Assembly (NCBI GenBank): GCA_964396115.1
Contig: CAYNDL010000005.1
Location: forward strand, 142-32,141
Source of the DNA: an uncultured Candidatus Saccharibacteria bacterium
GTDB taxonomy: Bacteria > Patescibacteriota > Andersenbacteria > UBA10190 > CAIZMI01
Reading direction: 5' to 3'
DNA: 32,000 nucleotides
The position numbers and the translations under genes were made by a program. The notes below the pieces were generated by a model, which had not been told where the DNA came from, searched no databases, and saw nothing but the letters and a program-made list of their open reading frames with translations. Numbering within the stretch: position 1 is the first letter of the stretch; each line of letters begins with the position of its first letter. Of this stretch, positions 1 through 32,000 are shown piece by piece.

Positions 1-1
1 A

Positions 2-631
2 ATAAAAGAACTTGATGGTCCAGGGAGTTTCTATTTTTACCAAAGTTACGGCTTCCCAAAGGAGATTATGCAGGAACTGGCACAAGAGAATGGGATTGCT
101 TTTGATGCAAAAGCCTTCGAAAGAGAGTTTGAGAAGCATCAAGAAGTCTCTCGAGCAGGGATTAATCAAAAGTTTGCGGGCGGATTAGCTGATCATTCCG
201 AACAAACAACTAAGTTACATACGGCCACCCATTTGCTGCACGCCGCATTGCGGAAAGTTTTAGGCACACATGTCCAGCAGAAAGGGTCAAACATAACACC
301 AGAAAGGTTACGTTTTGATTTCTCTCATCCATCTAAGATGACGCAAGAAGAGATAAAGCAAGTAGAAGACCTTGTTAACGAACAAATTAAAAGAAACTTG
401 CCTGTAACCAGAGAAATGGCCTCGAAAGAAGAAGCAAAACAGACAGGTGCGTTAGGATTTTTTGAAGAAAAATATGGAGCACAGGTTAGTGTCTATACGA
501 TGGGAGACTTTTCAAAAGAAATTTGCGGAGGTCCGCACGTCGAGGAGACTGGAAAGCTGGTGCACTTCAAGATCCTAAAGGAAGAGTCGGTTTCTGCTGG
601 GATAAGGCGAATAAAGGCAACCGTCGGGTAA
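2..631 (+). CDS. alaS: Alanyl-tRNA synthetase, C-terminal part (5' end outside window)
   Basis: Frame 2 is open from the window edge (IKELDGPGSFYFYQSYGFPKEI...). It carries the AlaRS editing-domain metal motifs HTATHLLHAAL and CGGPHV and ends at GIRRIKATVG-stop. Confidence 0.85.
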   Translation: MKELDGPGSFYFYQSYGFPKEIMQELAQENGIAFDAKAFEREFEKHQEVSRAGINQKFAGGLADHSEQTTKLHTATHLLHAALRKVLGTHVQQKGSNITPERLRFDFSHPSKMTQEEIKQVEDLVNEQIKRNLPVTREMASKEEAKQTGALGFFEEKYGAQVSVYTMGDFSKEICGGPHVEETGKLVHFKILKEESVSAGIRRIKATVG

Positions 632-695
632 AAAGGAAGGATTCAAGTTCCGATTTTATGGTGGCATATAAAAATGCTAATATTGTGTTATACCC

Positions 696-1787
696 ATGGC
701 TTTCTGGAGGAAAGACAACAAGAAAAATAGTATCGTCGTTATTGCATTACGCAAGAACTCAATATATGCCTTGAGAGGGTTTCGTTCTGCAGAAAACCCG
801 CCTCTCAAGATCCAAGCTGAAGCGGTTTTCTCGATGGATAATAAAGAGAGGTTACCGTCCTTATTGCAACAAAAGTTGAATTGGCAACCCGAAGAACAGA
901 TTTTTATCACGAAGCCATCGCCGCTCCTTGCTGGTACATCAATTTCTCTTGTTTTACCGAGGCATGATGAAGAACATCCGGTGATCAGGGACGCAAGAGA
1001 GATATTGCACCGCGCACAGTGGCGCGCATCAGACAGTGCCCGGGAAGAAGCAGCAAATTTTTTCGGTTGTTCACTCGAGGAGGTGGAGCCTTATGGGTCT
1101 GCGATAGAACGCTGGAAGGAAACCTCGGAAGAAGTTGAAGCAACAATTTTTCAGGCCTGTGTGCCCCGTTGGAATGTTAATGAAGAATATTTGTCTTTGC
1201 CTGGCGCCAATCAATTTTTAATGCCGATGGTGTTGGGTCAGGAGGTTGGAAATACCCCTGTACCAGAAGCCATATTGCACACAGAAGACAACTTGTCTGT
1301 CCTCGTCGTTCGTCAAAATAACATTTTAAAAAAAGTTCGAACTGTTAACTGTGGAATCGATACCATAAGGGGGCAGTTACAGAAGAGCCTGGACTGTTCA
1401 CCACATGAAGCAGATGTCTTGATGCAACATTGTCTAGAGGGAAAGCTTTCAGAAGGAGGACAAAAGACGATTTTAAGAGTCATGCGGCAATTACTCCCGC
1501 TTTGGGCGGGAATGTTCGCGGTGGGCATGGATAATATTCCGGAAAATGAACGACCGCGAAAATTGCTCGTCACGGGTTTATACCCTAAGCTGATCGCGAA
1601 GCTTTATTGTCGTCCCCAAATACTTATGAGATGGTCACATGAAAATGTTAAGGTTAGTATCTTGGCGCAACAAAATGACTTGCTCGGCTATCCTTCTGCG
1701 TTGCGCACTTCGTTCAAGTACATCACGAGGCAAACCGCCGGAGTGAAAGTTCCTGCAACTGTTAATTTTGGGCTTCGGGCTGTTTGA
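696..1787 (+). CDS. Hypothetical protein, possibly a divergent actin-like (FtsA/PilM-type) fold
   Basis: 363-aa ORF with an ATG start. Weak resemblance to FtsA/PilM blocks (GIDTIRGQLQKSL..., LLVTGLYPKLIAKL). Its stop overlaps the next gene's start region. No confident family assignment. Confidence 0.45.
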   Translation: MAFWRKDNKKNSIVVIALRKNSIYALRGFRSAENPPLKIQAEAVFSMDNKERLPSLLQQKLNWQPEEQIFITKPSPLLAGTSISLVLPRHDEEHPVIRDAREILHRAQWRASDSAREEAANFFGCSLEEVEPYGSAIERWKETSEEVEATIFQACVPRWNVNEEYLSLPGANQFLMPMVLGQEVGNTPVPEAILHTEDNLSVLVVRQNNILKKVRTVNCGIDTIRGQLQKSLDCSPHEADVLMQHCLEGKLSEGGQKTILRVMRQLLPLWAGMFAVGMDNIPENERPRKLLVTGLYPKLIAKLYCRPQILMRWSHENVKVSILAQQNDLLGYPSALRTSFKYITRQTAGVKVPATVNFGLRAV

Positions 1788-1789
1788 TT

Positions 1790-3292
1790 ATGGAAGAAAA
1801 CCGGGATAAAGGTTCACGCTGGGAATATCGGGTCACTCCCGACGATACTTTGTTCAGTTTGCTGGAAAGAGTACGGGAAACACCAGGAACAGATCTTCTT
1901 TTGGACATAACGGACAACGATTTGCTACGAACGGACGGTGCCTTAAGACGTACGTTAGTTTCTGCTGCGAGTGAATTCCACAAGCATTTGGCTTTCTCAT
2001 TTGTTGAAGATCACCAGATGAAAAAAACAGAGCCAATAAAAAAAGTGGTCACTACAACGGTCAAAAAAGAAAAAGACAGGGTTTCGAATGGAAAACCGAA
2101 AAACGTACCCATTGCCGTCATTAGTAAACCAAGAGATCATCATTCTAATGTTGCGTTGCTGTTGCCCCAGCTAGGGCAATCAGGAAAAAGGGTCGCTATT
2201 GTCTTCTCGTTTCTGTCGGGGCTTCTCATTACTGGAATAATCTTCTTTCTTTTGCCCCAAGCTGACATAAAAATTACTCCGGATGTAGAGCCAGTAAACA
2301 TGGATCTGAAAATTAAGGGGTCGGCGGGCGTGTCACAAACTGATGCACACAATGCGATTGTGCCTGTCAAACTGTCCACGATCGATGAGGGGGTGAGTGG
2401 GGTTTTTGCTGTTAGTCACATGGACCAGCAGGGCGACAAGGCGCAAGGGAGTGTGGTGATCATAAACAAGACCGGTGAAACGCAAAAGATAAAAGGTAAG
2501 AGCCACTTGAAAGCGGAGAATGGCAGGATGTTCACACTCGACACGGCGGTGATTGTCCCGCCCAAAAGTTCAGTGAAGGCGGCTGTAACAGCGGAAGAAG
2601 GGGGAGAGAAAGGAAACTTGAGCGAAGGAAAGTTGTATTTTACAGCGTTGTCTAAAGACGCCGAAGCAATTTTATTTGCAGAGGTCCAAAGCCCTCTACT
2701 AGGGGGAACAGATAAGTTGGTCCCTTCGCTGGATAAAAGCGACATAGAGAAATCGTCAGGAGAACTTATTAAGACAGAAGAAGATAAATTAAGAAAGAAA
2801 ATTGCTGACGAACAGGGAGAAGGTGTAATTAAGGACCAGAGACTAGTGAGAATCGCCATAGCGGATCCATACACGAATGAAGAGCTAAAGGCTCCCGTGA
2901 ACGAATTTCATTTGCAGGGTAAGGCGCGAGCAGAGTATATGGAAATTTCGGAAAAAGAACTGTTTGACCTAATAAGACAATTAGTCCTGGCGAAATCGGG
3001 TGAGGGAAAGGTGTTGGGGAAGCCGCTTTCTGCCGAAATTGCGAAAGTTGAAAGTGTTGACTGGGATAATGGGGAAGTAAATTTGGCTGTTCATTTGGAC
3101 AACATCGTTCACACAGATTTTGACATGCCGAATCTGAAAAAAAAGCTTATGGGTAGGACCATCGAAGGCGTCCACGACTACTTGCGCGCGATCCCCGGTG
3201 TGAAAGATGTATTTGTTAAACTCGGACCTTTCTGGATCAAGCGTGTTCCCAGTTTAGGGCGAAACATTCACATTGAGCTCATACTTCCGTAA
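1790..3292 (+). CDS. Hypothetical single-pass membrane protein with a large extracytoplasmic domain
   Basis: ATG at 1790; an alternative TTG at 1784 overlaps the upstream TGA at 1785-1787. One TM helix (VAIVFSFLSGLLITGIIFFLL) follows about 140 cytoplasmic residues. The C-terminal region vaguely recalls the baseplate-J-like annotations seen in CPR genomes (from memory, unverified). Confidence 0.55.
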   Translation: MEENRDKGSRWEYRVTPDDTLFSLLERVRETPGTDLLLDITDNDLLRTDGALRRTLVSAASEFHKHLAFSFVEDHQMKKTEPIKKVVTTTVKKEKDRVSNGKPKNVPIAVISKPRDHHSNVALLLPQLGQSGKRVAIVFSFLSGLLITGIIFFLLPQADIKITPDVEPVNMDLKIKGSAGVSQTDAHNAIVPVKLSTIDEGVSGVFAVSHMDQQGDKAQGSVVIINKTGETQKIKGKSHLKAENGRMFTLDTAVIVPPKSSVKAAVTAEEGGEKGNLSEGKLYFTALSKDAEAILFAEVQSPLLGGTDKLVPSLDKSDIEKSSGELIKTEEDKLRKKIADEQGEGVIKDQRLVRIAIADPYTNEELKAPVNEFHLQGKARAEYMEISEKELFDLIRQLVLAKSGEGKVLGKPLSAEIAKVESVDWDNGEVNLAVHLDNIVHTDFDMPNLKKKLMGRTIEGVHDYLRAIPGVKDVFVKLGPFWIKRVPSLGRNIHIELILP

Positions 3293-3295
3293 CTT

Positions 3296-3326
3296 AAAAC
3301 GCCGAAGTTTTGCTTCGGCGGTTGTT
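3296..3326. terminator. Bidirectional intrinsic terminator between convergent genes
   Basis: 8-bp GC-rich stem cgccgaag/cttcggcg (3300-3307 / 3313-3320), flanked by an A-run upstream and T-rich sequence downstream. Confidence 0.6.
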
Positions 3327-3330
3327 CTGG

Positions 3331-4500
3331 TCAGCAGGCGACTGCTGGAACCCAATTCGGTTCAATCGACTGGTAGACGAAGAGATCGTCTTGCAGTGCC
3401 TTCTTGATTGCAGCCCGGTCCACATTATTGAGTGGAGTACCAGATGCGAGCTTGGCCCAAAAAGTTGGACTGGCATAGCGCACGGCATGCCCGGCGACTC
3501 TTACCTCAGTGAGCAGGTCACCATCGCCTTGGGGGATGAAAACATCATTGATGTTATCGGTCCCCAATTGGACAGGAATTCGGCAAGCGCATAACTCCAG
3601 GATCGGAGCAATAGCGCTATGGGAAGGAGCCAAGATCGGTCGCAGCTGGCGCATGGAGACTGCAGCGGTCGGACACACGATGACCCCAACCTTGTACTCC
3701 ATGAGATCATCCAGAAGTTGCCGACGTCGTGCTTCACCATACCCATTGGGCGAAATCATGTGAATCGCCCAGACCATCGGTCCTTTGCGGAATGGATCCA
3801 GCCACTTGAGTCCCTCGATCAGCGTTTCGGTGCCATGTTCGTTCGGGTTGTTGGCCTGGTCAACATGGACATGAACTTCCTTGTTTAACTCCATCGCCAG
3901 TTCAAGAATGCGGCGCAGATGTCCTCGGAAGGTGATTCTGCCAGCGTGTTTCACCGGATCAGAGTGCTCATCCTTTTCCGGCAGGCCCACTAGGAAGTCG
4001 GCTTGTTTAGCGGCTCTGGCAAATACCTTCCATCTCTGGGTTCCTTCCTTAAAACCGAAGATGGGCATAGGGCCGATCTCGATCTTGATGCGGGTCGCGT
4101 ACTTTTCTTTCAGTTCCTGTGCCACCCGAAAGGCGAGCATGCCACGTTCCTTAATGTCCGGCGTGACATCGATGCAGGAGACAAAGCGTGTTACGCCGTA
4201 CGCAATCTGGTTCTCGATAACCTGCGACATTCGGACGCGCAAGTCCTTCTCTGTGAAGGCCATCCCGTCATGGAATGCCCCTACGAGGTCCTGCTTGACC
4301 TCGAGTGGTGCGCTGCTTGCGTCTAGCGGCGTCGTTCCGATGTGACGGAGATACTCGTCCGGCAGAGTTCTTGCCCGATCCCAGTGAGCATGGGCGTTGC
4401 TGAACCCTCCCATTTTTTGGACGTCCCGTAGAACGGATTCGCCAAAAATGTCGAGTTGCCGTGGGACAACTATGTTTCTTGTCAAACGTGCTTTTCTCAT
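3331..4500 (-). CDS. Metal-dependent amidohydrolase, cytosine-deaminase-like
   Basis: 389 aa. HxH motif (NAHAHWD), VHVHVDQANNPNE (compare CodA IDVHCDEIDD) and a C-terminal GTDNINDVF (compare GHDDVFDP). Strong SD AAGGAGG sits 8 nt upstream of the ATG. GC is visibly higher than in the neighbours. Confidence 0.7.
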   Translation of the reverse strand: MRKARLTRNIVVPRQLDIFGESVLRDVQKMGGFSNAHAHWDRARTLPDEYLRHIGTTPLDASSAPLEVKQDLVGAFHDGMAFTEKDLRVRMSQVIENQIAYGVTRFVSCIDVTPDIKERGMLAFRVAQELKEKYATRIKIEIGPMPIFGFKEGTQRWKVFARAAKQADFLVGLPEKDEHSDPVKHAGRITFRGHLRRILELAMELNKEVHVHVDQANNPNEHGTETLIEGLKWLDPFRKGPMVWAIHMISPNGYGEARRRQLLDDLMEYKVGVIVCPTAAVSMRQLRPILAPSHSAIAPILELCACRIPVQLGTDNINDVFIPQGDGDLLTEVRVAGHAVRYASPTFWAKLASGTPLNNVDRAAIKKALQDDLFVYQSIEPNWVPAVAC

Positions 4501-4551
4501 CGCCCGTTCCTCCTTTAGATTGTGTTGACTTGGGCTTTGAAACCCTCGCTA

Positions 4552-4580
4552 ATTCTCCTTACTTATAGATTGGTTGTCAA
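4552..4580 (-). promoter_or_regulatory. Candidate sigma70-type promoter for the amidohydrolase gene
   Basis: On the minus strand: TTGACA (4575-4580), 17 nt, GAGAAT (4552-4557). Confidence 0.3.
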
Positions 4581-4627
4581 ATTTTATTAATAAGGAGACT
4601 GGTTAGAAGGACCCGTTTACTGCTTTC

Positions 4628-4660
4628 TTGACGAAAAAAAGATAGTAGTTTACTATCTTT
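4628..4660 (+). promoter_or_regulatory. Candidate promoter of the infA-ribosomal operon, overlapped by a 10-bp perfect inverted repeat
   Basis: TTGACG (4628-4633), 17 nt, TACTAT (4651-4656). Palindrome aaagatagta-gtt-tactatcttt at 4638-4660. Confidence 0.35.
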
Positions 4661-4805
4661 CTAGGCTTTTTTACAGATTTCAAGACCTTGGGACCGCTAC
4701 TGACCATATATACTATTGGTTTTGGTCTTGCACGCATTCATGATGCGGGTAGGAAATGCGGCTTCTAGTTAAAGCCTTTGTATCAATTACTCGTAAAGTT
4801 AATTT

Positions 4806-5033
4806 GTGAGTCCTAAAGACGCTTTGTTAATGACCGGAGTGGTCAAGGAGACCCTCCCCAACACAATGTTCCGTGTCGAAATCGAAGGGGGCCATGAGGT
4901 TCTCGCCCACATATCAGGCAAGATGCGCGTGCATTACATCAGGGTTTTGCCTGGTGATCGCGTAGTGGTAGAGATGAGCCCTTATGATCTAAACCGTGGA
5001 CGTATTGTGCAACGTCTTAAGGATTCTCAATAA
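4806..5033 (+). CDS. infA: Translation initiation factor IF-1
   Basis: GTG start. S1-like IF-1 sequence ([31 protein letters not shown]...[10 protein letters not shown]). Confidence 0.95.
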
Positions 5034-5045
5034 AATTACTTAACC

Positions 5046-5162
5046 ATGAAAGTTCAAGCATCTGTGAAAGCTCGTTGTGCCCAGTGCAAAGTGGTTCGCC
5101 GCCGCGGAAAAGTTTTCGTGACGTGCAAAGCTAATCCGAGACATAAGCAAAGACAAGGATAA
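5046..5162 (+). CDS. rpmJ: 50S ribosomal protein L36
   Basis: Not in the ORF track because it is short. Hand translation gives [38 protein letters not shown]-stop, with the canonical Zn-ribbon L36 pattern and the expected position between infA and rpsM. Confidence 0.9.
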
Positions 5163-5167
5163 AACAT

Positions 5168-5560
5168 ATGGCAGTACGTATTTCAGGAATCGTTATACCA
5201 GATAATAAGCGCATCGAAATCGCGCTGACTTACATTTATGGAATTGGTCGAACGACCAGCCGTAATGTTCTCAAAAAAGTAGGTGTCGATGTTAACACTC
5301 GTACGAAAGATCTTACAGAAACCGAGTCGGCAAAAATTCGCGAGGAAATTGAGAACAATTTCAAGGTTGAGGGTGACCTTCGTCGCGATGTCGGTACCCA
5401 TATCCGGCGTTTGAAAGATATTGCTTGCTACCGCGGACTCCGCCACATCAAGAGGCTTCCAGTGCGCGGACAAAGGACAAGGACTAACAGTCGCACAGTG
5501 CGAGGAAATGTAAGAAAGACTGCTGGTTCCGGACGACGTGCCGCAGCAGAAAAGACTTAA
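5168..5560 (+). CDS. rpsM: 30S ribosomal protein S13
   Basis: [27 protein letters not shown]... is typical S13, and the operon context fits. Confidence 0.95.
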
Positions 5561-5576
5561 TTAATTTCATTGATAT

Positions 5577-5984
5577 ATGGCTGAGAAAAAAGAATCTACA
5601 GAAAAGAAGGCAAAAAAGTCCAAGCGCCAACGTACGCGTGTTGCGACTGGTCGTGTTTATATCCAGTCCACCTATAACAACACGATTATTTCTGCTACCG
5701 ATGCCAAAGGGAACATTTTAGCTTGGAGTAGCGCTGGAAGAATCGGTTACTCAGGAGCCAAAAAAGCTACCCCTTATGCCGCCCAGGAAATAGTGCGGGA
5801 CATGATGCAGCGTCTGGAACCTTATGGAATGAAAGAAGCCATCGTGTTTGTTAAGGGGATCGGCAGTGCCCGTGAAGCGGCTATCCGCTCTCTCGGAGTC
5901 CACGGCTTAGTAGTTACTTCTATTAAGGATATGACCCCTATTCCTCATAACGGTACGCGTCCCCCTCGGCCGCGCCGTGTTTAA
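5577..5984 (+). CDS. rpsK: 30S ribosomal protein S11
   Basis: GRVYIQSTYNNTIISATDAKGN...GSAREAAIRSL is typical S11. Confidence 0.95.
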   Translation: MAEKKESTEKKAKKSKRQRTRVATGRVYIQSTYNNTIISATDAKGNILAWSSAGRIGYSGAKKATPYAAQEIVRDMMQRLEPYGMKEAIVFVKGIGSAREAAIRSLGVHGLVVTSIKDMTPIPHNGTRPPRPRRV

Positions 5985-5995
5985 TTAAAATATAT

Positions 5996-6658
5996 ATGAC
6001 AACAGCTTTTGATACAGCTTGCGCCCGTTGCAGAAGGGCCGGAGAAAAACTCTTCTTGAAGGGTGACAAGTGTGCACAACCGAAATGTCCTATGATCCGA
6101 CGTGCGTATGCACCTGGAAACCATGGTCCCGCTAATAAGCCAGCTGGTGGCAGTGGTTCTTCTGGCGGCGGTTCCCGCAACACATCAGATTACGGGCGCC
6201 AATTACGGGAGAAACAGGAATTGCGTGCAACTTATGGGATCCGCGAACGTCAACTCAAGAAATACTACTTACAGGCCATTCGTAAGAAGGGCGTTACTGG
6301 TGAAATGCTTATCCAGTACCTGGAATCCCGTCTCGATAACGTCGTATACCGCTTAGGTTACGGCAGTACACGAGCTCAAGCCCGCCAGATGGTGGGACAC
6401 GGTATGTTCAGTGTTAATGATCGCCCTGTCGATATCCCTTCCTATCAAGTGAAGAAAGACGATGTAATCACTGTAAAGGAGACAAAACGCGCCAAAGTGA
6501 CCTTTGTTGATCTGCAAGAAAAAGTTGCTAACAAAACTTTGCCAATTTGGCTGGAGAGGGTGGATACGTATTCTGGCAAAGTAACCGGTACTCCTTCTCT
6601 TGAACCTCACGAGCTGCCTGTCGATATTCAGGCGATCGTTGAGTTCTACTCAAGGTAA
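5996..6658 (+). CDS. rpsD: 30S ribosomal protein S4 (Zn-ribbon type, with a Gly/Ser-rich insertion)
   Basis: Four N-terminal Cys (CARC...CAQPKC), SDYGRQLREKQ and an S4 RNA-binding domain (LESRLDNVVYRLGY). Confidence 0.95.
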   Translation: MTTAFDTACARCRRAGEKLFLKGDKCAQPKCPMIRRAYAPGNHGPANKPAGGSGSSGGGSRNTSDYGRQLREKQELRATYGIRERQLKKYYLQAIRKKGVTGEMLIQYLESRLDNVVYRLGYGSTRAQARQMVGHGMFSVNDRPVDIPSYQVKKDDVITVKETKRAKVTFVDLQEKVANKTLPIWLERVDTYSGKVTGTPSLEPHELPVDIQAIVEFYSR

Positions 6659-6681
6659 TAATAATAACTAATCAAATCACT

Positions 6682-7698
6682 ATGGAAAAAATTCCAATTC
6701 CCGATTCAGTAACACTCGTTAAAGAAGAGGGCAATGAAGCAATTTTCGAAATAAGCCCGTATTTTCCGGGTTACGGTCCGACGCTCGGTAATGCCTTGCG
6801 TAGGGTACTGCTTTCTTCTTTGCCAGGAGCTGCTGTCACAGCTGTACGCATTGAGGGTGTTGACCATGAATTTTCGACCCTAAACGGCATAAAGGAAGAT
6901 ATCGTCTCAATTCTTTTGAATTTAAAGCAGTTAAGGCTGAAAGTTCACAAGGATGAACCTGTTGAACTTCGTTTGAAGGTGAAAGGTGAGAAGGTTGTTA
7001 AGGCTAAGGATTTCGAAAAGAATTCCGAAGTTGAAATCGTTAACCCTGAACTCGTCATTGCCAACTTAACTGATGCCAAGTCTGAGCTCACATTAACCGT
7101 TGTTGCTAAGAACGGCCGCGGTTACGTTCCGGTGGAAAACCGCGAGACTGAGAACCGTGATTTGGGTGAGATAGCTGTTGATGCGATCTTTACACCTGTT
7201 GAACGTGTAAGTTTCCGCGTTGAAAACGTCCGTGTCGGGCAAGAAACGGAATATCACAAGTTGATAATGACCATCCGCACTGACGGTACTCTAACTCCGC
7301 GTGAAGCCCTGAGTCAGGCAGCCTCAATTCTTGAAGATCACTTTAAGAATTTGGTGACTGATCTCAAGGAACGTTTGACTGTTGTAAGAGAGAGTGCTCC
7401 TGTTGTTGAGCAAGTAGTGGCTGCTGTTCCAGCTAAAGAAGATGCACCTGTTTCTGAAGGATCTGCACAGGACAAGTCTTTCGAAGGAAAGTCTCTTCCA
7501 ATCTTGCGTTTTCCAGTAAGTACAAGAATCCAGAATATCTTGGAAAAAGAAGGAGTAAGGACTGTCGCAGGATTAATGCAGAAGACCCACAGCCAATTAT
7601 TGGCGATGGAAGGATTGGGAGAAAAAGCCGTGCAAGAAGTTGAAACCGCTTTGCAAGATATGGGCTTATCCTTAAGGGAGGAAAAGACTGAGGAGTAA
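6682..7698 (+). CDS. rpoA: DNA-directed RNA polymerase alpha subunit
   Basis: GYGPTLGNALRRVLLSSLPGAAVTAVRIEGVDHEFS plus a C-terminal HhH domain. Operon position fits. Confidence 0.95.
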   Translation: MEKIPIPDSVTLVKEEGNEAIFEISPYFPGYGPTLGNALRRVLLSSLPGAAVTAVRIEGVDHEFSTLNGIKEDIVSILLNLKQLRLKVHKDEPVELRLKVKGEKVVKAKDFEKNSEVEIVNPELVIANLTDAKSELTLTVVAKNGRGYVPVENRETENRDLGEIAVDAIFTPVERVSFRVENVRVGQETEYHKLIMTIRTDGTLTPREALSQAASILEDHFKNLVTDLKERLTVVRESAPVVEQVVAAVPAKEDAPVSEGSAQDKSFEGKSLPILRFPVSTRIQNILEKEGVRTVAGLMQKTHSQLLAMEGLGEKAVQEVETALQDMGLSLREEKTEE

Positions 7699-8048
7699 TG
7701 CGTCACCGAAAGAACAAAATCACCCTCTCCCGTACTCCGGCTGAACGCAAGGCGTTAGCTCGAAAGATGGCTATTGCTTTCCTAAAAGAAGGCAAGATCC
7801 AAACGACAGCTACACGCGCCCGTTTTGTTCGTCAGTTCGTGGAACCATTAATCACCAAGGGCAAACCTGGTAGTTTGGAAGCCCGTCGTTACCTGATTGC
7901 GCAACTTGGTAATGCAGAAGCTGCAAAGTTGGTGCTGGACAAGTCCAAGCAATACGAGAAACGTCCAGGTGGCTATACTCGTGTCACGAAGTTAACGACC
8001 CGAAGAGCAGGAGACGCTGCTCCATTAGTGCAACTAGAATTTGTATAA
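7698..8048 (+). CDS. rplQ: 50S ribosomal protein L17
   Basis: MRHRKNKITLSRTPAERKAL... The start overlaps the rpoA stop (TAATG). GAGGAG SD upstream. Confidence 0.95.
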   Translation: MRHRKNKITLSRTPAERKALARKMAIAFLKEGKIQTTATRARFVRQFVEPLITKGKPGSLEARRYLIAQLGNAEAAKLVLDKSKQYEKRPGGYTRVTKLTTRRAGDAAPLVQLEFV

Positions 8049-8052
8049 ACAT

Positions 8053-8478
8053 ATGGCTACTGAATCCAAAAAAACTGAACAGGTACGCAAGTGGCGTCTG
8101 ATTGATGCCAAGGGGCAGGTATTGGGTCGTCTGGCAACAGAGATTGCAACCTATCTTCGTGGCAAGTATAGTCCTAACTTCCAGCCACATAAGGACGAGG
8201 GCGACGTGGTCGTTGTCATCAACACAGACCAAATCCGCGTCACCGGTGGCAAGGAAACTAAAAAATTATACCGTTGGCACAGTTGGTACCCGGGTGGATT
8301 GAAAGAGAAGAAGTTTAGCGAAGTCATGGCTAAGGATTCTCGGCGCGTGATTACAGAAGCTGTGTATGGAATGATTCCTCACAACCGCTTGAGAAGCCGC
8401 ATGATGACCCGTCTGAAGTTGTACAAGGGAGCTGAACATCCACACGAAGCTGCTCCGTTTGAACCATCATCTAAATAA
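8053..8478 (+). CDS. rplM: 50S ribosomal protein L13
   Basis: WRLIDAKGQVLGRLATEIATYLRGK is typical L13. ATG 8053 is preferred over the in-frame TTG at 8041, which overlaps rplQ. Confidence 0.92.
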   Translation: MATESKKTEQVRKWRLIDAKGQVLGRLATEIATYLRGKYSPNFQPHKDEGDVVVVINTDQIRVTGGKETKKLYRWHSWYPGGLKEKKFSEVMAKDSRRVITEAVYGMIPHNRLRSRMMTRLKLYKGAEHPHEAAPFEPSSK

Positions 8479-8481
8479 ACT

Positions 8482-8901
8482 ATGACTGCAATTGCTTTAA
8501 CTGACGTCGCGCGTCGCTATATCGAAGGAGTAGGCCGTCGAAAGACCGCTATAGCCCGCGTAAGGATCGTTCCTAGTGGTACTGGTGTGTTCCTGGTTAA
8601 TAATCAGCCTTGGGACAAGTATTTTCCAACTATTGATATGCAAAAGTCTGTTCGGGATCCCCTCGATGTCACTGGTAATTGGGGACAGTTCGACTTGTCT
8701 GTAAAGGTCAGTGGTGGTGGAATCCATTCCCAGGCAGGAGCTGTGAAGCTCGGTATTGCACGAGCTTTAGTTAAACACGATGAACAACGGCGCAAGTTGC
8801 TCCGTGATACTGGTATGTTGACCCGTGATCCACGCGAGAAAGAACGTAAGAAGCCTGGATTGAAACGAGCCCGTCGAGCGCCACAGTGGAGTAAGCGTTA
8901 A
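8482..8901 (+). CDS. rpsI: 30S ribosomal protein S9
   Basis: GRRKTAIARVRI...GGGIHSQAGAVKLGIARAL...KKPGLKRARRAPQWSKR is typical S9. Confidence 0.95.
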   Translation: MTAIALTDVARRYIEGVGRRKTAIARVRIVPSGTGVFLVNNQPWDKYFPTIDMQKSVRDPLDVTGNWGQFDLSVKVSGGGIHSQAGAVKLGIARALVKHDEQRRKLLRDTGMLTRDPREKERKKPGLKRARRAPQWSKR

Positions 8902-8911
8902 ACTAATGAAA

Positions 8912-8941
8912 ACATCCCGCCTAGGCGGGATGTTTTGTTTT
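8912..8941 (+). terminator. Intrinsic terminator ending the ribosomal protein block
   Basis: Stem acatcccgc/gcgggatgt (8912-8920 / 8925-8933) followed by TTTTGTTTT. Confidence 0.75.
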
Positions 8942-9026
8942 GACTAATTATAATATATGCATTATAGTAATCCGGTTACCCGAACTCGGGTAAGGTAGTT
9001 GTCCCTTTCACCACGGAGGCGTGCCT

Positions 9027-9416
9027 ATGAAGGACAAGCTGATGTTGATGCTGGTCGCAATCATGGCGATCGGCCCGCCGGCGCTCGCGATGGCGATGCA
9101 AGGCGGCCAGGCAGTTCCAGCAGGTGTCCTTGACAGCGGCCTTGCCGGAGAGCCCGGAGGTGCTCTCGTCATCGGCAAGGACAATGGCGTTGTCATGGAC
9201 AGCGACCGGCATGTCGTTGCCTTATACCATTCGTCGCGCAACGACGTTGCCCCGCAGTCCGGCGTGCCTTGGAATACGGTTCTCGAGGCGAAGCCGGCCA
9301 ACGGGCAGTCCGTATCCGAGCCGTACCGCGACATCATCGCCGCCAGGAGGTCGGATGGGACCAACATTCGCTTCCTGCGTCCGCGGTTTGCCGGCTGGCG
9401 CTATCTCAAGATCTGA
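9027..9416 (+). CDS. Small secreted hypothetical protein (129 aa) in a GC-rich mini-island
   Basis: GGAGG (9015-9019) lies 7 nt before the ATG. Signal-peptide-like N-terminus MKDKLMLMLVAIMAIGPPALAMA. By hand count roughly three quarters or more of third codon positions are G/C in this frame. No family recognised. Confidence 0.6.
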   Translation: MKDKLMLMLVAIMAIGPPALAMAMQGGQAVPAGVLDSGLAGEPGGALVIGKDNGVVMDSDRHVVALYHSSRNDVAPQSGVPWNTVLEAKPANGQSVSEPYRDIIAARRSDGTNIRFLRPRFAGWRYLKI

Positions 9417-9496
9417 ACAACGCCGGTAGGTAAACAGGGTCGGAGTGAAACTCCACCTAGTAGAAATCCTGCGTGTACACGCGCCATCTTTGATGG

Positions 9497-9520
9497 AAAA
9501 GCGGTACACGCTTTTTTTAT
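9497..9520 (+). terminator. Weak intrinsic terminator after the small secreted-protein gene
   Basis: Stem aaaagcg/cgctttt with loop gtaca, followed by additional Ts. Confidence 0.35.
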
Positions 9521-9610
9521 TGCCCATCAATTTTGGTTATGCTACCGTGCCTAGTTACCAGAAACACGACCCATTCGGAACCTGATAGTACCTAAGACAA
9601 GGAGAGTGTG

Positions 9611-10888
9611 ATGAAGTTTGATAATCGAGTCCGGACCATTTCTTTGCCCGGGTCTCACGACGTTAATGTGACGCCGATCAAGCCAGTTGTTGACCACCCG
9701 CTTTTTCAAAAGTTGAGAATGCGTAAGCAGATGGGGACGGGTAACTTGATCTTCCCATCAGCAACCCACACACGTTTCGAACATTCTCTTGGGACTTATT
9801 CACTCACTCAGGAGAGAACTAATCGTTGGTTGCGTCATGGGGAGATCACGAAGGAAGAAGCCGACGCGCTTTGCATGTTCGGATTGCTGCACGATCTCGG
9901 CCACGGGCCATATTCCCACGAAGTCGAAAAACTGTGTCGTATTGACCACAACCAAAACGGCATCCGACTTCTTGGTGAACTGCACCCTGCAGTAGACGAG
10001 CTATGCAATGTGGATTTTTTGTGGGAGCTTATGAAACACAATAATCCTCTTTGCGCTGCCGTAAGCCATCACCCGCTGGGGACGGACAAGCTGGACTATT
10101 TGGTGAGAGATGCCCGCCATACGAACGAAGCCATTACGATCGCCATGGGGGCTATCCTCAACTATTCCCATTTCATCGACGGCCAGCTTGTAATCGATGG
10201 TAAGATTGCCGACGAAGTAATGGCGGCGCAACGTGCGTATTTCTACATGTATAAGCGCGTCTACTTCCGCAAGGCGTGCCTTATTGCGAAACGCATGATG
10301 CAAAAGATGGTGCGCGCTATCATGGATGATCAAGTGCATAACCCCGTTCTTACAGAAGGTAGGCTATGGGGTTTGGTTGACTCCGAGCTAGACTCGTTTT
10401 GTATCTCGTCGAAAAACCCACTCGTGCAGGCTTACTTCGATAGGCTACTGCACAGGCAGCTTCCCAAGACAGCGGTGGTTATTCGTCCCGAGGGTTACGC
10501 TTCACACGAAATGACTTGTGGTAAGGAGGTTCGAGTTTTTCCATTGCCATGGGACATGATGGACTGCTTAAACCGCCTCAATGTTCCGGACTTTGCGTCA
10601 GCTTTGGAGACAAAAATCGCCCAAAAGTCGTGTCTTCCGCCAGACTCGGTCTTCATTGTTCCCGTCGTCTCCAAGCGTCGCTTTGTTCCGGTGGATGTTC
10701 CTGTTTACGATCGCGGAAGGAGAGTGAGCACCTTGAGAGACATGTATCCACGCCACTATGACGCGTTGCAGGAACAGGCCGATGATTACGCAGCAATTAG
10801 GGTTTGCGTCTTCAAGGAACATCGGGATGTCCTGTCCAGAGCAGGGGATAACGTGGTGCAGACGCTCCTTGAAAGTGTGGGCATCTGA
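9611..10888 (+). CDS. HD-domain phosphohydrolase, SAMHD1/COG1078-like (candidate dNTP triphosphohydrolase)
   Basis: Motifs RFEHSLGT, GLLHDLGHGPYSH and DKLDYLVRDARHT. AAGGAGAG SD upstream. ATG 9611 is preferred over GTG 9608. Confidence 0.75.
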   Translation: MKFDNRVRTISLPGSHDVNVTPIKPVVDHPLFQKLRMRKQMGTGNLIFPSATHTRFEHSLGTYSLTQERTNRWLRHGEITKEEADALCMFGLLHDLGHGPYSHEVEKLCRIDHNQNGIRLLGELHPAVDELCNVDFLWELMKHNNPLCAAVSHHPLGTDKLDYLVRDARHTNEAITIAMGAILNYSHFIDGQLVIDGKIADEVMAAQRAYFYMYKRVYFRKACLIAKRMMQKMVRAIMDDQVHNPVLTEGRLWGLVDSELDSFCISSKNPLVQAYFDRLLHRQLPKTAVVIRPEGYASHEMTCGKEVRVFPLPWDMMDCLNRLNVPDFASALETKIAQKSCLPPDSVFIVPVVSKRRFVPVDVPVYDRGRRVSTLRDMYPRHYDALQEQADDYAAIRVCVFKEHRDVLSRAGDNVVQTLLESVGI

Positions 10889-10892
10889 ACCA

Positions 10893-10920
10893 AACGCCGA
10901 ATAACCTTCGGCGTTTTTTA
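10893..10920 (+). terminator. Intrinsic terminator of the HD-domain gene
   Basis: Stem aacgccgaa/ttcggcgtt followed by TTTTT. Confidence 0.7.
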
Positions 10921-10926
10921 AAAATT

Positions 10927-10948
10927 AAAACCGCGTTGTCGCGGTTTT
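10927..10948 (-). terminator. Intrinsic terminator of the cupredoxin gene (minus strand)
   Basis: Stem aaaaccgcg/cgcggtttt with loop ttgt. On the minus strand it is followed by a T-rich tract. Confidence 0.6.
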
Positions 10949-10968
10949 ACCTCCAATCGTTGCGTGGA

Positions 10969-11427
10969 TTACTCCACAATAAGTGTGCCCCTCATTCCCA
11001 TCTGACGATGGTTGCCGACAGAACAGTAGTATTCGAATTGTCCTTTTTTATCTGCCACAAAAACAACGGTCTCTTGTTGTCCACTTTGGACAATTTTTGT
11101 TGCTGCTTTAAATTCGTCCAGCCTCCAATCGTGAGTGCCGGTTTGGTTCATGAAAGTCACGCGAACTGTATCACCCTGCTTCACTCGAATCTCGTTGGGG
11201 GCAAAGCTGAAGTTTTTCCCAGTCACCGTTACATCTTTTGTGGTTGCCTCAGTGGTCGGGCTGCCGGTAGCCTCAATTGTCGGGGCTTCAGTTGGTCCCG
11301 AAATATCAATCGGTTCTTCTGAAATCGGCTGTGTTCTTGTTGGTGATGTTTGGCTTCGCGAAAAAACAGCGATAGCGGCAATGATGATCACTACAACCAC
11401 GACTCCTATTACTAAATTTCTATTCAT
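10969..11427 (-). CDS. Membrane-anchored type-1 blue copper protein (cupredoxin/plastocyanin-like)
   Basis: N-terminal TM helix and a Pro/Thr-rich linker. Copper ligand pattern GTHDW ... YYCSVGNHRQMGM (His...Cys-x4-His-x2-Met, with a further Met at x4). Confidence 0.8.
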   Translation of the reverse strand: MNRNLVIGVVVVVIIIAAIAVFSRSQTSPTRTQPISEEPIDISGPTEAPTIEATGSPTTEATTKDVTVTGKNFSFAPNEIRVKQGDTVRVTFMNQTGTHDWRLDEFKAATKIVQSGQQETVVFVADKKGQFEYYCSVGNHRQMGMRGTLIVE

Positions 11428-11586
11428 AAGTTAATTCTAGTTATTTCTTTAGTGTTTCTATTATCTATCCCAAGATCGGGCGATCTTGTGTGGTAGGACA
11501 CCCCGTATGGGGAAAACTGTTAGTTGTTCGTTTGGTTTCCAGTTAGACGTATAATAGTAAGGATAATTTATTCTTATCGGTCAAAT

Positions 11587-11955
11587 ATGAGGCTAATTGT
11601 ATTGGTTTTTGGAGCGGTCGTAATCGCAGTGGCTGCGCTTTTGTTTTATGTAAAACCGGAAAATATCGGTTCGAATGAATCAACGGATAAGCTCGTAAGT
11701 GAGGAAGATGTGCTTAATATAGCTAGGGAATTTGCTGCTAAGTTGGGGTACGATGTCGCTACTAAAAAGTTTAGGCTTATTGAAAGTGTTCAAGATGACA
11801 CATATGTTTGGTACAAAAATGCAAAAGGGGAAGTGGACTTAAATATATATAGGATGGTTTACATGGGAAATATAAAACCGCAACCAGGCGGCGATATGGT
11901 TGTTGTGGTTAATGGGAAATCTAAGAGTATAGAAGGATTTTTGCGCGGCCAATAG
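11587..11955 (+). CDS. Small membrane-anchored hypothetical protein
   Basis: ATG 11587 begins MRLIVLVFGAVVIAVAALLFYV (a TM helix). The upstream TTG 11524 extension is unlikely. The soluble domain is of unknown family. Confidence 0.5.
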   Translation: MRLIVLVFGAVVIAVAALLFYVKPENIGSNESTDKLVSEEDVLNIAREFAAKLGYDVATKKFRLIESVQDDTYVWYKNAKGEVDLNIYRMVYMGNIKPQPGGDMVVVVNGKSKSIEGFLRGQ

Positions 11956-11970
11956 GTCGCGGATTTTCTT
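11944..11970 (+). terminator. Possible terminator overlapping the stop codon, between convergent genes
   Basis: Stem cgcggcc/ggtcgcg (one G-U pair), loop aata, then gATTTTCTT. Confidence 0.3.
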
Positions 11971-11973
11971 AGT

Positions 11974-12585
11974 TCAATATTTTCTCAGTACAGCTCTTAC
12001 GATCCCCTGGATGACCGGATTTTTGACATAGAAAGGCTTCATTGTGCGGTTTGCTGGTTGGAGTCTGATTCTCGTTGCTTCGCGATAATAACGCTTCAAA
12101 GTAGCGTATTCATTCTCCAGTAGTGCCACAACTACATCGCCATTCTTCGGATAAAAGTTCCTCTCCACCACCACGTAATCCCCGTCGTGAATGCCATCTT
12201 CAATCATAGAATCCCCTTTGACCTGCAAGACAAAACAATTCAGGTTGGGAAGTAGCTCCAAGGGGATGGCGATCCTCTCATTCTGTTGGATGGCTTCGAT
12301 GGGCTGGCCGGCAGCGATCAAGCCAACAAGGGGAAGTTCCACCGCTTTGGTGAACCAGCCTACTTTTGGCGTCAGCTCTACGCTGCGGGCCTCGCCTTCA
12401 TCGATGCGCACATAGCCTTTTTCACTCAAGGCCTTAATATGCTCAAAAACTGTAGCTGGGGAAGACAGTCCTAAGCCCTCTGCGATTTCCCGGTAAGAAG
12501 GCGCATAAGAATGGCTAGCCATGAACTCTTTAATAAAGTCCAAAACCTCTGCCTGTTTCTTGGATAACTTTTTATCCACAATCAT
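11974..12585 (-). CDS. lexA: LexA repressor (S24 self-cleaving)
   Basis: 203 aa from ATG 12585. Winged-helix N-terminus (PSYREIAEGLGLSSPATVFEHIKALSEKGY), Ala-Gly cleavage site (LIAAGQP), catalytic Ser (KGDSM) and Lys (TLKR). Confidence 0.9.
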   Translation of the reverse strand: MIVDKKLSKKQAEVLDFIKEFMASHSYAPSYREIAEGLGLSSPATVFEHIKALSEKGYVRIDEGEARSVELTPKVGWFTKAVELPLVGLIAAGQPIEAIQQNERIAIPLELLPNLNCFVLQVKGDSMIEDGIHDGDYVVVERNFYPKNGDVVVALLENEYATLKRYYREATRIRLQPANRTMKPFYVKNPVIQGIVRAVLRKY

Positions 12586-12591
12586 AAAAGT

Positions 12592-12621
12592 ATAATAACC
12601 GAACGAAAAGCGAACAGTCAA
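12592..12621 (-). promoter_or_regulatory. Candidate lexA promoter with an embedded candidate SOS box
   Basis: Minus strand reads TTGACT (12616-12621), 18 nt, TATTAT (12592-12597), 6 nt, ATG. The spacer contains GTTC-N7-GTTC (12601-12615). Confidence 0.45.
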
Positions 12622-12651
12622 TACTTTAAGTACCAAGTTTTATTCTTGCGC

Positions 12652-12657
12652 TACAAT
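12652..12657 (+). promoter_or_regulatory. Candidate -10 element (TACAAT) 6 nt upstream of the GT4 start codon
   Basis: TACAAT, then gatgcc, then ATG 12664. No SD. Confidence 0.25.
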
Positions 12658-12663
12658 GATGCC

Positions 12664-13791
12664 ATGCGAATAGGAATTGACATTCGATGTCTGATGGATG
12701 GCGGAAGGACCGGTGTCGAAGAATATACTCTCGGGGTATTGAGGGCAATGTTTGAACAAGATCACGAAGATACATTTGTCCTTTTTGCAAACTCGCGTAA
12801 GCCAATGAATCTGCCGAGTTTTTCATACCCAAATGTGGAGCTAAGGACTTTCAATTATCCAAACAAATTTTTCAACACTCTCCTTAAGGTAGCAAAACGT
12901 CCCTACATTGATCGGCTTTTAGGCGTTGATGTTTTGTTTGTTCCTAGTGTTCGATTGGCTCCGGTTTCGCGTTTATGTCCTCTCGTTGTCACATTCCATG
13001 ACCTATCTTTTGTGAGGCACCCGCACTATTTTTCTTGGAAAAGAAGAATCTGGCATCTTCTAATGAATCCTAAACAACTTGCCGCGCAAGCAAAAACTGT
13101 TATTGCGGTCTCACAAGCGACTGCTGATGACGTCCAAGAATTGTATGGCACGGCAAAGGAAAAGCTTTATGTAATCCCTTCTGGTATAAGTCCAAACATG
13201 CGCCGTGTCCTGCCGAATAGTGAGGGTGCAAGGCATGTGAAGAAACGATATGGATTGCCTGAAAAGTTCATCTTATTTTTAGGAACCCTTGAACCAAGGA
13301 AGAACTTAAACGGTTTACTGAGTGCCTATAATGGGTTGCGGAACGACGGTTTCCCACACAAGTTAGTGATTGCCGGTGTCCGCGGCTGGATCGGGGATGA
13401 TTTTTTTAACAGGGTAAAAAACAGTGATTATGCAAGGGATATTTTGTTTACCGGTTTCGTTTACGACGAAGACAAGCCCGCACTCTACAGTTTGGCAGAC
13501 CTATTTGTTTACCCTAGTTATTACGAGGGTTTCGGGTTTCCTCCCTTGGAGGCCTTAGGTTGTGGCACGCCAGTGGTTACATCTTTTAACTCAGCAATTC
13601 CGGAAGTGGTTGGTGATTGGGCTTTGCTTGTTAATCCGTATGATCCGAACGAACTGTATCGTGCGATGGCAGAGCGTTTAAAAAATCCCGTTACTATCAT
13701 CTCTGAAACGTCCGAAGAGGTGCGGCAAAAATATTCCTGGCAAAAAGCTGGCAGTGAAACGTTGAAAATACTAAAGCAGGCTCTCCGATAA
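12664..13791 (+). CDS. Glycosyltransferase family 4 (GT-B, RfaG-like)
   Basis: MRIGIDIRCL start. The C-terminal motif FVYPSYYEGFGFPPLEALGCGTPVV is typical of GT4. Confidence 0.85.
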   Translation: MRIGIDIRCLMDGGRTGVEEYTLGVLRAMFEQDHEDTFVLFANSRKPMNLPSFSYPNVELRTFNYPNKFFNTLLKVAKRPYIDRLLGVDVLFVPSVRLAPVSRLCPLVVTFHDLSFVRHPHYFSWKRRIWHLLMNPKQLAAQAKTVIAVSQATADDVQELYGTAKEKLYVIPSGISPNMRRVLPNSEGARHVKKRYGLPEKFILFLGTLEPRKNLNGLLSAYNGLRNDGFPHKLVIAGVRGWIGDDFFNRVKNSDYARDILFTGFVYDEDKPALYSLADLFVYPSYYEGFGFPPLEALGCGTPVVTSFNSAIPEVVGDWALLVNPYDPNELYRAMAERLKNPVTIISETSEEVRQKYSWQKAGSETLKILKQALR

Positions 13792-13820
13792 AACTTTTCA
13801 ACAGGGGCAGTATTGCGCAG

Positions 13821-13829
13821 TGGTATCAT
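13821..13829 (+). promoter_or_regulatory. Candidate extended -10 promoter (TGGTATCAT) 7 nt upstream of the start codon
   Basis: TGn-TATCAT at 13821-13829, then tctaaga, then ATG 13837. No SD. Confidence 0.3.
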
Positions 13830-13836
13830 TCTAAGA

Positions 13837-14946
13837 ATGAGGATAGGAATCGATGCGAGGGCCTTAGGATGGGCAGGATTGGGCAGATACACCAGGAACC
13901 TGTTGAGCTCCCTGCTGGAAGTTTCTTCAGATGAATTCGTAGTTTTTGCTCCCCGTTCATTCGGGAGAGAAATTGCAGAATTCCCTCGGGTTAAATTTGT
14001 CCCAGTTACTTCTTCCTACTACTCGTTCCAAGAACAGACGATCTTCCTGATGTCGCTAATGCAGGAAAATTTGGACCTTATGCATTTCCTGCACTTCAAT
14101 GCTCCAGTGCTGTACCGTCGTCCTTTTGTAGTGACTATTCACGATTTGACGCGGTTCTTTTTTCCCGCCCAAAAAAACAGCGGACAATTCCATCAATGGG
14201 CATATGAGGAAGTATTCCGCTCCGTTGTTCTTCATGCTCAGCGGATAATCACTGTTTCTGAGCACACCCGAAGTGACTTGATTCGATATTTCCCTCAGGT
14301 GGCTAACAAAACGTCAGTCGTCTATGAAGGAGTTGACCATAAAATGCCAAATGGAAGCGGTGATCAAGAACTGCTCCACGCGCTCACTGATTACTTGTTG
14401 TTTGTTGGTGTATGGATGACACATAAAAATATTCCCCGGCTCTTACTGTCTTTTAAAAAAATAGTCGAAAACGGATACTGTGGCTCATTGGTAGTGACTG
14501 GTGAGGGAAAGCCACACCATGTTGATGTCCCGCGTCTAGTTAAAAGCATTGGATTAAAAGACCGGGTGATTCTACCGGGGAAAGTAGATGATGATACGCT
14601 CCGACACCTCTATGCAGGTGCTAAAGCTTTTATTTTTCCCAGTCTCTACGAAGGTTTTGGCTTTCCACCCTTGGAAGCAATGAGTTGCGGTACGCCGGTC
14701 GCGGCTTCACGTGTGTCCAGTATACCTGAAATTCTCGGTGATGCTGCAGCCTATTTTGATCCATACTCGGTTGACGACATGACTAATGCAATAACACATT
14801 TAATAAATGATCAGGGAATGCAGGCAGAGCTGATAGAAAGGGGAAGGAAGCGAGTTTCTGAATATGCGTGGAACACCTGTGCAAGTGAAACTCTGGACGT
14901 ATACACGCGAACTACAGTACCCGCAAGGTCCGGAGTAGTGGTCTAG
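13837..14946 (+). CDS. Glycosyltransferase family 4 (second copy)
   Basis: MRIGIDARAL start. FIFPSLYEGFGFPPLEAMSCGTPV motif. Confidence 0.85.
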   Translation: MRIGIDARALGWAGLGRYTRNLLSSLLEVSSDEFVVFAPRSFGREIAEFPRVKFVPVTSSYYSFQEQTIFLMSLMQENLDLMHFLHFNAPVLYRRPFVVTIHDLTRFFFPAQKNSGQFHQWAYEEVFRSVVLHAQRIITVSEHTRSDLIRYFPQVANKTSVVYEGVDHKMPNGSGDQELLHALTDYLLFVGVWMTHKNIPRLLLSFKKIVENGYCGSLVVTGEGKPHHVDVPRLVKSIGLKDRVILPGKVDDDTLRHLYAGAKAFIFPSLYEGFGFPPLEAMSCGTPVAASRVSSIPEILGDAAAYFDPYSVDDMTNAITHLINDQGMQAELIERGRKRVSEYAWNTCASETLDVYTRTTVPARSGVVV

Positions 14947-15029
14947 TTCCAGTACGGAAGTGGGCACATGTTTTGTAGGCCAAAAATTGTTTGGTCAGCG
15001 CCTTTAACTTTGATACACTTATAAGTTGA

Positions 15030-17840
15030 ATGGAGCGCAAAGATAGAAACAAAAAGGAGATGAAAGACACAGCCTCTTTCGGGCCAAAAGTCGCGGATAT
15101 TTTTCTTGGTGATTCACCAGGGTTGGCTCCGACTGTTATTCATTTGCCGCGAATTGTCCATCTCCACATAGCGCGGAAAGAAAAGGAGGTTGGGAAGATA
15201 TCCATAAGCTCCACAATAGAAAAAACATCTCCCAAAAAAGAAGAGCCTACTACTGAAAAAGAGCCGGTACTTTCTCTCGATGAGATAGCGGAAGACAATT
15301 TGGTTTTCCATTTTCCCGCTGTGGCGGACATCCCGGAACCCCTGAATATTGAGGATGTAAAAGATGAACTGGATAAATTTTTGGCCGAAGAAGAACAGAG
15401 AGAAGAGGAGCTGTCTTTCCGTGCAGAAACATATAGAAGGAATAAACGTGCCGAAATTTCAAATCATTTGCATAGCGAACCAATTCCTCCATCTGCGGAG
15501 TTCCATGAAAAAACAAAACTCTCCTCCGTAAAGAGAACATCCGATAAAAAAATACAAGATGGAAAAAGAATCCTCGGTTCTCTCCGGCAATTTTCAATAC
15601 CCAAAGATGAAAAGGATGTTTTGCTACGCAGTATCATGCAGCGAGATGTTGAAGGAAATATTCCATGGGTAGCACCCCCTGTTTCTTGGAATACATTTCG
15701 TAAAAAAAGCCCGGTTAGAAGTGTTCACGATGAAGAAAGGTCTTCAAAATATTCTGCGTCAAAGCAGAAAAGGGCAGTACCTGTTGCTAATAAGACAGAG
15801 ACGCCAGAAATTAAACAAATAAAAAAACCCAACGGGAAATTACGAATTAGGAAGGAAAGTGTTTGGGAAGCAGCTCGTGTGGGTGTGGGAGTCCTCGTGG
15901 TCGGTATGGTAGTTGGCTTGATTAGTTCGGTTAGCGCAGCGCCACAGATAGCGGGTGTCGTAGAAGATACCGCGAAGCAAGGAGCGAACCATTTGATGGC
16001 TGGACTGAAAGCGATTTCAGTCGCTGATGTTTCTGCTGGAAAGCAGGAACTCAATGCGGCAGAACAGTTGTTTACGGATGCACAGGAGAGAATAAACTCA
16101 TCAACAAGTTTGGCAGTTCGTCTATTGGCTAGGCTTGACCCAAAAGAGCGATATATTGCAGGGGAGAATTTGCTCGAGGCGGGGAAAAAACTTTCAGCGC
16201 TGGGGAGTGACGCAGGTCAGCTGACAATGTTGTTTCAACAGCAGGATAAAACCGACTCCTTTACCGACGCTCTCGAAAAAAGTTTCCCGCTTATTGAGAA
16301 ATTGGCAAAAGAACTCAAGGATGTGGATTCAAAGATAAAAGACATTTCGCCCGAGGCACTTCCGAAAAATATGCAGGCTGACCTGCTGCAATTACAGGGC
16401 GGGGTACACTCACTTTCAAATTTGGTCACTGGTTATCTAAATTCACACGATGTACTGCTGGAACTTCTTGGTGCCAGGCAAGACAGGCAGTACCTCTTCT
16501 TGTTTGAAAACAACCGCGAAATTCGTCCCGGCGGAGGGTTCATCGGCAGTTTTGCTTTAGCTGACGTAAAGCGGGGTAAGGTAAAAAAAGTTCATGTCGA
16601 TACGATTTATAATCCTGACGGACAATTGAAGGACTTTTTAGTTCCTCCGGCGCCGCTTCAAAAAATAACTGACCGCTGGTTTACGCGTGATGCAAACTGG
16701 TTTGCTGATTATCGCGACAGCGCGCGCAAGGTGGCGATGCTGTTTGAAAGGAGCGGAGGACCAACGGTTGATGGTGTGATTGCCATCACGCCTACTGTCT
16801 TGGAACAGATGCTGCGTGTGACTGGGCCAGTGCCAATGCCGCAATACAAAGTAACGGTTACTTCGGATAACGTCATCGATGAAACACAAAGACTTGTGAC
16901 GTTTGAATACGACAAAGAGGAGAACAATCCGAAGGCATTCATTAGCGACCTGCTTCCCGAGGTTTTGGATCGGCTGATGAAATTACCACGCGAGCGCTGG
17001 GGTGACTTGGTGAGTGTGTTTAGTGAAAGTTTAAAGGAAAAACAGATACTTATTTGGTTAAGGGAACAAGACGCGCAAGCAAAAGTTGAAAATCTGGGTT
17101 GGTCGGGAGCAATTGAAAAAACGGAAGGTGACTACCTGTTGAGATCTGAAGCGAACATTGGAGGACACAAAACAGACGACCTGGTTGAACAATCTGTGGA
17201 TTATGATGTTTCTGTGGAGGCAGACGGTTCGGCTGTCGCAACATTGGTGACTACTCGGCATCACACTGGATCCCCGGCTGGTCGTCCCGGATGGGACCAG
17301 GATGAAGACTGGTACAGCAAGGCAAATGTCATTTATGAAAGGACGCTGGTTCCGCAAGGCAGCGTTTTGCTTGAAGCGCGGGGTTTCACCAAAGATGGCG
17401 AAGTGCCAACACCATATAAAAACAGTGCCGATTATCGTACGTTCGTTCAAGATCAGGACTTGGCCGAACTCGATAAAAATTCTTCCCGCAGTGAAACAAG
17501 TGGCACGATTATTGGGCAGGAAAGTGGAAAAACATCCTTCGGAAACTGGATTGTAACCAGGCCGGGCGAAACAACTGTTACTGTCTACAAATATCGGCTG
17601 CCTTTTACTTATGATCTACGCTCTTTGGTTTCTTCACCTTTTAGTTATCAGTTGCTGATCCAACAGCAGCCAGGCCACCGGCCAGTCCACACTGAAGCAA
17701 CTCTCCGTCTCCCCCCTGGATTTAAGATTGTTTGGGGCGGTCCAGAAGGCGGGGTTACATTTGAAGGAGATCGCAAGGCCACCTTTACAGGAGAGGTTGC
17801 AAGCGATAGTGTGTGGGGCATTGTTGTGGAAAGGTTATGA
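15030..17840 (+). CDS. Large DUF4012-type envelope protein (disordered K/E-rich N-terminus, one TM helix, extracytoplasmic domain)
   Basis: 936 aa. TM helix VGVGVLVVGMVVGLISSV at about residue 290. The block ENNREIRPGGGFIGSFALADV matches my recollection of the DUF4012 signature. Confidence 0.65.
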   Translation: MERKDRNKKEMKDTASFGPKVADIFLGDSPGLAPTVIHLPRIVHLHIARKEKEVGKISISSTIEKTSPKKEEPTTEKEPVLSLDEIAEDNLVFHFPAVADIPEPLNIEDVKDELDKFLAEEEQREEELSFRAETYRRNKRAEISNHLHSEPIPPSAEFHEKTKLSSVKRTSDKKIQDGKRILGSLRQFSIPKDEKDVLLRSIMQRDVEGNIPWVAPPVSWNTFRKKSPVRSVHDEERSSKYSASKQKRAVPVANKTETPEIKQIKKPNGKLRIRKESVWEAARVGVGVLVVGMVVGLISSVSAAPQIAGVVEDTAKQGANHLMAGLKAISVADVSAGKQELNAAEQLFTDAQERINSSTSLAVRLLARLDPKERYIAGENLLEAGKKLSALGSDAGQLTMLFQQQDKTDSFTDALEKSFPLIEKLAKELKDVDSKIKDISPEALPKNMQADLLQLQGGVHSLSNLVTGYLNSHDVLLELLGARQDRQYLFLFENNREIRPGGGFIGSFALADVKRGKVKKVHVDTIYNPDGQLKDFLVPPAPLQKITDRWFTRDANWFADYRDSARKVAMLFERSGGPTVDGVIAITPTVLEQMLRVTGPVPMPQYKVTVTSDNVIDETQRLVTFEYDKEENNPKAFISDLLPEVLDRLMKLPRERWGDLVSVFSESLKEKQILIWLREQDAQAKVENLGWSGAIEKTEGDYLLRSEANIGGHKTDDLVEQSVDYDVSVEADGSAVATLVTTRHHTGSPAGRPGWDQDEDWYSKANVIYERTLVPQGSVLLEARGFTKDGEVPTPYKNSADYRTFVQDQDLAELDKNSSRSETSGTIIGQESGKTSFGNWIVTRPGETTVTVYKYRLPFTYDLRSLVSSPFSYQLLIQQQPGHRPVHTEATLRLPPGFKIVWGGPEGGVTFEGDRKATFTGEVASDSVWGIVVERL

Positions 17841-19456
17841 GCAAAATATTTTCTGAGAAAACAAGTAATGGCAGCCTGATTTCGGCCGCCATTTTGGTTG
17901 CCTTGTCGTCCTTTTTAAGCCGCATTCTGGGACTTTTCCGCGACAGGTTATTCGCAGCTCATTTCGGCGCAGGTCCCGAGCTGGATGCTTATTTTGCAGC
18001 GTACCGTATTCCGGATCTGATTTTTAATATCTTGGTACTGGGAACCCTCTCCGCAGCATTTTTGCCCGTATTCTCAACGTATTTGGCTAAAGGAAAAGAA
18101 GGGGAGAAAGAAGCCTTTGATGTGGCAGAAAGCTTGTTCTTCATTACCGTCATAGTGTTGATGCTGTTCGCGCTGGTCCTTTTTGTTTTTGCTCCGAAGA
18201 TAGTTCCCCTTATTGCCCCGGGTTTTGATGAAAACAGGAAAGGTTTAATGATCATGTTGAGCCGGATCATGCTTTTGCAACCGATATTATTGGGAGCCAG
18301 CAGCATCTTGGGTAGTATTTTGACTAGTTTCAATAAGTTTTTTGCATACGCTGCCGCCCCTGTCCTTTATAACGCAGGCATTATTTTCGGTGTTATCTTT
18401 TTTGTTCCCAAATATGGCATCAGCGGTGTGGCGTGGGGAGTTGTACTTGGAGCCGTGATGCATTTCTTGGCACAGGTACCAAGCTCTCTACGTCTTGGTT
18501 TTAGATTCCGTCCCATCCTTAGTTTTCATCATGCAGGGCTCAAGCATATCGGCCGGTTGATGATTCCTCGTTTAATAGGTCTTCTAGCGGGGACAGTTAA
18601 TGATTTTGTTGTTAACTTTATCGGTTCAACTCTGATTGTTGGCAGTATCGCGGTGTACACTTTTGCGGATAATTTGCAGAATGTCCCGATTGGCCTGGTT
18701 GGTATTTCGTTTGCAGTTGCCGCATTCCCACAATTGTCGCAGGCAGCAGCAGACAACGCCTCACTAATGTTCCGCGATACGCTAGTTAAAACAATTCGTT
18801 TGGTATTGTATCTCGCCATGCCGTTATCGGTTTCCATTCTTCTTCTGCGGGCTGAGATAGTGCGGGTTATATTGGGGACAGGTCGTTTCGATTGGGACGA
18901 TACGCGTCTCACCTTTACTGTACTCAGTATCTTAGTATTATCCGTTTTTGCTCAAAGCCTCGTTCCTCTTCTGGCACGAGCTTTCTTTGCTCTTCATGAC
19001 ACTAAAACGCCGATGTTTGCCAGCATTACCACAATAATAATCAATATTATTGGCGCATATTTTCTAGGAACAAGGTTTGGCGTCGTGGGGCTTGCTTGGG
19101 CTTTCAGTATCGCCTCCGTCGTTAATTTCCTTATTCTGCTAACTGCGATCCATACCCAATTAGGCGGATTGAAAGACAGGGAATTTCTCATTGGTCTACT
19201 CAAAATGAGTTTGGCAACGATTTTAGCTGGTGTGACAATCCAAGCACTGAAGTTTCCTCTAGGGACTTTCGTTAATATGCAGACTTTTTTAGGAGTATTT
19301 ACAAAGATGACAGGGGCAGCGTTGGGAGGTGCTGTTGTTTATGCATTGGCCAGTAGCTTGTTGCGTCTCGAAGAATTTGACGTGCTTTTCGCGGGTGTTA
19401 AGCGGTTTAAGTGGGGGAGGCGGGTTTCGGAAACAGCCTCTTCTATTGATGAATAA
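17837..19456 (+). CDS. murJ: Lipid II flippase MurJ/MviN
   Basis: ATG 17837 overlaps the upstream TGA (ATGA). Polytopic membrane protein with the MurJ N-terminal pattern (SRILGLFRDRLFAAHFGAGPELDAYFAAYRIPD). Confidence 0.85.
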   Translation: MSKIFSEKTSNGSLISAAILVALSSFLSRILGLFRDRLFAAHFGAGPELDAYFAAYRIPDLIFNILVLGTLSAAFLPVFSTYLAKGKEGEKEAFDVAESLFFITVIVLMLFALVLFVFAPKIVPLIAPGFDENRKGLMIMLSRIMLLQPILLGASSILGSILTSFNKFFAYAAAPVLYNAGIIFGVIFFVPKYGISGVAWGVVLGAVMHFLAQVPSSLRLGFRFRPILSFHHAGLKHIGRLMIPRLIGLLAGTVNDFVVNFIGSTLIVGSIAVYTFADNLQNVPIGLVGISFAVAAFPQLSQAAADNASLMFRDTLVKTIRLVLYLAMPLSVSILLLRAEIVRVILGTGRFDWDDTRLTFTVLSILVLSVFAQSLVPLLARAFFALHDTKTPMFASITTIIINIIGAYFLGTRFGVVGLAWAFSIASVVNFLILLTAIHTQLGGLKDREFLIGLLKMSLATILAGVTIQALKFPLGTFVNMQTFLGVFTKMTGAALGGAVVYALASSLLRLEEFDVLFAGVKRFKWGRRVSETASSIDE

Positions 19457-19483
19457 CGAAAATTAAGCTAGAAAGGCTGGAAG

Positions 19484-21268
19484 ATGATTGAACGAATTAG
19501 GAATTTTTGCATTATTGCCCATATTGATCACGGCAAGTCCACGCTTGCTGACCGTTTGATTGAAACAACAGGGGCGGTGGAAAAAAGACAGATGCAGGAC
19601 CAATTGTTAGACGCGATGGATTTGGAAAGGGAAAGGGGAATAACAATCAAGCTGACGCCCGTGCGCATGGAGTACAAAAACTATGTCCTTAATCTAATTG
19701 ATACTCCGGGGCATGTTGATTTCTCCTATGAAGTTTCCCGTAGCCTCGCTGCTGTAGAAGGTGCTGTATTGCTTGTTGATGCCACGCAAGGCATCCAAGC
19801 GCAAACAATGGCCAACCTAACTTTTGCGTTGGAAGCGGGACTGACAATTATCCCTGCTGTAAATAAAATCGATCTGCCCGCTGCCGATGTGGCGGGGACA
19901 AAGCGTGACATCGCTAAGCTTACTGGTGTTCCGGAAGAAGAAGTTTTATTGGTTTCGGGTAAAACCGGACAGGGTGTCGAGGAGCTTCTTGATGCGATCG
20001 TTGAAAAAGTACCACCTCCGAAAGGGGATCCTGCTGCACCGTTCCGTGCTTTGGTCTTCGATTCGTTTTTTGACGCTTATAAAGGAGTGGTCACTTATAT
20101 TAGGGTTGTTGACGGTGAACTGAAAAAAAATGAGGATATCTTATTTGCTGGAGAAAATACTAGAGGGGAATCTCTTGAGTTAGGCGTTCTTCATCCGCGA
20201 GAACTCCAACGAGACAGTCTTGGTGCCGGCGAGATCGGCTACATCGCCACAGGTTTACGCGATGTCGCACTGGCTCGTGTTGGTGACACGATCGTTCACT
20301 ATAAGGATCGTGAAAAGAAGAAGGATCTTGTGTTGGCTGGATACAATGTTCCGCAACCGAAAGTTTTTGCCGGCATTTATCCGAGAACTGGTGATGATTT
20401 CCGTTTTCTCAGGGAAGCATTGCTTAAGTACAAATTAAACGACGCTTCTTTACAGTATGAACAAGAAACTTCAACTGCCCTTGGGCAGGGGTTCCGGTGT
20501 GGATTCTTGGGCCTACTACATTTGAGTATTGTGCAGGAGCGTCTTAAAAGGGAATACAACATTGAAGTTACCATTACAGTTCCCAGCGTTGCCTACAAAG
20601 TAAAACTAAAAACAGGAGAAGAAAAAATTATCAGGACTCCAGCAGAATTTCCTGATCCTTCGGCAGTGGAGCAAACGCAGGAACAATGGGTGTTGGTTGA
20701 GATTATTTCCCGTAAAACAGATATTGGCGGTATTTTGCCGCTGATCTCTGTACACGAAGGGATTCACCGCAACACCGAATACCTTTCTGCTGACCGAGTG
20801 TTGATAACAGCTGAAATGCCGCTGCGCGAGGTCGTGGTTGACTTACATGACTCTCTAAAGAGTGCTTCGGCTGGCTACGCGTCGCTCTCATACGACATTC
20901 TTAACTGGCGTCCTACTGACTTAGTTAAGCTGTCTATACTTGTGGCAGAAGAAAATGTTGAACCTCTCGCCATGATAGTTCCAAGAGAACAGGCACAACG
21001 TGAGGGAAGACGAATTGTCCAAAAACTTAAGACGGCCATTCCAAGGCATTTGTTTGCTGTCCCAATTCAGGCGGCAATTGGCGGGAAAGTAATTGCTCGT
21101 GAAACCATTTCCGCGATGAGAAAAGACGTTACAGGTTATCTCTATGGTGGAGACGTGACTAGAAAGAAGAAGCTTTTGGAGAAACAAAAACGGGGTAAGA
21201 AAAAGATGGCTAAGTTAGGTAGCGTGGATATCCCACCCGAAGCCTATCTAGCCGCGCTTGGTAAATAG
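19484..21268 (+). CDS. lepA: Elongation factor 4 (LepA)
   Basis: IRNFCIIAHIDHGKSTLADRL, DTPGHVDF, NKIDL and the LepA-specific C-terminus (KKLLEKQKRGKKKM). Confidence 0.95.
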   Translation: MIERIRNFCIIAHIDHGKSTLADRLIETTGAVEKRQMQDQLLDAMDLERERGITIKLTPVRMEYKNYVLNLIDTPGHVDFSYEVSRSLAAVEGAVLLVDATQGIQAQTMANLTFALEAGLTIIPAVNKIDLPAADVAGTKRDIAKLTGVPEEEVLLVSGKTGQGVEELLDAIVEKVPPPKGDPAAPFRALVFDSFFDAYKGVVTYIRVVDGELKKNEDILFAGENTRGESLELGVLHPRELQRDSLGAGEIGYIATGLRDVALARVGDTIVHYKDREKKKDLVLAGYNVPQPKVFAGIYPRTGDDFRFLREALLKYKLNDASLQYEQETSTALGQGFRCGFLGLLHLSIVQERLKREYNIEVTITVPSVAYKVKLKTGEEKIIRTPAEFPDPSAVEQTQEQWVLVEIISRKTDIGGILPLISVHEGIHRNTEYLSADRVLITAEMPLREVVVDLHDSLKSASAGYASLSYDILNWRPTDLVKLSILVAEENVEPLAMIVPREQAQREGRRIVQKLKTAIPRHLFAVPIQAAIGGKVIARETISAMRKDVTGYLYGGDVTRKKKLLEKQKRGKKKMAKLGSVDIPPEAYLAALGK

Positions 21269-21318
21269 TCACTCTGGGAGTGCCCGGAGCATTCATGGTG
21301 ACACATGCATGGTTCTTG

Positions 21319-22038
21319 TCAGGTAACTCGTTGTTTGATTACATGAGCAACCAATGACCTTGCTAATACGTGTGACGAATCCACAAATGGAACATCGGGG
21401 AAATCGGCAATAAATAATGGATAGAGCAGGGATAGTTCGGTGCAGGCAAGCACGATGACTTCTGCTCCCTCTTCCTGCATCTGTCTAATTGCTGGTGTCA
21501 GATTTTTACCTGTACGTGGTTCCCCAGCCTTAATTGCGTAAATAGTTTTCATCACCAGTTCCTGGTTTATTGTTGAAGGCACTATCCAGTCTAGATCTAA
21601 GTTTTCGCGCTGATATACTTGGGCAGCAACCGTTCCGCTTGTTGCTAACAAACCTACTTTTGTCCGTCCATATTTTGCACGTATTACGTCAGTCGTCTTT
21701 TCGATCATGTTTAATACTGGAACACCGACGCCAGCTTGAATTTCTGCGAAGCGGGCATGCGAGGTGTTGCAGGGTATCCCGATGACTGTTGCTCCCGCCG
21801 TCTCCAGTACTTGAGCAGTTTCCTTTATGGCCCTCGCAAAGTCCTTTCCTCTCAAAGGACCGAAAAGGGAAGCGGTGCGGTCGGGAATCTGTGGGTTGGT
21901 GTATGTGATGACTGGAATATGATCTTGGTCGCGTTTTGCTTGGGTCGCCTCAATAATAAGTTTTTGCAGTAAAACCCCCGCCATTGGCCCCATGCCGCCG
22001 ACTATTCCGATGCAACTTTTTTTAACGAATGTTTGCAT
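21319..22038 (-). CDS. Aspartate/glutamate racemase family protein (aspartate racemase-like)
   Basis: IGIVGGMGPMAG plus two catalytic Cys contexts, GIPCNTSHA and LACTELS. Confidence 0.8.
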   Translation of the reverse strand: MQTFVKKSCIGIVGGMGPMAGVLLQKLIIEATQAKRDQDHIPVITYTNPQIPDRTASLFGPLRGKDFARAIKETAQVLETAGATVIGIPCNTSHARFAEIQAGVGVPVLNMIEKTTDVIRAKYGRTKVGLLATSGTVAAQVYQRENLDLDWIVPSTINQELVMKTIYAIKAGEPRTGKNLTPAIRQMQEEGAEVIVLACTELSLLYPLFIADFPDVPFVDSSHVLARSLVAHVIKQRVT

Positions 22039-23089
22039 ATTTTTCTAAATAAGAAATTACTTGTTTTTTAGGGAGAGCCTCTAGTTTGTTCCCAGCTCTT
22101 CCTGACATGGTATCGGCGGCAAAAAGAGCGTCATAAACACTTTCTTCCACACATTCCACCACAGCCAAAAAGAAGTTGGTTAGGTCGTTATCAGTTAAAC
22201 AAGAGTAATTATTCTCACCTTCAACTCCGGCGCGATTTATAGAAAAGGCGATAGCATAGTCTCCACTGCCGTGAGCCATAACTGAGCCAGTCCTTGCCAG
22301 GCCTAAGGGTGCCCTTTTTGCGATTCTCTTTAGTTGTCGTGCAGAAAAAGGTGCATCGGTAGCAATGACGATCATGCAAGACCCATCCGGTAAATCTTTT
22401 TCGATCTTGTAGTCATTTTTTCCGAGAATTTTTCCAATCGGTGCTCCTGCAATGTTCAGTGAGCCGCCAAAATTTGTCTGCAACAGAGTCCCTAGTGTAT
22501 AAGTTTTTCCATTTATTGTTACCAATCTTGATGCAGTTCCGATGCCACCTTTCCATGAGAAACAACGGGTACCGGTGCCAGCTCCGACATTACCGACGGT
22601 AGTTAAATTTGAAAGCATCGCAAAAGCGCTTTCCACGTCATTTGCATCTACAGAATTTTTATGCAGATCGTTTAAAAACCCGTCGTTTGTTTCACCAACG
22701 ACCACGTTGATGCTTTCTGTGGGTTGGAGATCATTTTGATTATTAATTACATGGTCAATAACACCACGCATTACCGGACCAACAGCGAGTGTGTTTGTTA
22801 AGGCGATCGGAGTCTCGATTGTTCCGAGTTCTTCTACTTGGGTTGTTCCCGTAATTTTTCCGTACCCGTTGCCAACATATGTTGCTGCGGGAATTTTGTT
22901 GCGAAAAAGATTCTCGATGCCCGGGTCAATTACCGTGACTCCCGTTCGGACGTCGGTACCATTAACCTTAGTTGAATGACCAACGCGAATATTACCCACA
23001 TCCGTGATTGAGTTGTTATTTCCATATTTTAATAAACTGCTTGAAAAGCCGTATTCAAAAAACCTTTTTTTAGTTGAAGAATTGTCCAT
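22022..23089 (-). CDS. Peptidase S58 (DmpA/BapA-type Ntn aminopeptidase)
   Basis: 355 aa from ATG 23089 (MDNSSTKK...). ITDVGNIRVGHST...TGVTVI, and the self-processing-site-like DGSCMIVIATDAPFSARQLKRIA. The 3' end overlaps the racemase start by 17 nt. Confidence 0.7.
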   Translation of the reverse strand: MDNSSTKKRFFEYGFSSSLLKYGNNNSITDVGNIRVGHSTKVNGTDVRTGVTVIDPGIENLFRNKIPAATYVGNGYGKITGTTQVEELGTIETPIALTNTLAVGPVMRGVIDHVINNQNDLQPTESINVVVGETNDGFLNDLHKNSVDANDVESAFAMLSNLTTVGNVGAGTGTRCFSWKGGIGTASRLVTINGKTYTLGTLLQTNFGGSLNIAGAPIGKILGKNDYKIEKDLPDGSCMIVIATDAPFSARQLKRIAKRAPLGLARTGSVMAHGSGDYAIAFSINRAGVEGENNYSCLTDNDLTNFFLAVVECVEESVYDALFAADTMSGRAGNKLEALPKKQVISYLEKYANIR

Positions 23090-23108
23090 AAGTGGTAGTA
23101 AAATAAAT

Positions 23109-23147
23109 TTCGGATGCCAGAAGCATTGCTGCTTTCTGGCATCCGAA
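23109..23147 (-). terminator. Intrinsic terminator downstream of the amidoligase gene
   Basis: Perfect 14-bp arms ttcggatgccagaa/ttctggcatccgaa with an 11-nt loop. On the minus strand they are followed by AAATTTATTTT. The hairpin lies between stop 23158 and the S58 start at 23089. Confidence 0.65.
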
Positions 23148-23157
23148 TAATGAGGAG

Positions 23158-24954
23158 TCACTCCAACCGGACTGGTGCTACTGCCATGTCGACACGGCCA
23201 TGCACCCTCAAGGTATTGGAGGGTACTGCGCAAGAGTGAACTGAGACTACTTCGCCGCCGACCATCCACGGACGTAGAAGGACACGGCAGTTGAAGATCT
23301 CGCCGGCAGCAAGTTTGGTGTTGAAGACGGGGAGCTGCACGATCCCCGTTTCCAGACGCCGTTGGACGATGAATGGTTGGTTCTGATTCAACCGCTCGCT
23401 GATCCAATCGCGCCAAGTGGCCTGGTTGAGGCCGTGACCCATGAGCACTCCGTAGGAGCGGGCGGTCATGGTATTCGCGCCAGAGAGCTTCATCACCAAG
23501 CTGTCTCTTTTCGCGGCGGGCAACTCTTGCAGTTCGCTAACCGAGTGGGCGTGTACACCGTCCACGCGCAACGGGAAGTCACTAGCAGAGCGCACTAGTT
23601 GCGAGTCAGGAAGAATCTGGTCCAGCACGGAAAAAGTTTGCGGATCCAGTATCTTCCGGAAAAACTCCAAGTGGCTCCGGAAAATCGAAAACCAGGTCTT
23701 GTTGCCGAAATGGGCGAACTCCGGAACCATCCGGACACGACCACTGTGGGCGGCCTTGACCAAGTCAATCAGTTTCCCAGTTGCTTCGAAGATCGGGAAT
23801 TGGCGCCAAACAGTGCCAATTTTGCCGGCCTCGTCGTAAACGTCCTCTGCAGAAACCGTAAGCTTGTCCAGCTGGTCGGTGGTCAGTAGACCTACGTCAT
23901 AACCGGACTCCCGAAGGTGGTTAGTCAGCCAGGCGATCTCGGGGATGTAGCACTTGCTCCAAACGTGCGAAACCACGAAGAGCAGGCGTCCTCGGCTTGT
24001 CAGCCAATCAAAGCAGCGTTTCCACTGTTCTTGATTGATGCCGTACACCAGGTCGAGATAAGCAAGTTCTGCGAACCCTCCCGGCATCTCGTCGTTTTCC
24101 GAAGCGAACACCCCGTCTCCCGTAAAGTGGAGGTCGGGCCGTCGCACTGAAAATTCTTCGACGTTCGGGTAGAGGTACGCTTCGCGCAGGCTAGGATCAA
24201 CATCCACTCCAGCGAAAAGCTTCTCGGCAACCGATGCGTCGCTGCGAATCAGTTGGCTGCTCGCCCTTTCAAAGGCAGAAAAGGCGGACATGGCCCGTCC
24301 TAATTCATGAACGTCGCATTGCAGAGGGTCGTGCGGGATGCGGATCCAGCTGATTCGGGATCCGCGTGGGAGCTCGAGGGCACATTCCTTATCCGCAATG
24401 GATGCGGCAAGGTCAGGTCCCTGATTCAGTCTGGTCCGGATCTGTTCAATCGTATCCGGAATATTTAAGTTGACCGGCGGGCTCTCGCCCTTCCGTGGCC
24501 GTCCCCAAGGGAATTCGCCCCGGAATAATCGCTTCTGAAAATTGCGGTTAAAGTGGGCTGCGACCTGTTCAGAACAATTGCGGTATCCACTATCGATCAC
24601 GCATTTGTTACCGATCTTCACGCCCCACTGGGCACCGCAGGACCAATCCGGCATCCCTCCCCGTTGTCTGCTAGTGAAGGTAAACCTTCGTTGGGTGAAG
24701 GCGGAATCGAACAGTACTACTGCCGATTCCTTGGAGATGCCGCTTTCGAATAGTGCCTGCACTTCGGAGACGTCACGCAGGATGCGGAGTTCTTGAGGCA
24801 CAGCTGCGCCTTCCAGGGTTTCCAAGAAGGACGTGTCCTGTAGTCTTTGGCTCAACCGTCGGATTACTTCTTCGCTGTGGCTGTTGCCGGCAAGGGTGAA
24901 GTATATCCGGGGCACATCGTACATGCCGCGCAGGGTTTCCGTTACTTTCAACAT
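23158..24954 (-). CDS. Glutathionylspermidine-synthase-like (pre-ATP-grasp/ATP-grasp) amidoligase with an unrecognised ~270-aa N-terminal domain
   Basis: 598 aa. The C-terminal ~330 aa resemble, from memory, blocks of E. coli Gsp/YgiC: RRPDLHFTGDGVFASENDEMPGG, VWRQFPIFE, MVPEFAHFGNKTWFSIF, SLVMKLSGANTMTARSYGV. GAGGAG SD sits 8 nt upstream. GC-rich relative to the neighbours. Confidence 0.55.
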   Translation of the reverse strand: MLKVTETLRGMYDVPRIYFTLAGNSHSEEVIRRLSQRLQDTSFLETLEGAAVPQELRILRDVSEVQALFESGISKESAVVLFDSAFTQRRFTFTSRQRGGMPDWSCGAQWGVKIGNKCVIDSGYRNCSEQVAAHFNRNFQKRLFRGEFPWGRPRKGESPPVNLNIPDTIEQIRTRLNQGPDLAASIADKECALELPRGSRISWIRIPHDPLQCDVHELGRAMSAFSAFERASSQLIRSDASVAEKLFAGVDVDPSLREAYLYPNVEEFSVRRPDLHFTGDGVFASENDEMPGGFAELAYLDLVYGINQEQWKRCFDWLTSRGRLLFVVSHVWSKCYIPEIAWLTNHLRESGYDVGLLTTDQLDKLTVSAEDVYDEAGKIGTVWRQFPIFEATGKLIDLVKAAHSGRVRMVPEFAHFGNKTWFSIFRSHLEFFRKILDPQTFSVLDQILPDSQLVRSASDFPLRVDGVHAHSVSELQELPAAKRDSLVMKLSGANTMTARSYGVLMGHGLNQATWRDWISERLNQNQPFIVQRRLETGIVQLPVFNTKLAAGEIFNCRVLLRPWMVGGEVVSVHSCAVPSNTLRVHGRVDMAVAPVRLE

Positions 24955-25042
24955 CGTTCTTTCTCCTCAATTGTGTAAGGTGCGTTTTTCCAGCTTCGGT
25001 GCTGGCGAGTCACTCCGCTTGATTACGCCAATCCCGAAACAA

Positions 25043-25068
25043 AAACCTCCTGGTTTCCCAGGAGGTTT
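25043..25068 (-). terminator. Strong intrinsic terminator (or attenuator) 88 nt upstream of the amidoligase start codon
   Basis: Minus strand reads AAACCTCCTGG-GAAA-CCAGGAGGTTT followed by TTGTTTCGGG, so the T-run is TTTTTGTTT. Confidence 0.65.
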
Positions 25069-25088
25069 AGCTTTTGTCTAATAATTTA

Positions 25089-25211
25089 TTACAAAGTGGC
25101 TATAGAAACTCCTGGGTTTACGTGCGCAAGGTGCTTAATAAAAATGACGACCGTACGCAAGTCGGTTTTTGTAAACCAATACATGAAGCAGGAATTTCTC
25201 AAAATTTTCAT
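25089..25211 (-). CDS. Candidate 40-codon mini-gene (MKILRNSCFMYWFTKTDLRTVVIFIKHLAHVNPGVSIATL)
   Basis: Hand-translated and not in the ORF track. It is bracketed by a consensus-like promoter ending 7 nt before its ATG and by the terminator 20 nt after its stop. It could equally be a non-coding RNA. Confidence 0.25.
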   Translation of the reverse strand: MKILRNSCFMYWFTKTDLRTVVIFIKHLAHVNPGVSIATL

Positions 25212-25218
25212 AGTTTAA

Positions 25219-25247
25219 TTAATAAGTTCTTCCGTTAAGCAAGTCAA
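25219..25247 (-). promoter_or_regulatory. Candidate promoter driving the mini-gene or leader
   Basis: Minus strand reads TTGACT (25242-25247), 17 nt, TATTAA (25219-25224), 7 nt, ATG 25211. Confidence 0.4.
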
Positions 25248-25252
25248 GTGGG

Positions 25253-25360
25253 TTAGTACTTCAGGAACGGCAAGGCCAGGTAAGCAACAGTACCGATGGC
25301 AATGAATGCGGCCAAAATTCTCCAAACAATAAGCTTAATGTCGCGTTTCTTTTTACCCAT
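25253..25360 (-). CDS. Candidate 35-aa small membrane protein (MGKKKRDIKLIVWRILAAFIAIGTVAYLALPFLKY)
   Basis: Hand-translated. Basic N-terminus followed by a single hydrophobic helix. No clear RBS, which matches most native genes here. Confidence 0.3.
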   Translation of the reverse strand: MGKKKRDIKLIVWRILAAFIAIGTVAYLALPFLKY

Positions 25361-25438
25361 AGTGATGTAAGAATATCATAATTTCCTGAGGGGTATCCAG
25401 AAAACCATAAAATGAGAATATGGCATTTATTGATCAAT

Positions 25439-25467
25439 TTGACTCTTTTTACGTACTTTGTTATGTT
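25439..25467 (+). promoter_or_regulatory. Candidate promoter of the Wzz-like gene
   Basis: TTGACT (25439-25444), 17 nt, TATGTT (25462-25467), 8 nt, ATG 25476. Confidence 0.4.
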
Positions 25468-25475
25468 TTTTCGCT

Positions 25476-26198
25476 ATGCCAAAAAAACGGCCTTTTCAAT
25501 TTTTCTTGCTCTTCATTGCAGCGGGTATTTTTTTGGTTGCGGTTGGCTTTGTTGGTCTATTGCCGATGGCATCGGAAACAAAAGTGTTGGTAGTTTCTCA
25601 GGCTCCTGTTGGTGCAGGTGACTTTAATCTTGCCGTTGAAGCAACTGAAAAAGTTACTCGGACTTTGGCAGAGTACGCAAATTTTGAAGAATTCCGTGAA
25701 GGCATTTTGGCGAGCGGTTTTCAGTCAACAAACGAATTGTTTGTTGGTTCGAAAGAGGAGTCCTATAACTTATGGAGACGGGTTATTAAAATTGAGCCCG
25801 TTGAGGATGCGTTTGTCATTAAAATAAAAGCAAAAGGAGCCTCTTTTTTTGAGTCGCAACAACTTGTCGCGGTGATTGGACAGTACCTGGTTTTGGAAAT
25901 ACCAAGAATTATCGGCGGCGGACTTGTGAGGGGAATTGTTGATCGTCCGACTGTAGTTTATGTCTGGCCCAGAGAGCTTTCCATATCGATAGCCGTGGCT
26001 GGAGCGTTTTCTTTGGTGGCGGGTTCGATTGGCCTAGTTTTTCTAATGCTCAACCGCTATTTTTCACAATCTATGAAACCTGTAGCAGTTAGTATGAAAA
26101 CTTCAAACTTCGCGGGTAAAACCGGCGGGCCAAAAGTAAAGGATGAGGAAGCGAAAGAACTTCTTCAGAAATTTCTTAACGACAATCAAGGCAAATAA
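25476..26198 (+). CDS. Two-TM envelope protein with polysaccharide co-polymerase (Wzz)-like topology
   Basis: An N-terminal TM helix (FFLLFIAAGIFLVAVGFVGLL), about 150 extracytoplasmic residues and a C-terminal TM helix (ISIAVAGAFSLVAGSIGLVFLML). It heads a glycan gene cluster. The call rests on topology only. Confidence 0.4.
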   Translation: MPKKRPFQFFLLFIAAGIFLVAVGFVGLLPMASETKVLVVSQAPVGAGDFNLAVEATEKVTRTLAEYANFEEFREGILASGFQSTNELFVGSKEESYNLWRRVIKIEPVEDAFVIKIKAKGASFFESQQLVAVIGQYLVLEIPRIIGGGLVRGIVDRPTVVYVWPRELSISIAVAGAFSLVAGSIGLVFLMLNRYFSQSMKPVAVSMKTSNFAGKTGGPKVKDEEAKELLQKFLNDNQGK

Positions 26199-26241
26199 AT
26201 TTATCTTTGCTTTTCATAAAGAAAACTTCTAAACTACGGAC

Positions 26242-26670
26242 ATGATTGAACAAGTACAAAAAGAACCATGTAAGAAAGTAACGACCTATTCGGCAGGAAC
26301 AAAGGATCCGAATGGGCACCTGATTGAACTTTATAAAGACGGTGATAAAACAGTCGTTTATCTAACCGTTGCTAAGCCGGGAGCCTTTAAGGGCTACCAT
26401 CTGCATAACGAACGCCAGAGTCATTATGTTTGCGTCCGAGGCAAAGCCAAAATAACTGTTGTGGAGGGAACACAAAAAGTTGAGCACATTTTGGATGCGG
26501 AAAAACCAGAAAGATTGCTTCTTCCCACGAAGGTATATATCGGGATCGAAAACATCGGTGACGAAGAAGCTTGGATGATTAACTTTCCTCATCCCGCGTA
26601 TGATCCATCTCTGAAAGGCGAACAAGAAGACAAAACTCCCGCGGAGATTGAGCAACAACTGAAAGGGTAA
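26242..26670 (+). CDS. RmlC-like cupin (candidate dTDP-4-dehydrorhamnose 3,5-epimerase or sugar ketoisomerase)
   Basis: 142 aa. Cupin core DPNGHLIELYK...FKGYHLHNERQSHYVCVRGKAKI. It sits upstream of rmlB and rmlD, and no other rmlC is in the window. Confidence 0.5.
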   Translation: MIEQVQKEPCKKVTTYSAGTKDPNGHLIELYKDGDKTVVYLTVAKPGAFKGYHLHNERQSHYVCVRGKAKITVVEGTQKVEHILDAEKPERLLLPTKVYIGIENIGDEEAWMINFPHPAYDPSLKGEQEDKTPAEIEQQLKG

Positions 26671-26673
26671 GCA

Positions 26674-27681
26674 ATGAAAGTATTAGTCACAGGTGGTGCT
26701 GGTTCGATCGGGACCTATGTCGTTCGCGCACTTTTGTCTCGCGGGGACGAGGTCGTAATCGTTGACGACTTCAACGATTTTTATGATCCAGAATTGAAGC
26801 GTGCCCGTTTGGCGGCGTTGCTTCATGGTTTCCAGATGCCCGAAATAATCGAATGCGACATTCGGGAAGAAAAGAAGCTCGGAGAAATTTTTGCCCGCGT
26901 TAAGCCGGTGAAAGTGATTCATCTGGCTGCATGGGCGGCCGTCCGTCCCTCAGTGGAAAATCCACTTCTTTACACCCAGGTGAACGTGGATGGCACAGTA
27001 AATGTTTTTCAGGAGTCGGTTAAGAACGGGGTAGAGAATATTGTATTCGCTTCCTCGTCATCCGTTTATGGCCGAAACCTGGTGCCGCCTTACAGCGAAG
27101 ATGTCCCGTGTGACATGCCTATCGCTCCGTACGCTGCTTCAAAGAGGACCGGTGAATTGTACGGCTGGATGTACCACTACTTACACAAATTGCCGATCGC
27201 GTGCCTCCGCTTCTTCACTGTTTACGGACCGTGGATCCGTCCGGACATGGCAACGTGGAGATTTACGGAAAGAATCGATCAGGGCAAGGAAATCAGCCTG
27301 AACAAGTTCGCCGTGGACGGTTCCGAAGTTAAGAGAGACTTCACATATGTTGATGATATTGTAGCCGGTATCCTTGCTAGTCTGGATCGCAATAAGGCAT
27401 TCGACATTATCAATCTCGGCAACAACGATCCTGTTGCCTTAACTAGGTTTGTGAAAGCAATCGAAAATGGGATTGGCAAAGAAGCCAAGATAGTTGAGCG
27501 CCAACTGCCTGCTGAAGAAGCAATTGCCACGGCTGCCGACCTGACTCATGCCAAAAAAGTTTTGGGCTATGCTCCAACAACTTCCATCGAGCAAGGTATC
27601 GCCAATTTCACTGCTTGGTACAAAGGCGAATATAAGGAAAGATTCCCCGAAGGGATCGCCAAGTCGCCATACTGGTCTTAA
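26674..27681 (+). CDS. NAD-dependent sugar epimerase, UDP-glucuronate 4-epimerase-like SDR
   Basis: VLVTGGAGSIG, YAASKRTGE (YxxxK), and RFFTVYGPWIRPDMA, which is characteristic of the UDP-GlcA 4-epimerase group. Confidence 0.75.
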   Translation: MKVLVTGGAGSIGTYVVRALLSRGDEVVIVDDFNDFYDPELKRARLAALLHGFQMPEIIECDIREEKKLGEIFARVKPVKVIHLAAWAAVRPSVENPLLYTQVNVDGTVNVFQESVKNGVENIVFASSSSVYGRNLVPPYSEDVPCDMPIAPYAASKRTGELYGWMYHYLHKLPIACLRFFTVYGPWIRPDMATWRFTERIDQGKEISLNKFAVDGSEVKRDFTYVDDIVAGILASLDRNKAFDIINLGNNDPVALTRFVKAIENGIGKEAKIVERQLPAEEAIATAADLTHAKKVLGYAPTTSIEQGIANFTAWYKGEYKERFPEGIAKSPYWS

Positions 27682-27685
27682 CCTC

Positions 27686-27710
27686 AAGCCCCGGCTGGTC
27701 CGGGGTTTTA
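27686..27710 (+). terminator. Intrinsic terminator
   Basis: Stem ccccgg/ccgggg (27689-27694 / 27700-27705) followed by TTTT. Confidence 0.55.
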
Positions 27711-27754
27711 AAAAACTTGGTTTTCCACCTTAAATTTGTTATCCTCGCTTTATA

Positions 27755-28756
27755 ATGAACATACTTGTAACAGGCGGTGCGGGGTTTATCGGCTCAGCTT
27801 TTGTACGTCTTTTAGCGAAGAAAAGATCGGACTGGAAAGTTGTGGTCCTCGATAAGCTAACGTACGCCGGAAATCTGGACAACTTAAAGGATATAGAAGG
27901 AAAATATAAATTCGTTAAGGGAGACATCGCCGATGCACAGTTGGTTCGCGACACACTGGCAAAAGAGGGTATCGATGCCATTGTTAATTTTGCAGCAGAG
28001 TCGCATGTAGACCGTTCTATTATGAGTGGTCTGGAGTTTATTGAGACCGATGTGATGGGTACGTACGTTTTGTTAAACGAGGGACGAGCAGCAGGTATCA
28101 AACGCTATGTGCAGGTAAGCACTGATGAAGTGTACGGAACAATCCCGACTGGCTCCTGGACTGAAGATTCACCGGTGTTGCCTAATAGTCCGTATTCTGC
28201 TTCAAAAGCTGGGGGCGATATGCAGGTTCGAGCTGCGTTTAGAACGTATGGTTTTCCCGCAATGATTACGCGTGGTTCCAATACGTATGGACCGCACCAG
28301 TACCCTGAGAAACTAATCCCGCTCTTCATTACGAACTTAATGGAAGGTAAAAAAGTTCCTGTTTATGGTGACGGGATGCAGGTGCGCGACTGGCTTTATG
28401 TTGACGACCACTGCAATGGCATATTGACCGTTTTAGAAATGGGAGTGCCTGGTGAAATTTACAACCTTGGGAGTGAAGAAGAAAAGAAAAATATTGAAGT
28501 CACTAGAGCCCTTATCAGTACTCTTGGTTTGAATGAAGACAGTATCGAATACGTCAAGGACCGGGCTGGGCACGACCGGCGTTATTCCATGAACAGCGCG
28601 AAAACAGCGGCTATTGGGTGGCACCCAGAAGTTAATTTTGAAGAGGGGTTACGCCGTACAGTTGAGTGGTACAAGAATAACCAAGACTGGTGGAAGCCCC
28701 TGAAAGACGGTTCGTACAACGAGTATTACAAGCAACAGTATATCGAGCGTAAGTAA
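27755..28756 (+). CDS. rfbB: dTDP-glucose 4,6-dehydratase
   Basis: ILVTGGAGFIGS, DKLTYAGNL, STDEVYG, YSASKAGGD and the RmlB-typical C-terminus (RPGHDRRY-like AGHDRRYSM). Confidence 0.9.
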   Translation: MNILVTGGAGFIGSAFVRLLAKKRSDWKVVVLDKLTYAGNLDNLKDIEGKYKFVKGDIADAQLVRDTLAKEGIDAIVNFAAESHVDRSIMSGLEFIETDVMGTYVLLNEGRAAGIKRYVQVSTDEVYGTIPTGSWTEDSPVLPNSPYSASKAGGDMQVRAAFRTYGFPAMITRGSNTYGPHQYPEKLIPLFITNLMEGKKVPVYGDGMQVRDWLYVDDHCNGILTVLEMGVPGEIYNLGSEEEKKNIEVTRALISTLGLNEDSIEYVKDRAGHDRRYSMNSAKTAAIGWHPEVNFEEGLRRTVEWYKNNQDWWKPLKDGSYNEYYKQQYIERK

Positions 28757-28757
28757 T

Positions 28758-29600
28758 ATGCAGGTATTAATTTTGGGTGCGAAAGGTATGTTGGGCAACG
28801 CCCTGCAAAGAGCTTTTGAATCCGAAGAAGTGATTGCGTGGGACAGGGATGACTTGGATATAACAAATAGGGAAGAAGTTTTAAGGCATATCCAAGCAAT
28901 CGAGCCGGATGTTGTGATTAATGCGGCAGCATATACGAATGTTGAACAAGCAGAAGCAGAACCTGAAATTGCCAACAAGGTAAATGGCGAAGCAGTTGGC
29001 TACATTGCTGAAGCCTGTGCTGGCTTAAACATCCCCGTTATCCACTATTCAACGGACTACGTGTTTGCTTCAGAGAAAAAAGAAGGATATTCGGAAGAAG
29101 AAGTACCCAATGGTGTCCCGATAAATACCTATGGTCGTTCGAAGTTGTTGGGTGAAAAAAAGTTACAAGAGAAAACTGGTAAGTTCTGGTTGATCCGGAC
29201 CGCCTGGCTGTTTGGCCCTTACGGAAAAAATTTCGTGGAGACAATGGTCCGCATGGGAAAAGAAAAAAAGGAACTGAGCGTGGTAGGGGATCAGCACGGC
29301 AGTCCTACTTATACCAAGGACCTCGCACAAGCCACCTTCAAGTTGGTACACGATAATCCTGAGTATGGTGTTTATCATCTTACAAACGGCGGTAACACTA
29401 CCTGGGCTGAATTTGCTGAAACAATTTTTAAGCTTTGCGGAATGGATGTTGTTGTGAAGCCAATTTCTTCTGTTGAATATTCAGGGAAAGCCAAACGTCC
29501 GCAGTGGTCTGTTTTAAAAAATACAAAAAGGCCTCTATTGCGCGACTGGCGCGAGGCGGTAAAGGACTATATTAATGTTTTAAACGTAAAAAATCCATGA
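28758..29600 (+). CDS. rfbD: dTDP-4-dehydrorhamnose reductase
   Basis: VLILGAKGMLG, INAAAYTNVEQAE, YGRSKLLGE, DQHGSPTYTKDLA are typical RmlD blocks. Confidence 0.9.
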   Translation: MQVLILGAKGMLGNALQRAFESEEVIAWDRDDLDITNREEVLRHIQAIEPDVVINAAAYTNVEQAEAEPEIANKVNGEAVGYIAEACAGLNIPVIHYSTDYVFASEKKEGYSEEEVPNGVPINTYGRSKLLGEKKLQEKTGKFWLIRTAWLFGPYGKNFVETMVRMGKEKKELSVVGDQHGSPTYTKDLAQATFKLVHDNPEYGVYHLTNGGNTTWAEFAETIFKLCGMDVVVKPISSVEYSGKAKRPQWSVLKNTKRPLLRDWREAVKDYINVLNVKNP

Positions 29601-30160
29601 TCAATGTTGACCTAAAAAAAGAATCATCAGAACTCGGCCAGGTCTTGTCCGCCTTGGATGAAAACTTTTTTGCCAGTGTCGCAAGGGCGGCGGAACTATT
29701 AAATAAAACTTTCGAGAACGGAAACAAAGTGCTCATTTGTGGCAACGGTGGAAGTGCTGCCGAAGCCCAGCATTTCTCTGATGAAATGATTGGCCGGTTT
29801 AAAAAAGACAGGCGCCCTTATCCTGTGATTGCGCTGACGGCAGATAGTGCTGCGATCACTTGTATTGCCAATGATTTTGGTTATGAGGAAGTTTTTGCCA
29901 GGCAAGTTGAGGGTTTGGGTAAAGAAGGTGATTTGTTAATTGGTATTTCGACGTCCGGCAATTCTAAAAATATATTGAAGGCGGTAGAGGTGGCTAAAGG
30001 AAAAGGGATGAAGGTGTTGGCTTTGACCGCTCCCAGGGGATCACTGAGGGAAGTCTCGGACGTATCAATTGAATCACCTGCGACAGTAACAGCAAGGATC
30101 CAAGAAATCCATTTGCACGTCGTGCATCTCTTAAGTGAATATTTTGAAGAACAAACTTAA
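29597..30160 (+). CDS. gmhA: Sedoheptulose-7-phosphate isomerase (SIS domain)
   Basis: ICGNGGSAAEAQHFSDEMIGRF and ISTSGNSKNIL. ATGA overlap with rfbD. Confidence 0.85.
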   Translation: MINVDLKKESSELGQVLSALDENFFASVARAAELLNKTFENGNKVLICGNGGSAAEAQHFSDEMIGRFKKDRRPYPVIALTADSAAITCIANDFGYEEVFARQVEGLGKEGDLLIGISTSGNSKNILKAVEVAKGKGMKVLALTAPRGSLREVSDVSIESPATVTARIQEIHLHVVHLLSEYFEEQT

Positions 30161-30177
30161 CTTGTAAACTGAAAACC

Positions 30178-30738
30178 ATGAGTGACGAAGGAAAGAAAAT
30201 AATAATTTTGGATAGAGATGGGACAATAAATGTCGATAAAAAGTTTGTGCACCGCATCGAGCAAGTAGAGCTTATCGAGGGAGTGCCGGATGGTCTTCGC
30301 TTGTTGGAAGGCGCCGGTTACATACTCGCAATTGCGACCAATCAATCCGGGGTCGCACGGGGAAGGTTCACTGAGAGCGATGTCCAAAATGTGAATAACT
30401 ACGTCCGCACCATTCTGGCAGAACGAGGTGTACATATAAGAGCCATTGCCTACTGCCCCTTTCACGTCGAAGGTTCGGTGCCTAAGTATGCCGTTGATAA
30501 TGAATGTCGCAAACCAAAGACCGGAATGGCCAAACAGATTGAGGGTGTGATAGGCCCCATTGATTATAAGAATTCGTGGTCAATCGGCGACAAGATTAGT
30601 GATCATGAGTTTGGTGTTGCTTTGGGTATGAAAACCGCCTTAATCAGGAGTGAATACTGGACCGAGGCTCCAAATCCAGCCCCGACTTTGGTGGTTAATT
30701 CTCTGCTGGAAGCAGCACAAAAAATTAAAACACTATAA
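30178..30738 (+). CDS. gmhB: D,D-heptose 1,7-bisphosphate phosphatase (HAD-IIIA)
   Basis: ILDRDGTIN, ATNQSGVARG, CRKPKTGM and GDKISD motifs. Confidence 0.8.
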   Translation: MSDEGKKIIILDRDGTINVDKKFVHRIEQVELIEGVPDGLRLLEGAGYILAIATNQSGVARGRFTESDVQNVNNYVRTILAERGVHIRAIAYCPFHVEGSVPKYAVDNECRKPKTGMAKQIEGVIGPIDYKNSWSIGDKISDHEFGVALGMKTALIRSEYWTEAPNPAPTLVVNSLLEAAQKIKTL

Positions 30739-30740
30739 CT

Positions 30741-31247
30741 ATGCAATTCGATCCCGTTTATTCGTGGTGTGCAGGCAAGGTATTGTCCAAGGAGGAAGCC
30801 AAACAAAAAGCAGATGAATTACGTACCCAGGGCAAAAAAATCGTGACCGTTAACGGCTCTTTCGATTTATTGCATCCCGGCCATCTTATTTTATTGTCCG
30901 AAGCCAAGAAGCAGGGCGATGTACTTTTTGTTGGCATAAACACTGATTGCTCGGTTAAGCAATATAAAGGGGAAAGCAGGCCAATAATTCCAGAAGACGA
31001 AAGGATCGCAATGTTGGGAGGGCTCGCTGCTGTAGATTTCATTGTGCCGATCCCAGAATCTGAAGCAGGACGTGAAATCCTACTCACCGTACACCCAAAT
31101 GTTCATGTGAATGGATCAGAGTATGGCGAGCCGGAGACGTGGGTCGAGTGGCCGGCAATCTCAGAAGTTGGCGCCACTCCTTATAAAGTTACCCGCCAAC
31201 CAAATTTGGCGACAACCGATATTATTAAAAAAATAAAAGAACTGTAA
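30741..31247 (+). CDS. Cytidylyltransferase-fold protein, RfaE domain II-like (heptose-1-phosphate adenylyltransferase)
   Basis: VNGSFDLLHPGHLILLSEAKKQGDVLFVGINTD (an HxGH-type nucleotidyltransferase motif). Position directly after gmhA and gmhB. Confidence 0.7.
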   Translation: MQFDPVYSWCAGKVLSKEEAKQKADELRTQGKKIVTVNGSFDLLHPGHLILLSEAKKQGDVLFVGINTDCSVKQYKGESRPIIPEDERIAMLGGLAAVDFIVPIPESEAGREILLTVHPNVHVNGSEYGEPETWVEWPAISEVGATPYKVTRQPNLATTDIIKKIKEL

Positions 31248-31286
31248 AAAAATATGTGGAGGGTTTTTCGCAAGTGGTCAAATCTT

Positions 31287-31295
31287 TGTTATAAT
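31287..31295 (+). promoter_or_regulatory. Candidate extended -10 promoter (TGTTATAAT) 8 nt upstream of the start codon
   Basis: TGn-TATAAT consensus at 31287-31295. An in-frame TAA at 31292-31294 excludes upstream starts. No SD before ATG 31304. Confidence 0.4.
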
Positions 31296-31303
31296 TTGAG
31301 CTG

Positions 31304-32000
31304 ATGTTTAGGCTTGCGTACTTTGAAGCGGAGGGAGATGAGCCACGAAAGCTTAGGGGGGCGTTTCCAAAATTCAACCTTACAGTTCTCCCTGATCCAT
31401 TAAATGAGGAGACTTGTGCTGCGGCCGATGATGCAGATATCTTGTCAGTGTTTGTTGGGTCCAAGGTGACCGAAGAAGTTATTGATCAGATGCCCAATTT
31501 GAAAATGATCTCGACGCGTTCAACCGGCTTCGACCACATTGACCTTAAGGCCTGCGCAAAACGAAATATTATCGTTTCGAATGTCCCCACTTATGGTGAA
31601 AATACTGTAGCTGAACATGCTTTTGCCTTGATCTTGGCCTTATCGCGAAAAATATTCCAATCATACGAACGTACCGAAAAAATGAATTTCGACCGGCATG
31701 GTTTGCAGGGGTTTGATCTCTTTGGAAAAACTCTGGGAGTTGTTGGGACAGGAAATATTGGTAAACATGCGGTAAAGATCGGGAGAGGTTTTTCTATGCA
31801 TGTGATTGCATATGATGCTAGACCAGACCAACGTGTGGCCGCGGACTTGAATTTTCAATATGCTGATACCCTCGAAGACTTGCTTGCCCAAAGTGATGTT
31901 ATTACCCTGCACGTTCCTTATTTACCCGCTACTCATCACTTAATAAACGAAAAGAACGTAAGGAAGATAAAAAAAGGAGCTATTTTGGTAAACACCTCCA
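31304..32000 (+). CDS. D-isomer-specific 2-hydroxyacid dehydrogenase (LdhA-like), 3' end outside window
   Basis: Hand-translated and open to the window end. ISTRSTGFDHIDL, NVPTYGENTVAEHAFALILAL and the NAD motif GVVGTGNIGKH. Confidence 0.85.
   Translation, partial: MFRLAYFEAEGDEPRKLRGAFPKFNLTVLPDPLNEETCAAADDADILSVFVGSKVTEEVIDQMPNLKMISTRSTGFDHIDLKACAKRNIIVSNVPTYGENTVAEHAFALILALSRKIFQSYERTEKMNFDRHGLQGFDLFGKTLGVVGTGNIGKHAVKIGRGFSMHVIAYDARPDQRVAADLNFQYADTLEDLLAQSDVITLHVPYLPATHHLINEKNVRKIKKGAILVNTS

Follow-up and report, generated by a model that had tools for sequence, protein, structure and literature searches.

A conserved ligase, S58 aminopeptidase and racemase cassette of Patescibacteria with a leader attenuator and a possible role in D-amino-acid conjugation

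Within the window, the 32,000-nucleotide stretch of DNA that we analyzed, positions 21319-24954 carry three minus-strand genes encoding a racemase, an S58 aminopeptidase, and a ligase that we call amidoligase X (Table 1). A first-pass annotation had described this arrangement together with a 17-nt overlap of the S58 and racemase genes, and both stand: the ORF positions are the same, and the overlap, ATGCAAACATTCGTTAA, can be read straight from the sequence. The ligase gene is also compositionally distinct, as had been seen before, with a GC content of 0.560 and a GC3 of 0.649, compared with a GC3 of 0.365 in the S58 gene, 0.429 in the racemase gene, and approximately 0.40-0.47 in most other genes in the window; its surroundings are about 45% GC. 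That annotation had included neither the extra N-terminal domain of the ligase nor, 5' of its gene, the promoter, the leader ORF, and the attenuator.

Table 1. Positions of genes, domains and regulatory elements at the cassette locus
Feature	Position	Strand	Details
PLP-independent two-cysteine racemase, aspartate/cysteate-racemase clade	21319..22038	-	239 aa
S58 (DmpA/BapA-type, MEROPS P1) self-processing Ntn aminopeptidase	22022..23089	-	355 aa
Strong stem-loop directly 3' of ligase stop codon	23109..23147	-	-28.5 kcal/mol, z = -7
Amidoligase X	23158..24954	-	598 aa; predicted ATP-grasp core, residues ~195-598
N-terminal domain of amidoligase X	24460..24954	-	residues 1-~165; alpha/beta
Second leader hairpin P1-P2 (UUUCGG..UUGGCG..CGCCAG..CCGAAGC)	24989..25043	-	between terminator and ligase Shine-Dalgarno sequence
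Terminator hairpin	25043..25068	-	AAACCUCCUGG-GAAA-CCAGGAGGUUU, then U-tract
Leader ORF	25089..25211	-	MKILRNSCFMYWFTKTDLRTVVIFIKHLAHVNPGVSIATL; 40 codons; contains antiterminator 5' strand CCCAGGAG (25116-25109)
Sigma-70-like cassette promoter	25219..25247	-	-35 TTGACT 25247-25242; 17-nt spacer; -10 TATTAA 25224-25219

The three gene products

Searches with amidoligase X against Pfam, NCBIfam, and PDB sequences returned zero matches, even at E = 10, and neither GSP_synth nor any other Pfam ATP-grasp model matched at the sequence level. Judged by these searches, the family is previously unclassified and without an existing sequence model. Foldseek with the AlphaFold model (pLDDT 92) matched glutathione synthetases, Cp1B, YjfC/YgiC, GspS, and trypanothione synthetase at E values of 7e-14 (glutathione synthetase) to 1e-7, and these matches are carboxylate-amine ligases without exception. 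At the level of predicted fold only, the ligase core belongs with the ATP-grasp enzymes of glutathione-synthetase/GspS type. The motifs E286-x-D288-E-M-P-G-G and WRQFPxFE and the residues K419, K489, Q531, E552, R561, and H585 are invariant. The modeled N-terminal domain (pLDDT 91.8) weakly resembles the peptidyl-tRNA hydrolase fold, with best Foldseek matches to Pth at E = 2e-3 and TM 0.4-0.5. This domain is missing from short-form ligases and is also found as a stand-alone protein, one copy of which comes after murC-murB.

The S58 protein matches Pfam Peptidase_S58 at 4e-105 and, in the PDB, PH0078 (8.5e-74), DmpA (3e-46), and BapA (1e-41). Because the alignments of homologues and of PH0078 begin at the ATG at 23089, the longer ORF to 23416 and JGI's GTG start (23161) are probably over-extensions. 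The cleavage site between G236 and S237, the S275-G276-D277 residues, and N206 are invariant across 23 cassette copies, and by its Gly-Ser site and oxyanion residues the protein looks like an active enzyme.

The racemase matches Pfam Asp_Glu_race (7e-37), TIGR00035 (165 bits), and the PDB entry for the aspartate racemase PH0670 (8e-42). It also scores 215.5 bits against NF052483 CuyB, above the cutoff of 190 for this cysteate racemase model, so aspartate is not the sole candidate substrate; the CuyB and TIGR00035 models each match all 20 racemase copies. C90, C199, R54, and K170 are invariant in these 20 copies, the Arg and Lys being the carboxylate-binding residues of PH0670. With both cysteines and the substrate-binding Arg/Lys invariant, the racemase likewise looks active. 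Thus, the families first assigned to the S58 protein and the racemase hold, and the proposal of a GspS-like ATP-grasp ligase holds at the level of fold only.

Leader attenuator and post-ligase hairpin

The cassette has its own promoter and a leader of approximately 250 nt, in which the 3' part of a short ORF doubles as the 5' strand of an antiterminator helix. Of 24 loci, 14 have the promoter pattern TTGACA-N16-18-TAnnn(T/A) at 240-316 nt 5' of the ligase start (background, 0.14 per kb), and short-form loci carry the same promoter. The AUG of the leader ORF lies approximately at the predicted transcription start and is without a Shine-Dalgarno sequence. An ATG ORF of 31-43 codons with its stop no more than 75 nt ahead of the terminator is found in 21 of 22 loci (3.6 expected), the length in one locus being 71 codons if counted from the most upstream ATG. 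An H/Y/W-rich motif is common to the leader peptides, and their C-terminal region is poorly kept. The codon-position test was ambiguous for this ORF, and no run of regulatory codons for any one amino acid was seen in it.

The 5' arm of the terminator alternatively pairs with CCCAGGAG within the leader ORF, forming a duplex of -16.6 kcal/mol, and the leader folds at -22.8 kcal/mol in the antiterminator form and -26.5 kcal/mol in the terminator form. When 8 other loci are aligned, the antiterminator comprises 24 pairs, 89.6% paired, of which 11 have both sides altered (0/500 shuffles), and the terminator comprises 8 pairs, with columns 92-99 common to the two. These helices are mutually exclusive and covarying, and together they constitute a two-state attenuator. 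The second leader hairpin, conserved as well, has 13 pairs by RNAalifold across 6 loci, with compensatory changes in 7, and covariance model R1 scores 55.7 bits there at this locus; a comparison with Rfam gave no match.

The stem-loop after the ligase gene is the strongest 3' hairpin of the window's 31 genes. The first-pass annotation had placed a terminator between the ligase and S58 genes; the hairpin there has an imperfect U-tail and drew no call from a simple terminator scan. About 23 of 24 loci have a comparable hairpin, not conserved in sequence; it is one of the three top-ranked hairpins of its locus in 17 of 26 cases, and short-form loci carry it too. Its probable role is that of a partial terminator or mRNA-end stabilizer, setting ligase expression apart from that of S58 and the racemase.

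Conservation of the cassette

Among 27 species-representative Patescibacteria genomes, 20 carry the ligase, S58, and racemase genes in one order and on one strand, at ligase identities of 42-59%, and S58 is present in 24. Most loci without the full trio are contig ends; three genomes have the ligase and S58 with no racemase nearby, and in one the ligase stands alone. In most loci, the S58 and racemase genes overlap or lie no more than about 35 nt apart, a coupling that had been suggested from this locus and is tight across genomes. The three proteins co-diverge, their identity matrices correlating at r = 0.82 for ligase and racemase and 0.64 for both ligase-S58 and S58-racemase (Mantel test, 0/2000 permutations as high). 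The trio also occurs around short-form ligases (40% identity) in other settings, downstream of rpsG and beside rplJ, with different flanking genes, and across the 27 loci no further gene family is common to more than 4 and no cell-wall neighbor is conserved. The ligase, S58, and racemase genes are conserved as a self-contained accessory cassette in the tiny genomes of Patescibacteria (CPR bacteria).

Absence of the trio from related genomes had been named beforehand as a result that would refute the proposed module, with the caveat that the association could be coincidental and the ligase foreign. A foreign ligase recently inserted beside an unrelated S58-racemase pair would fit its GC content of 56% and the hairpins on both sides of the gene. 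Yet the order is kept in 20 genomes, and the same GC3 excess and 3' hairpin recur in most carriers, which makes them traits of the ligase family rather than marks of recent insertion here. Given the conserved linkage and co-divergence, we rule out coincidental adjacency, to which we assign a negligible probability.

The ligase has a sister clade in soil metagenomes (hhalign E = 8.5e-46). Of 80 sister-clade loci, 33 have a KamA/AblA-like (lysine-2,3-aminomutase-like) gene directly downstream; among the 45 loci with full flanks the count is 24. From this placement upstream of an aminomutase-like gene, the ligase superfamily seems to pair with amino-acid isomerases.

Proposed function and known systems

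Our best explanation, held tentatively and at somewhat less than even probability, is a self-contained, leader-regulated CPR cassette that makes and trims a D-amino-acid conjugate, the chemistry of which we infer. The racemase would supply a D-configured acidic amino acid, most likely D-Asp, with D-cysteate or D-Glu also possible. The ligase would convert a carboxylate to an acyl-phosphate and join it to an amine, yielding a conjugate that ends in a free amino-terminal D- (or beta-linked) residue, and S58 would hydrolyze just that bond type in the product. Ligase and S58 might then control the conjugate level as a split synthetase/amidase pair, in the way that the two GspS domains do. In the known enzymes of glutathione-synthetase/GspS type, the activated carboxylate is that of a peptide C-terminus and not of a free amino acid, and thus S58 may cut a bond other than the one that the ligase makes. 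The genomes that have the ligase but no nearby racemase, the S58 of Sumerlaeota that has neither partner, the CuyB score of the racemase, and, for the leader, the missing Shine-Dalgarno sequence and the ambiguous codon-position signal also count against this model. In the leader, a ribosome reaching the ORF stop would melt the antiterminator, so that transcription stops ahead of the ligase gene; if the ribosome stalled at an earlier point, the antiterminator could form and the ligase would be made. The post-ligase hairpin would lower or uncouple S58 and racemase expression.

CPR bacteria are scavengers, a lifestyle that would suit a salvage module. There, S58 would act on peptides scavenged from host cell walls or the environment and free their N-terminal D- or beta-amino acids, which the racemase would turn into L-forms; the ligase would be unrelated or perform a re-capture step. 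The close spacing of the S58 and racemase genes is consistent with salvage, as are an M20 ArgE/DapE-type deacylase gene after one cassette and the equally close S58 (58% identity) that Sumerlaeota carry without a ligase or racemase partner. We nevertheless consider it unlikely: salvage does not need an ATP-spending ligase, the ligase is linked more tightly to S58 (24 loci) than to the racemase (20 loci), and the strongest co-divergence of the three pairs is that of ligase and racemase. A peptidoglycan side-chain system is rather improbable as well. It would resemble Aslfm/RacD of Enterococcus faecium, in which an ATP-grasp D-aspartate ligase is encoded beside an aspartate racemase: the ligase would attach D-Asp from the racemase, through its beta-carboxyl, to the diamino acid of the stem peptide, and S58 would trim unused D-iso-Asp. 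The shared layout, the MurJ and glycosyltransferase genes nearby in the window, and the N-domain copy after murC-murB argue for such a role; the lack of a conserved cell-wall neighbor across the 27 loci, the location of other cassette copies in ribosomal-protein operons, the ligase type, and the cytoplasmic location predicted for all three proteins from a reading of their N-termini argue against it.

Small ORFs upstream of an ATP-grasp gene and followed by a terminator are a layout common among RiPP clusters, and the fixed-size ORF of about 40 aa with its conserved H/Y/W motif directly 5' of the ligase could accordingly be a precursor peptide modified by the ATP-grasp enzyme and processed by S58. 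This is very unlikely. The 3' end of the ORF is the covarying antiterminator strand, conservation of the C-terminal part of the peptide is poor, and the ORF lacks a Shine-Dalgarno sequence. Nor does the ligase belong to the graspetide (RimK-like) enzymes, and a racemase acting on free amino acids would have no obvious role.

The proposed conjugate cassette shares features with several known systems. Its leader resembles trp-type leader-peptide attenuators, in which a promoter-proximal short ORF likewise overlaps an antiterminator strand competing with an intrinsic terminator, and the conserved aromatic/His motif recalls the metabolite-sensing arrest peptides TnaC and SpeFL. In contrast to these, the cassette leader, whose translation and stalling are predicted, occurs in CPR bacteria and has neither a Shine-Dalgarno sequence nor a run of codons for a single amino acid. 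The cassette S58 shares its sequence family, Gly-Ser self-cleavage site, and catalytic residues with DmpA (Ochrobactrum), BapA (Sphingosinicella), and PH0078 (Pyrococcus), although it has Asn in place of Tyr in the DmpA "ETYDG" motif; a literature search found none of these characterized S58 enzymes with a dedicated ligase or racemase. The make-D-Asp-then-ligate logic of Aslfm and RacD in Enterococcus faecium and Lactococcus would have a parallel in the Asp-type racemase beside an ATP-grasp ligase, but the cassette ligase falls in another ATP-grasp clade, S58 and a leader attenuator are added, and a conserved cell-wall context is lacking. For the sister clade, rather than the window's cassette, the likeness is to the AblA/AblB beta-lysine osmolyte pathway (lysine-2,3-aminomutase and acetyltransferase), where an isomerase making a non-standard amino acid is also joined by an enzyme that turns the product into an amide, there a GNAT acetyltransferase instead of an ATP-grasp ligase.

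Foldseek groups the ligase with the carboxylate-activating, amine-adding ATP-grasp enzymes GspS, trypanothione synthetase-amidase, and YgiC/YjfC of E. coli (peptide-spermidine ligases). As in GspS-type systems, a synthetase and a hydrolase would serve one bond class, and the protein bears an extra N-terminal domain; however, GspS has a fused CHAP amidase where the cassette has a separate S58 Ntn enzyme, no Cys or His is conserved in the predicted Pth-like fold of the cassette ligase's N-domain, the cassette also includes a racemase, and the ligase has no sequence match to the GSP_synth model. The top structural matches, with E values of 7e-14 to 1e-12 and a target TM of 0.54-0.58, are eukaryotic-type glutathione/homoglutathione synthetase and the fungal E-64 ligase Cp1B, which differ in taxon and gene partners and share 11-13% identity with no profile match. 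The acid that Cp1B ligates to an amino acid is trans-epoxysuccinate (PMC12568646), a C4 dicarboxylate similar in size to Asp.

A conserved three-gene cassette

The window derives from a metagenomic contig of 1.02 Mb. An ORF listing confirmed the positions that the first-pass annotation had given for three minus-strand genes, which encode a predicted ATP-grasp amidoligase (the ligase), a DmpA/BapA-type aminopeptidase (S58) and an aspartate-type, two-cysteine racemase, and the 17-nt overlap that it had claimed between the end of S58 and the beginning of the racemase gene can be read directly in the sequence. The S58 start is most likely the ATG listed in the table, because homologues align only from that codon onward. 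Mechanical extension carries the same ORF to 23416. JGI places the start at a GTG at 23161 that overlaps the ligase stop (GTGA); this call traverses the conserved hairpin between the two genes, and homologues give no support to the N-terminal extension that it creates (23089-23161). Translational coupling of S58 to the ligase via the GTGA overlap is possible.

Features of the cassette and its leader in the window
Feature	Coordinates	Strand	Remarks
Racemase	21319-22038	minus	239 aa; Pfam and NCBIfam matches
S58	22022-23089	minus	355 aa with the most likely start, ATG at 23089; PF03576 4e-105
Stem-loop in the ligase-S58 gap	23109-23147	minus	39 nt; -28.5 kcal/mol, z = -7
Ligase	23158-24954	minus	598-aa ORF
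Conserved leader	24955-25247	minus	about 250 nt
Second leader hairpin, P1-P2	24989-25043		compensatory changes
Leader ORF	25211-25089	minus	about 40 codons
Promoter	25247-25219	minus	TTGACA-N16-18-TAnnn(T/A) pattern
Small ORF	25253-25360	minus	35 aa; JGI-called gene

The first-pass annotation had cautioned that the three genes might be neighbors by coincidence and had proposed looking for their co-occurrence in related genomes. A scan of one genome per GTDB species yielded 27 loci, which we compared by tblastn with the three window proteins. The same strand and the order ligase, S58, racemase are kept in 20 of these, and the ligase is followed by S58 in 24. Three loci (L006, L020 and L030) carry ligase and S58, with no racemase found in the downstream sequence at hand, one (L018) carries the ligase alone, without S58 or racemase, and the remaining loci are interrupted by contig ends. 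When all flanking ORFs were clustered, no further family was common to more than four loci; thus, the three genes travel together through unrelated surroundings. Its proteins also diverge together. Pairwise identity matrices from the 20 complete cassettes correlate at 0.82 for ligase and racemase, 0.64 for ligase and S58, and 0.64 for S58 and racemase, and none of 2000 Mantel permutations gave values as high. Absence of the trio from related genomes, which the first-pass annotation would have taken as a refutation, is thus not what we see, and this combination of conserved linkage and co-divergence leads us to drop the caveat of coincidence. The cassette may also have a fourth, optional member, as L031 contains a short-form ligase (one without the N-terminal domain), S58 and racemase followed by an M20 hydrolase of the ArgE/DapE type (a deacylase or dipeptidase; L031 9291-10415). 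At L042, another short-form ligase, of 40% identity, is found together with S58 and racemase between rpsG and fusA.

Two further features, a hairpin after the gene and an excess of GC at third codon positions (GC3), are traits of the ligase family. The hairpin separates the ligase from the S58-racemase pair and, in the window, no other of the 31 genes has a 3' hairpin as strong. In about 23 of 24 loci, the ligase stop is followed by a long stem-loop that is near-perfect and not conserved in sequence; this hairpin belongs to the three strongest of its entire locus in 17 of 26 and is present even in L018, where the ligase stands alone. In some loci, the whole gap between ligase and S58 measures 48-53 nt, too little for a promoter before S58. 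We rejected an integron attC site as the identity of the hairpin, given that conserved core sites are absent and the stems are perfect.

As for composition, the first-pass annotation had remarked that the ligase looks foreign and that the association may be a coincidence. The window's ligase gene indeed has a GC content of 0.56 and a GC3 of 0.65, compared with GC3 values of 0.37 and 0.43 for its partners and 0.40-0.47 for most other window genes. Yet the ligase exceeds its partners and host in GC3 in most carriers (e.g., 0.91 versus 0.58/0.62, and 0.85 versus 0.59/0.66), and it does so although the three proteins co-diverge (window 23158-24954; L004-L031, L042). A single transfer does not explain this excess, and neither does expression-linked codon bias, which we rejected because the ribosomal-protein genes of the window lie at 0.40-0.50. 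Elsewhere in the window, three other genes, at 3331-4500 (minus strand, 0.60), 9021-9416 (plus, 0.77) and 9608-10888 (plus, 0.58), are also GC3-rich relative to a background of about 0.43.

The ligase family and its partner enzymes

In regard to the ligase, sequence comparisons lead only to unnamed proteins. Its 109 full-length homologues all lack names and Pfam domains; wherever the organism is named, it belongs to the Patescibacteria. Searches of Pfam and NCBIfam gave no match even at E = 10, including the glutathione-synthetase, GSP_synth and circularly permuted ATP-grasp models; phmmer and profile hmmsearch against PDB sequences returned nothing, a PADLOC scan gave nothing significant, and the source database holds no names for the ligase or S58 clusters. 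As it matches no Pfam family, the ligase does not sit in a modelled family together with Aslfm, the ATP-grasp enzyme of the Aslfm/RacD D-Asp peptidoglycan cross-bridge system, whose substrate is UDP-MurNAc-pentapeptide.

The predicted structure gives a clearer picture of the fold. An AlphaFold2 model built on 48 homologues (pLDDT 92, pTM 0.82) produced 48 Foldseek matches in the PDB at E <= 1e-3, nearly all of them to ATP-grasp enzymes, with the top 45 in the glutathione-synthetase/GspS group (probability 1.0, target TM 0.35-0.58). Human, plant and yeast glutathione/homoglutathione synthetases match at E = 7e-14 to 1e-9, and further matches of probability 1.0 include Cp1B of the E-64 pathway, E. 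coli YjfC/YgiC, Mfla_0391, GspS and trypanothione synthetase. The modelled fold is therefore an ATP-grasp of the glutathione-synthetase/GspS type, with ligation activity as a prediction. The GspS-like label given in the first-pass annotation stands at the level of fold, since these matches are enzymes of that group, and finds no support at the level of sequence, where no family model matches. Positions invariant in the ligase family include E286-x-D288-E-M-P-G-G, W383-R-Q-F-P-x-F-E, K419, K489, Q531, E552, R561 and H585; in the alignment of 48 sequences, E286-x-D288, K419, K489, Q531, E552 and R561, candidates for the nucleotide- and Mg-binding residues of this enzyme group (two Lys, acidic/Asn metal ligands and Arg), appear without exception, and most have counterparts in the sister clade described below.

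An exhaustive profile search extended the family to 367 cluster representatives in four groups: full-length proteins, forms of ~450 aa without the first ~160 residues, stand-alone proteins of 160-190 aa that match the N-terminal part only, and a distant clade of 420-500 aa. No Pfam domain rose above threshold in any of 10 proteins sampled across the four groups, or in any of the 11 scanned among the 367 representatives. The N-terminal domain modelled by itself (pLDDT 91.8) bears a weak likeness to peptidyl-tRNA hydrolase (E = 2e-3, TM 0.4-0.5), and it has no conserved Cys or His. Its stand-alone counterparts form a family without a Pfam model (L034 6001-6522; P0142, P0150, P0164, P0168 and others). 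One copy comes after murC-murB and a ribosome hibernation factor gene; the neighborhoods of the stand-alone proteins, consisting of one short contig and this one locus, are uninformative.

The distant clade, a sister group from soil metagenomes with more than 550 loci (L045-L124; L036 and L037 among them), is clearly homologous to the ligase across residues 195-598 (hhalign probability 100%, E = 8.5e-46). In 33 of 80 of these metagenome loci (L045-L124), the next gene downstream, on the same strand, encodes a KamA-family radical-SAM aminomutase; of the 45 loci whose flanks each extend for 1.4 kb or more, 24 have this arrangement. S58 and the racemase are absent from all 80. Two of the aminomutases score best with the lysine-2,3-aminomutase AblA model, and one exceeds its cutoff. 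The sister-clade ligase and its KamA/AblA-like aminomutase are an uncharacterised two-gene module, whose product is probably a beta-amino-acid amide. Because the partner in both clades makes a non-standard isomer out of a standard amino acid, it provides the best clue to the substrate class of the ligase.

The two partner enzymes of the cassette can be placed in established families. S58 (MEROPS P1) matches PF03576 at 4.3e-105 (352 bits; cutoff 23.9), and its nearest PDB structures are those of the uncharacterised PH0078 (8.5e-74), DmpA (3e-46) and BapA (1e-41). Its G236/S237 self-cleavage site, which would leave Ser as an N-terminal nucleophile, aligns with DmpA G249/S250, and all 23 cassette copies keep G236, S237, S275-G276-D277 and N206, so that S58 looks active as far as its residues predict. 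Those relatives that have been characterised remove D-Ala or beta-amino acids from N-termini. Substrate specificity differs among members of the S58 family, and a preference for N-terminal D- or beta-amino acids is putative here. An S58 from Sumerlaeota (L039-L041 5001-6077) is 58% identical to that of the window, as close as cassette copies are to one another. It has neither ligase nor racemase and adjoins an unrelated 400-aa protein without a Pfam domain; the upstream gene was considered as a ligase relative and rejected, as it shows no relationship. This S58 subfamily thus also occurs outside the cassette.

The racemase matches PF01177 (Asp_Glu_race; 7e-37) and TIGR00035 (165 bits), and among solved structures it comes nearest to the Pyrococcus aspartate racemase PH0670 (8e-42). 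Its PCNTSHA and CTELS motifs align with Cys82 and Cys194 of PH0670, and all 20 copies retain the cysteines in question, C90 and C199. R54 (motif IPDRT) and K170 (motif IKAG), also invariant in the 20, align with PH0670 Arg48 and Lys164, the residues that bind the substrate carboxylates. Judged by these residues, the racemase looks active. The window copy also scores 215.5 bits against the cysteate-racemase equivalog NF052483 (CuyB), whose cutoff is 190, and all 20 cassette racemases match this model at E <= 1e-10 (best 6.8e-65) as well as the asp_race model (TIGR00035). Matches of all copies to both models point to a small acidic amino acid as the substrate, most likely aspartate and possibly cysteate. 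The usual genomic partner of CuyB is the D-cysteate sulfo-lyase CuyA (PMC11193023); neither CuyA nor another PLP-dependent lyase is among the conserved neighbors of the cassette racemases, which are the ligase and S58 only.

A two-state leader upstream of the ligase

The leader upstream of the ligase is conserved, though the flanking genes differ. In 14 of 24 loci, a promoter of the TTGACA-N16-18-TAnnn(T/A) pattern (background 0.14 per kb) is found 240-316 nt upstream of the ligase start, and an ATG ORF begins ~7-15 nt past its -10 element. An ATG ORF of 31-43 codons whose end lies no more than 75 nt ahead of a terminator hairpin is present in 21 of 22 loci, where shuffles expect 3.6; one of the 21 reaches 71 codons when counted from the most upstream ATG. 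The encoded peptides have a common H/Y/W-rich motif (e.g., NHYFMW, IHYFIWM, FMYWF, FAWLH and CHWF), recurrently resembling H-Y-x-x-W, and contain no run of codons for a single amino acid. The leader ORF has no Shine-Dalgarno sequence, and a codon-position test gave a clear excess of third-position changes in one subgroup only; its translation is putative.

Downstream of this ORF, about 20 of 24 loci have a terminator-like hairpin with a U-tract, placed 35-145 nt ahead of the ligase start, and an upstream segment complementary to the 5' arm of the terminator is enriched (z < -2 in 10 of 21 loci). In a hand-seeded two-state alignment of eight loci, the antiterminator helix comprises 24 pairs that are 89.6% paired (36-55% in slid controls), 11 of which are changed on both sides, a count reached in none of 500 shuffles. 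The terminator helix comprises eight pairs, 82.8% paired, and has columns 92-99 in common with the antiterminator; because these eight columns are used by both helices, the two folds exclude each other. The leader ORF traverses the 5' strand of the antiterminator and stops in or near its loop in all eight loci. In the window, the pairing is between CCCAGGAG (25116-25109, leader codons N-P-G-V) and CUCCUGGG of the terminator 5' arm (-16.6 kcal/mol), and the antiterminator and terminator folds are close in energy (-22.8 versus -26.5 kcal/mol). The second hairpin, P1-P2, shows compensatory changes in 7 of 13 pairs across six loci. Short-form loci have the same promoter, ORF, pairing and terminator. 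This architecture is that of a predicted leader-peptide attenuator.

General RNA searches did not recover the leader. Rfam gave no match over the whole region at E <= 1, and the window contains no tRNAs. RNAalifold returned no structure for 11 full-length leaders because their alignment is too divergent, and aligning all upstream regions with MAFFT gave a poor result. A covariance model built from six leader hairpins (R1) was rejected as a general finder since it recovered only its seeds and weak matches; its extra match at L004 13243-13302 is a false positive, antisense in an apparent tmRNA gene beside smpB (L004 13100-13500, minus strand). Just upstream of the cassette promoter in the window, the small JGI-called ORF, MGKKKRDIKLIVWRILAAFIAIGTVAYLALPFLKY, looks like a small membrane peptide.

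Proposed function and comparison with known systems

Taken together, these enzymes suggest a mechanism in which the racemase would supply a D-acidic amino acid, the ligase would build an amide with it and S58 would hydrolyse that amide, while ribosome stalling on the leader would switch the ligase on. Salvage, peptidoglycan and RiPP-like readings are possible, at lower probability than this mechanism. A wider reading joins an unmodelled ATP-grasp superfamily for amino acids from partner isomerases, a D-conjugate cassette of the Patescibacteria (CPR) and an arrest-peptide switch; we put it forward tentatively, as it is rather unlikely to hold. In such a scheme, the ligase may found a large superfamily whose members are dedicated to non-standard amino acids delivered by a partner isomerase. 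For the CPR clade, this would be the D-acidic amino acid of the racemase, and for the soil clade a beta-amino acid from the KamA-like aminomutase. The CPR cassette would make and turn over a D-amino-acid conjugate, either a metabolite or an envelope modification, and the H-Y-x-x-W arrest peptide would be a nascent-peptide sensor that drives the terminator/antiterminator switch and turns the cassette on.

Patescibacteria have tiny genomes with very few dedicated pathways, and thus an intact, self-regulated cassette across many of their lineages likely makes a product that matters for the way they live. Sequence searches of Pfam, NCBIfam and the PDB all miss the ligase family, and the cassette together with the sister clade offers its first testable functional context, namely the ligation of D- or beta-amino acids that a partner isomerase supplies. 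S58 (DmpA/BapA) peptidases have long been without a clear physiological substrate, for which dedicated partners, a ligase and a racemase, would provide a candidate. Very few cis-regulatory mechanisms have been reported from CPR bacteria, and the leader ORF with its attenuator would be one of them; if the leader peptide senses a metabolite, it would point directly at the ligand of the pathway.

A literature search for the combination of ligase, S58 and racemase, and for an aminomutase with an ATP-grasp enzyme, found no paper. The parts are of known kinds, and what appears new is a ligase family without a model, the combination of this ligase with S58 and a racemase, and a leader without an Rfam family. 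The enzymes named above as Foldseek matches, GspS included, all phosphorylate a carboxylate and add an amine. Among them, YgiC and YjfC ligate peptides to spermidine, and Cp1B couples trans-epoxysuccinate with an amino acid (PMC12568646). By analogy, the ligase and S58 would constitute a split synthetase/amidase pair comparable to GspS.

Follow-up and report, generated by a model that had tools for sequence, protein, structure and literature searches.

Eukaryotic-type glutathione synthetases (2hgs, 8fbz, 5oes and 1m0w) and the fungal E-64 ligase Cp1B (9cjn) share a circularly permuted ATP-grasp architecture that forms amides via an acyl-phosphate. Cp1B joins amino acids to a C4 dicarboxylic acid; it too had been annotated as 'hypothetical', and its sequence shows no detectable similarity to those of other ATP-grasp enzymes (PMC12568646). 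The fold group also includes the glutathionylspermidine synthetase (GspS) family, with E. coli Gsp (2io8), in which the ligase is paired with a hydrolase present as a fused domain, YgiC/YjfC (7uk8/7uk6), trypanothione synthetase (TryS, 2vob) and Mfla_0391 (3n6x), the latter being a CP_ATPgrasp 'putative GspS'. Among regulatory systems, the trp/his/phe leaders and the antibiotic-responsive leaders such as bmrCD and mef/mel consist of a short ORF, mutually exclusive antiterminator and terminator helices, and a U-tract, with the stop codon placed so that the terminating ribosome masks the antiterminator strand. The window, namely the whole 32,000-nt stretch of DNA that was analysed, contains on its minus strand a 598-aa ORF (23158-24954, here called X), whose presence was confirmed, and which resembles the former enzymes in its predicted fold and the latter systems in its leader. 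A module built around a novel ATP-grasp ligase, with D-Asp-like chemistry and leader attenuation, is the best explanation of the observations as a whole, with a probability of roughly 0.6.

The AF2 model of full-length X (pLDDT 92.3) yielded 54 Foldseek matches in the PDB at E ≤ 1e-3, and the best 50 of these 54 belong, with the exception of 3k1t, to the circularly permuted ATP-grasp group, with probability 1.0. The entry 3k1t is described as a putative gamma-glutamylcysteine synthetase. Glutathione synthetases (E 4e-13) and Cp1B (E 2.5e-12) are the best structural matches, with probability 1.0, a target-normalised TM of about 0.55 and only 10-13% identity, followed by Gsp, YgiC/YjfC, TryS and 3n6x (E 7e-10 to 1e-7); overall, the E values go from 1e-13 to 1e-7 with 9-14% identity. 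No family was found for X in Pfam at E ≤ 0.1, the GSP_synth, CP_ATPgrasp and GSH_synth models all being unmatched, nor for its distant homologues at the same threshold; NCBIfam also gave no match, and a PDB sequence search was negative even when the family profile was used, so that neither Pfam nor the PDB assigns X to the eukaryotic-type glutathione synthetases by sequence. The Pfam comparison with GSP_synth, CP_ATPgrasp and CHAP that had been recommended by the first-pass annotation was likewise negative. Its proposal of a GspS/YgiC-type amidoligase is thus borne out at the fold level but not at the sequence level.

The proposed domain boundary at residue 271 needs to be corrected. Homologues of about 450 aa lack only residues 1-170 and match X from residue ~170 onward, and the Foldseek alignments cover about 500 columns, so that the ligase core begins at about residue 170 (residues ~171-598 plus stop, 23158-24444, minus strand), and from the AF2 model it can be confidently predicted to adopt the circularly permuted ATP-grasp ligase fold. 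The X family comprises 109-121 clusters, nearly all of full-length proteins of ~600 aa, with no Pfam domain in any. Invariant motifs of the core are RRPDxH...SENDEMPGG, WRQFPIFE, VPEFxHxGNKxW and LVxKxxGAN..ARSxGV, and the residues R272, D274, E286, D288, E289, K419, K489, R499, E552 and R561 are invariant in the family. These acidic, Lys and Arg residues occur in ATP-grasp-like motifs, and may include the ATP/Mg2+ ligands of such enzymes (two Lys, an acidic E-x-N-type pair and an Arg). The first motif, near the start of the core, resembles in sequence the R-x-D...E-x-[N/D]...PGG type of the GspS family. The core of X is a new sequence family within the glutathione synthetase/GspS/YgiC/Cp1B fold group, and X would represent a previously undescribed ATP-dependent amide ligase with a novel extra domain, its ligase function being predicted from the modelled fold.

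This extra domain (residues 1-165; 24460-24954, minus strand) distinguishes X from glutathione synthetase and Cp1B, along with its bacterial (CPR) origin and the presence of a racemase and a Peptidase_S58 protein in the same operon. When modelled alone, it gave a well-defined AF2 prediction (pLDDT 92.6, pTM 0.87), according to which it is a separate and novel alpha/beta domain, and its signature residues are T20, D83, P102, W110 and P149-W150-G151. No signal was obtained against Pfam, PDB profiles or with hhalign, confirming the initial impression of an unrecognised N-terminal region. The only recurrent structural neighbour is bacterial peptidyl-tRNA hydrolase (Pth): the Foldseek matches are weak (E about 3e-3, TM 0.42-0.50, rmsd 6-8 Å, 11% identity), but the top 23 are all Pth from many species, and span the whole domain. 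On the other hand, the signature residues (D83, W110 and PWG) differ from those of Pth, the alignment contains no conserved His and hence no counterpart of the Pth catalytic residue, and hhalign, run with an approximate sequence of E. coli Pth, gives a probability of 0.09%. The domain is also found as standalone proteins of 155-195 aa that end in basic K/R-rich tails.

It had been proposed that X is a horizontally acquired, self-contained cassette encoding a divergent, bifunctional GspS-like ligase with a CHAP-like amidase at the N-terminus, marked by a Cys-rich patch. The length of X is indeed similar to that of E. coli Gsp, and GspS is among the structural matches. However, the Cys positions of the patch are variable (C106 is conserved in 12%, C118 in 31% and C127 in 84% of the sequences), and in residues 1-270 of the family no Cys or His is conserved except C127. 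The fold of the N-terminal domain is not papain-like, with no papain or CHAP enzyme among its Foldseek matches. Since both the conserved Cys/His pair and the papain fold are missing, a CHAP-like amidase was rejected. X also differs from Gsp in that PF03738 is not matched, and in that the hydrolase paired with the ligase is encoded on its own, as an S58 protein, instead of being fused to it.

The compositional basis of the same proposal is sound. The GC content of X, estimated by hand as 55-63%, was computed to be 0.560, the highest among the window genes, versus a mean of 0.462 in the 30 other window genes (z = 3.3), and GC3 is 0.649 versus 0.446 (z = 3.6), so that X does deviate from its neighbours. 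A canonical Shine-Dalgarno sequence, GAGGAG (24963-24968, minus strand), lies 8 nt 5′ of the X ATG, as first noted, while only 7 of the 31 window genes are preceded by an SD-like motif of any kind; most X homologues likewise have a strong Shine-Dalgarno. Strong hairpins are present on both sides of X (−21.5 and −28.5 kcal/mol upstream and downstream, respectively). However, the GC3 of X exceeds that of its module partners also in 17/22 and 23/23 other loci, so that the GC3 excess, like both flanking hairpins, is a family-wide trait of X loci rather than a sign of foreignness. Furthermore, the upstream gene is divergent, and therefore the upstream hairpin belongs to the leader of X itself, where it is predicted to form the terminator arm of an attenuator instead of an insulator.

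Neither is the gene self-contained. The order X, Peptidase_S58, Asp_Glu racemase is shared by the window and about 45 loci of Patescibacteria whose flanking genes are unrelated, and essentially all loci of sufficient length keep it. The three genes co-evolve, their identity matrices being correlated (Mantel r = 0.75-0.86), and the same locus (L035) provides the nearest relative of all three (66%, 71% and 57% identity). The labelled homologues and loci are nearly all from Patescibacteria, which argues against a foreign origin. Thus, the physical observations made initially stand, whereas the inference of an insulated, foreign, single-gene cassette fails; this reading is largely refuted and very improbable indeed. 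Instead, X comes first among the genes of a conserved, Patescibacteria-specific module, whose parts are, in order, a putative promoter and a Trp-containing leader ORF, a predicted antiterminator/terminator switch, a structured 5′UTR element, the Shine-Dalgarno and X, a hairpin, and the S58 and racemase genes.

The S58 gene (22022-23092, minus strand), directly 3′ of X in nearly all loci, encodes a 356-aa protein of the DmpA/BapA-type N-terminal aminopeptidases, which matches PF03576 with E = 1.9e-105 over profile positions 1-306 of 307. The following 239-aa ORF (21319-22038, minus strand), which overlaps the end of the S58 gene, encodes a PLP-independent Asp-type amino-acid racemase (Pfam Asp_Glu_race, E = 7e-37). 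It passes the cut-offs of both the NCBIfam model NF052483 for the CuyB cysteate racemase (215.5 bits, cut-off 190) and TIGR00035 asp_race (165 bits, cut-off 93), whereas MurI models score below theirs (glut_race, 35 versus 147). The best-naming NCBIfam model is that for cysteate and not Asp, and no CuyA lyase was found near the module. The typing, for which PMC11193023 provides support, is the same in ten other loci, eight of which pass the CuyB cut-off. A ligase lacking the N-terminal domain also adjoins a racemase, with an M20 peptidase replacing S58.

The obligatory partners of X are an Asp/cysteate-type racemase and an aminopeptidase whose family cleaves D- or beta-amino acids from N-termini, and the most likely chemistry thus appears to be one in which a D-Asp-like acidic amino acid is ligated. 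As expected from the fold class, X would use ATP to phosphorylate the substrate carboxylate, and the resulting acyl-phosphate would then be coupled to an amine yielding an amide bond. The acceptor of the D-Asp-like amino acid, whose D-isomer the racemase would supply, could be an amino acid, a peptide or an amine, and the S58 enzyme may hydrolyse or recycle the product of X.

That the gene of a ligase is consistently accompanied by that of an Asp-type racemase also brings to mind the D-aspartate ligase Aslfm of Enterococcus, which is encoded beside an aspartate racemase. By analogy, X could be a peptidoglycan side-chain ligase adding D-Asp to a wall precursor, with S58 trimming it. ATP-grasp chemistry is compatible with such a role, and the module of the window is surrounded by envelope genes encoding MurJ, glycosyltransferases and nucleotide-sugar enzymes. 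However, this neighbourhood is not conserved in the other genomes compared, and Aslfm is a classical, non-permuted ATP-grasp enzyme whereas the core of X is predicted to be permuted. Moreover, a constitutive wall function has no obvious need for an attenuator sensitive to stalling, and the X family is patchy, a pattern scan of 185,579 species representatives having detected it in only 24. With these considerations, a peptidoglycan ligase is hardly probable.

The leader that precedes X carries the predicted attenuator just mentioned. The motif TTGACT-17-TATTAA (25219-25247, minus strand; −35 at 25242-25247, 17-nt spacer, −10 at 25219-25224) is probably the leader promoter, although a promoter scan did not list it, as its −10 ends in A; the corresponding motif of locus L008 is TTGACG-17-TACAAT. 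The −10 ends only 7 nt before the ATG of an upstream ORF, so that the mRNA of the latter would be leaderless or nearly so, and TATA-like boxes are found 5-15 nt 5′ of this ATG in many homologous leaders. The upstream ORF (uORF; 25089-25211, minus strand) comprises 40 codons plus the stop (MKILRNSCFMYWFTKTDLRTVVIFIKHLAHVNPGVSIATL) and is conserved: an ATG-initiated ORF of 30-75 codons (median, 40) is present at this site in 33 of 37 non-redundant leaders, versus a mean of 12.8 (maximum 22) in shuffled sequences and 13 on the reverse strand. A near-invariant Trp codon, TGG at 25176-25178 (minus strand) in the window, is present in 29/37 leaders (shuffle mean 5.9, maximum 12); among the 33 peptides, 31 contain Trp, in 29 cases exactly one, and the residue that follows the conserved Trp is F, M, L or A.

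The 3′ end of the uORF contains, in its codons P-G-V-S, the antiterminator 5′ strand or strand A (CCAGGAGTTTC, 25105-25115, minus strand), which is complementary to strand B (AAACCTCCTGG, 25058-25068), the 5′ arm of the terminator. The latter, corresponding to what had been called the upstream terminator (25037-25068, minus strand), is completed by strand C (CCAGGAGGTTT, 25043-25053), its 3′ arm, and by the U-tract TTGTTT (25037-25042). The hairpin (25043-25068) has an 11-bp stem with a GAAA loop and a folding energy of −21.5 kcal/mol, and is followed by UUGUUU, while the A:B fold is calculated at −19.4 kcal/mol (z = −3.9). In 23 of 37 leaders, versus about 2 expected, there is a segment that can pair with B (p ≤ 0.05); strand A covaries with the locus-specific terminator stems (5′ arm, B), and lies inside the uORF in 26/26 cases. 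The distance between the uORF stop codon and strand B is also conserved (median 26 nt, IQR 20-28). CCTCC...GGAGG hairpins are concentrated at this site, 11 of the 15 found in 243 kb of related loci being within 200 nt upstream of X versus about 0.26 expected, but only in 19/37 terminators do the 9 nt past the stem include 4 T or more.

From its sequence, the whole looks like a conserved leader-peptide, i.e. ribosome-mediated, transcription attenuator, with termination being predicted. Less in line with this, substitutions by codon position in the uORF (139/145/187 differences, with about 24% of the codon changes synonymous) show only a weak coding signature. The leader differs from the known attenuators listed above in having three strands instead of four, so that absence of translation is predicted to lead to read-through, just one conserved Trp codon in place of a series of regulatory codons, and regulated genes that are not those of Trp biosynthesis. 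The conserved CCUCC/GGAGG theme of the stem and the presence of a second structured RNA element after it are further distinctive features. Rfam returned no leader family at gathering score for the window leader, and a permissive search with this and five other loci gave only matches far below it. The same leader also precedes standalone N-domain genes and ligases lacking the N-domain.

Upstream-encoded peptides are commonly modified by ATP-grasp ligases, as in microviridins, graspetides and RimK systems. The uORF could accordingly encode a functional peptide, substrate or partner of the ligase (RiPP-like or RimK-like), with the hairpin setting the peptide-to-enzyme ratio. Its conserved position and length, the near-invariant Trp followed by F/M/L, and the peptidase encoded in the module would fit. 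However, apart from Trp the peptide evolves almost neutrally, and no conserved core or recognition motif was found in the peptides. The geometry (strand A in the 3′ end of the ORF, the stop 20-28 nt before B, and A:B covariation) is needed for attenuation but not for a precursor, and the uORF also precedes standalone N-domain genes without a ligase. By taking into account these points, a peptide substrate is quite unlikely, and an attenuator is preferred.

In such an attenuator, translation of the uORF to its stop codon would place the ribosome on strand A, leaving B free to pair with C, so that transcription would stop before X. If the ribosome stalls before this point, either on the conserved Trp codon or past it, or if the uORF is poorly translated, A would remain free and pair with B, the terminator would not form and X would be transcribed. 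The conserved Trp may serve to sense Trp-tRNA or as an arrest motif; the short Trp-to-A spacing in the clade of L005, L019 and L021 (12-14 nt) implies that stalling may occur elsewhere than on the Trp codon. Our best guess is that X ligates a D-Asp-like acidic amino acid and that its synthesis is induced by ribosome stalling.

Between the terminator stem and X a conserved structured 5′UTR element (24985-25042, minus strand) was detected by covariation and a covariance model. Its helix P1, (U)UUCGG paired with CCGAA, encloses AUUG, a variable hairpin (P2) and CAGCA, and is followed by GCUGGAA; a CCAGC:GCUGG pairing suggested by the sequence could form a pseudoknot. On a MAFFT alignment (A4), 84.5% of the P1 and P2 cells are paired, with compensatory changes in 11 of 13 pairs, and the covariation score is 0.507 versus 0.241 in shuffles, none of 500 reaching 0.507, and 0.08-0.22 in slid controls. 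The covariance model scores the window at 37.6 bits, and all 19 of its significant matches in 450 kb are just upstream of X-family genes. No Rfam family matches it. Although absent from some leaders, the element is, as judged from these covariation data, a second covarying RNA element, new to Rfam.

That the leader would be on when uORF translation is impaired invites a different interpretation of the module, as a response to translation or D-amino-acid stress. Stalling at the Trp codon, caused for example by D-Trp or a tRNA-charging problem, would induce X, whose Pth-like N-domain, also found standalone with ArfB/SmpB-like basic tails, would act on a tRNA-linked or ribosome-bound substrate, and the racemase and a D-aminopeptidase would dispose of D-amino acids. 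Pth being the only structural resemblance of the N-domain, the sharing of the leader with the standalone K/R-tailed proteins, the occurrence of D-aminopeptidases among S58 enzymes and the Asp type of the racemase are consistent with it. Yet the likeness to Pth is weak both in structure and with hhalign, no conserved His replaces the catalytic one, the ATP-grasp ligase is left without an obvious role, and the scheme is entirely inferential, so that it is unlikely as an account of the module. We assign a low but not negligible probability to the broader proposal that the whole is a translation-coupled stress regulon of a new kind in ultra-small bacteria. If so, a Trp-containing arrest or attenuation peptide would sense decoding trouble (D-amino acids, poor tRNA charging), and a novel riboswitch-like RNA element would work beside the leader peptide. 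Both would turn on a novel Pth-like domain, whose substrates would be linked to tRNA or bound to the ribosome; this domain would be either joined to an ATP-grasp ligase or, as a standalone protein, equipped with a basic tail like that of rescue factors, and the products would be processed by a D-aminopeptidase and a racemase. At minimum, the 5′UTR element would then represent a new RNA class that binds a ligand or a protein.

In the preferred reading, that of an attenuated module for D-Asp-like ligation, the 5′UTR element and the hairpin after X may provide additional control points. The hairpin (23109-23147, minus strand), directly after the X stop codon and followed by AUUUAUUUU, has a folding energy of −28.5 kcal/mol (z = −8.2 versus shuffles), and, separating X from the S58 and racemase genes, is putatively a stabiliser or a partial terminator. 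A strong hairpin occurs at the equivalent site in the 25 homologous loci examined, in many of them with a U-run.

The gene at 23158-24954 (minus strand), here called X, encodes a protein of 598 aa, as had been described in the first-pass annotation. No family was found for it in Pfam at E<=0.1 and no match in NCBIfam, among PDB sequences or in PADLOC, and a profile built from 58 sequences of the X family gave no match to the PDB. At 90% identity the relatives of X number 109 clusters, and at 50% they number 121 representatives. The close ones, nearly all of ~600 aa and aligned over their full length, are all without annotation, and the taxonomic labels of the relatives, where given, are nearly all those of Patescibacteria (Uhr-, Sung-, Lipton- and Staskawiczbacteria, Paceibacterota). 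An AlphaFold2 model obtained with the family alignment (pLDDT 92.3, pTM 0.79) was compared with the PDB by Foldseek, and the matches came from a single fold group: eukaryotic-type glutathione synthetases (8fbz, 2hgs, 5oes, 3kal, 1m0w; E 4e-13 to 1e-10), the fungal E-64 ligase Cp1B (9cjn; E 2.5e-12), the CP_ATPgrasp protein 3n6x (E 7e-10), E. coli YjfC/YgiC (E 8e-10 to 5e-8), and GspS and trypanothione synthetase (E about 1e-7), all at 9-14% identity over about 450-530 aligned columns. Because of these matches, the initial assignment of X as a GspS/YgiC-type amidoligase is right at the level of the fold, which we regard as established, and of the predicted class of chemistry, but not at that of the sequence. 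On the modelled structure, X represents a family of ATP-grasp amide ligases that is new by its sequence. Cp1B, which couples a C4 dicarboxylic acid with an amino acid, was also formerly a 'hypothetical protein' with undetectable sequence similarity to other ATP-grasp enzymes (PMC12568646), and X is like it in both respects.

Four layers emerged from the exhaustive search for relatives of X: full-length ones (~600 aa), others of ~450 aa in which only residues ~170-598 are matched, distant ones (~430-480 aa) in which residues 270-595 are matched, and small ones (155-195 aa) restricted to residues ~10-160. From the sizes and coverage of these layers it follows that the ligase core begins near residue 170, and not at the domain boundary at 271 initially proposed, and that residues 1-165 (N-domain) are an independent module and a new protein domain. 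The two-domain architecture of X is also regarded as established. Pfam is blank for the distant homologues (~430-480 aa, residues 270-595), for the ligases devoid of the N-domain and for the standalone N-domains. Distant ligase-core homologues with 25-30% identity over residues 270-595, and no Pfam match, are encoded at loci L009 (5001-6374) and L010 (protein P0143, 457 aa), and suggest that a wider, uncharacterised ATP-grasp family extends beyond Patescibacteria. They lie immediately 3' of a gene for RibF (FAD synthetase) and 5' of one for a thioredoxin-reductase-like protein, with HEAT-repeat and PATR-repeat proteins nearby, and no consistent functional clue was found in the context of the ~457-aa homologue.

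The N-domain profile has no match in Pfam or the PDB. When modelled alone (pLDDT 92.6, pTM 0.87), the N-domain yielded weak Foldseek neighbours, the top 23 being bacterial peptidyl-tRNA hydrolases (Pth; E about 3e-3, TM 0.42-0.50). The comparison with Pth by hhalign gave a probability of 0.09%, so that neither hhalign nor the profile searches confirmed the hint of a Pth given by the fold. A response to translation or D-amino-acid stress, in which the N-domain would act in a Pth-like manner, is considered improbable. Signature residues of the N-domain are T20, D83, P102, W110 and P149-W150-G151. The Cys-rich patch previously pointed out is not conserved (C106 12%, C118 31%, C127 84%), no conserved His was found in the domain, and the CHAP-like amidase suggested by analogy with E. 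coli Gsp is rejected, both from residue conservation and from the fold. The standalone N-domain proteins (P0158, P0159, P0164, P0170, P0174, P0177, P0181, P0183, P0190, P0196, P0203, P0209; among the loci, L062:2413-2886 and L064:5001-5504) are 155-195 aa long and end, shortly past the invariant PWG, in a K/R-rich tail of 20-35 residues that recalls ribosome- or RNA-binding tails. The neighbours of their genes vary, with an Orn/DAP decarboxylase upstream in one case and a Zip transporter downstream in the other, and no consistent functional clue was found in these contexts.

Contrary to the view of a self-contained, single-gene cassette, X has conserved partners. In the window the next genes downstream, on its own strand, are a Peptidase_S58 gene of the DmpA/BapA type (E = 1.9e-105) and then one of the Asp/Glu-racemase family. 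The order X, S58, racemase was found in about 45 loci, gathered from individual look-ups, species-representative genomes and metagenomes, with flanks that are unrelated between loci, and the exceptions are mostly incomplete contigs. The S58 and racemase genes usually overlap or abut. At locus L007 the X homologue is accompanied by the racemase only, and at one locus a ligase lacking the N-domain is located between an M20 peptidase and a racemase. Enzymes of the S58 family cleave off N-terminal D- or beta-amino acids. The window racemase is of the aspartate-racemase type, scoring above the cut-off of TIGR00035 and the equivalog cut-off of CuyB while the MurI models failed, and this typing also holds in 8 of 10 other loci. 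The PLP-independent Asp racemase family counts CuyB, a cysteate racemase, among its characterised members (PMC11193023). The trio points to D-/acidic-amino-acid peptide chemistry. That X is a peptidoglycan D-Asp ligase would also draw on an aspartate-type racemase, and is judged unlikely. In a related Patescibacteria genome, bAvd and, after it, a gene for a reverse transcriptase (RVT_1) were observed about 5 kb from the module (L004:13276-13770); the two are the hallmark pair of a diversity-generating retroelement.

The physical observations initially made on X were all confirmed. Its GC content, 0.560, is the highest among the window genes, of which the 30 others that were delimited average 0.462 (sd 0.030; z = 3.3), and its GC3 is 0.649 versus 0.446 (z = 3.6). 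The Shine-Dalgarno (SD) sequence GAGGAG (24963-24968) is found 8 nt 5' of the ATG, in a window where any SD-like motif precedes only 7 of 31 genes, and the downstream hairpin (23109-23147) has a calculated stability of -28.5 kcal/mol (z = -8.2). What they had been taken to indicate, namely foreign origin and insulation, is not retained, the GC3 excess and the hairpins being conserved properties of the module. The identity matrices of X, S58 and racemase correlate across 18 loci (Mantel r = 0.75-0.86, p<=5e-4), and locus L035 is the nearest relative of the window for all three genes (66%, 71% and 57% identity, respectively). The GC3 of X exceeds that of S58 by a mean of 0.13 (17/22 loci, p = 1e-4), that of the racemase by 0.13 (18/21 loci) and that of other neighbouring genes by 0.07 (18/25 loci, p = 0.005), while S58 and racemase are 0.07 lower than other neighbours. 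In an independent metagenome set, X has a higher GC3 than S58 in 23 of 23 loci, and a strong hairpin was found 3' of the X stop codon in the 25 loci examined. Thus, a recent horizontal transfer of X alone is rejected, on the grounds of co-evolution, the common closest relative and the family-wide GC3 contrast. The GC3 gap between X and its partners could, for instance, stem from selection on how the mRNA folds or how stable it is, or from expression at different levels.

Elevated GC and a canonical SD were also observed in three other genes of the window, although most genes of this genome have no SD: an amidohydrolase/cytosine-deaminase-like gene (3331-4500, minus strand; GC 0.544, GC3 0.60, AGGAGG), a small ORF at 9027-9416 (plus strand; GC 0.61 patch, GGAGG), whose N-terminus (MKDKLMLMLVAIMAIGPPALAMA...) looks like a signal peptide and for which Pfam and Rfam gave no match, and an HD-domain gene (9608-10888, plus strand; GC 0.509, GC3 0.58, AGGAG). 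Such genes may form a distinct class, either acquired or differently expressed.

The window gene upstream of X (25458-26198, plus strand) is divergent and, therefore, the hairpin on the X side (25043-25068, -21.5 kcal/mol) cannot be its terminator. Rather than an insulator, as first interpreted, the hairpin is part of X's own leader, a putative attenuator. A terminator-like hairpin is present 40-180 nt 5' of X in nearly all loci, often with a AAACCUCC...GGAGGUUUU theme. That it represents a generic style of terminator was rejected, since 243 kb of loci contain 15 CCTCC...GGAGG hairpins and 11 of them fall within 200 nt upstream of X (expected, about 0.26). Upstream of the 5' arm (strand B), a near-copy of the 3' arm (strand C) is found, strand A, which follows the stem sequence even where stems differ entirely between loci, as at L033 (strand C, TCAGGAGCTGGTTTG; strand A, TCGGGAGCTGGTCTG) and L049 (strand C, TCCGCGGCGGTTT; strand A, GCCGCGGCGATAT). 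When tested against shuffles of the upstream sequence, the complementarity of A to B has p<=0.05 in 23 of 37 leaders, redundant ones having been removed. An upstream ORF (uORF; ATG, 30-75 codons, ending 60-260 nt 5' of X) is present in 33 of the 37, as opposed to a mean of 12.8 (maximum 22) in shuffles and 13 on the reverse strand. The uORF has a median of 40 codons and contains strand A in its 3' end in 26/26 cases, and its stop precedes strand B by 20-28 nt (IQR). In the window, a candidate promoter (TTGACT-17-TATTAA, 25247-25219) is followed by the uORF (25211-25089, Trp codon at 25178-25176), strands A (25115-25105), B (25068-25058) and C (25053-25043) and a U-tract (25042-25037), all on the minus strand, with calculated stabilities of -19.4 kcal/mol for A:B, before strand C is made, and -21.5 kcal/mol for B:C.

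Trp is found in 31 of 33 non-redundant uORF peptides, exactly once in 29, and in 25 of the 31 the next residue is F, M, L or A. Outside the Trp the peptide evolves almost freely, no strong coding signature was found in the uORF beyond a weak third-position excess, and no conserved leader peptide was found between strands A and B. The proposal that a uORF-type peptide is a RiPP-like substrate of X is unlikely to be correct. The anatomy and covariation of the leader, taken as established, argue for ribosome-mediated transcription attenuation, of which the mechanism would be as follows. A ribosome at the uORF stop would hide strand A, allowing B:C to form and transcription to be terminated; with a ribosome stalled upstream, or with poor translation of the uORF, free strand A would capture strand B and the polymerase would continue into X. 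A leader of this type, with uORF, attenuator and UTR parts, is also found 5' of each of the standalone N-domain genes at L064 and L062, and the leader likewise precedes a ligase without the N-domain (L008).

A further block, located 3' of the terminator and 5' of the SD, is common to most leaders. The 5' strand of a helix, P1, directly follows the U-tract and its 3' strand follows a CCAGCR motif. P1 encloses an AAUUGA junction together with a second hairpin, P2, which is variable; a GCUGGA motif 3' of P1 could, from its sequence, pair with CCAGC. Covariation was tested on a MAFFT alignment (A4) that had not been fitted to the structure: 84.5% of the P1 and P2 cells are paired, compensatory changes occur in 11 of 13 pairs, and the covariation score is 0.507 versus 0.241 for shuffles (reached by 0/500) and 0.08-0.22 for slid controls. 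With 15 sequences as seed, a covariance model gave 19 significant matches on the X strand of 450 kb, all just 5' of X-family genes and including non-seed loci, with the window match at 24985-25042 (37.6 bits); the versions at L022, L037 and L054 score better. The element is absent from some clades. No Rfam 15 family matches the leader or the element, and no T-box, Trp/Phe leader or riboswitch was found.

By taking into account fold, partners and leader, X would form an amide bond via an acyl-phosphate intermediate, with substrates that would involve a D-Asp-like acidic amino acid produced by the racemase; S58 would hydrolyse or recycle the product, and expression of X would rise upon ribosome stalling on the uORF. 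No prior description of the system was found in Pfam, NCBIfam, Rfam, PADLOC or the searchable literature. ATP-grasp ligases, leader-peptide attenuators and structured cis-regulatory RNAs are known kinds, of which the module contains new examples, combined with a new protein domain. Patescibacteria (CPR) have tiny genomes with many unannotated genes, and very little is known of their gene regulation. Here, one 'hypothetical' protein has led to a new ligase family, a new domain, a conserved enzyme trio and an elaborate cis-regulatory leader, which, to our knowledge and within the searchable literature, would be among the earliest leader-peptide attenuators described for the CPR radiation. The module, being compact and conserved, is accessible to direct testing, and the system could expose a metabolite or stress signal relevant to the episymbiotic lifestyle of CPR.

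As for the rest of the window, X is flanked by envelope-glycan genes that are not kept in other X loci: on one side (25458-31247, plus strand) cupin/WxcM-like, three NAD-dependent epimerase/dehydratase, SIS (GmhA-like), GmhB-like phosphatase and cytidylyltransferase-like genes, and on the other (12646-19456, plus strand) two GT4 glycosyltransferases, a 936-aa DUF4012 protein and MurJ. A tRNA scan of the window found no tRNA. A 502-aa ORF (1784-3292, plus strand) has a weak, sub-threshold Baseplate_J-like match (E = 3.3e-4; 20.5 bits versus a cut-off of 21.1) and is preceded by a 363-aa ORF with no family match; the region, which is next to a tRNA_SAD-domain gene, could be a remnant related to a phage or contractile system. 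A 25-nt inverted repeat without spacer (8898-8947, 80% complementary), at the end of a run of ribosomal-protein genes (ending at 8901), is probably the terminator of their operon. Finally, a LexA-type repressor gene (LexA_DNA_bind and Peptidase_S24; 11974-12636, minus strand), beside a cupredoxin-like gene (10969-11427, minus strand), is a sign of an SOS-type regulator.
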